Virus record (IMG/VR): IMGVR_UViG_3300012983_000003
Span: 64,001-121,045 of that record
Source of the DNA: a virus
Taxonomy: Duplodnaviria; Heunggongvirae; Uroviricota; Caudoviricetes
Length of the DNA: 57,045 bases
Reading direction: 5' to 3' (one strand)
Shown here: one piece after another, positions 1 to 57,045 of the stretch
Layout: the number at the start of each line of letters is the position of its first letter
How positions within the stretch are numbered: position 1 is the stretch's first letter
Made by a program: the position numbers and the translations under genes
Notes under the pieces: generated by a model
The model's input: the letters and a program-made list of their open reading frames with translations, nothing else
What the model was told of the DNA's origin: nothing
Database searches by the model: none

Positions 1-2
1 TA

Positions 3-467
3 AGGAGTGATATTATCAATACCTTAAAGATTGAAGCCCTACTTGCTCAAAAATATGGGTATCGTCCCTTACCAGACGACTTATCTGGTAAATATCGTAA
101 TTTCTTCATCGAGAACATTCCTGACTTTCTCAATATAGACGGTGATACACAAACTTTATACACCTCACAACACACACCAGTTTGCAACGGATACGATAGA
201 ATTGTTGTTGGTGATTACGGTGCATTTATAGAGTTTTCAGAGGATGCTATTGCGTCAGATTTTGTTATTGAAAATGGTCAAGAATATAGAGTTAACGATA
301 AGAAATATTCAAAATCGGTTAAATATGTATGGCTAACAACAAAAGACGGAAGCCATATTAAGATTTATCTTCAAAAACGCAAGGTAACTTATGCTGATTA
401 TAGACCGCATAAGTATTATATCAGTGTTCACGAAGTTACTTTAGCAAAAGAACGAAAGGATACATAA
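3..467 (+). CDS. Hypothetical phage protein (~151 aa), missing from the ORF track because it has no ATG/GTG/TTG
   Basis: Stop-free frame 3..467 (INTLKIEALLAQ...RIVVGDYGAFIEF...YADYRPHKYYISVHEV...) whose TAA overlaps the dUTPase ATG (TAATG). AAGGAG at 2-7 precedes ATT(12)/ATC(15); the frame may also extend left of the window. Confidence 0.7.
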   Translation, partial: RSDIINTLKIEALLAQKYGYRPLPDDLSGKYRNFFIENIPDFLNIDGDTQTLYTSQHTPVCNGYDRIVVGDYGAFIEFSEDAIASDFVIENGQEYRVNDKKYSKSVKYVWLTTKDGSHIKIYLQKRKVTYADYRPHKYYISVHEVTLAKERKDT

Positions 468-952
468 TGGTAATTAACATTAAGAAAACAGATAGTAATG
501 CTACTATCCCCACGCGCGGTTCTGACCGTGCCGCAGGTTTCGATTTATATTCCAATGAAACATCGGTTCGTATTCCCGTTGGCGAAACCAGACTGATTGG
601 TACTGGTGTATGTATGGAAATTCCCGATGGTTATGCAGGTTTGGTTTACGCACGAAGCGGTCTTGCCTCTAAGCGCGGTTTACGACCTGCGAATTGTGTA
701 GGTGTTATCGACCCCGATTATCGCGGTGAAATTAAGGTAGCCCTACATAATGACTCTCAAGAGTGTCAGACAATCCACATTGGAGACCGTCTTGCACAGA
801 TTGTTATTACTCCGTTCTTAGCCGTTGACTTCAACGAAGTCGATGAGCTTAACGAAACCGACCGTGGCGAAGGTGGTTTCGGAAGTACAGGTGTGAACAA
901 AGAACCCACGCCTGAGTACGAACAACTCTCTTTATTTGACGCTTCTATATAA
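467..952 (+). CDS. dut: Trimeric dUTPase
   Basis: Motifs AGFDL, ARSGLA, GVIDPDYRGEI, GDRLAQ, RGEGGFGSTG; C-terminal extension ending QLSLFDASI. Confidence 0.97.
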   Translation: MVINIKKTDSNATIPTRGSDRAAGFDLYSNETSVRIPVGETRLIGTGVCMEIPDGYAGLVYARSGLASKRGLRPANCVGVIDPDYRGEIKVALHNDSQECQTIHIGDRLAQIVITPFLAVDFNEVDELNETDRGEGGFGSTGVNKEPTPEYEQLSLFDASI

Positions 953-968
953 CAAATAAGGATTGAGT

Positions 969-1139
969 ATGCAGAATAAAGAACTCACTTCTGCTCACTC
1001 AAATAAGATTTATGCTGCGCTTAAACTAATTGAAAACCTCTATAAACAAGGACTCATTGACCAACACATTTTTATAAATATTCTCAATGATTATAAGAGA
1101 TGCGTCGATATATCTGATTTCAGATGTCGCACTCAATGA
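969..1139 (+). CDS. Small 56-aa protein upstream of the serine recombinase
   Basis: ATG 969 after AAGGA, TGA 1137-1139; MQNKELTSAH...LIENLYKQGLID... Short helical ORFs of this kind often precede large serine recombinases. Below the ORF-track size cut-off. Confidence 0.6.
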   Translation: MQNKELTSAHSNKIYAALKLIENLYKQGLIDQHIFINILNDYKRCVDISDFRCRTQ

Positions 1140-1173
1140 TATATACATACCCAAATAGAATAGGAGGATATGA

Positions 1174-3036
1174 ATGTATCAAGGTCTAATTGAGAGTCCA
1201 GAAATGCGTAGGGTTGTAATTTACGCAAGAGTTTCTACAGAGCACGAAGCTCAACTTTCCGCTTTGGAAAACCAGAAAGATTGGTACAAACCAATCCTTG
1301 CTCAACATCCAGAGTGGGAAGTTATAAGAATGTATGTTGATGAGGGTATAACTGGAACATCCGCAAAGAAGAGACCTCAATTTATGCAAATGATTGAAGA
1401 CGCTGATTACGGCGAATTTGATTTGATTTTAACAAGAGAGGTCTCTCGTTTTGCCAGAAATACGGTTGATACCCTACAATATACACGAGAGCTTAAATCT
1501 AAAGGCGTAGAGGTTTACTTTATCAACGATAATATCCGTACATTTGATGGTGATGGTGAATTAAGATTGACCATTATGGCTACCTTAGCACAAGACGAGA
1601 GCCGTAAGACTTCCGTTCGCGTTAAGAGTGGTCAACAAACATCAATGGATAACGGTGTTTACTACGGTAACGGTAATATACTTGGGTATGACCGTGTAGA
1701 ACAAATCGTCAACGGCAAGAAGCAAGTTGATTTTGTTATCAACCCCGACCAAGCACAAACCGTAAGAATGATATTTGACTGGTATCTTAGCGGTATTGGT
1801 ATCCGTGCTATTAAATTTCGCTTGGAACAGGAAGGAAGACTTACTGCGACCGGCAAATCAAATTGGCACGAAAGCAATATTTCAAAGATATTACAGAACT
1901 CATTTTACGGTGGTATTATTACTTATCATAAAGAGTTTGTCTCTGATTATCTCGAACAAAAACGAATTCGTAACTTTGGTGATATGGAATATACAAAGGT
2001 GCGTGGCAGACACGAACCAATTATTACCGAGGAAGAGTTTGATAAGGTTCAAGAGATGATTGCTAAACGACGCAGAGAACTGCCTACCGATGTATCAGGC
2101 AGAAGAAAACCTCTCGGAGAAAAGAGAGGCTGTGATGTTTGGACAGAACTACTTATTTGCGAATGTGGTCATAAATTTAATCGTAAAATATGGCATAGAA
2201 CCGATAATGAAACTCAGTATGGTTATCAATGCTATAGTTCAATAAGAAGTGGCTCTATAACAACCAGAATGAACAAGGGGTTATCTACTGAGGGTGTGTG
2301 TAGAACTCCAATGATAGCGGGTTGGAAATTACAGATGATGGTTAAGCACATCTTTAAAGAGTATTTACAGAACACGGTTGAAATTCTCGCCATTGCACAA
2401 TCAATGTTGGAAAAGCATATTGATGATAAACAAGACACCAAAAACAATGCTCGGTTGATTAAACAAAAAGAAGCCGAGATTGAAAAATTAAATAAGCGTT
2501 TAAATAATCTTATTGAGATGAGAGCAGACGGCGAAATTACTCGCGAGACCTTTCAGACCAAGAAAGAGGAAATCGAGACGCAGATTGGAAAACTCCAAAA
2601 AGAACTTATAGATTTGAAACCTCGAGAGAGGAAATCCACAGATGTTTCCCACGACGAGAAAATCAAAATCCTAAAGTTCTATTTGGAACAATCGGTAAAT
2701 CCAGATGCCGTTGAGAACATATCGGAAGATGTCATAAAGGCTTTCGTTACAAAAGTCGTTGTGAGAGAAGACGGTTTTGACTGGTATCTCAGATTTAGTC
2801 CCGATAATTCGCCAACCTCGTTAGGTATAAATGGTCGTAAAAAGAGTAATGCCACAATCTCCTCACTTCGTTTGCCGCAACACAGGCTGCTATTAACGAA
2901 AGTAGGAAAAAGTAATTTCGTCAAAGCACAAGAGTTCTCAATAGATTTAAGTCAAGCCAAGACTTATCTCTACGCATACTCTACAAGGCACAGAATTTAT
3001 AATTGGTTAGACCTGAATATTTCGGTATTCATTTAA
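1174..3036 (+). CDS. Large serine recombinase (integrase)
   Basis: Catalytic YARVST, REVSRFARN, recombinase domain (HEPII), Cys zinc-ribbon (CECG...YQC), coiled coil; AGGAGG SD. Confidence 0.95.
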   Translation: MYQGLIESPEMRRVVIYARVSTEHEAQLSALENQKDWYKPILAQHPEWEVIRMYVDEGITGTSAKKRPQFMQMIEDADYGEFDLILTREVSRFARNTVDTLQYTRELKSKGVEVYFINDNIRTFDGDGELRLTIMATLAQDESRKTSVRVKSGQQTSMDNGVYYGNGNILGYDRVEQIVNGKKQVDFVINPDQAQTVRMIFDWYLSGIGIRAIKFRLEQEGRLTATGKSNWHESNISKILQNSFYGGIITYHKEFVSDYLEQKRIRNFGDMEYTKVRGRHEPIITEEEFDKVQEMIAKRRRELPTDVSGRRKPLGEKRGCDVWTELLICECGHKFNRKIWHRTDNETQYGYQCYSSIRSGSITTRMNKGLSTEGVCRTPMIAGWKLQMMVKHIFKEYLQNTVEILAIAQSMLEKHIDDKQDTKNNARLIKQKEAEIEKLNKRLNNLIEMRADGEITRETFQTKKEEIETQIGKLQKELIDLKPRERKSTDVSHDEKIKILKFYLEQSVNPDAVENISEDVIKAFVTKVVVREDGFDWYLRFSPDNSPTSLGINGRKKSNATISSLRLPQHRLLLTKVGKSNFVKAQEFSIDLSQAKTYLYAYSTRHRIYNWLDLNISVFI

Positions 3037-3046
3037 TCACACAGTT

Positions 3047-3085
3047 AAGGGCTATGAGACTTCGGTCTTGTAGCCCTTTCTTTTT
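3047..3085 (+). terminator. Rho-independent terminator of the integrase
   Basis: 14-bp stem AAGGGCTATGAGAC / GTCTTGTAGCCCTT (2 G-U pairs), C(TTCG)G loop, followed by TCTTTTT. Confidence 0.85.
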
Positions 3086-3094
3086 ACCCTAATG

Positions 3095-3151
3095 ATAATG
3101 TTAATAATTATGAACAAAAACCGACCTTTTGTCTATAATTATAAACATTAT
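3095..3151. other. Candidate attP: 25-bp imperfect inverted repeat
   Basis: Arms 3095-3119 and 3127-3151 match 22/25 as reverse complements, 7-bp centre ACCGACC, directly downstream of the serine integrase. The function is inferred. Confidence 0.5.
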
Positions 3152-3165
3152 TCAAAGTGTCATTT

Positions 3166-3228
3166 TTGCACTTTGGAACCCTTGTAAATGTGCAAGAATT
3201 GCACTTTAAAACATTAGAAAATGTGCAA
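3166..3228. repeat. Two tandem 30-bp palindromic sites, TTGCACTTT-N12-AATGTGCAA, 33-bp period
   Basis: Copies 3166-3195 and 3199-3228 have identical 9-bp arms and different spacers. Confidence 0.8.
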
Positions 3229-3367
3229 ATAATAACACCCCGTAGAACGCGTTTTAAGGCTGTTTTTAGGGGTTTTCTGATTAGCCTACAACTTACCTGC
3301 CTAAACCCGAAACTCGCGTCAGAAACGAACTGTGTGGGCGTGGCGTAGGTTTAAAAGGTCGTCGCGC

Positions 3368-3405
3368 AAAAAAATGGAGACCAACCAATAAAGGTCAATC
3401 TCCAT
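3368..3405 (-). terminator. Terminator of the lysis operon
   Basis: On the minus strand an ATGGAGA...TCTCCAT stem followed by a T run (A tract 3368-3374), just after the stop at 3414. Confidence 0.6.
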
Positions 3406-3413
3406 CTTAATTT

Positions 3414-3986
3414 TTATTCTTCACCAATATCAATAACCTTAAGCAACTTCATTGCAGGCACGACATCCGTGTGCATATATCCGTTGCCGCCTGCGGCTTC
3501 GTATTCCGAATAAAGTTCCCAGAATGTTTCTGACTCTACTCGTGTCCAAGAACCAGAGGGGTTCGTGTTCGGATTGGTGTAGTAGCGATGACTTTGCAAC
3601 AAAGTGTCTCTCATCTTATTACGCTCTCTGCGAGTTTCTGTTTCTTCCATACGATGTACGGTTTCGCTCACAGTATTGAGTTGTGTAACGGTATCTTTGT
3701 GTAAATCTTTCAGTTCTTGAATTTGGCTTTCAAGTTTGTGCTGAATATCAATACTCTGTTGACGATACTGAGGATACTTATGTACGGCATCAAGTGCTTC
3801 TTTAATGTCGGCATCGCGTTGTTTTTCAATTTCAGCTTTTTCTAACGCTTCCTTTGCCTTGCTATCAAAGTGCTTCTTCACTTGCTTATAAATGCCCCAT
3901 AAGAACACGATTGCAAGAATAAGCTCAACTACTTGTAATACGGTGATATCACCGAAAATATTTAAAAATTCGTCAAGTCCTTTCAA
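3414..3986 (-). CDS. Holin-like / lysis accessory membrane protein
   Basis: One N-terminal TM segment (VLQVVELILAIVFLWGIY) plus coiled coil, C-terminal YEAAGGNG; last gene of the lysis cluster. TTG start after GGAGGTG. Confidence 0.6.
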   Translation of the reverse strand: MKGLDEFLNIFGDITVLQVVELILAIVFLWGIYKQVKKHFDSKAKEALEKAEIEKQRDADIKEALDAVHKYPQYRQQSIDIQHKLESQIQELKDLHKDTVTQLNTVSETVHRMEETETRRERNKMRDTLLQSHRYYTNPNTNPSGSWTRVESETFWELYSEYEAAGGNGYMHTDVVPAMKLLKVIDIGEE

Positions 3987-4047
3987 TCATATCACCTCCA
4001 ATCAATAATAGGGTGCCACCGCTAAGTAGCACCCTTGCAACTTCTAA

Positions 4048-4413
4048 TTATGCCTCTGCGGGAGCGTCGGCAGTTTCAGTAGTTGTAGTCTTGTTGAAGG
4101 CATCATTGAATTCGGCTACGGCAGCCTCAATAAGCATCCTGAGTTCGATATCAGTAACAGCGATATTTTCAGACTGTAACATCTCGGATGCGGCTTTTAG
4201 CGCTTCCTGTAACTTCTCTTCGCCGTGTAAATCCTTATAGATTTGCTCGACAGCCTTCACGCAAGTTTTTGCGATATCCTGCTTTGTTTTGTTATCAAGC
4301 CACTTGGTGATAACCTTCTTCAAGTAAGCACCGAGATATGTAGCGACAAAAGTAATAATTGCCATCATAATCTCAACGCCATAAGCAGAAATAAAATCAG
4401 TAATTAACTTCAT
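4048..4413 (-). CDS. Phage holin (LL-H-like family)
   Basis: N-terminal TM, then VKAVEQIY..GEEKL..A and LIEAAVAEFN pattern; directly downstream of the endolysin. Confidence 0.8.
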   Translation of the reverse strand: MKLITDFISAYGVEIMMAIITFVATYLGAYLKKVITKWLDNKTKQDIAKTCVKAVEQIYKDLHGEEKLQEALKAASEMLQSENIAVTDIELRMLIEAAVAEFNDAFNKTTTTETADAPAEA

Positions 4414-4425
4414 AAACCTACCTCC

Positions 4426-6378
4426 TTATTTTGTTCCTTTGCGGAAAATTTCAATCAAAGACTCAAGTAATTTCTTAATCACCTCAATAATGATGTTCAC
4501 AATCTTACTTGTGTCTTGTGTCTTTTCTGGTGTGTCAACAATATCTGTGGGCGGTGTAACGACAGGTTCCTTATCGGGTGTTTCCTGAGGTAACTCTGTC
4601 GGAAAATATTTTTCAATATCCGCATCTGTCACAGCCATACCTACAATCTGATTGTAAATCGCACGGATTTTCTGACCGTAAGTATTATTAGCAGCCATAG
4701 CCTTGGCGGGAGTATCGTATGTTTTTGTGTCATAGCCCGGGCAAGCCCATCTGCCTGCTAACTGTTGCCAGTAAGGTGCAATACCTCTGGTAACATATTT
4801 AAAACGCGGGTCAACTATCGTTTCATTTAAAGCGTCCTTAGAGCCATAAGCAAATAAATGTTGTAACTGTGCTGTTACACCATCTTCGATAGTATTAAAC
4901 TTACCACCCTCAACACCGTTACTTGTAACGCCGAGACCACAGTAATTATGCTGTTCTGGTGTAACCGCAGAACCCGCATATTTAAACCAGCCTGTCTCAA
5001 GAATAGACTGCGAAATAGCCATCACAGGGTCGATATTGTATTTGGGAGCGAGCTTCCAAAATGCTTTTGCAATTTCAACATCAAAACCACTATTGTTAGA
5101 AACAATCTTTTTGATTGCCTTTACACAGTCAGTCTCTGTGCGAGAAATACTTTTATCTACGATTAAGTTTTTCTCTGGGAAGTCTAAATCATATACTGCT
5201 ACAACCTTTACTTCCTCCTTGGGTTTCTCAACTTCAGGAGTGGGTTGTGTCGGCTGAGTAGGCTGAGTGGGTTTGGTTTCAGGTTTGGTTTCGACAGGTG
5301 CCGTGTATTCATATACAACCTTGTAGTTCCAGTCAAAAACCTTATATCCAGCTCCAGCCTTGTTACACGCATCTTTGGCGTTGTCGAGAACGCTATATGC
5401 GCCAACTTGGGATTTTGCGTCATCCTTGGACTTACGCACTCGATACAGCTTTTGAGTTGTATCTGTGGTCGGAGTTGCGGGCTTCGGAACTACATTCTCC
5501 GCAGGGTTAATCCAACCACCTGCGCTTGCTCCTGTCTTATCGGTGGAAATGTTATACATACCGTTATATCCGTTCGGATATTTGGAATAGATATAATATG
5601 TTCCAGCCTCATAAGTACCCTTACTGTTCTTTTTGCTTTGTGCGTCAGAAGCAGTAGCGTATTTGTTAATCTTAGTTACAACGGAATAGGTCTTCCCTGT
5701 GGTAGAAACAGGAGTAGATGTAGCAGACTTATCTGCCGCGAGTAATGCAGCAACATCCTTTCGTGCTGTAGCCATAGATTTGCCGTGCTTCGGGAACCAA
5801 TGGTTAACATCGCTATGATTGCTACCCATTCCAAGTTTGTAACTGTCTTGGTGACAAAGAATTGTTGGAACCTTGACACCATTTACATTAACAGTACCGT
5901 TAGGGTCAATATTAAACATTTTGCAGAGGTACGCTGTGATTTCGCACGCCTCTTTATATACTGCATTGAAGTATGTTTTATCGGTTAAACCGTCCTCGCA
6001 AATCTCAAACTGTATCCAGCCAGAGTTGCAGGAACCCTTAGAACCACTACCACAACCCCACGGGCGATAATCCCAAGGCATAGTCTGGATTGTGGTGACA
6101 GTACCGTCGGCAAGTTTACCAATCCAACAGTTCAAGCCAGCCTGACGCTCAATATGGTTCCAGTCGTTCTTATAAGCGTTCTTACCAATCTGAGCGAGCG
6201 TAACAGTATCTCTTTTATCTGGCGTATCACTTGGTTGCACATAGCGTTTGAGTGTAGGATTATTCGCACCGGTGCTATGCCACAACACGCCCTTAACTGT
6301 CATTTTGTTTGTACCCTTATAACAGGTGCTGTTAGTTTGCATACAAACTAAAGGTTTGTTGGATGCCGTATACTTCAT
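4426..6378 (-). CDS. Endolysin: amidase_2 domain + cell-wall-binding/SPOR-like repeats + GH73-like glucosaminidase
   Basis: LWHSTG, FEICED, ILCH...HSDV (Zn amidase); P/T linker; AISQSILETGWF...HNYCGLG (glucosaminidase). The real start is ATG 6378 after AAGGAGG, not 6444. Confidence 0.9.
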   Translation of the reverse strand: MKYTASNKPLVCMQTNSTCYKGTNKMTVKGVLWHSTGANNPTLKRYVQPSDTPDKRDTVTLAQIGKNAYKNDWNHIERQAGLNCWIGKLADGTVTTIQTMPWDYRPWGCGSGSKGSCNSGWIQFEICEDGLTDKTYFNAVYKEACEITAYLCKMFNIDPNGTVNVNGVKVPTILCHQDSYKLGMGSNHSDVNHWFPKHGKSMATARKDVAALLAADKSATSTPVSTTGKTYSVVTKINKYATASDAQSKKNSKGTYEAGTYYIYSKYPNGYNGMYNISTDKTGASAGGWINPAENVVPKPATPTTDTTQKLYRVRKSKDDAKSQVGAYSVLDNAKDACNKAGAGYKVFDWNYKVVYEYTAPVETKPETKPTQPTQPTQPTPEVEKPKEEVKVVAVYDLDFPEKNLIVDKSISRTETDCVKAIKKIVSNNSGFDVEIAKAFWKLAPKYNIDPVMAISQSILETGWFKYAGSAVTPEQHNYCGLGVTSNGVEGGKFNTIEDGVTAQLQHLFAYGSKDALNETIVDPRFKYVTRGIAPYWQQLAGRWACPGYDTKTYDTPAKAMAANNTYGQKIRAIYNQIVGMAVTDADIEKYFPTELPQETPDKEPVVTPPTDIVDTPEKTQDTSKIVNIIIEVIKKLLESLIEIFRKGTK

Positions 6379-6395
6379 ATATACCTCCTTAAATA

Positions 6396-6429
6396 CAAAA
6401 AGCCCTTTATGTCGCGTGACATAAAAGAC
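6396..6429 (-). terminator. Putative terminator upstream of the endolysin
   Basis: Stem around TTTATGTC-GCGT-GACATAAA, followed on the minus strand by TTTTTGT. Confidence 0.5.
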
Positions 6430-6485
6430 CAGTTTTATATACAAAAAGGAGCCTATATTTCAAGACTCCAATTTGTATGCCTTAT

Positions 6486-6938
6486 TTAGTTTAGAGACCA
6501 TTTATAATGTGGCTTATCTTCTTTGAAAAGCCAGTAGCGTAAATAGTCGTCAAGAATAATAGCTATGCCAACCAAAAATAGCCAAGCAACAGCAAACGGT
6601 AGGCATATCTGTCCAAATAGATTGAATGGTGCATCTGAGTAATCCCAAACACCGAGACCGAGCCATAGGTTAAGTATGCACCCAAATATGAATTCAAGCA
6701 CCAATACAATAGCGGTGCCTATAAAGGTCTGTATAATAAATGGAGTATCCCACGAAAGATATTCGTTAATTGCCCCGATAGCAAGGAAACACAGACCGCC
6801 GAGAATAAACATAGTCCAATGTGTAGGTGTGCTACCTCTCAACGCTCTCCATAGAACTTCGATGAGTAAATACACCGTTCCACCAACGCTAAATAATATA
6901 GCGGGCTTCAGAACCTTTTTCACATTACTCACCACCAT
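6486..6938 (-). CDS. Four-TM membrane protein (CmpB/'putative ABC permease'-like family)
   Basis: Four hydrophobic helices; pattern IEVLWR...HWTMF.LGG...LEF.FG.ILN...WDYS..PFN..GQIC. The start may be GTG 6923. Confidence 0.65.
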   Translation of the reverse strand: MVVSNVKKVLKPAILFSVGGTVYLLIEVLWRALRGSTPTHWTMFILGGLCFLAIGAINEYLSWDTPFIIQTFIGTAIVLVLEFIFGCILNLWLGLGVWDYSDAPFNLFGQICLPFAVAWLFLVGIAIILDDYLRYWLFKEDKPHYKWSLN

Positions 6939-7683
6939 TCGCAGCGAGCATTGTCTTAAGTACCTCGGATTGATGTTCCTCGGGAATAGCCATACCGTAC
7001 TGAACGGCGGCTACAGATTTCTTTCGTTTCAAACTGTTAATATACATTTTTAAGGTATTGAAATAAGAAACCTGATATGTTTTAAATTGAGTTGCTGTTG
7101 TAATAATGGTGTTGATATCCTCTGCGGAATAAAACCTACATAACTCATCATCGGCGTGATAAGGGATGTGTGTTTCGCCATTAGCAACCATAGAAGACAA
7201 AGTAATAAGATTGAGTTGGTCTTGTGTAGTTAAAGAGAAGTGGTACTGATTACCGTCGCTCAAAATTACATCAAAACCATTTGTAATGATTTGATTACAT
7301 ACATAACTCATTTCGTTAATCTTTGCTTCTTTAAGATAATCGAGAGTTACTTCTTCGATGGGGTCAATTACGGGAGCTTCTTCGACAGGCTCATTTTGTT
7401 CCTGTTCAATTTCAATCTCTTCTCCCTTTTCAACAGCGGCAAGTAATATGTCGTATTCGTCTTTCTCAATTCTGACTAACTCAACCGTTTCATAGGAGAC
7501 TGTATCGGTGGTAACAGGAACCATCCAATCTGCACGATAGAATAAATCACCGCATTGAACATACTGAGCACGCTCTTCATCACAAGCTAAGATAATACTA
7601 TGCCTGTGTTGGAATTCACGGAAATTATGCTGAGTAGCAATTCCAACGAAATTCGTGCCACTTATCAGTTTGTAATAATTCAC
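6925..7683 (-). CDS. Tail-fibre-associated protein (DUF4376-like C-terminus)
   Basis: LKEAKINEMS..CNQII..GF.V...HFSLT..DQ.NL...YHAD..LCR.YS pattern typical of small genes following phage fibre genes. Confidence 0.55.
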   Translation of the reverse strand: MNYYKLISGTNFVGIATQHNFREFQHRHSIILACDEERAQYVQCGDLFYRADWMVPVTTDTVSYETVELVRIEKDEYDILLAAVEKGEEIEIEQEQNEPVEEAPVIDPIEEVTLDYLKEAKINEMSYVCNQIITNGFDVILSDGNQYHFSLTTQDQLNLITLSSMVANGETHIPYHADDELCRFYSAEDINTIITTATQFKTYQVSYFNTLKMYINSLKRKKSVAAVQYGMAIPEEHQSEVLKTMLAANGGE

Positions 7684-8917
7684 CGTTCTTACCTCCCTTG
7701 ATATGTTCGTATTTCTTGGTTAATTTATAACCATCAAATAAATCATTGTAGAGTTTTAACATATTCCTTTTCGCGTGATATGACATCGCAACTTTTGTAT
7801 GAGCGAGCCACGACTGCATCGAATTATAAACATCGTCCAGAGTCATACAGCCGTCATCAACTAAATGTCTGAATTTCTTGAGCTTGCGTCTCATACGCAC
7901 AATTCCAGCTTTAGTGAGAGTGCTGACGATTTTGCCGGTGGGAGTAATTCTATAACGAACTTTCATAAACACAAAACCACGAGTAGATTTAACAACTCTT
8001 GTTTTCTTATCATTAAATGTCAGTCCAAGTTCGTCTGCGATTTTCTTCATTTCGGCATACAGTTGATGTAAGGTTTCTTTATTATCCGAGATAACCATAC
8101 CGTCATCCATATATCTGATATAATGTTTAAACTTTCTATGGTCTTTAACATAATGGTCTAATTTGTTAGGAACAACCAAAGCCATTATCTGCGAGATTTG
8201 ACTACCGAGACAAATACCGTGAGACTGATTATTATTGAGTCTCTCCAGAAGTTTATCTCTTTCTTCTCCTGTATAGGTTCTGTTAATGACAGACTTTTCA
8301 TAGGATTTGATGATAGCCATAGTTAAACCCTTAATGTATCTATCGGTAAAGTTTTGATTAAGTACATCGAGGCAAGTTTGGTGTGGGATGCTATCAAAGA
8401 AGCTCTTAAAATCAAAAGTTAAAATATAGAATTCAGAGCCATATTCCTTTACAGCTTTTCGCAAATGACCGACTAATCTCTTTCGTGCAAAATCTACGCC
8501 TTTATCTTTCATACTTGCGCCATTATCATAAATCAATGAGTTTTGTAGCACAGGCACAAGAGCATTATCGCATAGAACACGCTGAGTCATACGGTCTCTG
8601 ATTGTAATAGGTACAATCTCTCTACGCTTACCTCTTTCATACAGTACAATACGATTAACGCTCGATAATTCTGGCAGAACACCGTTCTTCAAACTCTTTA
8701 CTGTTCTGTCGATTTCTACAATAGCGTTATGCGTATATTTTTGAACGCTACCTTTCCAACTAACACCCTTTCGACACTTTCCAAGAGCCTCAACAAAGTG
8801 TTGCATCGTGATAACGCTGTCGAAGTTATCATTATATTTAAACTTTTCAGAGCGTATCTCTGCTTTACGCTTTTTATCGCGCACTATTCGAGCTCTTGCT
8901 CTTTGGTATTTTGTCAT
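7625..8917 (-). CDS. DGR reverse transcriptase
   Basis: DFKSFFDSI, GICLGSQISQ (DGR-type G..SQ signature), YIRYMDD; basic N-terminus; AAAGGAG SD. Confidence 0.97.
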   Translation of the reverse strand: MTKYQRARARIVRDKKRKAEIRSEKFKYNDNFDSVITMQHFVEALGKCRKGVSWKGSVQKYTHNAIVEIDRTVKSLKNGVLPELSSVNRIVLYERGKRREIVPITIRDRMTQRVLCDNALVPVLQNSLIYDNGASMKDKGVDFARKRLVGHLRKAVKEYGSEFYILTFDFKSFFDSIPHQTCLDVLNQNFTDRYIKGLTMAIIKSYEKSVINRTYTGEERDKLLERLNNNQSHGICLGSQISQIMALVVPNKLDHYVKDHRKFKHYIRYMDDGMVISDNKETLHQLYAEMKKIADELGLTFNDKKTRVVKSTRGFVFMKVRYRITPTGKIVSTLTKAGIVRMRRKLKKFRHLVDDGCMTLDDVYNSMQSWLAHTKVAMSYHAKRNMLKLYNDLFDGYKLTKKYEHIKGGKNGELLQTDKWHEFRWNCYSA

Positions 8918-9241
8918 AACTTCAACTCCTTTTGGTATTTGATGTTACCCCGCACGGCTGATTTATTAACTGTTGGTTATAGCCGCAAATAGACTTGTGA
9001 CATCTCAAAAATAAACAGTCATATTATTAAGACGCGCCTACAAACTAAGGCGTTATACTATCTCGCAAGTATAAACGGGATGCTTTCATAGCATACACCT
9101 CTTAAACAGAGGTGTGTTTTATTTACTGCGATTTATCACAGAGGGTTATATTCTCCTTCTCATATATTAAAATCAACATTCCTATTTAATATGATTTCAT
9201 CTCTTTCGCCCTCATTGCGTGGTTACTCAATATATGAAAAT

Positions 9242-9347
9242 CAGGGGCAAACGCCATTCGAGTTGTTGGCGTTGTTGTTGTTGACGTTACCATTGTTGTT
9301 AACATTCCAGAAGTTAGTGGTGTTACCAATATTAGGCGAACGCAACC
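9242..9347 (-). repeat. DGR template repeat (TR)
   Basis: Reads LRSPNIGNTTNFWNVNNNGNVNNNNANNSNGVCP in the VR frame, with 15 AAY codons and 33 adenines; aligns without gaps to the VR. Confidence 0.97.
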
Positions 9348-9417
9348 CCACAAGCGAACAAGCGAACGGGCAGCCGACCCCAACAGGGTGATAGAATATA
9401 ACCAATATTAAGAGTCG

Positions 9418-10212
9418 TTATTTTAAGTTTTCAAAACGACGCTTATCTGATTTTTGTAAACCAGTTAATAATGTTATCTCTTTAACCAACATATCCGACC
9501 ATTCACGCATAATGCGTTCACTGTACTGCATCAGGTTAAAATACGCTAACATTCTTCGGTTCATCTGTTTAAGACAGGATATAGCTTTTGATATGTACTT
9601 ACTGCGTATGATATATTCATCTTTAGTAGTTGGAATTTTCTGATTTGCTTTCATTACATTATTAAAAGCGTCATCAATCAGACTTATCAATAACGCACCC
9701 TCGGTGTCGTCATAACATACCGATGCGTTCAGCACCTTGCTATATGTGTATCTGTGTAGGTTTGACATATTTCTCAGGAACTCTACCGTATGAATTTTGT
9801 CCCAATCTAAAATCATAATTTCTACACTCCTGTCAGTATTGTAAATTAAGTTTAATAAGGAGATTTCTTTATCGATAAACTCGACCCAATGTGCCATAGT
9901 TTTGGTTTTGTAATGTTCAATATTCCACAATACCATTAGGTGTTTATCTAACGATTGTAATAGGTCAACCGACTTTTCAGACAATCCTTGAACATACTTG
10001 ACTTTCTCACACTTATCACGGAAGTAGCACTCATTGATTTCCATTATATTTCGGTACACCCTATTCATAATAATATCAATATCGGTGCTCAACCACCGTC
10101 TCTTCCTTTTAGGTAAGTGAGCAGTCTTTTCTCTGCTAAACCTATATAGTTGCATAAAAGTATTCTCGAACTCTGTGTCAGAAATACGCCGCTGACTCCT
10201 AATTACAGACAT
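9418..10212 (-). CDS. avd: Avd-like accessory protein, tandem double domain (264 aa)
   Basis: Located between VR and TR. MSV.RS.R N-terminus and KSDK.RF C-terminus of Firmicute Avd; the two halves align (EF..L.R / N.M..N / M..W...KEI.LL). Confidence 0.85.
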   Translation of the reverse strand: MSVIRSQRRISDTEFENTFMQLYRFSREKTAHLPKRKRRWLSTDIDIIMNRVYRNIMEINECYFRDKCEKVKYVQGLSEKSVDLLQSLDKHLMVLWNIEHYKTKTMAHWVEFIDKEISLLNLIYNTDRSVEIMILDWDKIHTVEFLRNMSNLHRYTYSKVLNASVCYDDTEGALLISLIDDAFNNVMKANQKIPTTKDEYIIRSKYISKAISCLKQMNRRMLAYFNLMQYSERIMREWSDMLVKEITLLTGLQKSDKRRFENLK

Positions 10213-10271
10213 AATGAAAACCTCCTTTGGTTCTACTCGTCGGGCAAGCCGCCGAGATATTTTTATATATG

Positions 10272-10299
10272 CCCGCCCGACGCTTACGCGCCGAGCAGG
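10272..10299 (-). other. GC-rich hairpin downstream of the VR (candidate DGR target-recognition hairpin)
   Basis: 12-bp stem on the minus strand (9 Watson-Crick + 3 G-T) with a GTAA loop, 22 nt after the target stop, not followed by a T tract. Confidence 0.6.
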
Positions 10300-10320
10300 A
10301 CTTTATGGGTGTATATAGCA

Positions 10321-13300
10321 TCAGATAGAGAAGCAGGGGCAAACGCCACCCGAGTAGTAGGCGTCGCCGTTGGTGACGCCACCATAGCCGTAAACACCCC
10401 AGAAGCCAGTGGTGATACCAACATAAGGCGAACGCAACCACCAATATTGTGCCTGTATCCATCCGCCGCCGATTGCTGCGGTTGCATTAGGCGTAATATT
10501 GTATTTATCCAGAACCTCTTGTGGCTCATAGATATATCCTCTGCTACTATCGTCAGAGTCAAGCCAGATATCACCAGCCTTAATTACATTTGTGCTAACT
10601 GTAGACGGGTCAGATGTAGCCGAGAAGAATTTTACATCATCAGGGATAATCAAACCTTTAAACTTAAGTCTATATCTATCTGATGTATACCAAGTGATAT
10701 AATCACCCTCACTTGCATACGGCTCACTCGAGTTATTATTCATCTCAGTTGTCGAGGCTAAATAAACATTGTCTTCCGATACAATGAGTTCACTTGATTT
10801 ATTGCCAGCAGAAGCGTTGATTTTCACCTTTTTCAACATAGACTTCCATACAGTTGGCAGCGCATCGTATATTCTTGTATTCAAGAAAGTACGCATCAAC
10901 GAAGCATCCCAGCCACCGACATTGGTATTGGTTGAATTCATCCAATAAGTTCTACCTGCAAGTAAGTGATTACAAATAAACGAAGCATTGGATTTTTGGC
11001 TCGTACCACCAGCTAATCTGTATCTCTCAGACCCACAGAATTCCATTCTCAACGGCTCGTGATACCAAGTTGCTAATTGCTTACAGTTGGTATCTCCAAT
11101 GTCGTCATACCAAATTTTACACCAGTGAATAATACCTGTACCATAGTCATCATAGCCACCATCACTGAAACGAATACCGCCGAACGAGATGGCTTCGTCC
11201 GTATTTGTACTACGACTTCTGGTAATTTCAGCTCGAATTGTTGCTGCGCTAAATTGTGTTTTTGCGTCTGTACCGTTAGAGGCATACACATATAATTTAT
11301 TTTCGCCTTTACGATGTCTAATGACTACAATGTCACGCTGTAATCCACTACCAAACTCTTGTTTGACATCGCCCCACTGTATATTCGGATTAGAATTATA
11401 TCGTAATCTAAATCCCTCGGAGCCATCTTCTTGGAATGTAGAAACAAGCGTATTATTAACATCTGTACCAGTAAATTGATAATCAATCGCCAATGTAAAG
11501 CTTCTTTCATTTTCACCAAAAAGTTTAACTTCTGTCGTAGTCGCAGTAGTACCGTCAAGCACGAGATTTTCTGCAAGCACCTCACTTGGTACATTTGCAA
11601 AATTAAAGTCGTGACCAAGTGTAATGTCGGTGTAGTCTTTTAATGCAAAATAGTTTGCTGTTTTACCAGACGCTACCACAGCATTGATTTCGGCTACAGA
11701 CATCTCCTCGAGGTGTTTACCACCTTCTACGGTAGGTAATGCGGGTAAGCTTGCTCTTTCCCAGATAGCATATACATCTGTGTCGCCACGGATATAGCCT
11801 GTGCTCTTATCCCAACCGGCAAACACATTGTAAATAGCGAATTCTTCCTCGGTTGTATTTGTAGGAGTTGCGCCAGTATAAACAACCTCGCTACCGTAAG
11901 TAGCCTGTGTAGAGCCGAGAGATAAGCCAGCTCTCGAATACCAAGTTACCGTGTAAGTACGAACAGTCTTGGTGTATTTAGCCTTAACGGTACGCTTCGC
12001 AAGAACAGCACTTGTAATTTCATCCCAGCCACTACCTGCGACATATTCGCCGTCTGTAGTCGTGCCGAACTCGTAAGTATATTGCTCGTCGCTTGCCTTG
12101 GTAGGCTTAGCAATCCAGCCTTCTTTATACGGGTCGGGCGGTGTGGCGTTCTGGTCAACATAAACTTCATATAAAACTGTGTTTTCATCATCATCGTTCA
12201 CATAGGTGATAAGATGCTGAGGAATTAAGTTTGCGGGGTCATAAGTAACTTCCAAGTCAGACCAAGCAGCCGCATAATTTGCGAGTTCCTGATTTCTGAT
12301 AGCGCCACTTACATATACCTTACCGCTAAGCGAAGTGTTGTTCATAGCAAGGATTTCGTTGAGAAGTGTACTGTCGGGAAGTGTCCAATCGATACCTGTG
12401 AGTCGGAGTGTTTGTAAGGTATCTTTTGCATCAACAACGATAGCGTACTCATCTACGATAGAGTTTTCCTCTGTCAAAGACTCAAGGTTATCATAAGATA
12501 CTTGTAAGTCTGTTAAGTAGTTAAGGTTACGCATCGACAAAGTGTTAATGGTATCAGGTAAGTGAGCAGTCACAATCTTACCGTTCGGTGCAAAGATAAC
12601 ACCAGTAATTGCGGTGCCCTCGGCATAGAATGTTTCGAGGTTGCCACAACTTGTAAGGTTGACAGAGCCGATTAAGTTCGGGCAGTTCTTGACATTCAGT
12701 TCCTGAAGCAATGCGTTATTACCGATATTAAGTTCAGTTAAGAAACTGTTAGCATAACCCTCGGTGTCATTACCGATAATTAACTTCTGAAGCTTAGAAG
12801 CCTTAGTGAAGTCGTTATCGTGAATATAACAACCAGAAAGGTCATTAAGTTCCTGAATTTTAGACGAGCAGTAGATGAGGATTGCAGTATCATCCATCTT
12901 ACCACTTAAGGGGTTCTTGATTTCATACTCAACACCCGCTTTTGCACGAATTTGCATCGGGGTAGCAGAGTTACCATAGAGAACCGAAAGGTACATATCT
13001 GCATAAGGAACAATCTTAAGGTCATAATTCGGGGTTACAACCGCTTCGGTAGGCGTATTACATCTGAACATAATCTGGTCAGCCTTAACAGAAGCAGCGA
13101 CATATTTGGTGCCCATATAGGCTTCTTGGTCGCGTTCCCATTGTCTACGGTGGTATCTCTTACGACCATTCATCATAGTCTCTAAGAAACGCTTTGTACC
13201 ACCTTGATATGTACGATAATATTTACGCTCAATATCGAGCTTCCAAAGTTCTTCGCAGAACATTTCTTGCCAAGTATCGAACTGAGAAATTAAACCGCTT

Positions 13301-16300
13301 GCGCTCCAAGCACCAGCACTTTCTCTATTCAGATACATAGCTTGTAATTGAGGATACATAAGGTCACGAATACGACAGAAGAAAATACTTTCAGCAGCGT
13401 TATAGATGTAGCCAGAGTTCGGGTCTCCGTCTGTTCTGTAGTCAGTATCTTCCTTACCATAGGTCATTGTCATCTCACCGGAGTTGTTAATACCTATTGC
13501 CGTGTCGTTATCATAATCCCAGAAGTCAAATCGGTATCCATTACGGATAGCGGCTGCTTCATTATCGATGGTGTACCACTCAGCCTTATCGCCTAAAGCC
13601 TCGGCTTCTGCTTCACTGATATAAACCTTAGCATAATGCCAGAAAGTGTTTTTAGCACGGTTATCGACCATCGTGTATCGCTCGGTGAATAAATACATAT
13701 ATAAGGATGCTTCTTCGATTGTCCAGTCTTTCAGCTCGTTAACGAACTCTTCGTCTGTCGAAGTAATAATCCATTTATAAAAGTCATTCCATACCTGAAT
13801 GTTAGCAGCTTGTTCCTCATCGGTGATATCGGCGTGCTCATATCTGAACTCAAATGTTTCATCCCAGTTACCATAGAGTGAGTCATAAGCAGTGTTGCCT
13901 GCAACCCATTGAGACTCAGAAATAGGATAAACCTGATTACCACTTGCGTCTGTTAAACCAGACGGGAAAATGGAGTTAGGTTTAGTATTATCGGAAATCT
14001 CAACTACGAACTCATTGTGGTCGTCAGGGTCGTATGCACGAGTAGAGTCAGTATCTTTAGAGTCACCAATATTACCAAGGGCATAGAAGTGCCAGTCGGT
14101 ATCGTTGAACTCTCTGTGTGTAGAGAGGTCGCTGTTGTTCTCGCGAACAAACACCACGCAGTTCACAAATTCCATAGTTGTCTTTGCGTTCGGGTCACGC
14201 TTTTGAGCAACAGTTGTATAAGGTAAGAACTCGTGGAAACGCTTTTGGAGTAAAGCGTTATTTGCGTTTTCAGACGAAGCGATATTTACCTTAATATTAA
14301 ACAAAGCGTTAGGAACAGAGGTACGGGTTAAAGCAACCTTACCTGTGCCATCAGAATACTTTGTACCATCGCCCATAGTTAATTCGGTAATATAATCGGG
14401 GTCGTATGTAGTATTCTTGTTTGTATATTCTCCGTCAAAACACATATAAATGTTAAGGTTTCTACCGGCGTATCCATATTCATTAGAAGTTGTACCCTGA
14501 CCAGAATGGGCAGCGTTAATCGCTTTCCAGTTGTCAAGTGCAGTATCACCGTTCTTGTGGATACATTCGATAGTTGTATTTTTGATGATTTCCTTTTTAT
14601 CCTGAGTAAAGTAAGGACAATCAATCTTAATAATCTTTAAGTCAGGACACGCAGATGCAACGAACTCAGGAGTAATCGCGTTATTTTCGTTGTAAATATC
14701 GTTACGCTCATATCTTGCTATCATAGTATCGGAGTCACGAGAGTCAGCGATAAAGTTAGAAAGAATGTCCGCGTCACTTAAAGCAGAGGTATAAGCCTTC
14801 ATACGATAGATGTGGATATCACAGTCGTCAGAGCCGATTGTAATAGGCACAGGCGCAAACTGATAAAGTCTGTGTGCCGCATCGTAAATAAGAGGTCTGA
14901 AACCAACACCGTCTTCATAACTCATAATAACTGCTGTTGCAGTTGCATCTTCGGTATCAAGAGTGTTGATATTGAATTCCATTTCAACGATGTCGTCTTC
15001 GCTGTAAGGAATATATAAGGGGTCGCTACCCGTTGCACTTGTCTTCAAATAAGCCGCGTGAGCGTTCATTTCTAAACCAACGACCGTGGCGTCGGATTGA
15101 CAAGACAAGAATGTTGCATCGGCATCACGAACGTTAGTGGCTTTGAAAATAACTTTAAATTCAGAGCCATACAAACTTGCATCTCTTTCAAACAAGTTAT
15201 AGTTAATAACAGCGCGAGTACCTGCCTTAACACAGAAATACTGGTTGCCATCATCATCTAACTGATAACCACCGTTAATCCAGTCGAAGTCGTCAGATAC
15301 AGTCATAGTCACGCCTGTATTAGCATCAGTCCATAATCTGTTTTCGCTGGTGTTGGATAAACCAGTGGGGTTAAAGTCAAACGCAAGATTTGCAGTTACG
15401 GGAGAAACATCAATACCAAGCTCGGCAATATCCATAACAATCGGTACAGAAACATCACGGCAAGAGATAACAAGGTTATGGTCGCCAATAACATCGGTCT
15501 TATAAGACCAAGTATTAGATGTAGATGTTAATGTTTCGGTCGCTACAACAGAGCCGTCTGCGGTATGAGTAACCGTAGGTGTGCCTGTGTTCGGGTCAAA
15601 CACATAGTAAACGATGTTCGTGGTGTTATACTGCTTAGAGGGAACCTTACCGTAATGGTCATATCTGTAGATACAGCCAATAACGGGGACATCAGACTCA
15701 TCATCAAACCAAACAATATCCTTGAAGATATGGTCGGTTTCAATATCGATGTTGTTTACGGTTGCAGTAATGTAACACTCGAGTAAGTGAGCGCCGTGCT
15801 CTTGTGCCGGTAACGAATACGACTGTAAAGTACCAGAGGCAGAAGTAACAACGGGTTCAAGCTCTTCACCGTCTAAAATAAAATGAACCGTCTTAGAGAC
15901 GGAACCGTAAGGAGTATATGTAAAGTTGACCGAGTTACCTGCGGGGTATGTAATTCTATCACTGAAAGCAGACTCAAGTCGAACATCGACAACCTGCACA
16001 GTCCAAGACTTAACATTCACGCTACCGCCGTCATCAACAACAGTAAGGGTGAACTTCTGAGTACCGATGGAAACATATTCGGTCATATCAAAGGTGTTTT
16101 CGCCCTGAACGAGAGCGCCAGTCATAATAGTGGAACTACCAAGTTTCCAAGTGTAGTTACCGTCAATTAACTCGCCGTCAGAGTCGGTAGAAGAATAGTT
16201 GATTTTGATTTCAACTTTATCTGTTGGTGTTGCGATAATAGGAGACGCTGTGATACGGTCAACAACAAGGTTAGTAGTTGTGGTTGTACCACCACCGCCA

Positions 16301-17982
16301 CCGCCCGCGATTACGAACTGGCTCTTAACCTCTTCTTTGCCGTCCTTACACTCCCATAAGGTAAATACATTGTCTGCCTCGTCGCCAGTAAGCAATGTTG
16401 CTCTACCGTATGTTGCATAATATGTATATCCCTCAACATCCAGATTTCTCATTTCTTGCTGTAACTGTGTAACAGTGCCGCTTAAAGACTGAATGTTGGT
16501 TGCGTTACCTGCGATATTCTGAGCGTTCTTATCAATGCTTTCTTGGAAAGCAGCAATCATCTCATTGATTTGGTCTTTTGTGTAGCTATCGCCACCAATT
16601 ACGCGAAATTCTCCGTTAATAAATCTGTAATGTGTGTAAGCACCACTATCCTGATTAACGATATAATAATCGGTAAATTCACTACCTTTTTCAATATCTG
16701 GTAAAGCCGAGCCCACATACGCGAGAGAACCCGCAATAATCTCCCAATAACCCTCGATGTATTTATAATATAAATAACCAGAGTTTGTTTTAAGGATATA
16801 GTCAACATCTGGCTCTCCGACTTCAGGTAATGACTCTACAACAAGTGTAGAAGAACCACCGAATACATCCCAAGTTTTATTACCAACCTCATCTGTAATA
16901 TACCAATACTTATCATATCCGGTACCAGAGTCTTTGGGAATAAGATAGAATGTCTGCGAAGCACCAGCCGCGGGGAGCTCGTCAACAATTTCAATAGTAA
17001 ATGCGTTATATTCTGCAAGTAATGCCTGCATATAACTTCTTGATAACGCAACAGAACCTCTCAAGGCATCGCCAAGCTTCTGATACTTTAATGTATCTGT
17101 TAAAACATAAGCATCTGCAATTTCATTCTTAACTTCATCAAGATTATACTGAACCATATCAGCACGACCTTGTGCATACGAATAAACATCAACCTTAAGG
17201 TTTTGAGTGTCATATACATTAGGCTGCATAGCAGTTTCAGCCTTGCTTAAAGTAGACTCAAAATCCGCATCAACTTTACTACGAGAAATACTACCGTCTT
17301 GGATAGTTAAATTAGCAAGCTGACCGCTGGCAAGATAGTCTGCCATTTCTTCAATAACTGCGTTTTCAATCAACTCAGCGATAACCTCGTTATTTGCTAA
17401 CTCGGTGACTTGAAGCTGTAAGTCGTCTACTTGCGCTTGGTCAGCCTTCAGCGCGATAGCATTTGCGTTGGCAGTTTCGGCTGCCTTTGCTCTGGAAATC
17501 TCGCTAATTAAGTCAGCTTGCGCCGCTTTTCTATTGATTTGAATTTGTAAATCCTTTTGTGCGGCTTCAATATCGGCAACGCTTTGGTCATTCCAAGAAG
17601 TAACTGCGTTAATTTTGGTAACAAGCTGATTGTAGAGAGACTCCGAAATTTCTGTGCTACTTGCGTCAGAAATTAAAATATTTTCGTCAACACGCAAAGT
17701 AAGATAGTTGGTTGTACCTATGGTTGTTTCGTGACTACCATAGAGCATCAACGTACAAGTACCAACACCGATTTCAGGCGGTAAGAAAACACAATTATCT
17801 TCATCAAGATACTGGTTATACGCCGTACCGTTCTGCCTAAACTGCGCGAATGTCATTAAGCCGTCCCATTCATCAGTTAAGTTAAATTGAAACTTAACAA
17901 ACTGTTGAGAACCCGCCACGATGCCATCCATTGTTGAAGACATATACATCTTTTGGTTGACGACATTTATGAGTATGCTCAT
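10321..17982 (-). CDS. Giant multidomain tail fibre / receptor-binding protein, DGR target
   Basis: BppU-like N-terminus, three ~40-aa repeats, Ig-like folds, LamG-like domain, CotH-like kinase region, LRRs, InlB-B-type repeats, C-terminal DUF6273/CLec-like domain with WWLRSP and the VR. Start ATG 17982 after GGAGG. Confidence 0.88.
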   Translation of the reverse strand: MSILINVVNQKMYMSSTMDGIVAGSQQFVKFQFNLTDEWDGLMTFAQFRQNGTAYNQYLDEDNCVFLPPEIGVGTCTLMLYGSHETTIGTTNYLTLRVDENILISDASSTEISESLYNQLVTKINAVTSWNDQSVADIEAAQKDLQIQINRKAAQADLISEISRAKAAETANANAIALKADQAQVDDLQLQVTELANNEVIAELIENAVIEEMADYLASGQLANLTIQDGSISRSKVDADFESTLSKAETAMQPNVYDTQNLKVDVYSYAQGRADMVQYNLDEVKNEIADAYVLTDTLKYQKLGDALRGSVALSRSYMQALLAEYNAFTIEIVDELPAAGASQTFYLIPKDSGTGYDKYWYITDEVGNKTWDVFGGSSTLVVESLPEVGEPDVDYILKTNSGYLYYKYIEGYWEIIAGSLAYVGSALPDIEKGSEFTDYYIVNQDSGAYTHYRFINGEFRVIGGDSYTKDQINEMIAAFQESIDKNAQNIAGNATNIQSLSGTVTQLQQEMRNLDVEGYTYYATYGRATLLTGDEADNVFTLWECKDGKEEVKSQFVIAGGGGGGTTTTTNLVVDRITASPIIATPTDKVEIKINYSSTDSDGELIDGNYTWKLGSSTIMTGALVQGENTFDMTEYVSIGTQKFTLTVVDDGGSVNVKSWTVQVVDVRLESAFSDRITYPAGNSVNFTYTPYGSVSKTVHFILDGEELEPVVTSASGTLQSYSLPAQEHGAHLLECYITATVNNIDIETDHIFKDIVWFDDESDVPVIGCIYRYDHYGKVPSKQYNTTNIVYYVFDPNTGTPTVTHTADGSVVATETLTSTSNTWSYKTDVIGDHNLVISCRDVSVPIVMDIAELGIDVSPVTANLAFDFNPTGLSNTSENRLWTDANTGVTMTVSDDFDWINGGYQLDDDGNQYFCVKAGTRAVINYNLFERDASLYGSEFKVIFKATNVRDADATFLSCQSDATVVGLEMNAHAAYLKTSATGSDPLYIPYSEDDIVEMEFNINTLDTEDATATAVIMSYEDGVGFRPLIYDAAHRLYQFAPVPITIGSDDCDIHIYRMKAYTSALSDADILSNFIADSRDSDTMIARYERNDIYNENNAITPEFVASACPDLKIIKIDCPYFTQDKKEIIKNTTIECIHKNGDTALDNWKAINAAHSGQGTTSNEYGYAGRNLNIYMCFDGEYTNKNTTYDPDYITELTMGDGTKYSDGTGKVALTRTSVPNALFNIKVNIASSENANNALLQKRFHEFLPYTTVAQKRDPNAKTTMEFVNCVVFVRENNSDLSTHREFNDTDWHFYALGNIGDSKDTDSTRAYDPDDHNEFVVEISDNTKPNSIFPSGLTDASGNQVYPISESQWVAGNTAYDSLYGNWDETFEFRYEHADITDEEQAANIQVWNDFYKWIITSTDEEFVNELKDWTIEEASLYMYLFTERYTMVDNRAKNTFWHYAKVYISEAEAEALGDKAEWYTIDNEAAAIRNGYRFDFWDYDNDTAIGINNSGEMTMTYGKEDTDYRTDGDPNSGYIYNAAESIFFCRIRDLMYPQLQAMYLNRESAGAWSASGLISQFDTWQEMFCEELWKLDIERKYYRTYQGGTKRFLETMMNGRKRYHRRQWERDQEAYMGTKYVAASVKADQIMFRCNTPTEAVVTPNYDLKIVPYADMYLSVLYGNSATPMQIRAKAGVEYEIKNPLSGKMDDTAILIYCSSKIQELNDLSGCYIHDNDFTKASKLQKLIIGNDTEGYANSFLTELNIGNNALLQELNVKNCPNLIGSVNLTSCGNLETFYAEGTAITGVIFAPNGKIVTAHLPDTINTLSMRNLNYLTDLQVSYDNLESLTEENSIVDEYAIVVDAKDTLQTLRLTGIDWTLPDSTLLNEILAMNNTSLSGKVYVSGAIRNQELANYAAAWSDLEVTYDPANLIPQHLITYVNDDDENTVLYEVYVDQNATPPDPYKEGWIAKPTKASDEQYTYEFGTTTDGEYVAGSGWDEITSAVLAKRTVKAKYTKTVRTYTVTWYSRAGLSLGSTQATYGSEVVYTGATPTNTTEEEFAIYNVFAGWDKSTGYIRGDTDVYAIWERASLPALPTVEGGKHLEEMSVAEINAVVASGKTANYFALKDYTDITLGHDFNFANVPSEVLAENLVLDGTTATTTEVKLFGENERSFTLAIDYQFTGTDVNNTLVSTFQEDGSEGFRLRYNSNPNIQWGDVKQEFGSGLQRDIVVIRHRKGENKLYVYASNGTDAKTQFSAATIRAEITRSRSTNTDEAISFGGIRFSDGGYDDYGTGIIHWCKIWYDDIGDTNCKQLATWYHEPLRMEFCGSERYRLAGGTSQKSNASFICNHLLAGRTYWMNSTNTNVGGWDASLMRTFLNTRIYDALPTVWKSMLKKVKINASAGNKSSELIVSEDNVYLASTTEMNNNSSEPYASEGDYITWYTSDRYRLKFKGLIIPDDVKFFSATSDPSTVSTNVIKAGDIWLDSDDSSRGYIYEPQEVLDKYNITPNATAAIGGGWIQAQYWWLRSPYVGITTGFWGVYGYGGVTNGDAYYSGGVCPCFSI
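10334..10439 (-). repeat. DGR variable repeat (VR) at the 3' end of the receptor-binding protein gene
   Basis: 21 mismatches versus TR in 106 nt, all at TR adenines (14 A>G, 6 A>T, 1 A>C); encodes LRSPYVGITTGFWGVYGYGGVTNGDAYYSGGVCP. Confidence 0.97.
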
Positions 17983-18024
17983 TTGCAATCCTCCAATCTT
18001 TATTCATTTCGGTAATACAATGTA

Positions 18025-19821
18025 TTACGCTGTTCGTTTCCAAGCATAAACACCACTAATACCAGTGGAGACGCTTGACCAACTGCCGATATTGTTTATC
18101 GCAGTAGGTAATGTACTTCCGCTGTGCATATAGACTGCTCCAACGGGGTACATAATATTAAGAATATTCACATTATTTAGCATAATGGGAACATTGAAAT
18201 TAAAATCATTTTCGCCCCAATCACAAATTGGAATACCGCGTGATACCGGGACTGTTTTAGTGACCGTGCTTAAGACATAACCATCGGCGCCATCTTTGAC
18301 CCTCACCTGAAAATCATAATCAAGATGATAGTCAAAATCCTCTCCTAACGAAATACTGCCATCAGAACGATATGTAGTAGTGCTTTTGATAATTTTCGTT
18401 GTATCAACGGTTTGCCAAGCACTGTATGAGCCACCAGACGCGGCATATCGATACTCCATTATTAAAGTGTTAGATTTTGCACCAAACGACCCTTGATACC
18501 AACTACCACTAACATCTAACACTATAGAACTTCCGGTAGAGGTCGGTCGTGTGATGATAGGATTGCAGGTTAACTGGACATAATTTACAACAGTTGGTGT
18601 TACAGTTGTAGAATTTGAATACCCACGGGAGTCAGTGGTTTTAAATACAAATTCCGTGGCTGAAACATTTGTAAATGTTTTTACATCATTTGATGGAGTT
18701 TCGTTGTTTATCGTTTTTGATGAAATGGTAGCCGAGTTTTTAGAGGTTGCTGTAATGGTACATTTTGCCGTAGACTTATACCTGATTAAAATAGTATTAC
18801 TATCAGTACCTCCGGTTAAGGCTAATGTAGTGGTGTTTGTGTCAACAACAGAACCAGAAACACTTGGTTTGCAACTTGACGAAGCCGCCGTGACGGTTAG
18901 AGTGCAAGTATTTGACCCCAATGACGTATTGCCGTTATATGTCGTGCAAGTTATAGTACAAGTTCCTGTTTTTGCATTTGGAATTTGTGCGTAGAAAGCA
19001 GTAGGGACAGTCCAAGCAATAGAGGTGCTTGAGGATTTAGTGGCTATAGTTCCCGTGAGACTACCAAAGCTATATGTTAATGTGTGTGTATAACCTGAGT
19101 TATATCTTGTGACGGAAATTGTTGATGCGCTACCGATATTTGCATCTGTGGCGCCAACCTCCGACTTCAAAGGTGTTGCGGTCGCAACGACAGAAACATT
19201 ACCGCTGACAGTATGTGTATTACCAGATGTAAAACTTGAGCCATTAACGGTATGTTTGGTAATGCCATAGTTTGTACTTGCCGTAAAAGAAATTTTAAGT
19301 TTGTCACCATAGTATAATTTATTAGCGCCAGCGGATAAATTGCCAGTACCTCCTGCGCCGCCAGACGAGGTTCGGTTAACTGTAATACTACTACCAGTAC
19401 CCGCAGATATACTAAGTGTATATAAAGGAATACGAGAACAGTTGATAGTTGTGGAACTAAGACTAATATTACCCGGACCCCAACCACCAGAATTACACGA
19501 GCCACTACAAGAAACTGTAAAACTTGCATCACCGGTGGTAGTATTATGGTTAATTGTAGTAGAACCAGATTTAATGGTAATGGTATATCCTTTGTTGCCC
19601 TTGTCGTTCATATTAACATTGCCGTTGTATGAATACGCGCTACCGGCAACATAGTAGGTGACATTCATATTACCATCAAAGTCATACGAGTCGGTAAGCT
19701 GTTCGATTTTCAGCGCGTGAGATATTGTGCTTTGCTTATTTGCGATGCTCGTCGAGATTGAATATTCAATATACATTTTGTACCAACTACTGCGGTCAAC
19801 AGTACAATTTATAACTGCCAT
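18025..19821 (-). CDS. Minor tail / baseplate structural protein (DUF859-like)
   Basis: S/T/G-rich; ATDANIGS...HTLTYSFG..GTIATKS..W..P..FY.QIPNA..G..TITC.TY pattern; position between Tal and fibre. Confidence 0.7.
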   Translation of the reverse strand: MAVINCTVDRSSWYKMYIEYSISTSIANKQSTISHALKIEQLTDSYDFDGNMNVTYYVAGSAYSYNGNVNMNDKGNKGYTITIKSGSTTINHNTTTGDASFTVSCSGSCNSGGWGPGNISLSSTTINCSRIPLYTLSISAGTGSSITVNRTSSGGAGGTGNLSAGANKLYYGDKLKISFTASTNYGITKHTVNGSSFTSGNTHTVSGNVSVVATATPLKSEVGATDANIGSASTISVTRYNSGYTHTLTYSFGSLTGTIATKSSSTSIAWTVPTAFYAQIPNAKTGTCTITCTTYNGNTSLGSNTCTLTVTAASSSCKPSVSGSVVDTNTTTLALTGGTDSNTILIRYKSTAKCTITATSKNSATISSKTINNETPSNDVKTFTNVSATEFVFKTTDSRGYSNSTTVTPTVVNYVQLTCNPIITRPTSTGSSIVLDVSGSWYQGSFGAKSNTLIMEYRYAASGGSYSAWQTVDTTKIIKSTTTYRSDGSISLGEDFDYHLDYDFQVRVKDGADGYVLSTVTKTVPVSRGIPICDWGENDFNFNVPIMLNNVNILNIMYPVGAVYMHSGSTLPTAINNIGSWSSVSTGISGVYAWKRTA

Positions 19822-19836
19822 TCTCTATACACCTCC

Positions 19837-22284
19837 TTATCCGCCAACAAAGAAACACGCTGTGCGTTTAGAGTCGGTACCGTTTGAATAATCCTCAAAG
19901 CGTGTGTTTGCACCAACAATTAAATACTGTCTGGCGCTAAGGTTTAAAGCATTTACGCCGTCTGCGTTTGCCGCTAACACCACCTCGTCATCACGAGTAA
20001 TTTGCATACCTTCGTGGTTCAGTAGGTTTGTGATTTCGTGGTTTTCACGATAAATATTTAAACCATCATTATTAAAGGTGTATCCCATTGAGGTCATAAC
20101 CTTATCCGCTTCTGTACTTTCTTCAAGGGTTTGAACTCTAATTGTCAGAGAGTCCTTTTCTTGTATAACCTGTGTTAATTTATCATCAATTTCCCCAACA
20201 GAAGATTTGATTTTGCCATCAACAACAGTTAATAATTCTTGACCATTTTTATCTAATATCTGCATATTGTTACCCATAATGATTTCACCAATGATAACTT
20301 CTGCGTTTATACCGTATGCTGTTCCACCCTCGCCGAAATCAAGTTCGCCGACAGCGGTCTTACAAGAGTCCCACGAGTCATCCGTAAATACAAGATTTTT
20401 ACTTGTTAGCTTTACTTGTTGAGGGTCGAATTCACCGTTTTCTAATCTGCGTCTACCAGTATATCCAGCGCCGTCAATAACAACCTCTTCGTCTTCTGAC
20501 GCAAGCGCCTTATTCATCGTTAATGTGCGTGAGGTTTGTAACGCTTCCTTCATCGCATTAAACTCTCCATTTTTAATCGGATAGAGAATTTCTTTGATAT
20601 AATTTAAGGTGTTTGCAGACTTTGAAATATTACCAAGTACATTTTCAAACAACGACTTGGGGTCAAACTTATTAAAGCGATTACCGAAAGTCATAGTCAA
20701 AACTCGGTCATCATAGTTAATTGTGATATTAGATAAAAATAAAAGAGCAATATCGTTGGTGTCTAACTCTACATTGATTAAACAGCCAGTTTCTAATTGC
20801 TCGCTCCAGTGTTGGAATTTCTTTGAAAATATAAAGTTTTCTGCGTCCACATCAAATTCTTGTGTAGGCTTAGATACTCTGTCAAGCTGAGACTTACTAC
20901 GGTCATACAAAATTTTCATTTGTGCAAACTTCTCGTCGTAAGTCATAATATCGGTGAATGTAACATATTCATCTCGATAACTACCCTCGAAGATATAATG
21001 AGAAAGTTCAGTATATTCTTCTTCGGTAAAATAATTTGTAATAGCCAACGCCTGTTGAATGTCGCTAATATCCATACGATATATCGCGATATATACATTG
21101 ATGGAGTTAAGCTGAGTTACAATGTTTTCTTGTTTGCTTTCACATTCGGCAATCAAATTATCAATGGATTTAAGCGTGTCCGCAATTTCTGGACATACCT
21201 CGATTGGCATACCACCATTTTCAATAATAATGGTATTATAATCATCGACCAAGAGCGTGTTAGACTCTGCAATAATATTTTCTCTACAACGCCTATACAT
21301 CTTGATTTGCGTAGCTAAACTCTCAATCTCGAATTGTAAATTATTAGCCTCCGTCAATCTGTTATAGTATTGTAGATTTAATTTATAATAGTTATCCATT
21401 TGGTCATTGATTGCTTTCTGCCAAGCAGTCACTTTATTTGCCAAGCCCTCAGACATCCAACTAATATAATAACTGAAGTCATAGATTACATTGGTGCCAA
21501 GTGGGTTAATAGCCGAGATAGTGATGTTTTCATCACCCAAAACACTAATTGCCGTATATAAATCATCGGCATTTTCTGTTATGTTGATTGAATTTATTAA
21601 GTCATCTTTTGTAAGATGAATGTCTGTCTGGCGAACATAATTATCTTGTGCATAGACGCTAATAGTGCGGTTGATTGTATTAAAAATAAAAATACATTCG
21701 TATGCTTCTTGTACTTTTTCTAACAAAAACGCAAGACAGTTCATAGATGTATCAACATCTTCAAATGTACGCCATTTTTCCGATACTGCATCATCCACAT
21801 ATTCGATAGTCCATAACGGAATGGTCTCGACAATGGTTTCTAAAATACCTTTATTGTTTCCTGTCATATCGGTAGAAAAGCGATATGTTCCATTAGCGAT
21901 GAAAGGTATCATCTTTTTTTCTATCTCAACATCTATAGATTTCGCAGTAATATCTTTAAAATGGACTCCGTTTTCATATCCGTCTTTGACAGAAGAAATC
22001 ATAAAATAACCTATATCTTCTGCAAAAATTAAACGCTTATTTTGTAACGCTTTGTAAATAGCATAAGTATGCGCATTTTCATCGGGGTCTTCACGGATAA
22101 TCCTATTTACTCTTAAATTTAAGTCCGATGTAGCATTGAAATTAAAAACAATTTCTTCAGCTTCGTGGTCTACCAGCATACCAACGACATTTGTTAACAT
22201 ACCGTTGTTATACACACTGCCCGGACTACATAAAGTAAATTTAGGAAGTTCAAAATTCTCGAGGCTACTGTAACGAACAATCAT
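19837..22284 (-). CDS. Baseplate hub / tail-associated (Tal-like) protein
   Basis: Follows Dit; prophage-tail-type N-terminus, coiled coil, C-terminal TF..DGL.I motif. Confidence 0.7.
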   Translation of the reverse strand: MIVRYSSLENFELPKFTLCSPGSVYNNGMLTNVVGMLVDHEAEEIVFNFNATSDLNLRVNRIIREDPDENAHTYAIYKALQNKRLIFAEDIGYFMISSVKDGYENGVHFKDITAKSIDVEIEKKMIPFIANGTYRFSTDMTGNNKGILETIVETIPLWTIEYVDDAVSEKWRTFEDVDTSMNCLAFLLEKVQEAYECIFIFNTINRTISVYAQDNYVRQTDIHLTKDDLINSINITENADDLYTAISVLGDENITISAINPLGTNVIYDFSYYISWMSEGLANKVTAWQKAINDQMDNYYKLNLQYYNRLTEANNLQFEIESLATQIKMYRRCRENIIAESNTLLVDDYNTIIIENGGMPIEVCPEIADTLKSIDNLIAECESKQENIVTQLNSINVYIAIYRMDISDIQQALAITNYFTEEEYTELSHYIFEGSYRDEYVTFTDIMTYDEKFAQMKILYDRSKSQLDRVSKPTQEFDVDAENFIFSKKFQHWSEQLETGCLINVELDTNDIALLFLSNITINYDDRVLTMTFGNRFNKFDPKSLFENVLGNISKSANTLNYIKEILYPIKNGEFNAMKEALQTSRTLTMNKALASEDEEVVIDGAGYTGRRRLENGEFDPQQVKLTSKNLVFTDDSWDSCKTAVGELDFGEGGTAYGINAEVIIGEIIMGNNMQILDKNGQELLTVVDGKIKSSVGEIDDKLTQVIQEKDSLTIRVQTLEESTEADKVMTSMGYTFNNDGLNIYRENHEITNLLNHEGMQITRDDEVVLAANADGVNALNLSARQYLIVGANTRFEDYSNGTDSKRTACFFVGG

Positions 22285-23118
22285 TTACAACATCCTCCTC
22301 GCAGAATATTCAACTTCGATGGACGACACATCGCCCATAACAGTAAGTTTATTTTCACCATCAAGCAGCCTGATGAAGTTTCGCAGAGCAAATTTCTCAT
22401 AATATTGACCACTTACATAGTTAAGTTCACCCTTCATCACAATAGACGCTTCTGGTGAAATACCAATAAATTTTGTCAAACGATTTGTGTCATCGGTGTT
22501 ATTTGAGATAATTACATCTCCGCCCTCACTACCCATTTGGATAGTAATTTTAGGGTAAATATAATCGTCGATGTCTGTATCAACACCAACAGATATTAAC
22601 GAGCTAATATCAGACGCACCATTATTAACAATATACTTTTTTGTGATAGTGTCAGTCCAAGCCCAGCCCATATCCGTCTCAAGCGTTGCTTTATATCCGA
22701 CGATACCGCCGTTGTATTCTAACTTCTCTGGGTTGATAAAACGACAATTTAAGTAATACCTAATTCTCTTGCCATCAATATACTCATAAGTTTCGCCAAG
22801 CAAGTCATCTGCTGGGTCAAAATACAACTTTCTATAATCTCTGCGATTAAATAACCATTTTTCGATGGTTCTACGTTCTCCAACCTCAAGAAGACGGTCA
22901 TTATCTGTGATGATTTCAATATCGAAAGATAAGGGAGAGTTGGCATAATCTGTATCAATCAAATGTCGCTTCTTTTCGCTTTTATTAAAAATTGTGATAC
23001 TTTCAATAGAACCTGCTTTTTGCGTAATTCTATTAGTGTTCACAGATGCGATAATCAAACTATACTGTCTCGATGGTACGCCCGCAAATTCAAAATGAGA
23101 ACCATAAATATCAGCCAT
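22285..23118 (-). CDS. Distal tail protein (Dit-like)
   Basis: Position after the TMP; F.F.G..S..Y.L N-terminus and L..G.N.L C-terminus. Confidence 0.7.
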   Translation of the reverse strand: MADIYGSHFEFAGVPSRQYSLIIASVNTNRITQKAGSIESITIFNKSEKKRHLIDTDYANSPLSFDIEIITDNDRLLEVGERRTIEKWLFNRRDYRKLYFDPADDLLGETYEYIDGKRIRYYLNCRFINPEKLEYNGGIVGYKATLETDMGWAWTDTITKKYIVNNGASDISSLISVGVDTDIDDYIYPKITIQMGSEGGDVIISNNTDDTNRLTKFIGISPEASIVMKGELNYVSGQYYEKFALRNFIRLLDGENKLTVMGDVSSIEVEYSARRML

Positions 23119-23232
23119 CTCATCACGCTCCTTTCTGTATTATTTTCGTAGTTAAAATTTTCCTTTATCCCATACCGCAAAGGATGGGACGGTTCTACCC
23201 TTAACCATAAAGGGTAACACAAAATAGAAGCG

Positions 23233-23250
23233 GGCTCCCCGAAGGGAGCC
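23233..23250 (-). terminator. Hairpin/terminator after the TMP-endonuclease unit
   Basis: GGCTCCC-TTCG-GGGAGCC on the minus strand followed by CGCTTCTATTTT. Confidence 0.55.
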
Positions 23251-23303
23251 ACGCATAAAAGTGTAGTTTTTAAAATGAAAAAGTAGTTTTATCTACTTAT
23301 AGA

Positions 23304-24503
23304 CTAACAATATTCCCATACCATAGGAACACCATTAAGTTGACCATATGAGTCTATGACACCATCACAGCACTTAGTAATACCTCGACGCGACAAGTGA
23401 TGTATTGCTGACGCATTGTTTATACTCTTGAATATTTCATCGGTATTAACAAGCCTTATACACTTAGTCTGTTGATGCCTTGAATTCTTAGACTCCGACA
23501 ATTTCGCATCAATCTTATCTTTCGATGCTGTATTGTATTCGTCTTCATACATCCAAGCAAGTTTTATGCCGTTGTATTCTCCACCAGACTTTCGCTTGCC
23601 GAGACAATTTGACCTAATTGCAGTATCACTCACGCCAAGAATTTGTGATGCGATTTCTATGCTATCATATATCTGACCAGTATTCAGTAAAACCACCTTT
23701 AAGGGCTCAACTTTTTGACCGTCACAAATAGCCTTATGTATTTGTTCTTCAGATAATGTGTCGTACTCACTGGCAAACATCCAAACAAGATTTTTGCCAT
23801 TCATCGTACCGCAACTCTTGCGTATATGTCTACAACAAGCAGAGATGTTAGAAATATTATATTTCTGAGTCGCTTCTGCGACAGACTCAAATCTTTCGTT
23901 GGTGTTTAATAATACGACCGGAGTTATATCGTATTTTAAACCAGTTTGGGCTTTAGAAATCCTCTCTGATATTTCTTCTTCGGTCATATCGATATAGTCA
24001 TCATATGTCGCCCACGCTAATGCCACTCCGTTGGTGCGCCCAGCAGACTTGATACGACCAGTACACGCCATTTATATAATAGATGGTGAAAGACTATGGA
24101 TGGACGATGCCTCTACATATGAGTTAAAAACCTCACGAGTGTTTAACAGAACGACTTTATGACTGTTTTTAGCACCAATCAACGCCTTCGTATAATTAGA
24201 CTTTCTGTTGCCAAGAGTTCCGTCGCCGCCGTCCGTGAGATTGTAAACACCGCTATTTTTAGAGTACATATCGATATAATATATCTCTAAATCACTTAAA
24301 TCATCTCTGTCGCACACATCAATAATTTTAAAATCAAAAGCTGTTTCGCTATATTTATTCCAAGATTTTTGAAGGTGCGCGTTGTGATGTGTTCCAAGAT
24401 TTAATAAGCGTTTATGCGCTCTAAAACGCTTTGCGATATTCACGCTTTTACCAACATACACCATATTGTTAATGGTGTTTTGAATTATGTATATACCGCA
24501 CAT
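23304..24503 (-). pseudogene. GIY-YIG homing endonuclease with four NUMOD1-like repeats, split by an in-frame TAA (24072-24074)
   Basis: GIY-I...VYVG..R..H..E..YNLT.GG catalytic domain (24072-24503) is in frame with 23304-24071. The stop falls inside repeat 1 (SPSII*MACTG versus SDTAIRSNCLG in repeat 3). Confidence 0.85.
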
Positions 24504-24504
24504 T

Positions 24505-27500
24505 TTAATTACTCAACTTGTTAAACTCTTGGAGCATATAATTTACGGCAGACCTCTGCTCGCGGCGAATTTCAGACACTGTTTTCTGCGTAGCCGAACC
24601 AGTTATGATAATATCACCCATATTGATTTCGTTGTTAATAACCGTAGGTGTAATACCATCAAGTCCAGTGCCACCAAATACATTCTTGAGCATCTGTGCT
24701 AAAACATCTCCGCCACTATTTGCAAAGTCGTACAAGAACTCTGTAGCCTTTGCATTAAGGACTTTTTCGCCACCAGAGAACATTCTGTAGCGAGAGCCGT
24801 CAGATGCAGAGAAGATGTACTCGTCACCCTGCTCAAAAAGCTCGTGTAAGCCCGCTGTAGCGTGTTTTGTACCAGAGGCATATCCAACTATGTCTGACTT
24901 GTTAACCCAGCCTGTATAGACGCCATTGCGTCCTATGAGCACCTGATTACCGCTTGTCTGATAAACCGTGTAGGAACCGCCCGGAACGAACGATGCCATC
25001 TTAACGCCTTTGCTCTTAGAACCAAAGTGTGTTGCGGTCTTCTTAATGGTTACGGTAGAACCAGAAGATAAAGACGGCGCAGTGCTTGTTGGCTTCGTAG
25101 TGGTTGTTGTGGTCTTAGGCGGGTCTTTAGGTTTGTTATCGGGATTTGTACCAGAAACCTTTTCGTCATCCCATCCCTTATCGTCCTTAACACCAGTTTC
25201 GTTCTTGAGGTCAACGCCCTTATACAACTTACCAAAAAGTTTTTCATAATCGTTAAGAGCGCCATAGGTATCTTCCCATAACTTCTTAACCGTTTCGTCG
25301 TTACCATCACCGTACTGACGGTTATACATCAGCATCTGATAGTACAACTGGTTCTTGGAGTTATTTTTAATATCCTCTAACGCTTGGTTAAAGAGTGCGT
25401 TCGGGTCGTTGAGTTTTTCATCGAGAGCGTCCATCTCCCTTTGAAGTTGTGCTTCTTGAGAGTTATACGCCTCATCGATAGCATCCAAAGCCTTGTCAAG
25501 AGCGTTTTCTTTTTCAAAATCAGCAAGGTCTTTTTCAGCATCGCTTAACTCTTCGGTGAGCTCAAGCTTACGCTTCTGTGCCCACGCAGAGTCGTCGTTC
25601 TCCAACATAGCAAGTTCGCCCTTGATATCAGAAACAGACTTACGCTTTTCGGCTTGGTCTTCAAGATACTTCTCTTCATCATATTTGTCCTGAAGCATCT
25701 CTTTCTGCTTATCGTAGAACTCTTTAAGGTTGTCGAGTTTCTTATCGAGAGCGTCTTTTTCGTCTTCGATTTCCTGCTTAAGCATATCGACGCGATAGTC
25801 AATCATCTCGTCTAACGCGTCTTTTGCGGCTTCCTCGATTTCCTCACGAATGTCCTTTATAGCGTTTGCATAGTCTTGCCATTTTTCTTGGAGTTCTTGG
25901 ATATAGTCGTCCTCGTCGGTGAGACCTTGAGCACGAGCTTTGGCAATCTCTTTCTCTACATCGGACATTAAGCCCTTATATAGCGAAATGATTTTCTTCT
26001 CTTCGCCATCATAGTTCTCACGCATCGAGATTTCGTGTTCGATATCTCCGAGCTTATCTTTAAATAAATTTCTTAATCCCTCGAACACTTCTTCTTGGTA
26101 TTTATAGAAGTCTTTAAGTTCTATGATACCTTCTTGGTATGCCTGTGGGTATGCCTTGCTTAACCACGCAAGATATTCAGCCTCGGTCTCTTGCTCCATA
26201 GCAACAAGATGTTTATGTTCGGCTAACTGTTTTTCAAACCAAGTTTCTTGGTCTTTTGCTGCCTTTTCGGCTGCTTTTTTCGCCGCACTTTGTGCAGATT
26301 TAGTAGATGAACCACCAGTATAATTTACTTTAAAATCATTTGCATTGATTTTGTTATAATTGAGAGGTGTGTTCAGTATTTCCTCAGCCTGTATACGCAA
26401 CGAACTGGCTTCCGCAAATAATCTTTGCCATTCTCTACCATCAGCTTGATTTCCGTTTTTAATATAGTTTTGTCTGGTTGTTTCAGACTGAGTATATAAT
26501 GCCTCGGCTCTGGTAAACATCTCCTTAGCCTTAGCTAAATTTGCCAGAGACTGAGTGGTAGCGTTAGCCGTATTAGCAAGCGCAATTAACTGGTCAATAT
26601 CCGATGCAGTTTTAATACCGTTTTCATTGGTTTGCATTTTGGTAATAGCAAGTTCAGCCAAAACTTGTTGAGTTAATGAGCCAGCCTCACACGTGCTATA
26701 CATAGCCATAATATCTTCATACGAAGCATCTGTGCCGAGTTCTGTCTGGATGCGAACCAGCTCTTTGTTTCTTGCTACATTAGCATCAACAATAGCCGCC
26801 GCGTTAGAAACACCCATTTGTTCAAGCATTGCAACAGTGGCGTCTCTTGTTTCGTCTGTAACCTCTGTTAAAATACCAGACCCAGCAATGTAAGACGCTA
26901 CCAATTTATCAAAAGCACCTTGACACGCTTTAATATCAGACGGAGAACTTGTTATTGTTTTAATAAAGTTTGTATAGTCATCGCCTAAATTTCCGAATGT
27001 TTCAGCAAACTCTTTATTATTTAATACAGAACCCCAGTCGAAATCGCCTTTGTCATAAATATCCGCGTAAATTTTATCCAGTTTCTCGAGACCGTCCGTT
27101 AACGTTTGAACATTAGATACCGTCTCGGCAAAAGTCTTTACTTTTGCTATAGCGTCGGTCGCTCCTTTATCGACTTTTTTAATGGCTTCGTAAAGACCTT
27201 CTGTCTTTAGTTGTCCATCAACTATCGAACTGATGGTTGCGTCGTCAAGACCGAATGATTTTGACAAATTATCTGAGATATATTTTTTGTACTTCTCATA
27301 TTCCTCAAGAGTTTTAGGAATTCCATTATCAGCCTTGTATGTTGCTGCAAACTCATCATACTTTGCCTTAACATACGCTTCTACAGACGCTTTAAGAGTG
27401 TTTAATGTAGATGTAACATTATCATAAGATGCGCCTTCCATCATATTTTTTCGTGTAAGCTCATCTTTTAAATATAATAATTTATAATAGAAATCTACAA

Positions 27501-30063
27501 TTTTATCGGCTTCTTCTCCGCCAGCATCTACATAATAATCCGAACTCGATGTTCCGCGCGATGAATAAGTTTTAGTAGTTTTGTAATCTCCTAAAATAGA
27601 CTCTACTAATTCTTGTTCTTCTTTGTTTTTCTTGTGCGTGCCGCCGTAATAAACCTTAATCTTACTTCCATCCCAGTCGCTATAGGACATTTTCTCTAAA
27701 GCCTTTTCAGCAGCGTCTCTTTCTTGAATTGCGGCAATTTTTGCAGCCTCAAGTTCCTTTTCAACCTGTCCGCCTAAAGCTTCAGTATAGTCCTTGGTTC
27801 CAGCAGTGAGCCCTTTAAGTGCATTGGTTTTACCCTCTATAGCCTCTGTTACTGTTTTAAGAGCGTTTTGGAAAGCTTCTTCCTGAGATGGTGTACGCTC
27901 TGCAAGTTGGGAGTATTGTAAATATTCAAGATATGCGGCATTAAGAGCGTTGCTCTTTTCAACAATCGCAGACGCCGACTCTCTTTCTGCCTCCGCCTCC
28001 GAGATTGCTTTTTGTCTTGCTTCCTCGATTGCGTGGCTAACCATATTGATAACAGCAATAATCGCAACGAACGCTGCTACTGCAATTTGTGCTGCGCTTG
28101 CACTTGCGGTTACACTTTTAAATCCAGCAGAAATAGACTGGAGTGATGATGCTCCAGAAGCCTTCGCTGTTCTAAACGCGGTCAAAAATGTCGTACCGAG
28201 CGTCTTAATGGTATTACCCAGACCGATAATTTTATTTGGTAAGGTTGTGCCTATTAAAGTGACCAAAGCATCTGCTTTTATTGTCGCAATTACTCCGGCA
28301 ACTATAAATAGTGCGTTACTAAGACCGCCAAGAGCATCTATAACTTTTGCTACACCAGTTAATACCTGCATTAACCAAGTGCCGATATCTACTATACCCT
28401 TAACAAAGTCGCTCTGAATAAATGTGTTAGAAAACTCTTCAAAGTTTGCCTTAAAGATACTTATTTTACCATTGATAGACTCTAAGTATTTATCATTTTC
28501 TTCAAGAGCAGAGCCAGTAGATTTTGCAGATGTTTCTGCCGCTTCTGCGGCGATAGAGAAATTCTCTAAAATTGCCGCAACCACATTTGAGTTACGCTTA
28601 CCGCCGACCATCTCAAGTATATTAGCTTGAGTAACATCAGACAGCGTATCCCAAACATCAGATAACTCTTTAAGAATTTGGTATGTAGACTTAAATGTAT
28701 TTTCGTCGATTTGTATATCGACTTTATTACCAGTAAGTTCTAAAATTTCATCCCTTAACTCAGAGACACTATTCGCCATTCCGTCCGTAGACTCCCCGGC
28801 GTCCTCGGCTTCGGTTTTAGCAGCACGAAGATACATTGATACGGTCTTTAAAACCGTACCAACTTTTTCAGGGTCTTGGACAATCGTATTTGCGGCAGCA
28901 GCCAGAGCGATTGTTTCATCTAATGTGTTGTTTGCAGAGTGCATCGCAGCGGCGGAGCGCAATAACGAGTCACCAACGCCTTTAGACGATATGGCATATT
29001 TATTGCCGACCTCATTAAATTTATCGACGATAGACATTACATCTTTAGCCTCAACACCGAAAGCCTGCATTGTTGCGATAATGCTTTCAGAAGCATCGCT
29101 AATGTCAGTAATACCATCACCAACGTTTTTATATACGATTGCGGCGTCGGCTAACTGTTCCGCTTCTTCGATGTTATAACCAAGTCTGGCAAAATCTGCC
29201 GACGCCGTTACGACATCCGATAGCGCGGCACCTAATTTTTTTGCGCGAGCAGCCGCATCATCAAGGAATTTATTATATGTGGCATCTGTCTCATCAGTAA
29301 CTTTCTTTAACTCCGTCATAGCGGTGTCAAGGTCTATCACAGCAGATACCATCTGTCGAACCGCACGATATGCAGCCATAATTACTCGAGTGATACTAAA
29401 CCAAGTACCGAATTTTGCAGATAATCCTCCAAGGCGTTGTCCCCAAGTCTGCGTCGCTTCTCCTGCGGCTTTGATGGTGTTGGAGTTTGTAGTAAAACTT
29501 GAACTTAAAGAGGAAAGCTTAGCAGAAAATTCATCAGCGGTTAATTTCCCGCTTTTAAACTCCATATTCCATTGTTGCAACGATGCGATATCACTTTGAA
29601 TAGCGGTATATGCAGAAGAAGATTTACCTGTTTTTGCGGCAGTCCATTTGTTTTCTGCATTTTGCATTTGAGTTAAAAGGGTGTATGACTTTTTCAAAAG
29701 AGCTTGTCGTGATAATTCGCTCTTCATTGCTTGGTCATCTGCTAATTTCTTAGCCGCCGCTGCTTGTGCTGCCGCTTGCGCCGCTTGAGTCTCGAGATTT
29801 ATACGCTCTCTAACCTGTGTATTAACAGCAGCGGTTGAGGATGCGCCAGAACCAGCCTTGACCGCGCCTGTTGTCCCAAGCGCTTTACTGATTTCGGCTA
29901 TTTGATTTCGCAAATTCGATATCATTTTATCATCGATATCAAACGCTACTTTAATTTTAGGTGGATTGCTATTTAGCTGAGACACCAATTTACTGATGTC
30001 TTTTTGCATCTCCGTATAGCTTAGACCAACATCAACGCCTACTGACAATAAAAAATCAGCCAT
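24505..30063 (-). CDS. Tail tape measure protein with C-terminal SH3-like domain
   Basis: 1852 aa, helical and Ala-rich, TMP core (LDTAMTELKKV...ADFARLGY...NEVGNKYAIS), central hydrophobic stretch, YASGT motif near the end. Confidence 0.93.
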   Translation of the reverse strand: MADFLLSVGVDVGLSYTEMQKDISKLVSQLNSNPPKIKVAFDIDDKMISNLRNQIAEISKALGTTGAVKAGSGASSTAAVNTQVRERINLETQAAQAAAQAAAAKKLADDQAMKSELSRQALLKKSYTLLTQMQNAENKWTAAKTGKSSSAYTAIQSDIASLQQWNMEFKSGKLTADEFSAKLSSLSSSFTTNSNTIKAAGEATQTWGQRLGGLSAKFGTWFSITRVIMAAYRAVRQMVSAVIDLDTAMTELKKVTDETDATYNKFLDDAAARAKKLGAALSDVVTASADFARLGYNIEEAEQLADAAIVYKNVGDGITDISDASESIIATMQAFGVEAKDVMSIVDKFNEVGNKYAISSKGVGDSLLRSAAAMHSANNTLDETIALAAAANTIVQDPEKVGTVLKTVSMYLRAAKTEAEDAGESTDGMANSVSELRDEILELTGNKVDIQIDENTFKSTYQILKELSDVWDTLSDVTQANILEMVGGKRNSNVVAAILENFSIAAEAAETSAKSTGSALEENDKYLESINGKISIFKANFEEFSNTFIQSDFVKGIVDIGTWLMQVLTGVAKVIDALGGLSNALFIVAGVIATIKADALVTLIGTTLPNKIIGLGNTIKTLGTTFLTAFRTAKASGASSLQSISAGFKSVTASASAAQIAVAAFVAIIAVINMVSHAIEEARQKAISEAEAERESASAIVEKSNALNAAYLEYLQYSQLAERTPSQEEAFQNALKTVTEAIEGKTNALKGLTAGTKDYTEALGGQVEKELEAAKIAAIQERDAAEKALEKMSYSDWDGSKIKVYYGGTHKKNKEEQELVESILGDYKTTKTYSSRGTSSSDYYVDAGGEEADKIVDFYYKLLYLKDELTRKNMMEGASYDNVTSTLNTLKASVEAYVKAKYDEFAATYKADNGIPKTLEEYEKYKKYISDNLSKSFGLDDATISSIVDGQLKTEGLYEAIKKVDKGATDAIAKVKTFAETVSNVQTLTDGLEKLDKIYADIYDKGDFDWGSVLNNKEFAETFGNLGDDYTNFIKTITSSPSDIKACQGAFDKLVASYIAGSGILTEVTDETRDATVAMLEQMGVSNAAAIVDANVARNKELVRIQTELGTDASYEDIMAMYSTCEAGSLTQQVLAELAITKMQTNENGIKTASDIDQLIALANTANATTQSLANLAKAKEMFTRAEALYTQSETTRQNYIKNGNQADGREWQRLFAEASSLRIQAEEILNTPLNYNKINANDFKVNYTGGSSTKSAQSAAKKAAEKAAKDQETWFEKQLAEHKHLVAMEQETEAEYLAWLSKAYPQAYQEGIIELKDFYKYQEEVFEGLRNLFKDKLGDIEHEISMRENYDGEEKKIISLYKGLMSDVEKEIAKARAQGLTDEDDYIQELQEKWQDYANAIKDIREEIEEAAKDALDEMIDYRVDMLKQEIEDEKDALDKKLDNLKEFYDKQKEMLQDKYDEEKYLEDQAEKRKSVSDIKGELAMLENDDSAWAQKRKLELTEELSDAEKDLADFEKENALDKALDAIDEAYNSQEAQLQREMDALDEKLNDPNALFNQALEDIKNNSKNQLYYQMLMYNRQYGDGNDETVKKLWEDTYGALNDYEKLFGKLYKGVDLKNETGVKDDKGWDDEKVSGTNPDNKPKDPPKTTTTTTKPTSTAPSLSSGSTVTIKKTATHFGSKSKGVKMASFVPGGSYTVYQTSGNQVLIGRNGVYTGWVNKSDIVGYASGTKHATAGLHELFEQGDEYIFSASDGSRYRMFSGGEKVLNAKATEFLYDFANSGGDVLAQMLKNVFGGTGLDGITPTVINNEINMGDIIITGSATQKTVSEIRREQRSAVNYMLQEFNKLSN

Positions 30064-30084
30064 CTATTCTCACCATCCTTTTTA

Positions 30085-30115
30085 ATAAAGAAAAGGATTG
30101 GCGAAAGCCAATCCT
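30085..30115 (-). terminator. Terminator upstream of the TMP gene
   Basis: Perfect 9-bp stem AGGATTGGC/GCCAATCCT with a 4-nt loop, followed on the minus strand by TTTCTTTATT. Confidence 0.7.
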
Positions 30116-30162
30116 AATACTGTGTTGTGTCAATAGGGTTGTGTTTTGATTTGACACAAATA

Positions 30163-30765
30163 TTATTCATATACATCATCAACTTTAATGTCGATGACTC
30201 CGTATTCTGGGGCATAGTTCGCCATATAATCCCTAACCGCGTTTTGAACGAAGTGTAAGCCTTCTCTTTCGCGCAAACTGGGGATATTAAAGTTATCGGC
30301 ATATCCGTGACCTAACCAAATACCATAAACGGTATTGGCGGCAGAATAGCCATTGTTTAACAAAGCGGCGATATTTTCGATACCGTCATAGAAGTCGGGA
30401 GCAAGAGAGTCTCTGCTCAAATCACCGGTAAACCAAACCTCAATTTGATATTGGTTCTTACCGATTTTAACAGGCGCTCCGTGTTCCAGTTTAGTCAAAG
30501 CGCTAACCGCAGTAGCGCCAAGACCTCTACCATTAAGACCGCCACCGCCCTCGGCAATAGCGTGACTGTTAATTTCGTTCTGAAGAACCTCAATGAATTT
30601 AGCCGCCGCCATATTTATGCCAGAGATAGTGATGCGTTTACCTGTGGGTACACCGCCCCTCAGAATAATCTCATCGGTCTTGGTTTCTACCTGCTTTTGA
30701 AAAGCAGATGAATTTGTAAACTTCTTTGCTTTGTTAATAATGGATTGCATATTGATGCTCGCCAT
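30163..30765 (-). CDS. Putative tail component
   Basis: Position in the tail module; no diagnostic motif recognised. Confidence 0.45.
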   Translation of the reverse strand: MASINMQSIINKAKKFTNSSAFQKQVETKTDEIILRGGVPTGKRITISGINMAAAKFIEVLQNEINSHAIAEGGGGLNGRGLGATAVSALTKLEHGAPVKIGKNQYQIEVWFTGDLSRDSLAPDFYDGIENIAALLNNGYSAANTVYGIWLGHGYADNFNIPSLREREGLHFVQNAVRDYMANYAPEYGVIDIKVDDVYE

Positions 30766-30776
30766 TATTTATCACC

Positions 30777-31349
30777 TTATTTAGACTTAAATGCCTCAAC
30801 GAGTTTCGCCTCGTCGATACCTCCATCACCAAATGCGCCGAGAAGCTTAGTGAAGTCCTCGGGATTTACACCAGAGAACATACCTTCGAGCTGTTTCTGT
30901 AAGTTATCAAATGCAGTATAAAGCTCTGTCATCTGTCTGTTTACAGCCTCGATGTTAGCCTGTGCAAGATGGTTAATCTTGTCATTGACCGCACACATAA
31001 TCTCATTGAACTGTTGCCCATTTACACGGTGTAACACTTCCTCGATTGCGTTAGTCTGATAAATTAACTCATACTTGTGCTCAACATTATTCGGTAATGT
31101 GAAGTTAGCATACTTTTCCAGAATACAAGTTTTAACCGCGAAGTCTTTAACTTCGGGAATATAAGCTCCGTCCTCGGAAGAGAAACAACTTTTTGTTACG
31201 CTGTCAACGAACTCAAGCACTTCCTTAAAAGAAAGTGTCTTCTTGACAGTAACCTCGACACCATACCAGTCAAAAGTTTCGGTAGGTGTATAATTCTCTT
31301 TCATAATCTTGTCCAAAGCGTTGATTGAAATTTTCTTGGTCTTAGCCAT
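30777..31349 (-). CDS. Putative tail assembly chaperone
   Basis: Acidic ~190-aa protein between tail tube and TMP. Start ATG 31349 (MAKTKK) overlaps the RusA stop, SD AAGGAGG. Confidence 0.5.
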   Translation of the reverse strand: MAKTKKISINALDKIMKENYTPTETFDWYGVEVTVKKTLSFKEVLEFVDSVTKSCFSSEDGAYIPEVKDFAVKTCILEKYANFTLPNNVEHKYELIYQTNAIEEVLHRVNGQQFNEIMCAVNDKINHLAQANIEAVNRQMTELYTAFDNLQKQLEGMFSGVNPEDFTKLLGAFGDGGIDEAKLVEAFKSK

Positions 31350-31932
31350 TACGATTTCCTCCTTTAGTTCCTTTTCGTTGTTTATATTTCGTGCAGTTGC
31401 CGTCAACAATCTCAGGTTGTATTCGACCTTCACGCGCCTTACACAATAAACTACAATTCCGTGTGTACCTTACACAATCGGAGCATTTGGCGACAAATGC
31501 CTCCAAATGAGACGCATTGTCAAAGACGCCTATATAGTCTACGGGGTGTATAACTATCTCTACGCGTGGATTATCTGCATCATAATAAATCGCCTGCACT
31601 CGTTCGCAGGTGATGTTGTCATCCAACCAGATGAGTTGTGTGTCTGTGATGGCATCAAGCATACATTTAAAATAGTTGTTGCAGTCTAAGTTAGTAGCGG
31701 GAAAATAAAAAACAGTATCGACATAAAAATGTTGCAACCTATTTGGTGTTAAAGTCCAATTCTGTCTCTTAACTTCCTTTTTTACATAGTCCGCAAACTG
31801 TTGCTTATATTTCTTTGCCTCGTTAGTACAATAACTCATCGCTACGGGTCTTCCGCCCTTTAAAACACCTCTGTACCCGAGGTAATGATTTACACTTGGG
31901 GGTATCGGTGAAACAAGATGTAATTCCTGCAT
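31342..31932 (-). CDS. rusA: RusA-like Holliday junction resolvase with Cys-rich C-terminal extension
   Basis: PIPPSVNHY, D..NY.K.MLDA....W.DD motifs; C-terminal CxxC...C...C. Confidence 0.8.
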   Translation of the reverse strand: MQELHLVSPIPPSVNHYLGYRGVLKGGRPVAMSYCTNEAKKYKQQFADYVKKEVKRQNWTLTPNRLQHFYVDTVFYFPATNLDCNNYFKCMLDAITDTQLIWLDDNITCERVQAIYYDADNPRVEIVIHPVDYIGVFDNASHLEAFVAKCSDCVRYTRNCSLLCKAREGRIQPEIVDGNCTKYKQRKGTKGGNRNG

Positions 31933-31953
31933 CAAAATCACCTCATTATTGAA

Positions 31954-31986
31954 AAATAACCTGCGTCGAAATGACGCAGGTTATTT
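31954..31986. terminator. Bidirectional-type terminator
   Basis: Perfect 14-bp stem AAATAACCTGCGTC / GACGCAGGTTATTT with a 5-nt loop and A/T flanks. Confidence 0.75.
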
Positions 31987-32017
31987 ATTTAAACATTATT
32001 TATCGCGGTTCTTCCGA

Positions 32018-32320
32018 TTAGTCGTCGAGGTCGTCTTCGTCAAGTTCGGCTTCGATGTAGTCATCTTCAAACTCATCGTAATCAATAACGCCATAAGCGT
32101 CACCTGTAACATCCTCAACTACCTCTGCGTTGTTTACCGCTTCGTTTTTCTCTGTGGGTGTAACCGCACGAGAGGCTTCAATTTTGGCAAGGTAGATGCT
32201 ACCACATTCAGGGGAGCACGCTACTTCTTGCCAACGGAAGACACCTGCGATACGCTTTAATGTGTGGCAGGCTTCATATTCCTTACCACACACTCTGCAT
32301 TTCATCATCGCAGTTGCCAT
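32018..32320 (-). CDS. Small Zn-finger protein with acidic tail
   Basis: CRVC...CH...CSPEC; D/E-rich C-terminus; GGAGG SD. Confidence 0.7.
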   Translation of the reverse strand: MATAMMKCRVCGKEYEACHTLKRIAGVFRWQEVACSPECGSIYLAKIEASRAVTPTEKNEAVNNAEVVEDVTGDAYGVIDYDEFEDDYIEAELDEDDLDD

Positions 32321-32334
32321 TTTAGACCTCCTAA

Positions 32335-33129
32335 TTAAGCAACGTCAGCAGTATTTACACCAAAGATAGTGTAAGTCCAGAGAGCGCCGCCTGCGCCACA
32401 AGCACCAGCAAGAGACTCTGCCTCGAAAGCGTGAACAGTTTGGCTGTCGCCCATCTCGAAGCTGAACTCACCGCTGAAGTCAGCCTTAGGAATGAAGAAC
32501 TGGATGCGATATACATTGGAGCACTTGTCCTCAGCAAAAGCATCGATGTAAAGCATACACTTACCAGAGTAAGAGTCGCTCATATTCTCAAGAACATCAG
32601 CAGTAATCTTTCTCTTGTAGTGAACAACTACTTCAGCACCGGCAGGAACATCGTCAGCAGCAAAGGTGATTGTCTTAGAAGCAGGAGTGTATGTAAATAC
32701 GCCCTCAGCAGCCTCAGCACCCTGAGTGAGAACCTTACCCTTAGTACCGTTTTCGTTTCTTACAGTAACAGAAGTGATTTCGTTACCAGTTGTGCCAACA
32801 GCAGCAAAGTTAATAACAACCTTGTTGTCAGCAACAGTGAGGTAGTCTGCCCAGAGAACTTCAGTAGCCTTGTTCTCGAAGGCGCCACCAGTCTGGAGCT
32901 CAAGTAAGCCGCCAGAAACAAGACCGTTGTTACCGCTGATAGTAACAGCCTTGTTGCGCTTTAACGAAGTGAGCTTGCGACCTTGCTTACCAGTAACCTC
33001 CTGAGAGTCCTGAGTCTGAGCAATAGTTGCGCTCTGGAGTTCGTCAAGCGTGAATTTATAACTACCAGTCACGCAGTCAAACGCTGTGATGGTTTCAAGA
33101 CTGGTAATGGTGATATCGTTAATATTCAT
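32335..33129 (-). CDS. Major tail (tube) protein
   Basis: Position, 264 aa, beta-rich with an internal Ig-like insertion (YTYTPASKTITF), highly biased codons. Confidence 0.7.
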   Translation of the reverse strand: MNINDITITSLETITAFDCVTGSYKFTLDELQSATIAQTQDSQEVTGKQGRKLTSLKRNKAVTISGNNGLVSGGLLELQTGGAFENKATEVLWADYLTVADNKVVINFAAVGTTGNEITSVTVRNENGTKGKVLTQGAEAAEGVFTYTPASKTITFAADDVPAGAEVVVHYKRKITADVLENMSDSYSGKCMLYIDAFAEDKCSNVYRIQFFIPKADFSGEFSFEMGDSQTVHAFEAESLAGACGAGGALWTYTIFGVNTADVA

Positions 33130-33149
33130 TAAGCTTTCCTCCCATTGAA

Positions 33150-33884
33150 TTATTTATGTATAAGCCAATTAAGGTCTTCTTGGCTTAAATCTTTGGCGCT
33201 GATTGTACCTGAGTACACGCCAAACATCCGATTGTCATAGTCAACTTTCTTGATTATTTGTCGCACACTCTCGTTAAATTGATAAATGGAGAGACCTCGT
33301 GTCTCCTCAAAATCATATTTGAATTCCTTAGTGTTGACCAAAGCAACTATGAGTGACTCAAGTTGTGAGTCTTCTGCACGCCGTTTCTTTCGCTTAATCT
33401 TTTCTCTCGCTCTTTCAAGCATATATTCTTTAGCTTCTTGGTTCGCGGGCTTCTTGCGGTTCTTTTCAAGGTGGTGAATTTTACGCAATACACTCGCGAT
33501 TTCCATTTGAACAGCACGGTTGATTTCTACCTCCGTCTCTGTGTTGATTAACACAAGACTATTTTGTTCTTCCGACACCGCTATCTGAAATTTAGATAAA
33601 TCCAAATCTCCAAAGATTAAACTCGTGTTCTGTTGTTTAATGACCGGGAAGAGCCTTAAAAACAACTCATAGTCGTTGATGGTGGTAAAATCAATACCAG
33701 CATCATCGAGCTGAACCATCAAGTCTATTGGCATAGCGGTTAAGATTGAAACGAGGTTGTAATATTCATCTTCGTTGTCAAGAATATCTCCGACCGTTGG
33801 GATGATAATACGGATTTTTTCATTGCCTTTTTTGGCTTGCTTCAACTCATACTGTTTCTCGTATAAAAACTTGCGTGTAGCCAT
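33150..33884 (-). CDS. Tail morphogenesis protein (hypothetical)
   Basis: Position between tail terminator-like gene and tail tube. Confidence 0.45.
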   Translation of the reverse strand: MATRKFLYEKQYELKQAKKGNEKIRIIIPTVGDILDNEDEYYNLVSILTAMPIDLMVQLDDAGIDFTTINDYELFLRLFPVIKQQNTSLIFGDLDLSKFQIAVSEEQNSLVLINTETEVEINRAVQMEIASVLRKIHHLEKNRKKPANQEAKEYMLERAREKIKRKKRRAEDSQLESLIVALVNTKEFKYDFEETRGLSIYQFNESVRQIIKKVDYDNRMFGVYSGTISAKDLSQEDLNWLIHK

Positions 33885-34381
33885 TATCCTGTTTTACGAT
33901 TGCTTGGAACGGGTTTCTTAGGGTCGTGAAGACGATTAAATTCCTTTGCACTAAAGGTCATAATCTTACCCTGAAAGTCCGTCATAGGCGCAAATCGTTT
34001 GACGGATGAAAGTTCGAGTTCACCAAGACCATAAAAGCGACTGCCATTAAGTTTCTTGGCTATCTCTGAGCATAACTTATCTGTCCTAACACCACCCTTG
34101 GGCAGTTTAAGTAAGCTCTTATGTGTAAACACCCACACAAACATTATGGGTAAAAGATATGTTTTACCAACTGCGCGTTGGATATCGACATCAACACAGA
34201 TAAATGTTTTGCCTTGTTCCACGGTGTCGGGAACAAACTCAAACGGAAATACCTGTTCATAAACAAGAGACTCTGCGTTTTCTAATGAAACATTCTCATT
34301 AACCAATTTCACGATTGTTTCGTTGGTTAGCAAGTCTTCCATACAGGTGTTCTTGTAATCAAAAAACTCTTCAAGTTGCAT
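33884..34381 (-). CDS. Putative tail terminator / neck protein
   Basis: Position and size; ATG 34381 overlaps the upstream stop. Confidence 0.45.
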   Translation of the reverse strand: MQLEEFFDYKNTCMEDLLTNETIVKLVNENVSLENAESLVYEQVFPFEFVPDTVEQGKTFICVDVDIQRAVGKTYLLPIMFVWVFTHKSLLKLPKGGVRTDKLCSEIAKKLNGSRFYGLGELELSSVKRFAPMTDFQGKIMTFSAKEFNRLHDPKKPVPSNRKTG

Positions 34382-35136
34382 TACAACCACACCTTCTTTC
34401 CTGTTTCAGTAACATTTTCTTCATCGGAGTCAACAATAGGAGTATCGTCCTTATTGAAATGTTTATAGTAATCCGCAATACCTAACTCAAGATTGTCGTC
34501 ATCGGTAGTCTGTACTTCCTGTAAGACGAAGCCAAACACACCCTTGCCGTTATATACCTGACCGACCTTTAACGGTTTGGTCAAAGCATACGCAAGTTGC
34601 TGGCTGGAGTCAGGGTCGTCAATTAAGAAACGGAAATCGCGATTAAGCTTAACCGTCTCTGCATTTCTCGAAATAATCAATGCCATACGCGAGTCGCCTC
34701 GTGTAACGATGAATTGACGGTCTTCGAGTTCACCTGTAAGATATTTTGTTCCGTCCTCAACAATACACCATTGCTCACAAATCTCGCCCTTGTCATTTAC
34801 CCACTTTAACAGGTAATTGCATTGACGCATTTTGGCTCTGGTGTTGATTTCGGTGTTGGCATCTCGCTCCATAACGAGCCAGTGATGACCCATCCAGTAA
34901 ACGATGCCGCCGCAGTCAATATCTTCACCGGGCAAGGAGTGAATGAATTTAATGTTTAGGTTGTCGGTGTCGATAATTTCAACCTGCCTCTCAACATTAT
35001 CTATCGTTACGCCGTGGTAAGATAAACCGTCGGGAAGCTTGGTGTTGAGCATACGCACTTCTCTCTGGAGAGCAGCGTTTCGTTTCGTACCACCCTTAGC
35101 AGTTATTCTGCTTTGGTATAATTCCCAAACATCCAT
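34381..35136 (-). CDS. Putative head-closure / neck protein
   Basis: Beta-rich (GGIVYW.G..WLV...CNY.LKW) protein in the neck region; AGGAGGTG SD. Confidence 0.5.
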   Translation of the reverse strand: MDVWELYQSRITAKGGTKRNAALQREVRMLNTKLPDGLSYHGVTIDNVERQVEIIDTDNLNIKFIHSLPGEDIDCGGIVYWMGHHWLVMERDANTEINTRAKMRQCNYLLKWVNDKGEICEQWCIVEDGTKYLTGELEDRQFIVTRGDSRMALIISRNAETVKLNRDFRFLIDDPDSSQQLAYALTKPLKVGQVYNGKGVFGFVLQEVQTTDDDNLELGIADYYKHFNKDDTPIVDSDEENVTETGKKVWL

Positions 35137-35147
35137 CACGCCACCTC

Positions 35148-35477
35148 CTAAACTGCATATTTTGCTTTCAATTTATTACAAATTGAGATTGCACGGAATA
35201 CCTCGCGCTTAACCTTGTGAACCTCGCACTCAGGGTTGTCAATCAGGAATTGTAAAATTGCCAACAGAGTTAAATAGTACGGGTCGTTGTTAAGAGCGAC
35301 GATAAGTCCTTTACAGCCAAGAAGTTCTATTTGTAGGCTCTTCATATATGTAGTCAAAGATGCTTCTTCTTTCTCTCGTATAGGGAGAATTTTGAAAAAC
35401 AAATTCACGAGATTTTTGAAATAATTGCAAAGAAGTTCTTTGGTAACAGGAATACCTGTAACGGTATCAAGCATCAT
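35148..35477 (-). CDS. Hypothetical neck-region protein
   Basis: ORF coupled by an ATGA overlap. Confidence 0.55.
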   Translation of the reverse strand: MMLDTVTGIPVTKELLCNYFKNLVNLFFKILPIREKEEASLTTYMKSLQIELLGCKGLIVALNNDPYYLTLLAILQFLIDNPECEVHKVKREVFRAISICNKLKAKYAV

Positions 35478-35929
35478 AAATGCAAATCCGTCAAATCCCC
35501 GTGATTAAACGAATACTCCCTAATCATATTCAAATAATCTTTCTGTGCTTTTGCGTAAGCATTACCAACGCGAAGCAACAGTTCGGCAGGGGAATAAGTA
35601 GAAAAGTCTTTTGTGTTCAACACATTCTCCAAGAGTTCCTGTTTATACACATACGGCTTAAGCCACTGAACAACCATTCCCTCGGAGACAATATCGACGA
35701 TTTCGTCAATTCTGTCTGCGGGAATTTCTAAGTCAAAGACTCTATTTTCATCATCCTTGGTAGTCGCAAAGTTAAGCCCACTTACTTTCTTGAAGTTACT
35801 GTTACTAACAGCAGTGTGCATATACTTATCAACTATTTCGGTTCTTGAAGCGTCGTCCAGAGAGAGTAAGTCGAATTCGGTAATCTTGGAGAGAAAAGCA
35901 GCAGCGAACACATCGTAAGGAACGCTCAT
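35474..35929 (-). CDS. Putative head-tail adaptor
   Basis: Helical 151-aa protein in the neck region (F..FL.KI.....L...DFSTYSPA.LL). Confidence 0.55.
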   Translation of the reverse strand: MSVPYDVFAAAFLSKITEFDLLSLDDASRTEIVDKYMHTAVSNSNFKKVSGLNFATTKDDENRVFDLEIPADRIDEIVDIVSEGMVVQWLKPYVYKQELLENVLNTKDFSTYSPAELLLRVGNAYAKAQKDYLNMIREYSFNHGDLTDLHL

Positions 35930-35948
35930 ACTTTAGCCTCCTTATCTC

Positions 35949-36542
35949 TTAGTCATATCGTTCAATCAACTCTACTCCGAGAATTTCCTCAAGAGTGCGA
36001 ATGACCTTGTTGGAGTCGATTACCTCATCGGCGATTAAAGTCTTTGCTCTAAAAGCAACAGCCTTTTTCTGTCCGTCAGAAAGCCCCTCAATAATCTTCT
36101 TGAGCTCATCGGGAGTTTTCTGGAAGATGGTATCGAACTCATCGATACTGATTGCGTTCTTGTAATATTGACCTACACCAAGGTAATCAATAACCCAAGC
36201 AAACTCGTCGCTGAACATAAACCAGTTCTTTTCAAAATACTTTTTATAAGTATTCTTTGCGTTACGGAGTTCGCGGAGTTCCATCTCTTGCTCGGAACCA
36301 AACTCGTTCCACTTGAATAGTTCGCCGGTCTTCTTACTCTTGTAGGTAAGTTTACCCTGATAACCGTTTAAGACGGTGACATATTGGGTGGGGTCAATTT
36401 CTTTTACCACGGGCTTTACAGCCTCGATGGGTTTCTCTATAATTTCAGGCTTTGCGGCAGGTGCATCCACACGAGCCTTTTGGCTTGTGTTGGTCTTAGC
36501 AGTAGTGCCCTTAGCCTTAGAAGAAGTAGTTTTATTAGCCAT
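35949..36542 (-). CDS. Hypothetical head-region protein
   Basis: Directly downstream of the major capsid gene; low-complexity K/T/A N-terminus. Confidence 0.55.
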   Translation of the reverse strand: MANKTTSSKAKGTTAKTNTSQKARVDAPAAKPEIIEKPIEAVKPVVKEIDPTQYVTVLNGYQGKLTYKSKKTGELFKWNEFGSEQEMELRELRNAKNTYKKYFEKNWFMFSDEFAWVIDYLGVGQYYKNAISIDEFDTIFQKTPDELKKIIEGLSDGQKKAVAFRAKTLIADEVIDSNKVIRTLEEILGVELIERYD

Positions 36543-36564
36543 ATCTTATTCCTTTCGTTCGTTA

Positions 36565-36594
36565 AACCTGCGGAGCCGTTAAGCCCCGCAGGTT
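36565..36594 (-). terminator. Hairpin after the major capsid gene
   Basis: 9-bp stem AACCTGCGG/CCGCAGGTT; weak T tract. Confidence 0.45.
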
Positions 36595-36613
36595 ATTAGT
36601 TAATTAGTGTCGA

Positions 36614-37627
36614 TTACGCAAGCTCGTAACGACCAATACCAGAGTTGCCACCGGCAAGCACGATACCCATACCATACTTTTCACCGTAGAGATATTCCTG
36701 AGTGAAATCAGCATTGGTCATCGGGTCGCCCATAAGAACGATGGGGCTGCCTTCGTAAACAACCTTGATAGGCTTGTCGTCGCCGGCGATGATAGTAAGA
36801 ATATTATCATCCATAACGAACTCAGTAGAGCCTACCTTATGGCGCTGAGGAGTTGCAACAACAGGAGTGCCGTAGAACTTGCCAACATAACCGAAGTTAT
36901 AGAGGTCGTTCTTAGCAGCATCAGAGTCGATAGCATCCTTGAGGGCACGAAGAGCCTTCTTAGTACCTACGATAGTTGCAGCCTTGCCACCTGCGGCAGC
37001 CTCAACGTGAGAAATGAGGTCGAGAAGCTCGTCCTCGTCATAAGCACCTGCTTCGGGGAAGTATGTAACACCACCGAGCTGGTCAGCAGTAGCGCCAGTC
37101 CAGAGAGTGTAAACATCATTTAAGAGTTTCTGACGGAAAGACTCAGCCACCTTGTTGATGAAGTGGTTGAAGTCAACACGACCAGCGAGAACGCGGTTGA
37201 GTTCCTCATAAATTCTTACAGTCTTAAGAGATGTAGGAATAGCAGTCTCGCTTACTCCGCCGAGTCTCTGACGACGAACGCCCTGAGTACCGTCAGCGGT
37301 GTCAGCAACAATGAAGAGTTCGCTGTCTTCAACAGAGAACACATTTTGGTCGCCTTCAGCAACATTGCGGAAGTCGCAAAGAGCGTTGAAATATTCATCG
37401 CCCTGAAGACCCTCAACAACAGTAGCACTTAAAGTTACTTCAAGGAAAGAGAATAACTCAGGGCACTTGCCGTCGCGGATATCTTTATAATCTAAGTAAG
37501 TCTTGCCGTTGTTAACTTCAACAAGAGCCTTAGTGATTAAACTTTGAGAGTCGGCAATGGAGTAGTCCTTAACGCAACCTTTGTATGCGTCAACAGCAAC
37601 TCTCGCAATTTTTGTCATATCAGTCAT
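36614..37627 (-). CDS. Major capsid protein
   Basis: 337 aa after scaffold and decoration genes, strongly biased codons, strong SD. Confidence 0.8.
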   Translation of the reverse strand: MTDMTKIARVAVDAYKGCVKDYSIADSQSLITKALVEVNNGKTYLDYKDIRDGKCPELFSFLEVTLSATVVEGLQGDEYFNALCDFRNVAEGDQNVFSVEDSELFIVADTADGTQGVRRQRLGGVSETAIPTSLKTVRIYEELNRVLAGRVDFNHFINKVAESFRQKLLNDVYTLWTGATADQLGGVTYFPEAGAYDEDELLDLISHVEAAAGGKAATIVGTKKALRALKDAIDSDAAKNDLYNFGYVGKFYGTPVVATPQRHKVGSTEFVMDDNILTIIAGDDKPIKVVYEGSPIVLMGDPMTNADFTQEYLYGEKYGMGIVLAGGNSGIGRYELA

Positions 37628-37652
37628 TGTATTTTAGCCTCCTTCTTTTAGA

Positions 37653-38150
37653 TTACGCCTTAGCAATCTGGATTACATAGTAGGTGTAGCGACCAGCAAT
37701 TTCGATTGCCTTACAAACACCAAGTCCAGTGCCAGCAGTGTCAATTTTACCATTTGCACCGATACCAACCTTGCCTTCCTCGGCAGGAACAGTACCGCCC
37801 ACAAAACCTTCCTTAGTTACAGCGAAGAAGTTGCGGTTGCGAGGAATGTAAGCACGGATGGGCTTACCAGCCTCGTTGATGTAATCATCGAGATTACGAG
37901 CGCGGTCATCATACATAACCTCAACACCAGCGAGGATTGCACACTCGTCGATGTTGTCGTCAGCAGTAGCGAGAGTAGCGTGGTAGATTTCACGCTCGCC
38001 AGCCTCTAAAGCACCAACCTTAACGATGGCGCCATTTTCAACGGCAATAGCCTTGCCGTCAGCATCATAAACACGAACAGAGAGTAAGTCAGCGCGCTGG
38101 TCAGTGCCGCTGAGGCTGTCTGTTCTAATAACGGTATATTTATTAGCCAT
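37653..38150 (-). CDS. Head decoration protein
   Basis: Small beta-rich Gly/Ala protein immediately upstream of the MCP (ENG..V.VG.L..GERE). Confidence 0.65.
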   Translation of the reverse strand: MANKYTVIRTDSLSGTDQRADLLSVRVYDADGKAIAVENGAIVKVGALEAGEREIYHATLATADDNIDECAILAGVEVMYDDRARNLDDYINEAGKPIRAYIPRNRNFFAVTKEGFVGGTVPAEEGKVGIGANGKIDTAGTGLGVCKAIEIAGRYTYYVIQIAKA

Positions 38151-38172
38151 TAGTTGTTACCTCCAGTTTTTA

Positions 38173-39744
38173 TTAGTTAATTTTTGAAAATCCGAATTTC
38201 TCGAACACACCGCCGTAAGCATCAGCGTCGGCAGTCATATCAGTCTTCTCGACTTTAATCTTGGGTGCTTTGGGTTCGTGAGCAAACTTAGCCTCAGTGC
38301 CTTTTCTGCCACGAATTGCAAAGCATTTCTCTTCAAGGGTCTCTAAATCGTACTCTGCACAATTTTCACGGAGAGCCTCGAACGCCTCGTCACCAATCAA
38401 GTCCTCGAAACGAGCAAACAATTCATCACGCTTATTCTTCTGAATAGCGTTCTCTGTATCAGTCTTGAACTGACGAAGTTCACCAAGCTCTGTCTCCATC
38501 GACTCAATCGTGTCGGAGGCAGATTGGTATTTAGCTTCCAACTCGGTATTGTCGCGGAGCTTCTGCTCCATCTCAGAGAATACCTGTGCAAACGGAGAGG
38601 GCTGTTCGCCTTCATCGAAATCAGCGATTACATACTTCTTGCGTTTCTTGCTTTCGTAATCGATAACGATGGTGTCGCCGTTTGTGGAATATGTAAAGCC
38701 GTAAAGCAGCCAGTCTTCTGTATCCCAACAGTAAACTTCAGAAGCGTCGAAGTCGCAGTCAACATACCAATAACGAGTGCACTCGCCCCAGTCACGCTGT
38801 GTCTTCACAGACTCAAGGGAACGAACAAGCTCCTCAACGATATTGCTTGTGAGAGCAAACTTATCAACGGGTTCGCCGCCATCAGCCCCAGTGCCGTCAC
38901 CAGCACCTTCTCCAGTGCCATTGTCAGCACCGCCATTCTGCATAGCCTCGAATTTTGCCTCGAGTTCCTCTAAAGTGAAATCTTCAAGAGAGAAATCAAG
39001 ACTCTCAACATCGACGCCATACTTGGCAACCAATTCCATTTTCTTATCCAATACCTTTTCTCCTCCTTCCATCGAATAGTTGTTTGGGTGTGTATTGTCA
39101 TCCTCTAATGAGGGTTTGACCAAATTAAAACTTTCCTTTAGCTCCTGCATCATTTCAGTAAGCTGTTGTTTGAAATCTTGTTTAGAGAACACCTCTAAAG
39201 ATGAACCTTCAAAACAAGGCTCAACACCGATAAGAGCGAAAGCGGTAAATTCAAAATCGTAAATATGATAGATACCGTCAATCATTTCGCCGTCTTTAAC
39301 GGTGATTTCCATAGAGTGCGCGGTTACGCCGTCCTCTTTAATCTTTTTATAGGCTTCCTGTCGTTTCCAAAGTAAGACTTCGACACAGAGATACTCGTTT
39401 ACTGAGCCGTCTTCCTCTTCAAACTCACGCCATTCCCAGTGCGCTGACTCAGGAATAACGCCGACGGGAGTTGTTTGATTGATAAGTCGCAAATTTCCAT
39501 CGGCATCGCGTACTAACTCCATATCGTGCCCGCCGAGACTATCTGTTTCACGGTCGTAATGACATACGACTGGACAATTAAAAAGCGTTTTTATACAACG
39601 CTCGATGTCTGACTTGGCAAGAAATGTGTTGTTGCGGTTCTGCCCGGGGTAGCAAACCTTCAAAAATCCACTATCAAAAGACGAGTTGATTTCGCACAAC
39701 CTTGTCAGAGATGATGCAAAAGTCAAGTTTAATACCTTGCTCAC
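38173..39744 (-). CDS. Prohead protease / scaffold fusion
   Basis: N-terminal protease-like part (HSMEI...FTAFALIG..PCF), acidic coiled-coil C-terminus. Likely start GTG 39744 after AAGGAG. Confidence 0.7.
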   Translation of the reverse strand: MSKVLNLTFASSLTRLCEINSSFDSGFLKVCYPGQNRNNTFLAKSDIERCIKTLFNCPVVCHYDRETDSLGGHDMELVRDADGNLRLINQTTPVGVIPESAHWEWREFEEEDGSVNEYLCVEVLLWKRQEAYKKIKEDGVTAHSMEITVKDGEMIDGIYHIYDFEFTAFALIGVEPCFEGSSLEVFSKQDFKQQLTEMMQELKESFNLVKPSLEDDNTHPNNYSMEGGEKVLDKKMELVAKYGVDVESLDFSLEDFTLEELEAKFEAMQNGGADNGTGEGAGDGTGADGGEPVDKFALTSNIVEELVRSLESVKTQRDWGECTRYWYVDCDFDASEVYCWDTEDWLLYGFTYSTNGDTIVIDYESKKRKKYVIADFDEGEQPSPFAQVFSEMEQKLRDNTELEAKYQSASDTIESMETELGELRQFKTDTENAIQKNKRDELFARFEDLIGDEAFEALRENCAEYDLETLEEKCFAIRGRKGTEAKFAHEPKAPKIKVEKTDMTADADAYGGVFEKFGFSKIN

Positions 39745-39761
39745 TGTAACCATCTCCTTAT

Positions 39762-39792
39762 ATAGAAAATCCCACACGAGTTACCGTGTGGG
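39762..39792 (-). terminator. Terminator between portal unit and scaffold
   Basis: 8-bp stem CCCACACG/CGTGTGGG followed on the minus strand by ATTTTCTAT. Confidence 0.55.
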
Positions 39793-39972
39793 TTAGAATG
39801 TGATTGTATCCGTGAATAAATGGATAACTTCACTAAATGTAAAATTTACGATTTCTTGGTTATGAAATGCAAAGATATTATTTTGTTCGTCGAATTTCAT
39901 CGGGACAAACCCTTGAGCCAAAAGCATATCTCGTGCTTTCTCATCGAAAACATAAACAAACTTCTTATCCAT
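39793..39972 (-). CDS. 59-aa hypothetical protein after the portal
   Basis: TAATG coupling to the portal stop; MDKKFVYVFDEKARD...TDTITF. Not in the ORF track. Confidence 0.7.
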   Translation of the reverse strand: MDKKFVYVFDEKARDMLLAQGFVPMKFDEQNNIFAFHNQEIVNFTFSEVIHLFTDTITF

Positions 39973-41489
39973 TACCAGTCATCACCATCCTCGCGTGTTT
40001 GCTCGCCAGAGTCCGTTAAGTCGCCCGCTTCTTTTGTGGGAGCGCCTCCCTCGTCAGTAGCGCCTTTGCTATCATCAGAGGTATTTCCAGAACTCATTTG
40101 AGTGGAACTTTGTAAGGGTTTAAACATCTTATGTAATTCAAGCACTTCGCCCTCGAGGAAACTCATACAATCCATCTCGGATTGTCCAAGTCCCTGAGAT
40201 GCACAATAGTAAGAAACCATCGGGATGCCGTACTGACAAGCCTTAAGGTATGCTTCTCCGACTTCTTTACGGTTGTAGGGACTACAATCAAGGAATGTAA
40301 CCTTGAAGTTCTTACCATAACCCTGTGCTTGAATAAAACGATTTATCATATCCTCAACACTTTTAACAACTCCGTATGTAATTGCTTGGTCAGCCTTTAC
40401 GGAGAGAATTAAAGCGTTCGCCGATGCCTTTTCATTATTGAAAAGTAAAGAAGAAACACCAGCAGCAGTGAATAAGTTTTGCTCTGCTTCTGCAACCGTG
40501 TCCGTATTTCCAGTATTGGAATGTTCAAAACTGATTTTATTTAACGGCATAGGTGTTAATACTGAACCAACCTCTTCTGGTAAAACAGAGTCAAGGTTAC
40601 GCCAGAAATCCTTTGCTTTCTCGAGGTCAATTTTCCAAGTACCATCGTCTTCCATAGGAAGTGTCATAGATACCATCGCATAATTCTCTAAAGCAGTTTT
40701 AGTTTCCTTTAACTGCTTATAATCCTCGATGTCGTAAATCTCTCGTAAGAGACCGGCGAACGGAGGCACAGCATAATCCATAATATCGTTGTTGCATTTA
40801 ATGGCAAACGAGGTGGGAGCGTCTAACTCAATCCACTTATTCGTTCTGTTACTCTGATATGTTCTATACTTTTTAGAAAACTCGGCAGGATAAAACTCTA
40901 ATAATGTACTATGAGAGTCGAAATAAGAGAAATCGAATGTAACATTTGCTACATTACCCTCAATAGTAGAAATTGAGCAATAATCACTCGGCAACTGCTG
41001 TATCGTAATACTGTCGTTAGTTACCCATAAAGTGCCGTAGAAAACATCTTCGCGTAAGCACACGGTAACAATTTTCGGTATCTGAGTTTTAACAGACATA
41101 GCCGATAATGTATTAAGCACTTTACGATAGTTTCTACTAACAGATTTGATATTTGCAGTTTTTGGGTCGAGCTTGTAAGGAGAGACTACATAAGATAGGT
41201 CTGTAAGACCGGCAAAATATTGGATAAGTCTTCGGAAGTGAGGACTTGCGCCGTAGATATAAGTTACAGCCTTTCGTAACTGCTTCTCGTATGTATACGG
41301 GTTGGCAAGGTACGAAGTGATGTCGTCTTTCGTATATAAAGAGAAAGTTGGGGTGCTTGTGTTATTATTAAGGTCTCTTGTAATCAGCTTATTTAAAGCA
41401 GCAAATTTACTCGAAATCCCAATATAACCCTCTAACCCCGTGCTCTTCTTGATTTCATCAGCACCAAGGTGTTGTAGTTTTTCTGCCAT
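39972..41489 (-). CDS. Portal protein
   Basis: 505 aa directly after the large terminase; LP.EVG.VLTP...AGVSS.LFN pattern. Confidence 0.8.
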   Translation of the reverse strand: MAEKLQHLGADEIKKSTGLEGYIGISSKFAALNKLITRDLNNNTSTPTFSLYTKDDITSYLANPYTYEKQLRKAVTYIYGASPHFRRLIQYFAGLTDLSYVVSPYKLDPKTANIKSVSRNYRKVLNTLSAMSVKTQIPKIVTVCLREDVFYGTLWVTNDSITIQQLPSDYCSISTIEGNVANVTFDFSYFDSHSTLLEFYPAEFSKKYRTYQSNRTNKWIELDAPTSFAIKCNNDIMDYAVPPFAGLLREIYDIEDYKQLKETKTALENYAMVSMTLPMEDDGTWKIDLEKAKDFWRNLDSVLPEEVGSVLTPMPLNKISFEHSNTGNTDTVAEAEQNLFTAAGVSSLLFNNEKASANALILSVKADQAITYGVVKSVEDMINRFIQAQGYGKNFKVTFLDCSPYNRKEVGEAYLKACQYGIPMVSYYCASQGLGQSEMDCMSFLEGEVLELHKMFKPLQSSTQMSSGNTSDDSKGATDEGGAPTKEAGDLTDSGEQTREDGDDW

Positions 41490-43242
41490 TTATCTTATTC
41501 ACCGCCTTTCCTTTATAATTGGGTGGCTTAATCACAAATGTTTCTGAAGCACTTGCGTTCATACTCATACGCTTGCTTAATTTGTTTTCAAGCTGTGTAG
41601 CCACATAATAGTTGTATGATAGACTGGAATAACGGTCTTTTCTCATTCCAGATTTCTCAAATATTTTTATCTTTCCGCCAGACTCTTCGTGCTGGAGTTT
41701 TGTAAGTTCATCAATCAGTAAGGTTGTATGGATATACGGAAGTTTAAAATATAGCTTCTCTTCGGGGTTTAATGAATTATATCCCTTGATACCTTTCAGC
41801 AATTCTTCTGCGTCATACTCGGTTGCAAGTAATCTCATTCTTCCGCTACGGAAAGCTTCACGCAATAAGAAAGCACAGTCTGAGTTAAACTGTGCGCTTG
41901 CTTTGATAGCCCATATTACTTTTTCTGCACCCATAACCGTACATCTTGATGCCATTTCTGGATTATTGCAACAAGAGATAGCGGGATAGATTTCGCCAGT
42001 TTCGGGGTCAACAATATCTCTCGATAGGCAGTCGTAAACGCCGAGACCAAGACCCGTAGTATCCAGCACAAGATAGTCACAAGCAAACTCATCAAATAAT
42101 TTTCTGATAACGAGAGCTTGGTCATCTGTGCGTAAACCTTCGTGTGTATCCGCATAGACAATATTGCTCACATAACGACCAACCTTTGACGGCATAAGTT
42201 GGTTAATAAACACAGCCGTGGCGTCGTTATTATTTTTCTTACTTGACATAAGCGCAATATCGGCGGATAAAATACGAACCTCTCCGTTTTGTTTGGGAGG
42301 TATTCTTAATTGGTTTGTGCTAAGTTTGCTGGATAATTTATCTGGCAACATAGGGTACTTAATTCTTCGGTTTTTAGATATTGAACTAAAATCAAAGAAC
42401 GCATCCTCTTCGGAGCCATACCACATCGCATCCATTTCCATAGACCACTTGATTTCGCTGAAATCACTTTCAGCCATTTCATCAGCGACAGCCTCTGGGT
42501 CAAGTAACCCTTCTTCGACCGACAACTGATACGGGAAACCACAAATAAATTGCTTCTTTCCATCCTTAATCATAGCGTCATAGGTATCTACGCACTTTAA
42601 ATAAGACCAGTGGTCTTTAAAGAACGCACTCGTAAGATACAATGTTAAGTTCTTTTCCTTGGCATACTCACGCTTTCTTTCGGCATCTGTAAGCTCGGAA
42701 TAACGAGGCATACGGCGTAAGGTCAAGAACTTTCTAAGTACGGTATCAATAGTGTCTTTAGAAATAAGACGATACTCGTCGAGCAGTAACACATTACAGC
42801 GATTACCACGCGCACTATCGGAGGCGGTAACAACCTTGATAACACTTGTATTAAAGAATACAATTTGTGCATTAGTACCATTAACCTTCGATTTCTTCTC
42901 GTCAATTTCCGCACGCAATTCTGGAGATATTGGCATAAGTTCAAACATTATCTTTTCAAGAACATTGATTGCCTGTCCTCGTGTACCAGACGCGATACAA
43001 ACTTTTGTACCGGGATACAGGATACATCTTATAACGCAATAGATTGCACTCAGGAAGGTTTTACCCAGACCACGACACGCAATCAAAACGAAGATGTTAC
43101 TCCAAAACATCATTACTAAGAGGAATTTTTGGAACCGTCTAAGCTTAAGATGCAAGTAATCCTTAGCAAACTCATCAGGGTTTTCGCGATAGAACGAACC
43201 CCAATAAGCAGCACCCGCCATTACTTTTTCAGTTCTACTCAC
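41458..43242 (-). CDS. Terminase large subunit
   Basis: Walker A CRGLGKT, Walker B LLLDEYR, nuclease SADIA...LVLDTTGLG...KDRYSS. Confidence 0.95.
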   Translation of the reverse strand: MSRTEKVMAGAAYWGSFYRENPDEFAKDYLHLKLRRFQKFLLVMMFWSNIFVLIACRGLGKTFLSAIYCVIRCILYPGTKVCIASGTRGQAINVLEKIMFELMPISPELRAEIDEKKSKVNGTNAQIVFFNTSVIKVVTASDSARGNRCNVLLLDEYRLISKDTIDTVLRKFLTLRRMPRYSELTDAERKREYAKEKNLTLYLTSAFFKDHWSYLKCVDTYDAMIKDGKKQFICGFPYQLSVEEGLLDPEAVADEMAESDFSEIKWSMEMDAMWYGSEEDAFFDFSSISKNRRIKYPMLPDKLSSKLSTNQLRIPPKQNGEVRILSADIALMSSKKNNNDATAVFINQLMPSKVGRYVSNIVYADTHEGLRTDDQALVIRKLFDEFACDYLVLDTTGLGLGVYDCLSRDIVDPETGEIYPAISCCNNPEMASRCTVMGAEKVIWAIKASAQFNSDCAFLLREAFRSGRMRLLATEYDAEELLKGIKGYNSLNPEEKLYFKLPYIHTTLLIDELTKLQHEESGGKIKIFEKSGMRKDRYSSLSYNYYVATQLENKLSKRMSMNASASETFVIKPPNYKGKAVNKINGRKTTTPWC

Positions 43243-44249
43243 TCTTTATCGTCTTCCGTCTCTTCTGAATAAGCATCGATAAGCAAAGACTCGTCGTCTT
43301 CATCGTCATATTCAGGTCGTTCAACGCGAAGTCTACCGATTTCCTCTTCATATAAACGGGTATATCCGTTTTTGATGCCAAGCATCTTGCAGAGATGTCC
43401 CATCCAAGTAAACATATATTTCTTGGTTCCGTTGACATCTTTGAGGTCTTCATCGACTTCTGGGAGAGGTCTTAGATTTTCATAGCGGTATAACCAGACA
43501 CCCATAGGTGTGTTGGCGAGAGACGCATCTAAGTCGTCTTTCTTCTGTGCCGGTTTGAGATTAGCGCCACCAAGCACGTTATTGAGAGCACTGACTAATT
43601 TATCAATAGCCTTACCCTCGACACGAGCACGGTTAATGTCAATCTCAAGATTACACGCTTGTCTTATAAGCGTTTCAGTTCCGATATCAAGGTTCGTACC
43701 CTCGGGAAGCCTTGACATCCAATATGCTCTTCTTTCTTCAAGTTCTTGGTACATTTCGGGTGTGTATCCCGAACCCCAGAAAACTCTTATCTCGTCCGTT
43801 ACCTCGAAATCACCTGTGGGTTCTATCGTGGCTACGGGCTCCACTATGGTTTCAGAAGGCTCTTGGTCTGGAGCATCAAAAGACCATAAAGTTCCTTCTT
43901 CTGATAAAGTGTTGTCATAACTTTTCCCTAAGTAAGTAGTACCGTTAATTTTTGATATGTAGTTAGTCATCATCGTGCGTGTTGTAGCCTTACGCTCAAC
44001 AGCCTCATATACAGACTCGCTCCAATAAAGGTCGAGTTTCCTACACATCTGTCTAACCGCTAACTTCGGGTCATTACACTGCGATAGGTAGCCGTTATAT
44101 AATGTATCGATACAATCCTTACAATAAGGGATGTGTCCAACGCCTTTGTTTAGTGCGGAATAGTTTACAGGGAAAAAGCCTTTATATCGGCTATATTCCT
44201 CGCCGCACCTGAAACATTTGGCTTTAGCAGAACTAACATCAAGAGCCAT
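43239..44249 (-). CDS. Putative terminase small subunit
   Basis: Overlaps the large-subunit start; N-terminal CxxC...CxxC finger. Confidence 0.55.
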   Translation of the reverse strand: MALDVSSAKAKCFRCGEEYSRYKGFFPVNYSALNKGVGHIPYCKDCIDTLYNGYLSQCNDPKLAVRQMCRKLDLYWSESVYEAVERKATTRTMMTNYISKINGTTYLGKSYDNTLSEEGTLWSFDAPDQEPSETIVEPVATIEPTGDFEVTDEIRVFWGSGYTPEMYQELEERRAYWMSRLPEGTNLDIGTETLIRQACNLEIDINRARVEGKAIDKLVSALNNVLGGANLKPAQKKDDLDASLANTPMGVWLYRYENLRPLPEVDEDLKDVNGTKKYMFTWMGHLCKMLGIKNGYTRLYEEEIGRLRVERPEYDDEDDESLLIDAYSEETEDDKE

Positions 44250-44251
44250 TA

Positions 44252-44683
44252 TTACTCACCATCCTTAACGGAGGGAGAGTCAGATAAAGACATCTCATAA
44301 AGTTTAGCGGCAATTTTCAGATTATTACCAGACACAAACTTTGGAACATATCTCGCGTCAATATCGACCCACTCGTCTGTACCAACCCTTTTGGTTTTAC
44401 GAGCAGCACGATGGTGTAGACCGAGTGTGCCAAAGCCGTGCAGCGTAACCTCTTCGCCGTGTTTGATAGCATCTTCAACTACCGATAAACAGGCATCGAT
44501 AATAAAAGCAACATCATTCGCGTTAAAGAACACTTCTTTGTCGGTCTTACGAACAACGAAGTCCTTATGGTTGCCCTCATCATCAGAAATATGGAAAACC
44601 TGTTTAGGTGTTGAAATCTTCTTGGATACGCCATTGTTCTGTAACACAGAAACAACGCGTCCGATTAAATCCTTTTTAGTCAT
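44252..44683 (-). CDS. HU/IHF-family DNA-binding protein with an insertion
   Basis: MTKKDLI...GEEVTLHGFGTL...RAARK...VPKF; about 30 extra residues between the N-terminal helices. Confidence 0.9.
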   Translation of the reverse strand: MTKKDLIGRVVSVLQNNGVSKKISTPKQVFHISDDEGNHKDFVVRKTDKEVFFNANDVAFIIDACLSVVEDAIKHGEEVTLHGFGTLGLHHRAARKTKRVGTDEWVDIDARYVPKFVSGNNLKIAAKLYEMSLSDSPSVKDGE

Positions 44684-44707
44684 AAGCACTCCTTTTCTCC
44701 ACGCAAA

Positions 44708-45730
44708 TTAAAGGTCGGTAAGGTTCTTCTTGTCAGGAGCAGAAATATCTCCGTTCTTGAAGTACATTCCGATTTCTTCATCAGCGTCAATATCTTTATA
44801 AAGTCGCACCATATCACCGCTTTCCCAATTTACGATGCTTTGGATAACACCGTCTGGAATACCAGCCTTGGATAAACTTGTGGTGAAATAGTGTCGGAGT
44901 GAGTGCAAATAAGCTTCTTTACCCGAAAGCCTACTATATGTATTTGAAAAACTATTCGCGGTAGAAATTTGCATAGGCTCATTCAGCTTGGTTTTGTTCG
45001 GGAATAACCACTCACTCTCAATTCCAAGTCTTTTTCTTTCTTCCATCCACATATCGAGGTATGGTTTAAATTTCTTGGCGAGTGTATAACAGTTTATATA
45101 CTTACCAAGACCGCGACCTTTTGTTTTCAGCGGGGCGCTCTTATATAACGCACCGTCGCACACGAGCTTATCATCGTCAAAATCCGAAACCTTAAAAATA
45201 CAAAGTTCCGCTTTACGACGACCGCTATACATACCTAAAGCAAGGTAGCAAGCCTGCTCATATTTTTTCTTCTTAACCAATACATCAAGAAGGTTCTCAA
45301 GTTCCTCGTCTTCCCATACCGTCTTTTCTCTCACGGGTCGGTTTACGGGGTTCTCAACCTTGTTAACGATGTTTCTGAAATTTGGATACTCGTCATCTAA
45401 TACATTACTGATGTAATTACTCAGAGACGATAACGCTGCTTTCAGCCTACGAATTCGCGCAGGGCTATTTTCGTTATTGTTAAGAAGCCAGTTTTGATAT
45501 GCTACAACATTGCGTTTTGTCCAATGCACGAAATATGTATTGTTGTTATGTTCCAAACACCACACGAACGCAATTTGAATATCGTTTTCATACCCTCGGA
45601 TTGTGGTTTCACTACGCTGAACAGAGCGTAGATAGTCCAAGAAATCCGTGAGTAATTGTTTATTCTCTGGATTAACTTGCGCCCATAATTCTGGCGAAGT
45701 AATCGAATTCATTTTAGTAGCACGCGCCAT
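44708..45730 (-). CDS. Tyrosine recombinase
   Basis: SGRRKAEL, KTKG, HSLRHY, W..Y catalytic set; SAM-like N-terminus. Confidence 0.9.
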   Translation of the reverse strand: MARATKMNSITSPELWAQVNPENKQLLTDFLDYLRSVQRSETTIRGYENDIQIAFVWCLEHNNNTYFVHWTKRNVVAYQNWLLNNNENSPARIRRLKAALSSLSNYISNVLDDEYPNFRNIVNKVENPVNRPVREKTVWEDEELENLLDVLVKKKKYEQACYLALGMYSGRRKAELCIFKVSDFDDDKLVCDGALYKSAPLKTKGRGLGKYINCYTLAKKFKPYLDMWMEERKRLGIESEWLFPNKTKLNEPMQISTANSFSNTYSRLSGKEAYLHSLRHYFTTSLSKAGIPDGVIQSIVNWESGDMVRLYKDIDADEEIGMYFKNGDISAPDKKNLTDL

Positions 45731-45817
45731 AACGCAAGTCACCTCCTTATATAATAAAAGGAGCCAGACGCATCCGACTCCTTTAGGTGTAGTCCGCAGA
45801 CATCCACCGCAATTCCG

Positions 45818-47017
45818 TTATTCGATTTTTAAAGAAATATCATAATGACAGATAATTCCCTTATCTGTGCAAACACACACCATCTGTTCGGGTTGCCCAA
45901 AAATACGCTTTTGAACACAGTATGGGTCAACACCCAAGAATGAACCAGCCATAATGGTTTTGATGCCCTGAACAGTGTCAACTTTGTTATGGTGCATATG
46001 ACCAGATAACACGCCGTATAACTGTACGCCGGTCATAGTTTGTAGTGCTTGTACTTTTGCAGGAGAACCATCAAAATCTCCGTGCACGCCGCAATATTTT
46101 TGCCCGCGAATGTCTATAAGATACATCGTTGGGTCGATGCGACTATCTGTATCGATAAAGATATTGTCAAAATTTTGAAGTCTTGCAGATAAATACCAAT
46201 CAATCAGGTCATCAAGCCTTTCTTCAATTAACGCATTATCTTTATTCTTTTCAATACGACTGTGATTACCAGAAACACTCACAAATCTTACGGTTTTGAA
46301 GTGCTTGCTTAATTCCGCGAGGAATTCAGAAATTAACTCCGAAACACCCATAAGCTGAGCGATAGTGTTTTCCTTGTTTGTAACTTGGATACTATTATGA
46401 ATGTAACCAGATATAGCATCACCGTTTTCCCAAACAATACAGTTTTCGCTTCTGTGTGTTTCTGCAATATGTATGATGTTATCGAGATATAGATTGAGCA
46501 TCTCTCGACAAATATCCGAATTGTATGTTCCCCAATAATTAGAGTGAGTAGCGCCGTAGTGCATATCATTTAAACTAACGAGCAAGTCGTTGTTTGAGGA
46601 CTCTATATTATTAGGAGTATAGTTTAAAGACGGAAGATTACCTTTTTGGATTTCGTCTATTAAAATCTCATTTAGCTCTTCCTGTCGCGAACGCTCTCTA
46701 ACAATTTTATTAAAAGCATTGCGTTGGTCATAAAATTTCTGACGCTCCTTGCGAAGCTCTATCATTTTGATGTCGAGCTCGCTTAAAATTTCATCACTTT
46801 TAATCGTGCTTACTCTCTCAGCGTCTAATAGTTCCAATGTTCTACGACTTCCGTATAACATTCGACGAGCAACATCGCTTGAATATGATTGTCCATAGAC
46901 TAATTCTGAAAGTTCGGTATAGTCCATATCTGCGAGCGTTTTATCTACGAGCTTACCATAGACCAGTCTTTTATGATAGTCTAAGGCAGTTTCGTTAGGA
47001 TTTCGCTCTATTTGTAT
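45818..47017 (-). CDS. Calcineurin-like metallophosphoesterase
   Basis: DMHYG, GD, GNHSR, HGD, GHMHH. The frame stays open 30 codons above ATG 46927; only CTG (47026) or ATA (47017/47011) starts are available before an in-frame TAA. Confidence 0.85.
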   Translation of the reverse strand: MQIERNPNETALDYHKRLVYGKLVDKTLADMDYTELSELVYGQSYSSDVARRMLYGSRRTLELLDAERVSTIKSDEILSELDIKMIELRKERQKFYDQRNAFNKIVRERSRQEELNEILIDEIQKGNLPSLNYTPNNIESSNNDLLVSLNDMHYGATHSNYWGTYNSDICREMLNLYLDNIIHIAETHRSENCIVWENGDAISGYIHNSIQVTNKENTIAQLMGVSELISEFLAELSKHFKTVRFVSVSGNHSRIEKNKDNALIEERLDDLIDWYLSARLQNFDNIFIDTDSRIDPTMYLIDIRGQKYCGVHGDFDGSPAKVQALQTMTGVQLYGVLSGHMHHNKVDTVQGIKTIMAGSFLGVDPYCVQKRIFGQPEQMVCVCTDKGIICHYDISLKIE

Positions 47018-47207
47018 GGTCTCCAGCCCCTTTCTTTACCGCCTTGTTACCCTGATTACGAACTTCATCAAGGTATTTCATTACACCCTTGGACTCCTCG
47101 CAATAGTAACGATGGCGTTTAGATTTCTGCTTCATTGTTCTAACGATATGAGCCTTCGGGAAGCGCTTTACAATAGCTTCTTTTTCTTGTTTAGAAATAG
47201 CAATCAT
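46995..47207 (-). CDS. Small basic hypothetical protein
   Basis: 70 aa, K/R-rich (KQKSKRHRYY). Confidence 0.65.
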   Translation of the reverse strand: MIAISKQEKEAIVKRFPKAHIVRTMKQKSKRHRYYCEESKGVMKYLDEVRNQGNKAVKKGAGDHTNRAKS

Positions 47208-47240
47208 TATTAAAATTCAATCCTTTTCTTCAAATTATTT

Positions 47241-47771
47241 TTATGGGTACTCGCAAGTAAATCGCAAACTTAAAGTACCATTATAGTTACCTGCCGTTAC
47301 GGCACCACCTTCTAAAGACACAGGGCATCCGAGGTCAAAATAGCAAATCTCGGTCGGGTCAGCAGAACCCATAGTGCTGTGAAATTTATGTAATAGTTTG
47401 GTACTACCATCCATTACGCCCTCGCTTGTTGTTACCACCACAGAGATTGCATTACCAGTTGTCTCGTAATTGTCTGCATACAAAGTAATTCGGCTCTGGT
47501 CGTCGGCATTAGTAACATAGCAACTTAACGCATAGTTAGAGTCAAAATTGGACATATCAGCGTGGATTTGGTTCTGTTGATTTGTCATAATAAACACAGG
47601 AACACTAACGCTGTATGTACTATAGGCATAGTGTCCTACACCAACATCAACGAGATAATCTTCGCCACCAGCGACATTTAATGTTCCACTGTCAACTTGC
47701 GCGCTTGCGGTTATTGCGGTTGGTATAATCAGTAATACCATACAAAGTAAAATTGCTAACAATCTTTTCAT
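47241..47771 (-). CDS. Secreted beta-sandwich protein (signal peptide; WxL/pilin-like C-terminus)
   Basis: MKRLLAILLCMVLLIIPTAITASA signal peptide; YSVSVP and C-terminal AGNYNGTLSLRF strand. Confidence 0.6.
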   Translation of the reverse strand: MKRLLAILLCMVLLIIPTAITASAQVDSGTLNVAGGEDYLVDVGVGHYAYSTYSVSVPVFIMTNQQNQIHADMSNFDSNYALSCYVTNADDQSRITLYADNYETTGNAISVVVTTSEGVMDGSTKLLHKFHSTMGSADPTEICYFDLGCPVSLEGGAVTAGNYNGTLSLRFTCEYP

Positions 47772-47787
47772 AAGTCTTACACTCCTT

Positions 47788-48306
47788 TTATTCTACTAAC
47801 GACCTAATTTCAATCGGAAATTCATACCGTGTTAGCGGGGTATGTTGGTCGTCTAATGTGCAACAGGTATATACCATTAAAGCATTACGATAGAGACCTT
47901 CGTTAAGTTTTTGTGTAAACTCGGCAGAAGTAATCGTCTCTGCTGGGTAGATATAATCGGATGTGTAAAGCTTTGTGCCGTCGTTCAAATAAATATCAAC
48001 GACGAATACATACTTATTGCCTGACGGATTTAAGATATTTAGTTTTTGGCGTGTAGTATTGCTTTTAACTACAATTCCGGTAGTTGCCGGAATTACAACA
48101 TTATTATCCTGTTGTGCCGCCGTGAAACCGCCGTCGCCATTAAACTGTATATCTGGTAAAGATGGCTTCTGGTATTTACCGTCATTACCATTGCCAAATT
48201 TCAGCGCTAAAATCAAAGCCACGATAAGTATTAGAGCAATACAAATCACGATAACAACCTTGGTTTTAGAGCCGCGGAAAATAAATTTAGATATATTTCC
48301 TTTCAT
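47788..48306 (-). CDS. Membrane-anchored extracellular Ig-like protein
   Basis: Basic N-terminus + single TM helix, then NP..N.Y.F...LY.S..I.P...L..G.Y beta-rich domain. Confidence 0.6.
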   Translation of the reverse strand: MKGNISKFIFRGSKTKVVIVICIALILIVALILALKFGNGNDGKYQKPSLPDIQFNGDGGFTAAQQDNNVVIPATTGIVVKSNTTRQKLNILNPSGNKYVFVVDIYLNDGTKLYTSDYIYPAETITSAEFTQKLNEGLYRNALMVYTCCTLDDQHTPLTRYEFPIEIRSLVE

Positions 48307-48324
48307 TATAGCACCTCATCAAGT

Positions 48325-48363
48325 GGGGTTAAAACCGTTGCTACACAACGGTTTTTAGACCCC
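48325..48363. other. Inverted repeat between the RNA polymerase operon and the secreted pair
   Basis: Perfect 10-bp stem AAAACCGTTG/CAACGGTTTT with a 5-nt loop, extended by GGGGT/ACCCC. Confidence 0.55.
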
Positions 48364-48379
48364 TATTTTTTCCAACAAA

Positions 48380-49150
48380 TCAGTTTTTAACACCGTCTTG
48401 AAATCGTTGTCTCATAACAGAATTTATATTCTGTTGCATCTTTATCTCAAGAGCGCAGTCTGCACAATATTTTAAATTACGACCAACCGATGTGTTTTGT
48501 TTTAAAACAAGTCCACAGTTTGCACATTCAAAATACGGTTCTCCGTGATACTTCAAATACTGATAGCCAAGATTACGGAAGTCGGTGATAGTCATTACGG
48601 TCTCGCCGTCTTCGATAAAACACACTCTAACATTTGTATTATCAACCCTACGAGAGAACTGCACCATACCAAGTTCATTGAGGTTGTAATACATCAAGCT
48701 CTGGCGCTTGATAGAAGTGTTGATGTTTGCCATTCTCATTATCTCGCTATCCTTATTATTAACCCAACTATCGCAGTTCGGATTTACAAGGTTCCAATAC
48801 TTAGCGAGACAGAGAAGCGTAAACGCGAGACGGCGAACTTGTTTACCCTCTAACGCATCAATTTTTGCCATTTCGGGTGCGGTGATTTCTATACCATCAA
48901 TTTGGATAGCGTCATACTTTAATGCTCGGTTTAAAGCCAACTCAAGTGTATCAGCCCACTTCGGCAAAGACGCGGTTGGTTCGCACTGTAATAAGAATTG
49001 CTCAGTTGCTTTTCTTGCTTCCTTTTTGCCATAGTCTTTATCTAAATAATATTTCGCAACACGACATAAGGTCTCAAATGGTTTCTTACCGAGATTACGA
49101 GTTTCAATACATTCTCTTGCCCAATCGTGTTCGTTCAAAACAATAGTCAT
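48380..49150 (-). CDS. Hypothetical protein coupled to the RNA polymerase gene, C-terminal Zn finger
   Basis: ATGA overlap with the YonO-like stop; CANC...CADC. Confidence 0.7.
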   Translation of the reverse strand: MTIVLNEHDWARECIETRNLGKKPFETLCRVAKYYLDKDYGKKEARKATEQFLLQCEPTASLPKWADTLELALNRALKYDAIQIDGIEITAPEMAKIDALEGKQVRRLAFTLLCLAKYWNLVNPNCDSWVNNKDSEIMRMANINTSIKRQSLMYYNLNELGMVQFSRRVDNTNVRVCFIEDGETVMTITDFRNLGYQYLKYHGEPYFECANCGLVLKQNTSVGRNLKYCADCALEIKMQQNINSVMRQRFQDGVKN

Positions 49151-51882
49151 TCACTCACCTCGATTTTGATAGTCTCGACAATAAATTTGTTCTCACAGAA
49201 CTCTATGTCGCCATCGCTATCGAGTGTAGGGTAAGAAATCTGATTGTCGTTTCGTTGTAATAAATTATGTATAATTTCGGAGCCACACATACTCCAAGCA
49301 AAACGCTTGGTTGAATTTCTGGTGTAGCAGATATCAAGAATAATGTTACAAAGTGTATTCTTATTAGGACAAATTTTGTAACACTCTTTACGGAACTCGT
49401 CGTTCATCACAGATAATGCAATAAATGAGTCGCAGTCATCAATGCGTTCGTAGTCCGCGAAAATTGCATAACTTGCAAGTCGCTTATTATAATCATCATA
49501 CAGACGCTTAATCGAATTAAACTGCTTGGTTGTGTACTCGTCTTCGCTCCTCATAATAGAGTAATCGAATTTAATAACAGAGTTATGCTTACCGATATGT
49601 CCGTCGAATTCGTCCTCAAAACGCCAGCATATCTTGTTCATAACGCAAGGATTGATACCAACCGGCAAACGAAAATCGTAATATCTTAAGAACTCTTCCT
49701 GACGCTCGGTTAGGTCTGATTTCGGAATTGCCTTTAACTCAGCAACGGTCATTTGAAACTCTCGCAAAGCGTTCTTGTCTGTGTTTTTAATGTAAGTGTT
49801 ATACTGCTTACTTAACATAGGATAGATATATCGCATAAAGTAAGGCTTCTTATCGGCGACAATATTGCGTTGGAATTTGGCATCACCCTCGCTCTTATTA
49901 GCAGCGTGTCGGTCATACCATAACCTCGGCATAGGTTTACACACAATTCCTTTAGCTTTGTCAATCGCGTTTTGCTGATATAGCTGACCGCATCGAATAC
50001 GGTATGACAGAGTATCATATTCCTCTGACCCTTTTTCAAAACGAGCACGAACCTCAAACATAGATGTAATCCAGTTTGTAGTCTGACCGATGTCATTGCC
50101 AAAACTCTCGATATTGGAACGAATGAAATCGTCCTCAGTCGGCACTCTCTTTGTTGCTCGTCTCTGGGCGCACATTAACGCAGGTAATGGTTGGAGTTTA
50201 TTCACCAATACCTTATTATCGGTGAGCATCACGAGGTCTCCGTCGAAGTCGCAACCATTTAAAGCACTCGCGGCGGTATCCCAAGAATTGAAAATCGTAC
50301 AAGTAGTCATATACTGATACCAGTAACGAACTTGCTCATTATCAGCGGGTCTCACCAAACGGATATTGTTATGACAGGTCATAGGCGCTCTGAAACACGC
50401 AAGTCTGTCTGCTCCGCGGTCAGCCCAATACTGATTGTAAATTTCACCGTCTTTTAATAATCCAGTAAGCTCAAGACCGAAGATACTCTGGCATAAGGTA
50501 TAGGGGTCGCCAGATACTATGGAGTAGTTTCCGTGAACTTTAAGTACGCCCACCTTAGCCTCGTTAATACGATTACGGATTAACTGATAAATTGTGCTTT
50601 GGACAAACGGGTCGTCAACCATTCGTGGGTCAATCATAATAGCCTTAATAAAGTCATCATCGATGCGACCAATATTATCTGCGTTAAGACCGGCACCCTT
50701 TAAGAAAAGAACAGTCTTTCTCCAGTCACCGCCAAGCACATCTTTTATCTCGTTCATTGTCGGTGAAATTAACTCTTCGATGTCGTTATCATCGAGGTCA
50801 TAACTTTGGATGAACTGATAGTTAAGATTACGCTCTGTCTCAAGTTCTTTCGGACAAGTTTTCGCTATACCGAATGTGTATCCATTCTCTATGGATTTAT
50901 TTATGTAATCTTCGCAACTCTCATAGGAGTCCCAAAGTTTTACCATTGATGTAGTGAGTACGAGTTCGACATTACGAATATCAACTTCGTTACCCCAAGC
51001 ATCTTTAACTATGTATTGTTTTGCTACCTTATCAGCAAAATCCACGAAGTCAAATGTGAACACCATACCTTTCTCAAATGAGAAACGAGTGTTAACACCG
51101 CTAACTCTGTAATCAAGTCCAAGCTCTTCACTCCACTTGTCTGCAAGGCTCGGTAGCATAATACCGTATCCGTCCGATGCGTCCATCTGAATTTTCTCAT
51201 TCTTACGCATCTCCATAACGGGTTCTCCATCGCCCTCGTCTGTGAGATAAATGATGTCGGATAAGAATTCCGTCTCGCAGTCATCAACCACTAAAATACC
51301 GTTAGGTAAAGATACGGGCGTGGACGCGCTACAGGTAAGAGCCTTATAAGCTTCTAACTTTGCAGGCACAAGTTCCGCATCAGGATTTCTGCCGTTGTCA
51401 ATTCTGCGTCGTAACTCATCGGCGTGTTTTTCACTCACGAAAACAATGGTACTGTTTTTGATACCGCCATTAGTTCCGAGCAGGCGCTTGTATTTAATAC
51501 CGTTAATACTGAAACCTCGGCACGCACGGTAGTAGTCTTTTTCTTTATCGATAATCAAGCACATATAGTCTGGTTTGTACTGAAGTTTATCGAGTTTAGT
51601 ATATAACTGCTTAATAACTCTACGATTTTGGACATTATTTGGCTCTTTCCTAATACGCTTGATTTCCTGCTTAATCTCTCGCGCCTGTCTATCCGCATCG
51701 GTAATACCATTCAGTTCATCAATCCATCTAAGCACTTGGCTATCTGCCAACGAAATTACTTCATCATTTCGTCTGGCTTCTTCGATTGGTAAAGTTAGTT
51801 TCCATCTTTCCTTACGCAACCGACTACTGTGTATCTTATAGATATACTTTTGACACACCAACTGTTTCGATATAACAGTCAC
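49147..51882 (-). CDS. yonO: YonO-like single-polypeptide DNA-dependent RNA polymerase (two-barrel / RdRP-like family)
   Basis: Catalytic NGCDFDGD (DFDGD at 50236-50250), DGYG and R.P motifs, ~910 aa, and SPbeta-like neighbourhood. Probable true start is ATA 51873. Confidence 0.9.
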   Translation of the reverse strand: MTVISKQLVCQKYIYKIHSSRLRKERWKLTLPIEEARRNDEVISLADSQVLRWIDELNGITDADRQAREIKQEIKRIRKEPNNVQNRRVIKQLYTKLDKLQYKPDYMCLIIDKEKDYYRACRGFSINGIKYKRLLGTNGGIKNSTIVFVSEKHADELRRRIDNGRNPDAELVPAKLEAYKALTCSASTPVSLPNGILVVDDCETEFLSDIIYLTDEGDGEPVMEMRKNEKIQMDASDGYGIMLPSLADKWSEELGLDYRVSGVNTRFSFEKGMVFTFDFVDFADKVAKQYIVKDAWGNEVDIRNVELVLTTSMVKLWDSYESCEDYINKSIENGYTFGIAKTCPKELETERNLNYQFIQSYDLDDNDIEELISPTMNEIKDVLGGDWRKTVLFLKGAGLNADNIGRIDDDFIKAIMIDPRMVDDPFVQSTIYQLIRNRINEAKVGVLKVHGNYSIVSGDPYTLCQSIFGLELTGLLKDGEIYNQYWADRGADRLACFRAPMTCHNNIRLVRPADNEQVRYWYQYMTTCTIFNSWDTAASALNGCDFDGDLVMLTDNKVLVNKLQPLPALMCAQRRATKRVPTEDDFIRSNIESFGNDIGQTTNWITSMFEVRARFEKGSEEYDTLSYRIRCGQLYQQNAIDKAKGIVCKPMPRLWYDRHAANKSEGDAKFQRNIVADKKPYFMRYIYPMLSKQYNTYIKNTDKNALREFQMTVAELKAIPKSDLTERQEEFLRYYDFRLPVGINPCVMNKICWRFEDEFDGHIGKHNSVIKFDYSIMRSEDEYTTKQFNSIKRLYDDYNKRLASYAIFADYERIDDCDSFIALSVMNDEFRKECYKICPNKNTLCNIILDICYTRNSTKRFAWSMCGSEIIHNLLQRNDNQISYPTLDSDGDIEFCENKFIVETIKIEVSE

Positions 51883-51892
51883 CCCATTTCAT

Positions 51893-51914
51893 ATAGATTA
51901 TATAATTATCTTGA
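51893..51914. promoter_or_regulatory. Operator/promoter-like motif copy A
   Basis: ATAGATTATATAATTATCTTGA, identical to 55124-55145; contains TATAAT on the minus strand just upstream of the RNA polymerase SD. Confidence 0.7.
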
Positions 51915-51925
51915 CTGTCTAAAAA

Positions 51926-52108
51926 TTAAGACATTCTGTCTTCTATGTATTCAAAAAAATCTCTACGGAACTCTTCGCGTCTCTGCTCGATTAACTCATC
52001 GATAGAAGCATCTTCCGCATCGTCGCCGATAGGGGCGTAATTATCACAAACTTCGTCCTCTGAACAGAAATCATTATAGTAGCAGTATTTGCAACTCTTA
52101 TCACTCAA
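51926..52108 (-). CDS. Small Cys-rich acidic protein (60 aa)
   Basis: TTG 52108 after AAAGGAGG; CKYC...C...C. Confidence 0.65.
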   Translation of the reverse strand: MSDKSCKYCYYNDFCSEDEVCDNYAPIGDDAEDASIDELIEQRREEFRRDFFEYIEDRMS

Positions 52109-53345
52109 CGGTGTTTCCTCCTTTACTTGCATTTTCAATCCAGTTAATAAGTAGCGTTCTCATACGCTTACTCGGTATGTATAGGTTTACTTTCTCTCCA
52201 TCACGAATGGCGCTTCGCCAAATCCACTGAACCATAATCGAGAGAGCATAAATATCTTCGTCAACTTCGATGCCGTGCATCTGATAGAATTTCTTTTCGT
52301 TGACATTCATAAATAGGTTCGCAATATACACAAGACAGTTCCTGTCCTTATAGGCGTTAGTCGCCTTTGCGTTAAATGTAAGAAACGCTTTGGTATATCC
52401 CTTGCCCTTTATCTTACTGAACTCGCCATTATAAGAACCCCAGAGTCTTTGGTCGGCGGGAATATCTCTCCAAATATTATTGAAGCAATTATTTACATTC
52501 CTCTTTAACTGCTCGACGCCATCCTCGTTCTTTTTAAACCAGTTCATAGATAAGGCATAGTAATCATCGCCAATGTCGTTTACTTTACCTGTATCCAGAA
52601 TGTTTAGCATATCGCCAAGGTGTGAGACATACTCTGGCGTGTAACCGGGGTACTCACAAAACTGGAACCCAGTGCCACCCTCGGTTCGCTCGATACCGAT
52701 ATACTCATAAGGAATATTGTATATTTCCATAAAGTGATGCAAACTCTGACCCTTAAATAAATAGGTGAGAATAAATACATCCTTAAATGAGGTCAACAAC
52801 TCTGGAGGCAACGCCCAATAGAACAATGTCTTCGCGCCCTTATCCTCAATACGAATAAGCTCACGAGATTTCATCAGCGTGAATAACTCAGCAAGAGCCT
52901 TACCCTTGTAGTCCTCACGAGCTATGGAATACATACCGTTATTCTCGGCAATATATCCAGCCTCGACTGCAAGTTGCAGGTCGTTCGGGTGGAAGTCGAA
53001 TACTTCCAGTACATCAACATTCTCGTCGATGATGAGGGTGTATCCCTGTTCTCGAATACTCTCGAGTGTACTCGGGGTGTAACCCTTAAACGCTTGGTGG
53101 GTGGTTGTAATATTTCGTCCCTCTTTAATGAGAGCAGCCGTGTGGGTTGACTTCCTAAAATCGTATTGCTTCAATTTATTGCTTGGTTCTACAAACCTGA
53201 GATTTGGGCAACCCTTTCTAATACGGTTCGCTTCATCGAGGTACGGAGTTATGTATATGAACTTCTCGTCGCTATGCTCGTTCATATACGCAATAGCAGA
53301 CTGACTCTTGCCTGTGCCCATAATAGCATCACAAACTCTGACTAT
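52101..53345 (-). CDS. SF2 helicase-like P-loop ATPase
   Basis: Walker A DAIMGTGKS, Walker B LIIDE, QWIWRSAIR motif VI. The beta-strand before the P-loop requires a start at ATA 53345, upstream of the tracked ATG 53321. Confidence 0.75.
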   Translation of the reverse strand: MVRVCDAIMGTGKSQSAIAYMNEHSDEKFIYITPYLDEANRIRKGCPNLRFVEPSNKLKQYDFRKSTHTAALIKEGRNITTTHQAFKGYTPSTLESIREQGYTLIIDENVDVLEVFDFHPNDLQLAVEAGYIAENNGMYSIAREDYKGKALAELFTLMKSRELIRIEDKGAKTLFYWALPPELLTSFKDVFILTYLFKGQSLHHFMEIYNIPYEYIGIERTEGGTGFQFCEYPGYTPEYVSHLGDMLNILDTGKVNDIGDDYYALSMNWFKKNEDGVEQLKRNVNNCFNNIWRDIPADQRLWGSYNGEFSKIKGKGYTKAFLTFNAKATNAYKDRNCLVYIANLFMNVNEKKFYQMHGIEVDEDIYALSIMVQWIWRSAIRDGEKVNLYIPSKRMRTLLINWIENASKGGNTVE

Positions 53346-53359
53346 AAATCACACCACCC

Positions 53360-53905
53360 TTACTGAACAAAATGAACATCCTTAATATACTTCCAATCAA
53401 TATATTTGGTGAGCCATACACCATTTTCTGATAGATAAAACCTCCGTCCGTCGTCAGACATTCGTTTAGTATCAACCGCCAACACAACACACTTACCGTG
53501 CCTACTGCCCACGCTTACCGCTGTATCTAAATCTTTAGATAAATGAACATATAAACGACTCATAGACTTGATACCTTGGTGCTTAATGTTATCTAAAAAT
53601 TTTGTAGCAGTACCGTGATATAGGATGTCGGGCGGCTTGGCTTCTTTCAATTCGACATTGACTTTAACGCTATGACCTTGATTAGCACGGATTAGTTCCT
53701 TACTCTCGTTAAACGAGTATCTTCCTTTATTATCCGTTCGCACAATCTCTTCAAGCATCTCCATATTGATAGTTCTACCAGAGCCGTTAATACCATCAAT
53801 CAACTCTTTAACATTTGCCCAACCGTGTTCATCCAAGGTAATGCCTATTACATCGGGCTTGTGTCGAAGAATAAGACTAATAAAGATACTTAATCTTTCA
53901 TCCAC
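53360..53905 (-). CDS. kptA: RNA 2'-phosphotransferase (Tpt1/KptA)
   Basis: LILRH, GWA, D.KGRY, IRANQGHS, LYHGT, M.R.YVHLS, VG.RHG, SENGVWL. Confidence 0.93.
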   Translation of the reverse strand: MDERLSIFISLILRHKPDVIGITLDEHGWANVKELIDGINGSGRTINMEMLEEIVRTDNKGRYSFNESKELIRANQGHSVKVNVELKEAKPPDILYHGTATKFLDNIKHQGIKSMSRLYVHLSKDLDTAVSVGSRHGKCVVLAVDTKRMSDDGRRFYLSENGVWLTKYIDWKYIKDVHFVQ

Positions 53906-53942
53906 TTGATAACACCTCCTAAAACAAACTTAACACTTCGCA

Positions 53943-54125
53943 TTATCTAAATATTTTACCGAGCCAAAAACTCAAGGCGTCATACCACCGATAACGAAAA
54001 CACTTATGTGGTCGCGGAGTATCCACACACGGAAACCCTTGGATGCGACCGCTAATCGAACATCGGTAGTAACCTTTCGGTTCGTTAGTTACCTTACAAT
54101 TTTTACACACCTTAAACAACGCTAT
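53943..54125 (-). CDS. Small Cys-rich protein (58-60 aa)
   Basis: AAAGGAGG SD, then ATA 54125 or TTG 54119; FKVCKNC...YYRC...FPC...HKC. Not in the ORF track. Confidence 0.55.
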   Translation of the reverse strand: MALFKVCKNCKVTNEPKGYYRCSISGRIQGFPCVDTPRPHKCFRYRWYDALSFWLGKIFR

Positions 54126-54148
54126 ATAAACCTCCTTTGCGGATTAGT

Positions 54149-54226
54149 GATTTACAACTTTTAATACCGATTTACAACCAAATAGGTTGTAAACTTTTTC
54201 AGAAACCCTTTATTTATGCGGGTTTC
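54149..54226. repeat. Cluster of TTTACAAC repeats and palindromes downstream of the tyrosine recombinase
   Basis: GATTTACAAC at 54149 and 54169; palindrome TTTACAACC-N5-GGTTGTAAA 54171-54193; GAAACCC-N11-GGGTTTC 54202-54226. Confidence 0.7.
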
Positions 54227-54295
54227 GGGCATCGTCCTTAAAAGACAAAAACCATCTTGAATATAATATAAAGAAGCATTGTGTGAGCCCATAAA

Positions 54296-55108
54296 TTAAC
54301 CTACCAAATCATCATATTCCTCGATGGAACTATCAACGAGGTATGAATGGTTCTCGCTACCAAGATTGAGTTTACGGTACGCCTCTTGTATCTCTTCGCT
54401 CGTAATACCGATATAATCCAGAGTCTGAGCCGGAGAAGAATGGTTCATCATCTTTTGTAAGAGCATCAACTTACGCGTATCATTATTGGACATCAACATC
54501 TGATGGTAACAGAATGTCTTTCGTAATGTGTGAGTCGATACCTTGACATTGATACTGAGTTCATCAGCGATACCCTTGAGAATTCTGTCAATAGATTTAA
54601 TACTCAACGGTTCATTCAAACTACCACCGTGGTTGGATACACTACGGAACATATAATCACTCAATCGTACATTCGGCGTATTCTCCAGATAGAGAGTTAC
54701 TGCTTCAACGACTGCGGTGTTGATGGTGATATGGCGGTTCTTCTTTCTCTTACGAGTATTACGAGTCTTCTTCTCAAAGATTGGGAAACTATCCTTAAAG
54801 GTGAGATTTTCATTTATAAGGTTGGAGAACCGCAACATTCGTAAATCACTCACTCGGAGTCCAAAGTTAATACCAACTATGAAAAGCATATTATCTCTGT
54901 ATCTCTTATGAGCAATGAGGTATTTTGAAATCGCTGTAATATCATCCATACTTTTAATAGGTTCAGCAGCGTGTTCGGGAGCAAGCTCACAATGTGTATC
55001 TTCTACAGCCGGAGCAATGAGACCTGCTTTGAGCTTACGGTCATTTCTTCGTAAAGCAGACACATCGATAATGTTGCTTCTGGAATAATCAAGCTTTAAA
55101 ATTGGCAT
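54296..55108 (-). CDS. Tyrosine recombinase (catalytic domain only)
   Basis: GLRVSDL, KT, HTLRKTF, HSS...T..YIG. Confidence 0.92.
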   Translation of the reverse strand: MPILKLDYSRSNIIDVSALRRNDRKLKAGLIAPAVEDTHCELAPEHAAEPIKSMDDITAISKYLIAHKRYRDNMLFIVGINFGLRVSDLRMLRFSNLINENLTFKDSFPIFEKKTRNTRKRKKNRHITINTAVVEAVTLYLENTPNVRLSDYMFRSVSNHGGSLNEPLSIKSIDRILKGIADELSINVKVSTHTLRKTFCYHQMLMSNNDTRKLMLLQKMMNHSSPAQTLDYIGITSEEIQEAYRKLNLGSENHSYLVDSSIEEYDDLVG

Positions 55109-55123
55109 ACAAACAATCCTTTC

Positions 55124-55188
55124 ATAGATTATATAATTATCTTGAATAGAGTAAAAATAAAACCTGAAAACAGATTATATAATTATCT
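55124..55188. promoter_or_regulatory. Operator-like motif copies B and C
   Basis: 22-bp copy 55124-55145 and 17-bp core AGATTATATAATTATCT at 55172-55188, between the promoter and the recombinase start. Confidence 0.7.
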
Positions 55189-55202
55189 CAACTTACACTA
55201 TA

Positions 55203-55230
55203 ATTATACCATATAAACCTATGCTGTCAA
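55203..55230 (-). promoter_or_regulatory. Consensus sigma-A promoter driving the recombinase/Tpt1/helicase/RNAP operon
   Basis: TTGACA - 16 bp - TATAAT with extended TGn. Confidence 0.8.
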
Positions 55231-55520
55231 GGTAGTTTTAGGAAAAAAGTTGAAATATTTTTTAAAAATTTTGTTCTATGTCAAAGTCCGGTTACTATGG
55301 GATTTTGGAGATGAAACATTGAAAAATCATACTACCTTGACAAACTGAAAACATCGGTGGTTATCGAGGAATTAAGCGAACAAAAGTAGGAAAATTGGGG
55401 GTTGAGGGAAAGTTTAAAAACGGAGCTGGGAGATGAAGCGACTTCCACTGTATCACACACACCACCGCCACAAAATACCATAACCACCGCCCCTATGTCA
55501 AATAGTGTGAAAAAAGGACA

Positions 55521-55549
55521 TTGACACAACCTTATTTTGTGAGTACCTT
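55521..55549 (+). promoter_or_regulatory. Possible upstream sigma-A promoter
   Basis: TTGACA - 17 bp - TACCTT, overlapping the 19-bp motif at 55537-55555. Confidence 0.4.
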
Positions 55550-55592
55550 TGCGGTATGAAACAAAGATTTTATGAAAAGTGAAAAAATTATC

Positions 55593-55621
55593 TTGACAAT
55601 GCTTTTTGTATGTGGTATATT
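55593..55621 (+). promoter_or_regulatory. Sigma-A promoter for the sigma-like gene (divergent from the RNAP operon)
   Basis: TTGACA - 17 bp - TATATT with extended TGn. Confidence 0.75.
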
Positions 55622-55722
55622 ATTAGTGCGGTATGATACACCGCCCTATTAAATATCGGTTATTGTTGCAACCGAAACACAAGGCAACAAGCGGTTACAA
55701 CCACCGCCAAAAAGGAGACACT

Positions 55723-56838
55723 ATGAAAGCAAACACAACCACACAAGCAACCACACAAGCAACCGACACCAAAGCAACCTTTACAACCCTTATGTTAGAG
55801 TACATAAGACAAGCAAACCCAAGCACACGCACAAGCGAAAAGGACTACACAAAAGCATTGACCGACCTTGCAACCGCCGTTGCATATAGTGTACTTAAAA
55901 AGTGCATAGAGACAAGCCAAAACCAAGCATTGATACAAGTTAAAAGGGACATAGCAAGGGACACCGCCCTTTTGAATAATATCAAGTATGCACAAGATAA
56001 TGCCTATGAGTACAGATACAACAAAGACGGCGAAAGAGTGCTTGTTATCAAGGACAAAGACCTACACACCGCCCTTGACAAGATGTGTGCCGAAACAATG
56101 GGCGAAGGCATTGACCTTGTACACGAAGCCGTTATATCACTTATGACCGAGTACGAAAAGGCAACCCAAAGAACCCTTTACACCCTTTACGACCAAAACG
56201 ACAAAGAGATTTACAGCGGTTACGAAAGACCGCAAAACATACCCGAAAGCATAACCAAAAGCACATATCTTGACAATGATTATTACATTGAGATTATGAC
56301 AATGAATAATCATATTCAATGGTTAGAGAAACCCTACACCATAAGACAGTTAAAGCGTAAAGTATGGATTAAGGTTGAAGACAGTAAAAACGGATGGGAG
56401 ACCACCACCACCACACCCATACAACAAGTATATAAAGCAGTACGCCGAGCAATAGAGCAGTCAAGAGCAGTGCAAACGGATGCACGAAACGGCTACACAT
56501 ATCTTGAAGACCTTGCAAGAGATGAAGAAACCGACACCGAGCAAGTTATATACCGCCGTTTGCCCAAGTATGCCGACTTAGGCGGTAATGTTACCGACTT
56601 TAACGGCAAAGAGACCGCCTACACCGCCGACACCCAAACAGTACAAGACATAGACACACTTATTGAAAAACTGAATTTATCAAAGCAACAAGCCAAGATT
56701 TTACAGTTAAGGTTAAGCGGTTACGGGGTTAGGGCAATAGCCACATATTGCGGTGTAAAGCCCTGTAATATCAATACACAATTATACCGCATACAAGATA
56801 AATGCAAGGCAATAGGACTTGTACCGCAAACCAAATAA
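55723..56838 (+). CDS. ECF/sigma-70-like protein with large insertions and a C-terminal HTH
   Basis: DLVHEAVISL and VYKAVRRAI resemble sigma region 2; LSKQQAKILQLRLSGYGVRAIATYCGV...TQLYRI resembles region 4. ATG 55723 follows AAGGAG; the track start 55633 has no SD. Confidence 0.55.
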   Translation: MKANTTTQATTQATDTKATFTTLMLEYIRQANPSTRTSEKDYTKALTDLATAVAYSVLKKCIETSQNQALIQVKRDIARDTALLNNIKYAQDNAYEYRYNKDGERVLVIKDKDLHTALDKMCAETMGEGIDLVHEAVISLMTEYEKATQRTLYTLYDQNDKEIYSGYERPQNIPESITKSTYLDNDYYIEIMTMNNHIQWLEKPYTIRQLKRKVWIKVEDSKNGWETTTTTPIQQVYKAVRRAIEQSRAVQTDARNGYTYLEDLARDEETDTEQVIYRRLPKYADLGGNVTDFNGKETAYTADTQTVQDIDTLIEKLNLSKQQAKILQLRLSGYGVRAIATYCGVKPCNINTQLYRIQDKCKAIGLVPQTK

Positions 56839-56856
56839 ACGAAAGCACAAAGAGAG

Positions 56857-56887
56857 ACCGCCGACAAAATCGGCGGTTTTTCTTTTT
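56857..56887 (+). terminator. Rho-independent terminator
   Basis: ACCGCCGA-CAAAA-TCGGCGGT followed by TTTTCTTTTT. Confidence 0.85.
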
Positions 56888-56922
56888 GGATAGACCGCAC
56901 ACCCAAACCGCAAAGCACACCC

Positions 56923-57045
56923 GCAACCGCCACACCGCACCGCAAACAAGGGCTTGTGAGTACCTTTGCGGTTAAGGGTGTAAGGCAACCGCCACACCGC
57001 ACCGCAAACAAGGGCTTGTGAGTACCTTTGCGGTTAAGGGTGTAA
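56923..57045. repeat. Perfect 62-bp tandem repeat, truncated by the window end
   Basis: 56923-56984 repeated at 56985-57045 (61 bp visible); includes TTGTGAGTACCTTTGCGGT, also found at 55537-55555. Confidence 0.9.

What the first reader, a model, noticed from the sequence alone, without database searches (positions are those of the whole stretch)
7625..10439. Complete DGR with a record of adenine mutagenesis, diversifying the receptor-binding tip
Seen: ungapped 106-nt TR/VR alignment with 21 differences, all at TR adenines (21 of 33; 14 A>G, 6 A>T, 1 A>C), an invariant GC-rich 3' block (GGCGTTTGCCCCTG) and diverged IMH/IMH*-like ends (CTTCTCTATC versus ATTTTCATAT). RT has YMDD and the G..SQ signature. 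Calculation: 15 AAY codons (15 residues each) and 3 single-A codons (4 each) give about 3x10^19 possible variants. Established: same architecture as the Bordetella phage BPP-1 tropism-switching DGR.
Basis: partly seen in the sequence, partly recalled or inferred. Interest (0 to 1): 0.8.

Follow-up and report, generated by a model that had tools for sequence, protein, structure and literature searches.

The report
Active two-target phage DGR
This is a genuine and currently active diversity-generating retroelement in a 121-kb gut phage; it rewrites, only at template adenines, the tip of a giant tail protein and of a second small lectin-like protein, so it is a very well documented example of a known kind of system, not a new one.

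Summary
TR (window 9242-9347, minus strand) and VR1 (10334-10439) align without gaps over 106 nt. All 21 mismatches fall on the 33 TR adenines (14 A>G, 6 A>T, 1 A>C; chance 4e-14). Gene order is target(VR)-accessory-TR-RT, as in phage BPP-1, and the RT's best solved relative is the BPP-1 enzyme.

New points:
- A second variable repeat (VR2, 13 A-only changes) lies 56 kb away, outside the window, in a 241-aa DUF6273/C-type-lectin protein.
- Public assemblies show current activity. Contigs with zero differences in 1,900 nt of flank differ at 15-22 VR1 positions. Across 9 distinct 106-nt alleles all 33 adenine positions vary. The only non-adenine position that varies is one where the TR itself carries a T>A variant, which was copied into both VRs.
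- VR alleles with one or two extra codons arise in AAC runs while the TR stays at 106 nt.
- A hairpin with compensatory changes follows both VRs.
- The TR RNA is closed by helices with compensatory changes.
- The accessory protein is a fused double Avd, widespread but unnamed.

This scan already reported doubled-Avd phage DGRs on other genomes. Verdict: a real, active, ordinary-in-kind DGR and a new member of a known kind.

The parts
10321..17988 (-). Target gene 1: 2555-aa tail-module protein with a C-terminal DUF6273 (C-type-lectin-like) domain; its last 35 codons are VR1
   Evidence: ORF. Pfam DUF6273 at E 1.4e-12. It lies between tail genes (tape measure 24505-30063; tail proteins 18025-22284) and the DGR and lysis genes.
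10334..10439 (-). VR1, the variable repeat: 106 nt, 21 A-only differences from the TR
   Evidence: Public contigs hold 21 distinct alleles, which vary only at TR-A positions.
10324..10347 (-). IMH: invariant GC-rich 14-mer (10334-10347) plus the VR-specific CTTCTCTATC (10324-10333)
   Evidence: CTGCTTCTC(T/A)ATCT is conserved after the VRs of 14 related DGRs.
10271..10301 (-). First GC-rich hairpin after VR1 (GTAA loop), 32 nt past the VR end
   Evidence: RNAfold. Related loci have hairpins in the same place but with unrelated sequence. Role not resolved.
10236..10256 (-). Conserved hairpin after the VR (stem CGG/CCG plus outer CTCG/CGAG, loop CTTGC), preceded by ATCT; candidate target-site inverted repeat
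   Evidence: The 13-mer GGCGGCTTGCCCG occurs only twice in the 121-kb genome, once after each VR. The hairpin is kept in 14 related DGRs with compensatory stem changes.
9418..10212 (-). Accessory gene: 264-aa fused double Avd (two four-helix bundles)
   Evidence: PHROG Avd match on residues 12-119. The two halves resemble each other at E 1e-7. AlphaFold2 pLDDT 89.4 with two four-helix bundles. The C-terminal half matches 2gsc at Z 16.9 and 2rld at Z 16.0. A profile of single Avds matches residues 137-264 at 99.1% probability.
9393..9403 (-). 5' flank of the TR, which pairs with the spacer motif at 9144-9154
   Evidence: An 11-12 bp helix is present in all 15 clade members, with many compensatory changes.
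9242..9347 (-). TR, the template repeat: 33 adenines, 15 AAY codons
   Evidence: It is identical in 14 of 19 related contigs; the other 5 carry one T>A.
9230..9241 (-). IMH* (ATTTTCATAT...), which pairs with spacer 9157-9167
8918..9229 (-). Structured spacer RNA between TR and RT: conserved motifs, a long-range helix to IMH* and to the TR 5' flank, and three hairpins
   Evidence: Alignment of 14 clade members. RNAalifold found 29 pairs, 20 with compensatory changes.
7625..8917 (-). DGR reverse transcriptase, 430 aa: YMDD at 8102-8113, LGSQISQ at 8189-8209
   Evidence: Pfam RVT_1 at 7.5e-18. phrog_1423 at 2.5e-69. Best solved relative is bRT 8ub7 at E 3.7e-17.

Best explanation
This is a complete, currently active diversity-generating retroelement of a 121-kb phage with terminal repeats. 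Proposed mechanism: a transcript holding the TR and its structured spacer is bound by the RT together with the double-Avd accessory protein. The RT copies the TR into cDNA faithfully except opposite adenines. The cDNA then replaces the homologous variable repeat, guided by the GC-rich block plus the VR-specific IMH, and probably by a conserved hairpin downstream. Two genes receive the information. VR1 is the last 35 codons of the adjacent 2555-aa tail protein. VR2 is in a 241-aa lectin-like protein 56 kb away on the other strand. In both, 15 AAY codons on a C-type-lectin-like surface are randomised (about 3e19 combinations each). Slippage in AAC runs occasionally adds one or two codons. Shown here: all parts, the adenine-only pattern, TR-to-VR information flow, and diversification on unchanged genomic backgrounds. 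Inferred: cDNA synthesis by this RT, RT-Avd binding, the role of the hairpin, and that the varied surfaces bind host receptors.
For: - Anatomy and adenine-only mismatches.
- RT motifs and closest solved relative bRT.
- Accessory protein is Avd-like in both halves.
- VR2 found by a genome search, with 13 A-only differences and a near-identical IMH.
- Both targets carry DUF6273. The target-2 model matches the DUF6273 domain of 9qa6 (Z 15.6), the DGR targets TvpA 2y3c and 4eps (Z 7.4), and many C-type lectin domains.
- Population data: 19 TR copies are invariant apart from one T>A lineage. There are 21 distinct VR1 alleles. In the 9 unique 106-nt alleles, 151 of 156 mismatches sit at TR adenines. 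The other 5 sit at the one position where that lineage's TR has become A. All 33 A positions vary; none of the other 72 positions does.
- Six contigs share 1000 + 900 nt flanks with 0 differences yet differ at 15-22 VR1 positions; a second group of four behaves the same way.
- The TR T>A variant appears in VR1 and in VR2 from runs whose accession numbers are close together, probably one study.
- VR2 protein alleles are hypervariable exactly at the 15 AAY codons and invariant between them.
- The hairpin after both VRs is unique to those two places in the genome and keeps its stem through compensatory changes in relatives.
- The TR RNA structure shows compensatory changes.
Against: - Contigs are consensus sequences and could in principle be chimeric across VR alleles.
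- A few VR2 alleles from more distant relatives carry 1-3 non-adenine differences from this window's TR. Their own TRs were not seen.
- The conserved hairpin sits 54-77 nt after the VR end, not directly after the IMH as in BPP-1, so equating the two is an inference.
- No experiment shows that either target binds a receptor.
- Close relatives exist whose RT has lost its TR (L004, L006), so the element is not indispensable.
Confidence: 0.95

Rival explanations
1. A fossil DGR: the TR/VR pattern records past mutagenesis, but the element no longer works in this phage.
For: Four other contigs (L079-L082) carry exactly the window's VR1 allele, so this allele can be stable. Sibling phages have an RT without a TR.
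Against: All open reading frames and motifs are intact. Contigs with identical flanks carry very different VR1 alleles, and the TR is conserved. The spacer RNA structure is under selection.
Confidence: 0.04
3. The varied surfaces are not host-receptor binders. In particular, target 2 would be a non-virion binding protein with another ligand (for example a mucosal or other environmental glycan or protein, or an intracellular partner).
For: Target 2 lies among early or auxiliary genes (retron, NAD-related genes) on the strand opposite the structural module. It has no structural PHROG match apart from a VR-only match to Hoc-like decoration proteins. Its closest solved fold is the N-terminal DUF6273 domain of a bacterial IgA protease (PMC12402451). 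Non-tail DUF6273 DGR targets have been proposed to bind other ligands (PMC10743442).
Against: Target 1 is clearly inside the tail module. Small single-domain C-type-lectin second targets are known in phage DGR cassettes and have been proposed to ride on tail structures (PMC10743442). Nothing here tests the ligand.
Confidence: 0.35

Closest known systems
Bordetella phage BPP-1 DGR (mtd-avd-TR-brt)
   Same: Same gene order. The VR is at the 3' end of a tail-associated C-type-lectin-fold target. Mutagenesis is adenine-only. A GC-rich block is followed by diverged IMH and IMH*. An inverted repeat lies downstream of the VR, and a structured spacer RNA lies between TR and RT. The RT is the best solved match (8ub7).
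   Different: The accessory protein is a 264-aa fused double Avd, not a 128-aa Avd. The RT is 430 aa against 328. The target is 2555 aa with a DUF6273 domain, not Mtd. The conserved hairpin lies 54-77 nt after the VR end. There is a second, distant target.
Gut-phage DGRs with two DUF6273/C-type-lectin targets (nd4 and nd12 phages, Faecalibacterium prophages; PMC10743442, PMC11792537)
   Same: One TR serves two different proteins, each displaying the VR on a DUF6273 C-type-lectin domain. One of the targets is a small single-domain protein.
   Different: Here the second target is not in the cassette but 56 kb away on the other strand. The first is a giant tail protein with the VR at its C-terminus, not an N-terminal-VR 'tentaclin'.
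DGRs with non-adjacent targets and with 3-nt indels at AAC runs (survey of Wu et al. 2018, PMC5758913)
   Same: Non-adjacent targets within about 50 kb are known in phage-associated DGRs. Seven percent of DGRs show TR/VR length differences, mostly next to AAC, attributed to slippage. GC-rich inverted repeats follow the IMH in 34% of DGRs.
   Different: That survey describes avd genes as 'of similar length'. Here the length variants are seen repeatedly on identical genomic backgrounds with a fixed 106-nt TR, which dates them to the same time scale as the adenine mutagenesis.
Doubled-Avd phage DGRs reported earlier in this scan (e1-1873048, e1-1856880)
   Same: Giant tail-protein target, double Avd, TR and RT in gut Clostridia phages, judged ordinary in kind.
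   Different: Those are on other genomes. The present case adds a remote second target and population evidence of activity.

Membership tests
Diversity-generating retroelement (DGR) | Reverse transcriptase of the DGR type: YxDD catalytic motif plus the [I/L/V]GxxxSQ motif | tested here: met
   YMDD at 269-272 and LGSQISQ at 237-243. The best solved relative is bRT 8ub7, and the alignment places IGSLTSQ over LGSQISQ. phrog_1423 at 2.5e-69.
Diversity-generating retroelement (DGR) | A TR/VR pair whose differences fall at TR adenines | tested here: met
   VR1 21 of 21 and VR2 13 of 13 differences at TR adenines; chance 4.5e-14 for VR1.
Diversity-generating retroelement (DGR) | VR inside a protein-coding target, with adenines at codon positions 1 and 2 (AAY) | tested here: met
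   15 AAY codons in frame; the VR is the last 35 codons of the ORF.
Diversity-generating retroelement (DGR) | An IMH at the VR 3' end that differs from the IMH* at the TR 3' end, after a GC-rich block | tested here: met
   The IMH is nearly identical in VR1 and VR2 and conserved across 14 relatives.
Diversity-generating retroelement (DGR) | Accessory protein (Avd or equivalent) next to the TR | tested here: met
   264-aa protein with two Avd-like four-helix bundles. The double length departs from the usual form.
Diversity-generating retroelement (DGR) | GC-rich inverted repeat downstream of the IMH (present in a minority of DGRs) | tested here: met
   A conserved hairpin with compensatory changes follows both VRs. 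It lies 54-77 nt away, so equivalence to the BPP-1 cruciform is inferred.
Diversity-generating retroelement (DGR) | Ongoing one-way TR-to-VR transfer: VR varies, TR does not | tested here: met
   (contig level, not read level).
Diversity-generating retroelement (DGR) | RT-dependent synthesis of adenine-mutagenised cDNA | not testable with these tools
   Needs an experiment.
Avd / 23S rRNA intervening-sequence protein fold | Basic four-helix bundle of about 110-130 aa | tested here: met
   Both halves are four-helix bundles. The C-terminal half matches 2gsc at Z 16.9, rmsd 2.0, 115 aligned. hhalign against single Avds gives 99.1% probability. The N-terminal half matches the PHROG Avd model at 1.7e-5.
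Avd / 23S rRNA intervening-sequence protein fold | Homopentamer that binds the RT | not tested
   Five copies exceed the size limit of the complex predictor, so no job was sent.
DUF6273 / C-type-lectin-fold DGR targets | C-type-lectin-like fold with the VR on its surface | tested here: met
   Pfam PF19789 on both targets. The target-2 model (pLDDT 82.6) matches 9qa6 NTD at Z 15.6, TvpA 2y3c at Z 7.4, 4eps at Z 7.4, and many C-type lectin domains at Z 5.4-6.7. Surface exposure of the VR was not measured.

The most novel reading that the evidence does not exclude
The doubled-Avd DGR clade, to which this element belongs, may work with a different machine from BPP-1. A fused two-bundle accessory protein cannot form the canonical ring of five single bundles. 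The template RNA is held as a closed loop: one spacer segment pairs, with compensatory changes, with both the TR 5' flank and the IMH*. Targets may be marked by a conserved-loop hairpin (ATCT-stem-CTTGC-stem) that can sit 30-110 nt from the VR and works on a gene 56 kb away. If so, the clade would define a distinct, portable targeting code and complex architecture for DGRs.
Probability: 0.3. Interest if true: 0.55.

Novelty: new member of a known kind. Interest (0 to 1): 0.35.

Why it matters
It gives a clean natural record of a working DGR. The template is invariant. There are dozens of VR alleles on identical backgrounds. A template point variant is copied into both targets. In-frame codon additions arise in AAC runs. 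That makes this phage family a good model for studying DGR targeting in trans, length diversification, and the so far uncharacterised double-Avd accessory protein (over 100 clusters at 50% identity, no Pfam family). As a kind of system it is already well known.

Tried and rejected
- blastn of the cassette against INPHARED phages found no match.
- Rfam scan of 7000-11000 gave only one sub-threshold snoRNA-like chance hit.
- Exact-pattern scans for further VR/TR copies: viral contigs gave only L005's TR. Metagenome contigs gave nothing, then one unrelated DUF6273 gene, L075.
- NCBIfam and the PDB sequence search gave nothing for the accessory protein.
- Foldseek of the accessory model listed bAvd itself nowhere in its top rows, only the related 2gsc and 2rld.
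- MAFFT alignment A2 of the hairpins misplaced members with longer loops, so pair counts were made from individual folds instead.
- The promoter/terminator scan showed nothing above chance for promoters.
- Pfam found no CotH or other domain in the middle of the tail protein.
- The idea that the nearby retron-type RT serves VR2 was rejected.
- No complex-prediction job was sent. The question was not open enough and a pentamer exceeds the size limit.
Full report
**Observation.** All genes of the element lie on the minus strand. Read in that sense, TR (window 9347..9242) and VR1 (10439..10334) align without gaps over 106 nt. There are 21 mismatches, every one at a TR adenine. The TR has 33 adenines, and the changes are 14 A>G, 6 A>T and 1 A>C. 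The chance that 21 mismatches all fall on the 33 adenines of 106 positions is 4.5e-14. VR1 is the last 35 codons of a 2555-aa ORF (10321-17988). In its frame the TR carries 15 AAY codons and three single-A codons, which gives 2.8e19 protein variants. The repeat ends in an identical 14-nt GC-rich block. After it come CTTCTCTATC in VR1 and ATTTTCATAT in the TR.

**Parts.**
- The RT (7625-8917, 430 aa) matches RVT_1 and phrog_1423. It has YMDD at residues 269-272 and LGSQISQ at 237-243. Its best solved relative is the BPP-1 DGR enzyme bRT (8ub7, E 3.7e-17), and the alignment places IGSLTSQ over LGSQISQ.
- The gene between VR1 and the TR (9418-10212, 264 aa) has no Pfam or NCBIfam match. Residues 12-119 match the PHROG 'Avd protein of DGR'.
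- Its two halves resemble each other (E 1e-7). An AlphaFold2 model (pLDDT 89.4) shows two four-helix bundles.
- The C-terminal bundle matches the Avd-like 2gsc (Z 16.9, rmsd 2.0, 115 aligned) and 2rld (Z 16.0), well above the next rows. A profile of ordinary 134-150-aa Avds from sister DGRs aligns to residues 137-264 with 99.1% probability. The accessory protein is therefore a fused double Avd.
- This form is conserved in about 20 related viral loci whose RTs are at least 44% identical, whereas more distant sisters have single Avds. An exhaustive profile search finds 103 representatives at E<=1e-30, most of them 260-290 aa and covering both domains. I found no paper describing it. This scan has noted doubled-Avd DGRs on other genomes.

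**Context.** The window is the right-hand 57 kb of a 121,045-bp IMG/VR virus record with direct terminal repeats. Target 1 follows the tape measure and tail genes. The DGR, a small tail-fibre protein, an endolysin and a holin come after it. Its C-terminus carries DUF6273. This Pfam family has been described as a C-type-lectin fold that displays the VR as a beta-hairpin (PMC10743442).

**A second target outside the window.**
- A search of the whole genome with the TR found a third copy at genome 17819-17924 on the plus strand, 56 kb from the TR. It differs from the TR at 13 positions, all adenines (6 G, 5 T, 2 C), and is followed by CTTCTTTATC, one base different from VR1's IMH.
- It ends a 241-aa ORF (genome 17230-17955) that also carries DUF6273. 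That ORF matches the C-terminus of target 1 both within and upstream of the VR.
- A model of it (pLDDT 82.6) matches the DUF6273 domain of the Thomasclavelia ramosa IgA protease (9qa6, Z 15.6). It then matches the DGR targets TvpA (2y3c) and 4eps (Z 7.4) and dozens of C-type lectin domains.
- Non-adjacent targets within about 50 kb are known for phage-associated DGRs (PMC5758913), as are two-target DUF6273 phage DGRs (PMC10743442).
- A retron-type RT lies 3.4 kb upstream of target 2. The genome has no other template copy, so VR2 is served by the DGR.

**Activity.** Contigs encoding the same or a 90%-identical accessory protein gave 19 TR copies and 26 VR1 copies.
- Fourteen TRs are identical to the window's, and five carry a single T>A at TR position 87 (index 86).
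- VR1 has 21 distinct alleles. In the nine distinct 106-nt alleles, 151 of 156 mismatches to the TR are at adenines. All 33 adenine positions vary, and the only other varying position is index 86. There the VRs read A or G exactly in the lineage whose TR has become A.
- Six contigs from different runs have no difference at all in 1000 nt upstream and 900 nt downstream of VR1, yet differ from each other at 15-22 VR positions. A second set of four behaves the same way.
- The T>A template variant also appears in a VR2 allele (L107) from a run whose accession sits next to those of the variant-TR contigs, probably the same study. Both targets therefore read the same template.
- For VR2, 55 homologues and cluster members show 2.1-3.0 bits of entropy at exactly the 15 AAY codons, and invariance at the residues in between.
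- Many contigs end at the VR or the TR, as expected where assemblers meet mixed alleles.

**Length variants.**
- One third of full-length VR1 alleles are 109 nt and one is 112 nt, while every TR is 106 nt, including TRs on the same contigs.
- The extra codons sit in the AAC runs.
- They occur on backgrounds with identical flanks, and VR2 alleles show the same thing at the same place.
- Such 3-nt indels beside AAC were reported in 7% of DGRs and attributed to RT slippage (PMC5758913; also discussed in PMC12875486). So this is a clear example of a known behaviour.

**Cis elements.**
- After both VRs lies a hairpin preceded by ATCT, with a CTTGC loop. Its 13-nt core occurs only at these two places in the genome.
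- It is present after the VR in 14 related DGRs, 30-110 nt downstream. The stems are changed in a compensating way (GGCGG/CCGCC, GGCAG/CTGCC, GGTGG/CCACC, GCGGTAA/TTACCGC, GGACTGG/CCAGTCC and others) and the loop is conserved.
- It is not followed by a T run. Because it accompanies the remote VR2, where no avd follows, I read it as the counterpart of the GC-rich inverted repeat that aids homing in BPP-1 and Legionella (as summarised in PMC5758913). This is an inference.
- On the template side, the 324-nt spacer between TR and RT has strongly conserved motifs and a consensus structure in which 20 of 29 pairs show compensatory changes.
- One spacer segment pairs with the IMH*, and the adjoining segment pairs with the TR 5' flank. 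That second 11-12-bp helix is present in all 15 clade members with many double changes. It confirms and extends another first-reader note. The TR is thus presented as a closed loop.

**Relatives without a template.** Two records (L004, L006) have a 99%-identical RT and the same downstream genes. Sixty-one nt past the TR end they join DNA homologous to genome 36-40 kb, and they hold no TR. The element can therefore be lost by rearrangement.

**Verdict.** It is a canonical DGR in mechanism and architecture, and is best filed as a new member of a known kind. Three features are worth noting: a fused double Avd that is widespread but undescribed in the papers I could search, a distant second target, and unusually clear natural evidence of ongoing adenine mutagenesis and codon insertion. 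The receptor-binding role of the two varied surfaces remains inferred.

Noticed in passing
L004:5380-5600 and L006 (junction equivalent to window 9181): Two metagenomic relatives keep a 99%-identical DGR RT plus the fibre and lysis genes. TR, avd and target are replaced upstream by DNA homologous to genome 36-40 kb, and there is no TR anywhere in those records. This is an RT orphaned by rearrangement.
   Followed up: partly
genome 12504-13874 (+), outside the window (L078:3505-4875): A 456-aa retron-type reverse transcriptase (YADD; best models retron St85 family and RT_II-A) sits 3.4 kb upstream of the second DGR target. Earlier notes of this scan describe it as a phage retron with several template RNAs.
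   Followed up: partly
window 47079-47121: A 43-nt stretch here recurs at 98% identity just upstream of the orphan RT in L004 and L006. It may be a repeated regulatory or recombination element.
   Followed up: no
L087, L097, L103, L104 (start just after the VR); L088-L092 (end at the TR): Many public contigs of this phage break exactly at VR1 or at the TR. This is the expected assembly signature of mixed VR alleles within a sample.
   Followed up: no
genome 18013-18378 (+), just after target 2 (L078:9014-9379): A 121-aa ORF with a lipoprotein-like signal sequence directly follows the second DGR target and its hairpin. It is conserved as a 118-aa gene in relatives (L107, L108).
   Followed up: no
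L012:4075-4488 and L013:8421-8834: These relatives carry, beside the double Avd, an ordinary 137-aa Avd about 1.1 kb downstream of the RT. This suggests a second DGR or a spare accessory gene.
   Followed up: no
window 13000-14650 (residues about 1100-1680 of the tail protein): Another first-reader note proposes a CotH-like kinase domain here. Pfam gave no match to this stretch even at E<=1. Fold-level tests were not done.
   Followed up: partly
window 9348-9392: In this phage 45 nt separate the TR 5'-flank helix from the start of TR/VR homology. In relatives the homology (122-142 nt) starts 0-17 nt after the helix. The VRs here seem to have lost homology to the 5' part of the template.
   Followed up: no

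Follow-up and report, generated by a model that had tools for sequence, protein, structure and literature searches.

The DNA analysed here, a stretch of 57,045 nucleotides that we call the window, is the 3' portion of a virus record that is complete at 121,045 bp and bears direct terminal repeats. On its minus strand it carries a DGR cassette that runs from a target gene with its VR through a double-length Avd gene, whose product we call P0001, to the TR, a spacer and the reverse transcriptase (RT). The features of this cassette, including the two halves of P0001, are as follows.

10321..17988, minus strand: DGR target gene, encoding a 2555-aa protein of tail-fibre or receptor-binding type (open reading frame; homologous large frames lie upstream of the double Avd in related loci)
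10328..10439, minus strand: VR, in the 3'-terminal part of the target gene, with 5 nt between its end and the target stop codon at 10321-10323 (repeat comparison with the TR)
10238..10282, no strand assigned: GC-rich inverted repeat in the gap from the target stop to the avd start, with 8-nt perfect arms CGTCGGGC/GCCCGACG
9418..10212, minus strand: double-domain Avd gene for P0001, 264 aa plus stop (open reading frame; PHROG 3206; member of a family of ~265-aa proteins)
9838..10212, minus strand: N-terminal Avd-like domain, aa 1-125 (AF2 helices 12-31, 35-61, 67-99 and 103-124; structural matches; conservation)
9805..9837, minus strand: inter-domain linker, aa 126-136 (helix-free in the AF2 model, with pLDDT down to 73 in the 121-130 block)
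9421..9804, minus strand: C-terminal Avd-like domain, aa 137-264 (structural matches over residues 138-259; consensus comparison with single-domain Avds)
9236..9347, minus strand: TR, a 112-nt direct repeat of the VR
8918..9235, minus strand: non-coding spacer between TR and RT, 318 nt
7625..8917, minus strand: DGR reverse transcriptase, 430 aa (RVT_1, E 7.5e-18; belongs to the double-Avd RT clade)

The RT and the TR/VR pair identify the cassette as a DGR, and P0001 occupies the Avd slot, beside the TR and RT and on the same strand. Over their 112 nt, TR and VR differ at 23 positions, 22 of which fall on TR adenines (the TR has 34), and this concentration at adenines implies that the DGR has been active. 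The spacer is predicted to form several hairpins, with a stability above that of all 100 shuffled versions (z -2.7), and it is presumed to be the counterpart of the BPP-1 Sp RNA. An Rfam search of the TR and spacer region gave no credible match. The BPP-1 spacer is 140 nt long. The inverted repeat may act as the DGR hairpin downstream of the VR.

Further genes accompany the cassette. A 252-aa gene at window positions 6925-7683 (minus strand) overlaps the 3' end of the RT gene and weakly matches DUF4376 (E 4e-5); a homologue with the start M.YYK[LI]INGxxFVG follows the RT in 19/19 loci found with a double Avd. The gene may be a conserved cassette neighbour or a tail-fibre-related gene. Beyond it, at 4426-6444 (minus strand), lies a 672-aa endolysin-like frame with a low-complexity linker rich in Pro, Thr, Gln, Glu and Lys, downstream of a holin-like 150-aa frame, and these two fit the Gram-positive (Clostridia) hosts suggested by matches in metagenome-assembled genomes (MAGs). 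The INPHARED phage collection held neither a DNA nor a protein match.

A sequence-only reading of this gene had described a 264-aa frame with two alignable halves, and every motif pair on which it drew (NIMEINE/NVMKANQ, WNIEHY/FNLMQY, MAHW/MREW and KEISLL/KEITLL) is present in the open reading frame at 9418-10212, as are PKRKRR in the first half and KSDKRRF in the second. By BLASTP, residues 1-135 match residues 125-264 with an E-value of 1e-7 (23% identity over 84 residues), and a profile-profile comparison of 40 N halves with 40 C halves (hhalign) gives a probability of 99.4% and an E-value of 2.6e-21 over 123 aligned columns. Judged from these alignments, the internal repeat is far beyond chance and the halves are homologous to each other. 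In the AF2 model, the full chain forms two four-helix bundles, at about residues 12-124 and 137-259, joined by a linker of ~12 residues (pLDDT 89.8, pTM 0.86). The protein is basic throughout: P0001 has a pI of 9.25, and across the family the mean is 9.0 in N halves and 8.8 in C halves. The C half is the better conserved (54% mean column identity vs 41% in the N half), and the most conserved positions of the family, M1, V3, R8, E14, R36, N190, R203 and D256, are spread over the two. Specifically, the N domain has a conserved, predicted-disordered N-terminal arm (M1, V3, R8, S11, E14, F15) and a basic PKRKRR loop with P34 and an invariant R36, and the C domain retains an AN..P..T motif (N190, P194), R203 and an SDKxRF tail (S255, D256, R259, F260).

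That each half folds as an Avd-like bundle is borne out by structural comparison, in which the same four PDB entries (2gsc, 2rld, 4dwl and 8ub7_B) head the matches of both. The comparison (VIA) was exhaustive, covering ~48,000 PDB representatives, and the top four matches of the whole-chain model all align to the C half, at residues 138-259, with Z-scores of 16.5 (2gsc), 14.5 (2rld), 13.3 (4dwl) and 13.2 (8ub7_B). Folded alone, the N half reaches 13.4, 13.3, 12.2 and 12.0 with these entries in the same order, and the next unrelated chain scores 10.9; Z-scores under ~13 are common among helical bundles, and the margin of the N half over generic bundles is modest. The four-helix-bundle fold of bAvd is thus found in both halves, by a small margin in the N half. 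Of these entries, 4DWL is the BPP-1 Avd and 8UB7, like 8UBE, a bRT-Avd-RNA complex; 2GSC and 2RLD are S23p, or 23S rRNA intervening-sequence, proteins (PF05635). Foldseek returned only E-values above 0.1, though with good TM-scores for 2gsc.

At the level of sequence, the profile PHROG 3206 ('Avd protein of DGR') matches the whole protein in two stretches (E 1.7e-5) and the halves with 1e-3 and 0.013. Neither Pfam (PF22296 bAvd and PF05635 23S_rRNA_IVP) nor NCBIfam gave an Avd match, whether with P0001, its halves or 40 C halves as query, and no PDB chain was matched in sequence by the family profile. Single-domain relatives of 134-137 aa, found by exhaustive phmmer searches, match either half and sit in canonical DGR cassettes (in one, L024: target, 135-aa Avd, gap, 372-aa RT); one of them, P0174, matches PF05635 at 2.7e-4, which is below the gathering cut-off. 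The ESM Atlas clusters of the double-Avd family carry only unnamed 'hypothetical protein' entries from Uroviricota. Measured against the usual small basic Avd (~128 aa, pI ~9.5), P0001 is basic and twice the size, whereas avd genes are described as 'of similar length' (Wu et al. 2018, PMC5758913). P0001 is a diverged relative of the Avd/S23p fold with an Avd role, one that departs from its kin in lacking a match to the curated models and in exceeding the single-domain size of ~128 aa.

Could the double length result from faulty annotation or assembly, or from two neighbouring avd genes that fused by accident not long ago? In its favour, a single DGR that has two avd genes is on record (Wu et al. 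2018), and some database proteins of 116-135 aa match one half only. The locus survey nevertheless refutes this explanation, which we regard as extremely unlikely. The frame runs without a break here and in all related loci for which enough DNA is available, and the 161 matching representatives of 50%-identity clusters are mostly ~265 aa long and collinear, keeping this length down to ~21% identity. The fused form is found in 19/19 IMG/VR loci in which the protein was found and in 8/8 MAG loci, and its N and C halves form separate clades, so the proviso of the sequence-only reading that the gene might be a one-off fusion falls away. The 19 IMG/VR loci, on contigs of up to 171 kb, share the order giant target, double Avd, gap of ~450 nt, RT of ~430 aa and 250-aa DUF4376-like gene, most with a holin-like gene as well, and the cassette order is likewise kept in 32 loci found via the RT. 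Of the eight MAG contigs, two large ones sit in Treponema and Bacteroidales bins and are probably phage placed there in error; the others are assigned to Ruminococcus, Lachnospiraceae, Eubacteriales and Clostridia.

The apparent split forms were rejected. For the C-only proteins P0098, P0112 and P0137, the frame stays open until only a few bases from where the contig starts. The N-only P0114 belongs to a remnant (L118) that has neither C half nor RT, and in L119 the N half of the N-only P0120 abuts the C-terminus of the RT. In L023, a stop codon and an overlapping GTG start interrupt the gene and ~10 residues are missing, which we treat as decay and not as a working split. Finally, one contig is annotated with genes of 129 and 133 aa that lie 13 nt apart; a sister contig with the same C-half protein (L021) has a frameshifted RT. 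The one-half proteins checked stem from truncated contigs, as the C-only ones do, or from decayed DGRs, the N-only ones lying in deletion remnants that lack the TR and/or an intact RT. The decayed relatives at L023:5001-5689, L118:22-390 and L119:100-640 break near residues 113-115 of the N half, in the last helix of the N domain, which may mark a recurrent deletion or recombination point. Another locus, L028 (IMGVR_UViG_3300018878_001846), is 97% identical over its positions 1-2236 to window 5128-9181, from the lysin through the RT. It has no TR, double Avd or target, its upstream part consisting of unrelated minus-strand genes and a 43-nt match to window 47079-47121, and either rearrangement has left an orphan RT there or the assembly is chimeric.

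The relationships among the domains point to an ancient origin of the double form. A domain tree was built from 40 halves of each kind, N and C, together with 10 single-domain Avds and 8 proteins matching one half (5 C-only, 3 N-only); in this quick tree of few columns, whose deep order is not fixed, each of the three groups, N, C and single, is a clade of its own (SH-aLRT 96, 95 and 95). The N and C subtrees are broadly congruent and have many sister pairs in common, which argues for one old duplication followed by co-divergence. The single-domain Avd consensus combines an MSV.K..R..S..F arm, a PKR loop, an AN..P..T motif and an SDKxR[FY] C-terminal tail, and the double Avd partitions these elements, with the arm and PKR loop in the N domain only and the AN..P motif and tail in the C domain only. 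We propose that a single duplication took place long ago at the base of one RT clade, whose sister clade would have kept ordinary Avds of 134-156 aa from the same subfamily. The C domain would have stayed near the single-domain ancestor, keeping the AN..P motif and SDKxRF tail; the N domain would have diverged further, yet kept its conserved N-terminal arm and basic PKR loop. With ring size left aside, we consider it highly probable that P0001 is an Avd-type accessory protein of an active phage DGR that arose by tandem duplication of an Avd bundle.

A survey of the RTs confirms that the double Avd tracks a distinct RT clade, as the sequence-only reading had proposed to establish. It covered the 80 IMG/VR loci with RTs closest to that of the window (37-99% identity), with the upstream gene classed by profile HMMs. 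This gene was a double Avd in 32 cases and a single Avd of 134-156 aa in 43, with one more cut at 111 aa, and in 6 cases none lay within reach. The RT tree separates 29 double and 2 'none' loci from 38 single and 4 'none' loci with an SH-aLRT support of 100. Three correlates accompany this split, all of them differences at the level of the clade and not independent events. First, double-clade RTs usually have an insertion of 24-26 aa (residues ~207-230 of the window RT) that is absent in the single-Avd sister clade, so that the distance from FDFK to GLxLGSQ is 66-68 residues in 23/26 double-clade RTs vs 42 in all 18 single-clade RTs scored. Second, they mostly have a longer C-terminal tail (~395-430 in the window RT), ending in ..LQxDKWxxxRW. 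Third, the avd stop and the RT start are separated by a median of 463 non-coding nt in the double clade vs 389 nt in the single clade, a difference of ~75 nt. The RT insertion and tail are candidate docking sites for the extra Avd domain. In one further locus, L035 (IMGVR_UViG_3300001598_001285), a double-clade RT (67% identity) makes up the end of an open frame of 1069 aa at 368-3577 and no Avd-like gene lies upstream of it; fusion, a missing stop codon and an assembly error are all possible there.

Set beside the best-known system, the BPP-1 Avd, P0001 shares the slot between a VR-bearing target and TR-RT, the basic character and the four-helix-bundle fold (Z 12.2-13.3 for its halves against 4dwl), and in both DGRs TR and VR differ specifically at adenines. 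It differs in having 264 aa and two diverged bundles in one chain, where BPP-1 Avd has 128 aa and one bundle, and in lacking a detectable sequence match to the Pfam model of bAvd. Its partner RT, of 430 aa, belongs to a clade in which most RTs have the internal insertion and longer C-terminal tail, unlike that of BPP-1, and the non-coding interval between avd and RT is longer than in BPP-1. Closer at hand, the single Avds of the sister clade (for example P0165 in L024, and those in L059-L107) have the subfamily, cassette order, arm, PKR, AN..P and SDKxR[FY] in common with P0001. There, however, one domain of 134-156 aa bears all four motifs that P0001 divides between two, and the accompanying RTs, 37-43% identical to the window RT, are without the 24-26-aa insertion. 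The S23p proteins (PF05635; 2GSC, 2RLD) are the best structural matches of both halves (Z 13.3-16.5); they are pentameric single-domain four-helix-bundle proteins that are not DGR components and do not match P0001 in sequence. DGR reverse transcription requires Avd, which in BPP-1 comes no closer to the RT active site than ~40 Å. By homology with BPP-1 Avd, P0001 would bind the RT and the TR-spacer RNA and would be needed for adenine-mutagenic cDNA synthesis.

How a two-domain Avd might assemble is a separate matter. BPP-1 Avd forms a pentameric barrel, in which the N-terminal extension of bRT contacts two of the five protomers and all five hold the essential Sp stem-loop at the narrow end (bioRxiv 10.1101/2023.10.23.563531). 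With two diverged bundles in each chain, P0001 cannot form a C5 homopentamer of single bundles of this kind. The sequence-only reading had offered two ways out, an even-numbered ring or the use of one domain per chain, and a model of three copies of P0001, built with a 110-row alignment, favours the former. It reached an ipSAE of 0.70 (runs 0.74, 0.70 and 0.68) vs 0.00 for the best control, a mark attained by 20/30 solved homo-pairs and 1/23 single-chain proteins, in a calibration made on two copies that is rough for three. The runs agree in at least 95% of contacts, with a partner pLDDT of at least 84. Since one copy was scored, the contacts are those of the scored copy: the confident ones run head to tail and pair C-domain residues 164-178 and 201-227 with residues 16-32 and 38-63 in the N domain of the next chain, and the scored copy uses both of its faces. 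The model supports self-association of P0001, though it may echo solved Avd pentamers. Conservation lends no support to the predicted interface, which is polar and more variable than the remainder of either domain (entropy 3.01 vs 2.63 and 2.86 vs 2.22).

These contacts weakly favour an alternation of N and C bundles, in a ring or a polymer, over a homotypic ring built from one domain type. In the proposed arrangement, chains would join head to tail, each C domain packing against the N domain of the following chain, and every domain would stand in for one Avd protomer of a ring in which N and C units alternate. Three chains, giving six bundles, would be the smallest closed ring near a pentamer, a stoichiometry whose likelihood we place slightly below even. 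A homotypic ring would take the form of five chains around a pentameric barrel of C domains, with the N domains outside as adaptors for RT or RNA. The C half is indeed the better conserved, lies nearer to single-domain Avds by motifs and branch length, and has the stronger Avd fold matches, and the extra segments of the double-clade RTs could dock an additional domain. The three-copy model, however, is confident only in head-to-tail contacts between an N domain and the C domain of its neighbour, with no confident C-to-C' contact of the scored copy, and we consider such a C-domain barrel unlikely.

The self-association seen in the three-copy model, which passes its controls, also bears on a ringless arrangement, in which one chain would stand alone as a pseudo-dimer and supply the two neighbouring bundles contacted by the N-terminal extension of the RT. 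The two contacted protomers of the BPP-1 complex, and the confident inter-domain arrangement in the AF2 model of the whole chain noted above, would suit it; the essential BPP-1 stem-loop, which is held by all five protomers, speaks against it too, and it appears quite unlikely. A further-reaching reading is a six-bundle ring of three chains with alternating specialised domains that co-evolved with the RT insertion, the C-terminal tail and a longer spacer RNA, yielding a DGR ribonucleoprotein of different symmetry; as a whole, we put it forward as a tentative proposal that is somewhat more likely wrong than right.

No description of a two-domain Avd was found in the full-text literature covered, which lies outside subscription journals. 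New are the split of the RTs into a double-Avd and a single-Avd clade, the RT and RNA traits that go with it, the dismissal of split forms and the head-to-tail model. Because current Pfam and NCBIfam models miss the double Avd, its DGRs are likely scored as 'Avd-less' in surveys; the protein is a marker for one DGR clade in large phages linked to gut and rumen Clostridia. A natural, conserved lineage in which Avd units are joined in pairs and have diverged provides a genetic handle on the roles of Avd surfaces, with the N-terminal arm and PKR loop on one unit and the AN..P motif and SDKxRF tail on the other. The double Avd furthermore predicts a DGR ribonucleoprotein of non-pentameric symmetry, and if the alternating ring of three chains is true, the RT-contacting and RNA-contacting roles of Avd protomers would be hard-wired into its two domains.

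Follow-up and report, generated by a model that had tools for sequence, protein, structure and literature searches.

The locus described here lies in a 121-kb gut phage genome, of which a stretch of 57,045 nucleotides (the window, to which all coordinates refer) was analysed. It contains a gene for a YonO-family two-barrel RNA polymerase (49147..51882, minus strand) encoding 911 amino acids from the listed GTG codon and probably 908 from an ATA codon. As the preliminary description had stated, the 911-amino-acid open reading frame carries the motif NGCDFDGD; this catalytic loop (50236..50259, minus strand) comprises residues 542-549 of the polymerase, including D545, D547, and D549. Eight residues are common to all two-barrel polymerases, namely the aspartates of DxDxD and a fourth Asp, the R-x4-K of barrel B, and the RxP found before DxDxD (PMC2919709). 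All eight (D237, R266, K271, R498, P500, D545, D547, and D549) are present in the phage polymerase and invariant in 27 of 27 relatives, and their spacings of 29, 5, 2, and 47 are close to the 29, 5, 2, and 45 of the catalytic residues of QDE-1.

Sequence, profile, catalytic residues, fold, and synteny strongly support the polymerase as a firm member of the YonO family. It is about 26% identical to SPbeta YonO, which finds it with E-values of 2e-30 (BLASTP) and 1e-24 to 9e-27 (tblastn). The preliminary description had called the protein YonO-like and proposed an HMM and a structure comparison; both have been made and bear the identification out. When the polymerase profile is compared to that of 27 YonO-clade proteins using hhalign, the two align over 678 columns with a probability of 100% and an E-value of 2.9e-55, columns 119-915 of the former matching columns 140-837 of the latter; profile hits were obtained for 67 YonO-clade ORFs. 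Residues 120-603 match the Pfam RdRP family PF05183 with 56 bits (E 3.9e-15), above the gathering threshold of 23.8 bits. The top Foldseek match is QDE-1 (E 2e-18, TM about 0.5), followed by other phage two-barrel polymerases. The matches to QDE-1 and RDR2 (PDB 2J7N, 7Y7T, and 7W82) span about 930 columns, but these eukaryotic RNA-silencing enzymes are only about 13% identical to the phage protein, and nothing in the phage suggests an RNA template. The C-terminal end of the polymerase consists of β-strands without CxxC pairs, while YonO-clade proteins end in a zinc ribbon with cysteines C798, C801, C815, and C818 conserved to at least 90%. We take a ribbon on the polymerase chain to be a feature of that clade, and not one that defines the family.

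The listed GTG start falls within the ribosome-binding site GGGGTGA (51879-51885), and the conserved N-terminus begins three codons further on, at an ATA codon (51871..51873, minus strand) situated 6 nt after this site. For these two reasons the start is most likely ATA rather than GTG, which gives the probable length of 908 amino acids. Among 41 distinct relatives the codon aligned to this start is ATA in 13, ATT in 13, CTG in seven, CTT in two, AAG in two, ATG in two, ATC in one, and TTG in one. Nearly all of these codons are preceded by GAGGTG or GGAGG, and in several relatives there is no in-frame ATG, GTG, or TTG near the conserved N-terminus. The probable near-cognate start is a difference from YonO.

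The stop codon of the polymerase gene overlaps the start codon of the next gene in an ATGA sequence (49147..49150, minus strand), and the ATG lies 4-5 nt past the ribosome site GAGGTGA, an arrangement indicative of translational coupling. The second gene (48380..49150, minus strand) encodes a partner protein of 256 amino acids, in which a helix bundle (7-78), a winged helix (86-203), a zinc ribbon (206-232), and a C-terminal helix are predicted. The zinc ribbon, CxxC-x16-CxxC (48455..48526, minus strand), has its cysteines C209, C212, C229, and C232 invariant across 34 sequences, although Pfam zinc-ribbon models match it only weakly, under their cut-offs. The structure is predicted with a pLDDT of 94.9. 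In this model residues 86-203 match many winged-helix domains (Z 6-8.2), which makes this fold class plausible but does not point to one particular family; the whole protein has no Foldseek match in the PDB at E ≤ 0.001. A sigma factor was looked for, but no Pfam sigma model (regions 2 and 4 of sigma-70) hits the partner at E ≤ 1, and no sigma factors are found among its sequence matches to solved structures. A profile search with the partner retrieved 1730 clusters, the best 150 of which hold only stand-alone proteins of about 250-380 amino acids; no longer protein containing the whole partner was found at E ≤ 0.001, which is weak evidence.

The association between the two genes is close to universal. 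In 76 of 79 viral loci the partner gene immediately follows that of the polymerase, the 76 being all those where a single-sequence search could detect it, and in 74 of these 76 its start overlaps the end of the polymerase ORF. The overlap, with its internal ribosome site, persists down to a partner identity of 33%. Even a relative with a polymerase only 28% identical (L077) has an overlapping partner homologue (hhalign 96.6%). The coupling to a 256-residue Zn-finger protein noted in the preliminary description is therefore well founded, given the ATGA overlap and the four invariant cysteines.

The zinc ribbon of the partner is homologous to the one at the C-terminus of YonO-clade proteins (hhalign probability 94%, E 1.4e-7), while no YonO counterpart is detectable for the rest of the partner. 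SPbeta YonO has its own C-terminal ribbon and no partner gene, but lacks the helix bundle and the winged helix that the partner adds, and thus works without them. A domain carried by the partner here is covalently fused to the polymerase in the YonO clade; such a fused-versus-split pattern is a classic argument that two proteins associate physically, and we infer that these two bind each other. The polymerase of this phage is then probably a two-protein machine. The earlier label single-chain still holds for the polymerase as one polypeptide, but not for the zinc ribbon, which is in cis on YonO and in trans here. Coupled co-occurrence, the predicted winged helix, and the ribbon homology together suggest that the partner may be a dedicated subunit. 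They also add weight to the earlier suggestion of a possible specificity subunit, a role that is still hypothetical. TFE/TFIIE-alpha and the TFIIB/TFB ribbon are cellular basal factors built from winged helices and zinc ribbons, and the partner likewise pairs a winged helix with a zinc ribbon beside a two-barrel polymerase. The parallel goes no further than analogy; the partner shows no sequence similarity to these factors, and the structural matches, such as the weak one to chain 8byq_W of a Pol II pre-initiation complex (Z 6.1), are within the generic winged-helix range.

The partner gene is followed by a long hairpin (48325..48363, minus strand; dG -22.3, z -5.9), which is weakly terminator-like with an A-rich stretch before it and TTG after it. 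Hairpins with z < -2 are found at the equivalent spot in 23 of 28 diverse relatives when each is folded singly, but the stem sequences are unrelated. RNAalifold found no consensus structure in the intergenic alignment, since the stems are out of register, and an Rfam search of the window found nothing at gathering or relaxed thresholds. Directly after the hairpin is a single-copy promoter-like element, TTGATGAGGTGCTATAATGAAAGGAAATATA (48292..48322, minus strand), with the layout TTGATG-N6-TATAAT-GAAAGGAAATATA and a position that is conserved across the family. It obtains a PWM score of 36, compared to 13.2 for the next-best site in the 121-kb genome and at most 19.6 in shuffled sequences. Its geometry differs from that of a canonical sigma-A promoter. 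Another stretch considered as conserved intergenic sequence, 46928-46994, was rejected as probably coding, since it shares the reading frame of the exonuclease gene and, once translated, matches relative L036 by eye.

Directly upstream of the polymerase gene lies a copy of a 22-bp AT-rich dyad with TATAAT (51893..51932, minus strand). Further copies (55124-55163 and 55170-55209) are found beside a sigma-A promoter with a 12/12 match (55203-55230). These are likely to be operator and promoter sites through which the polymerase operon is subject to early or repressor control. A sigma-like protein of 401 amino acids with a sigma-70 region 4 is encoded at 55633-56838. Helicase-like, exonuclease, and HU genes are among the neighbours of the polymerase gene, and a terminator-like hairpin (45757..45784, minus strand) separates the exonuclease gene from a train of recombinase, HU, and terminase genes; in many relatives this place is taken by a hairpin or by tRNA genes.

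The polymerase gene precedes an HU-like gene and the genes for packaging and structure, as yonO does in SPbeta, and both phages are large temperate siphoviruses (about 120-135 kb). The order polymerase, (partner), HU, terminase is common to PMBT24, c-st, and SPbeta. Both enzymes are one polypeptide with two double-psi β-barrels, the same eight catalytic residues, and profile homology over about 680 columns. YonO, the only tested member of the family, is a processive, rifampicin-insensitive DNA-dependent RNA polymerase; late-gene expression requires it, and it transcribes these genes as one operon (PMC5467207). By analogy, the phage polymerase would have the same DNA-dependent activity and late-gene role. 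The systems differ in promoter position; the SPbeta start site has been placed upstream of yonK, i.e., after the HU gene (PMC5467207), while the element described here precedes HU. In the present family there is no intergenic space at the corresponding junction between HU and the next gene. The SPbeta site, genome position 2225998, is presumably between yonN and yonK. The sequence recurring after yonO, ATAATCG-N3-4-TTAAGGGAR, is also unlike the element.

A diversity-generating cassette (DGR) with VR, avd, TR, and RT (7625..10439, minus strand) is situated at the far end of the gene train, on the same strand. The preliminary description was correct in placing a DGR in this phage: the product of the RT gene (7625-8917, minus strand) matches a reverse-transcriptase PHROG, and TR (9236-9347) and VR (10328-10439), both on the minus strand, differ at no positions other than TR adenines, VR being located at the 3' end of the target gene. 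The cassette is 39 kb downstream of the polymerase and is not part of the polymerase module.

The following sequence of events may be proposed. Host RNA polymerase would read the early operon of polymerase and partner from sigma-A promoters near 55.2 kb, and the near-cognate ATA start probably throttles translation of the polymerase, while the partner would be produced by coupled translation. The partner most likely docks on the polymerase via its zinc ribbon, the module that is fused to the C-terminus in YonO, and its winged helix would add DNA binding and help transcription to begin at one fixed point. The strongest candidate for this point is the single-copy hairpin and element after the partner gene. 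From there the polymerase would read the minus-strand train of exonuclease, recombinase, HU, terminase, head, tail, DGR, and lysis genes. The proposal as a whole, a YonO-type transcriptase with a ribbon-docked partner that is made from an early operon and starts at the element to read the late train, is one we moderately favour. A stronger version, where the partner is a YonO-type promoter-specificity factor recognising the element, ATA-type starts hold the enzyme low until induction, and the DGR is timed to lytic growth, appears doubtful.

It is very improbable that the enzyme instead acts on RNA or makes replication primers. The top hit in Pfam and the top fold matches are indeed to eukaryotic RNA-dependent polymerases, the PMBT24 and TR-TP1 records say "RNA-dependent RNA polymerase", and the helicase-like gene, exonuclease, and HU might fit replication. 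The database names, however, derive from the Pfam label and not from an assay, almost the full length of the polymerase aligns to the YonO clade, and YonO itself is DNA-dependent and required for late genes (PMC5467207). Less remote, but still unlikely, is that the partner is merely co-expressed, being a separate DNA-binding regulator (an activator or repressor acting on the adjoining element) or a replication or packaging factor. Gene adjacency is weak evidence for binding, YonO does without two of the partner's domains, and winged helices are a generic fold for DNA binding, the top structural matches (Z 6-8) being of the ORC/Cdc6, CRP, LexA, and Fur types. Against this reading stand the stop/start overlap with its internal ribosome site, kept in 74 of 76 relatives, the presence of the partner beside the 28%-identical polymerase, and the homology of its ribbon to the one fused to YonO-clade polymerases.

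The element might also serve host RNA polymerase, together with either sigma-A or the 401-residue sigma-like protein encoded nearby, or be only a terminator followed by the translation start of a short leader ORF, the phage polymerase starting elsewhere; we consider this somewhat unlikely. Host RNA polymerase could use the element, since it contains a perfect extended -10, TGCTATAAT, and TTAACC-16-TATAAT scores 10/12. GAGGTG and ATG within it resemble a ribosome site and start codon, the ATG opening an ORF of 172 amino acids, and its position is not analogous to that of the SPbeta start. Against this, only five of 28 relatives have a usable -35 at 16-18 nt and 15 of 28 the TG extension, while most keep TTGATG or TTGCAG with a spacing of only 6 nt before the -10-like hexamer, a geometry that is not of the sigma-A type. 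Among relatives the short ORFs starting at the element vary in length and sequence, and a site that is unique in 121 kb is what is expected if there is one promoter per long operon, as in SPbeta. The chances that the DGR (avd-TR-RT) is expressed without the phage polymerase, perhaps from a weak host promoter that works in lysogens, and that diversification is therefore not bound to lytic growth, are better, although somewhat short of even. Terminator-like hairpins at 45784, 39792, 30115, and 23250 lie in the 39 kb between the polymerase module and the cassette, and TR is held in a non-coding stretch of about 500 nt between avd and the RT gene, with a 9/12 sigma-A-like site just before it (9434-9405). 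A search of ten large relatives found no RT homologue exceeding 38% identity, which gives the DGR the look of an accessory module. Sigma-A-like matches of 9/12 are, however, at chance level (56 sites, 54 expected), and the cassette is co-directional and embedded between tail and lysis genes, which in SPbeta are part of the YonO-dependent operon. One may only speculate, from this co-direction with the minus-strand train, that the phage polymerase switches the DGR on in lytic growth.

On its own, the polymerase gene is a commonplace representative of a large gut-phage gene family. No polymerase of this kind other than YonO has been characterised, and the study that described YonO did not settle how it finds its promoter or whether a factor is required (PMC5467207). 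The present family offers handles on these questions: an always-coupled partner that has a domain in common with YonO, a conserved DNA element occurring once per genome, and systematically weak start codons. The partner may explain how YonO-type enzymes locate their start site. If it is a specificity factor, the pair would make up a very small two-barrel transcription system, which could inform on the minimal requirements of initiation and possibly serve as an orthogonal expression tool.

Among sequenced phages the closest relatives are Clostridium phage c-st (CST179/CST178/CST177) and Enterocloster phage PMBT24, with identities of 40-43% and the same polymerase-partner-HU order. In the records of these phages the proteins are named hypothetical or "RNA-dependent RNA polymerase". 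In c-st the polymerase gene is broken within the codons for NG|DFDGD, and its annotation lists two ORFs. The annotators of c-st observed that CST177 resembles the C-terminus of YonO.

The ORF at 49147-51882 on the minus strand (P0001) was proposed in the preliminary description to encode a YonO-like RNA polymerase of 911 aa carrying the motif NGCDFDGD, and translation confirms both the length and the motif, which occupies residues 542-549. The protein passes the threshold of the Pfam RdRP family (E 3.9e-15, 56 bits vs 23.8), and BLASTP against SPbeta YonO gives 26% identity over residues 122-609 (E 2e-30). A profile of 27 relatives (A2) aligns to a profile of 27 YonO-clade proteins of bacterial genomes (A4) over 678 columns, C-terminal helical domain included, with a probability of 100% and an E of 2.9e-55. 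The eight residues common to all two-barrel polymerases (Ruprich-Robert and Thuriaux, PMC2919709) are all present (D237, R266, K271, R498, P500, D545, D547, and D549); they are invariant in 27 of 27 relatives, and their spacing is like that of QDE-1. QDE-1 is also the top structural match of the AlphaFold model (pLDDT 85.5; TM ~0.5, E 2e-18), followed by plant RDR2, then by phage two-barrel enzymes, namely Thermus-phage P32 gp64, P74 gp62, and P23-45 gp96 and the crAss-like phi14:2 enzyme, and then by bacterial beta-prime. Since the Pfam, BLASTP, profile, catalytic-residue, and fold evidence agree, the protein is firmly placed in the YonO family, and the identification made earlier stands in HMM and structure comparisons alike. 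YonO is DNA-dependent and is the enzyme by which the late genes of SPbeta are transcribed as one operon (PMC5467207). The template preference and biological role of the phage polymerase would be assigned by extension from YonO, the sole member tested.

The C-terminal helical domain contains four cysteines, C-x3-C-x6-C-x6-C, at P0001 residues 834-852 (~49327-49383, minus strand). Conserved in at least 90% of the relatives and without an equivalent in YonO, they may make up a structural metal site. Several relatives have an interrupted polymerase gene. Three related viral loci carry group I introns (Rfam RF00028, 74-98 bits), exactly at the NG|DFDGD codons in L062 (5648-5885) and L064 (1698-1939), and close to residue 502 in L069 (9492-9805). 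In phage c-st (L002) the catalytic NG|DFDGD site is likewise split, by 368 nt of inserted sequence (6678-7045), and the gene is annotated as two ORFs. There is no intron in the polymerase gene of the window.

The polymerase stop codon overlaps the ATG of a 256-aa ORF (48380-49150, minus strand) as ATGA, a GAGGTGA ribosome site lies within the last polymerase codons, and the encoded protein ends in CxxC-x16-CxxC, all as expected for the translationally coupled Zn-finger protein noticed earlier. A homologue of this partner is found directly 3' of the polymerase in 76 of the 79 related viral loci, and in 74 of these 76 the partner start lies within the 3' end of the polymerase ORF; the remaining three loci are one truncated and two very distant ones. 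In the distant locus L077, with a polymerase of 28% identity, a 357-aa ORF that overlaps the polymerase ORF is a partner homologue by hhalign (96.6%, E 6e-10). The partner diverges faster than the polymerase, e.g., 52% vs 70% identity. An exhaustive profile search yielded 1730 clusters, of which the best 150 are stand-alone proteins of ~250-380 aa. In the high-confidence partner model (pLDDT 94.9, pTM 0.87), a helix bundle (7-78) is followed by a domain at 86-203, then by a zinc ribbon and a C-terminal helix. The 86-203 domain gave many winged-helix matches with Z 6-8.2 and no significant match in Foldseek, and the predicted folds of unnamed gut Siphoviridae proteins resemble that of the partner (TM 0.63-0.81).

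SPbeta YonO itself ends in CxxCG...KYCxxCG. The c-st partner aligns with this end over 22 residues (E 9e-4), and the partner profile scores 69.6% against YonO alone and 94% (E 1.4e-7) against the YonO-clade profile; every such alignment covers just the ribbon and the helix after it. A search of the plus-strand ORFs of 72 YonO-clade loci found no separate partner. Six YonO-clade polymerases match the partner profile in their last ~50 residues. The ribbon is thus part of the polymerase chain in the YonO clade and comes in trans here, the predicted helix bundle and winged helix being additions of the present clade. This fused-versus-split relationship is an argument, not proof, that the partner physically associates with the polymerase. 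The polymerase family is already known, and the likeness of c-st CST177 to the YonO C-terminus was remarked in 2005; no description of the partner architecture, the start-codon pattern, or the promoter-like element discussed below was found in the searchable literature.

The annotated GTG start of the polymerase falls within GGGGTGA, which resembles a ribosome site, and PHROG and tblastn alignments start from residue 4. In 41 distinct relatives the residue-4 codon is ATA (13), ATT (13), CTG (7), CTT (2), AAG (2), ATG (2), ATC (1), or TTG (1), and in nearly all it lies 5-8 nt past GAGGTG or GGAGG, directly before a conserved S/A-K-Q-L. In four loci (L017, L024, L027, and L073) the open frame lacks any ATG, GTG, or TTG around the conserved N-terminus. 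Because of the position of the GTG, the alignments, and the codon pattern of the relatives, the gene most likely starts at ATA 51873. Weak start codons seem to be used systematically across the family, and we infer that they serve dosage control.

The partner gene is followed by an A-rich stretch, then a hairpin of 39 nt (48363-48325), and then the promoter-like element TTGATGAGGTGCTATAATGAAAGGAAATATA (48322-48292), a layout common to the polymerase family. The hairpin has z < -2 in 23 of 28 diverse relatives, with differing stem sequences. The element is single in the genome (PWM score 36; next site 13.2; shuffles at most 19.6), and similar TTGNNN-N6-TATAAT-G arrangements occur 3' of the partner in L074 (47% identity) and L077 (28%). 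Its geometry is not that of sigma-A, since a -35 is found at 16-18 nt in just 5 of the 28 relatives and TTGATG sits just 6 nt 5' of the -10-like hexamer; a TG extension is present in about half. The YonO clade has a recurring motif of its own, ATAATCG-N3-4-TTAAGGGAR, 120-160 nt 3' of the gene, which is not found in the yonN-yonK gap, the location of the published YonO start site. The element is therefore only a candidate promoter for the phage polymerase. Its use by host RNA polymerase is a live alternative, as is a reading of the region as a terminator with a leader ORF behind it. ORFs of 172 and 176 aa (47241-48306, minus strand) are inserted right at the element, the first starting from the element's ATG, and are confined to this phage and L005-L007, the relatives closest to it; elsewhere among the relatives 130-200 nt of non-coding DNA takes their place.

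The IMG/VR virus record has 121,045 bp and direct terminal repeats, and the window makes up its right-hand 57 kb (64001-121045). Among named phages, the nearest relatives are large temperate ones of Clostridia and Bacillus (c-st, Enterocloster phages, SPbeta). Nearly all genes from ~55 kb down to 3.4 kb are on the minus strand. The diversity-generating cassette (DGR) reported earlier is indeed present, with a reverse transcriptase gene at 7625-8917 (minus strand) and differences between TR (9236-9347) and VR (10328-10439) at TR adenines only; VR lies at the 3' end of the gene for a 2555-aa tail protein. The cassette lies on the same strand as the polymerase, 39 kb downstream, between tail fibre and lysis genes, and the suggestion that the phage polymerase may switch it on during lytic growth is a reasonable but speculative extrapolation from SPbeta. 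Terminator-like hairpins are found in intergenic gaps at 45784, 39792, 30115, and 23250. As YonO is without the flap domain, tied to hairpin-dependent pausing and termination (Forrest et al., PMC5467207), it is conceivable that the phage polymerase reads through such hairpins. No promoter above chance level was found 5' of avd or TR. Judging from the comparison with ten large relatives, the cassette looks like an accessory that does not travel with the polymerase module, because their best reverse transcriptase match is at most 38% identical, and missing in four, and their polymerases are 62-74% identical to that of the window.

Upstream of the polymerase operon are two sigma-A promoters on the minus strand, one a 12/12 match (55230-55203) and the second at 55155-55128, followed in order by genes for a recombinase-like protein and Tpt1, a 406-aa gene, and those for polymerase and partner. 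A 22-bp AT-rich dyad is present at each promoter, with a further copy immediately 5' of the polymerase gene. The Tpt1/KptA RNA 2'-phosphotransferase gene (53360-53905, minus strand; Pfam E 1e-48) is missing from all 79 related loci, though the flanking genes are conserved, and looks like an accessory gene inserted into the polymerase operon.

Further downstream, the exonuclease/phosphoesterase frame is open for ~100 nt 5' of the annotated ATG (46928-47035, minus strand), and its translation is by eye conserved in the related locus L036 (ETALDYHKRLVYGKLVDK); an earlier gene start is probable, at some non-canonical codon, for example ATA 47017 or 47011. The interval that separates the exonuclease gene from the recombinase-HU-terminase genes (45742-45818) is a variable cargo site across the relatives, many with tRNA-like sequences by eye and most with a terminator-like hairpin just 5' of the recombinase. 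The annotated GTG of the recombinase falls within its own ribosome site, and TTG 45737 is the likelier start. In both minus-strand segments 39751-39792 and 45740-45784, a hairpin, a T-rich tail, and TATATAAGGAG(A/G)TG stand immediately ahead of a gene start; TATATAAGGAG has no other exact match in the window. RAGATH-18 RNA motifs (Rfam RF03064, 62-64 bits) occur 5' of the HU gene in c-st (L002:10965-11025) and adjoining the terminase gene in L062 (13460-13520), and none in the window. A perfect tandem 61-nt repeat (56923-57045) closes the record and is probably part of the genome terminus; a 19-nt core of this repeat is found again at 55537.
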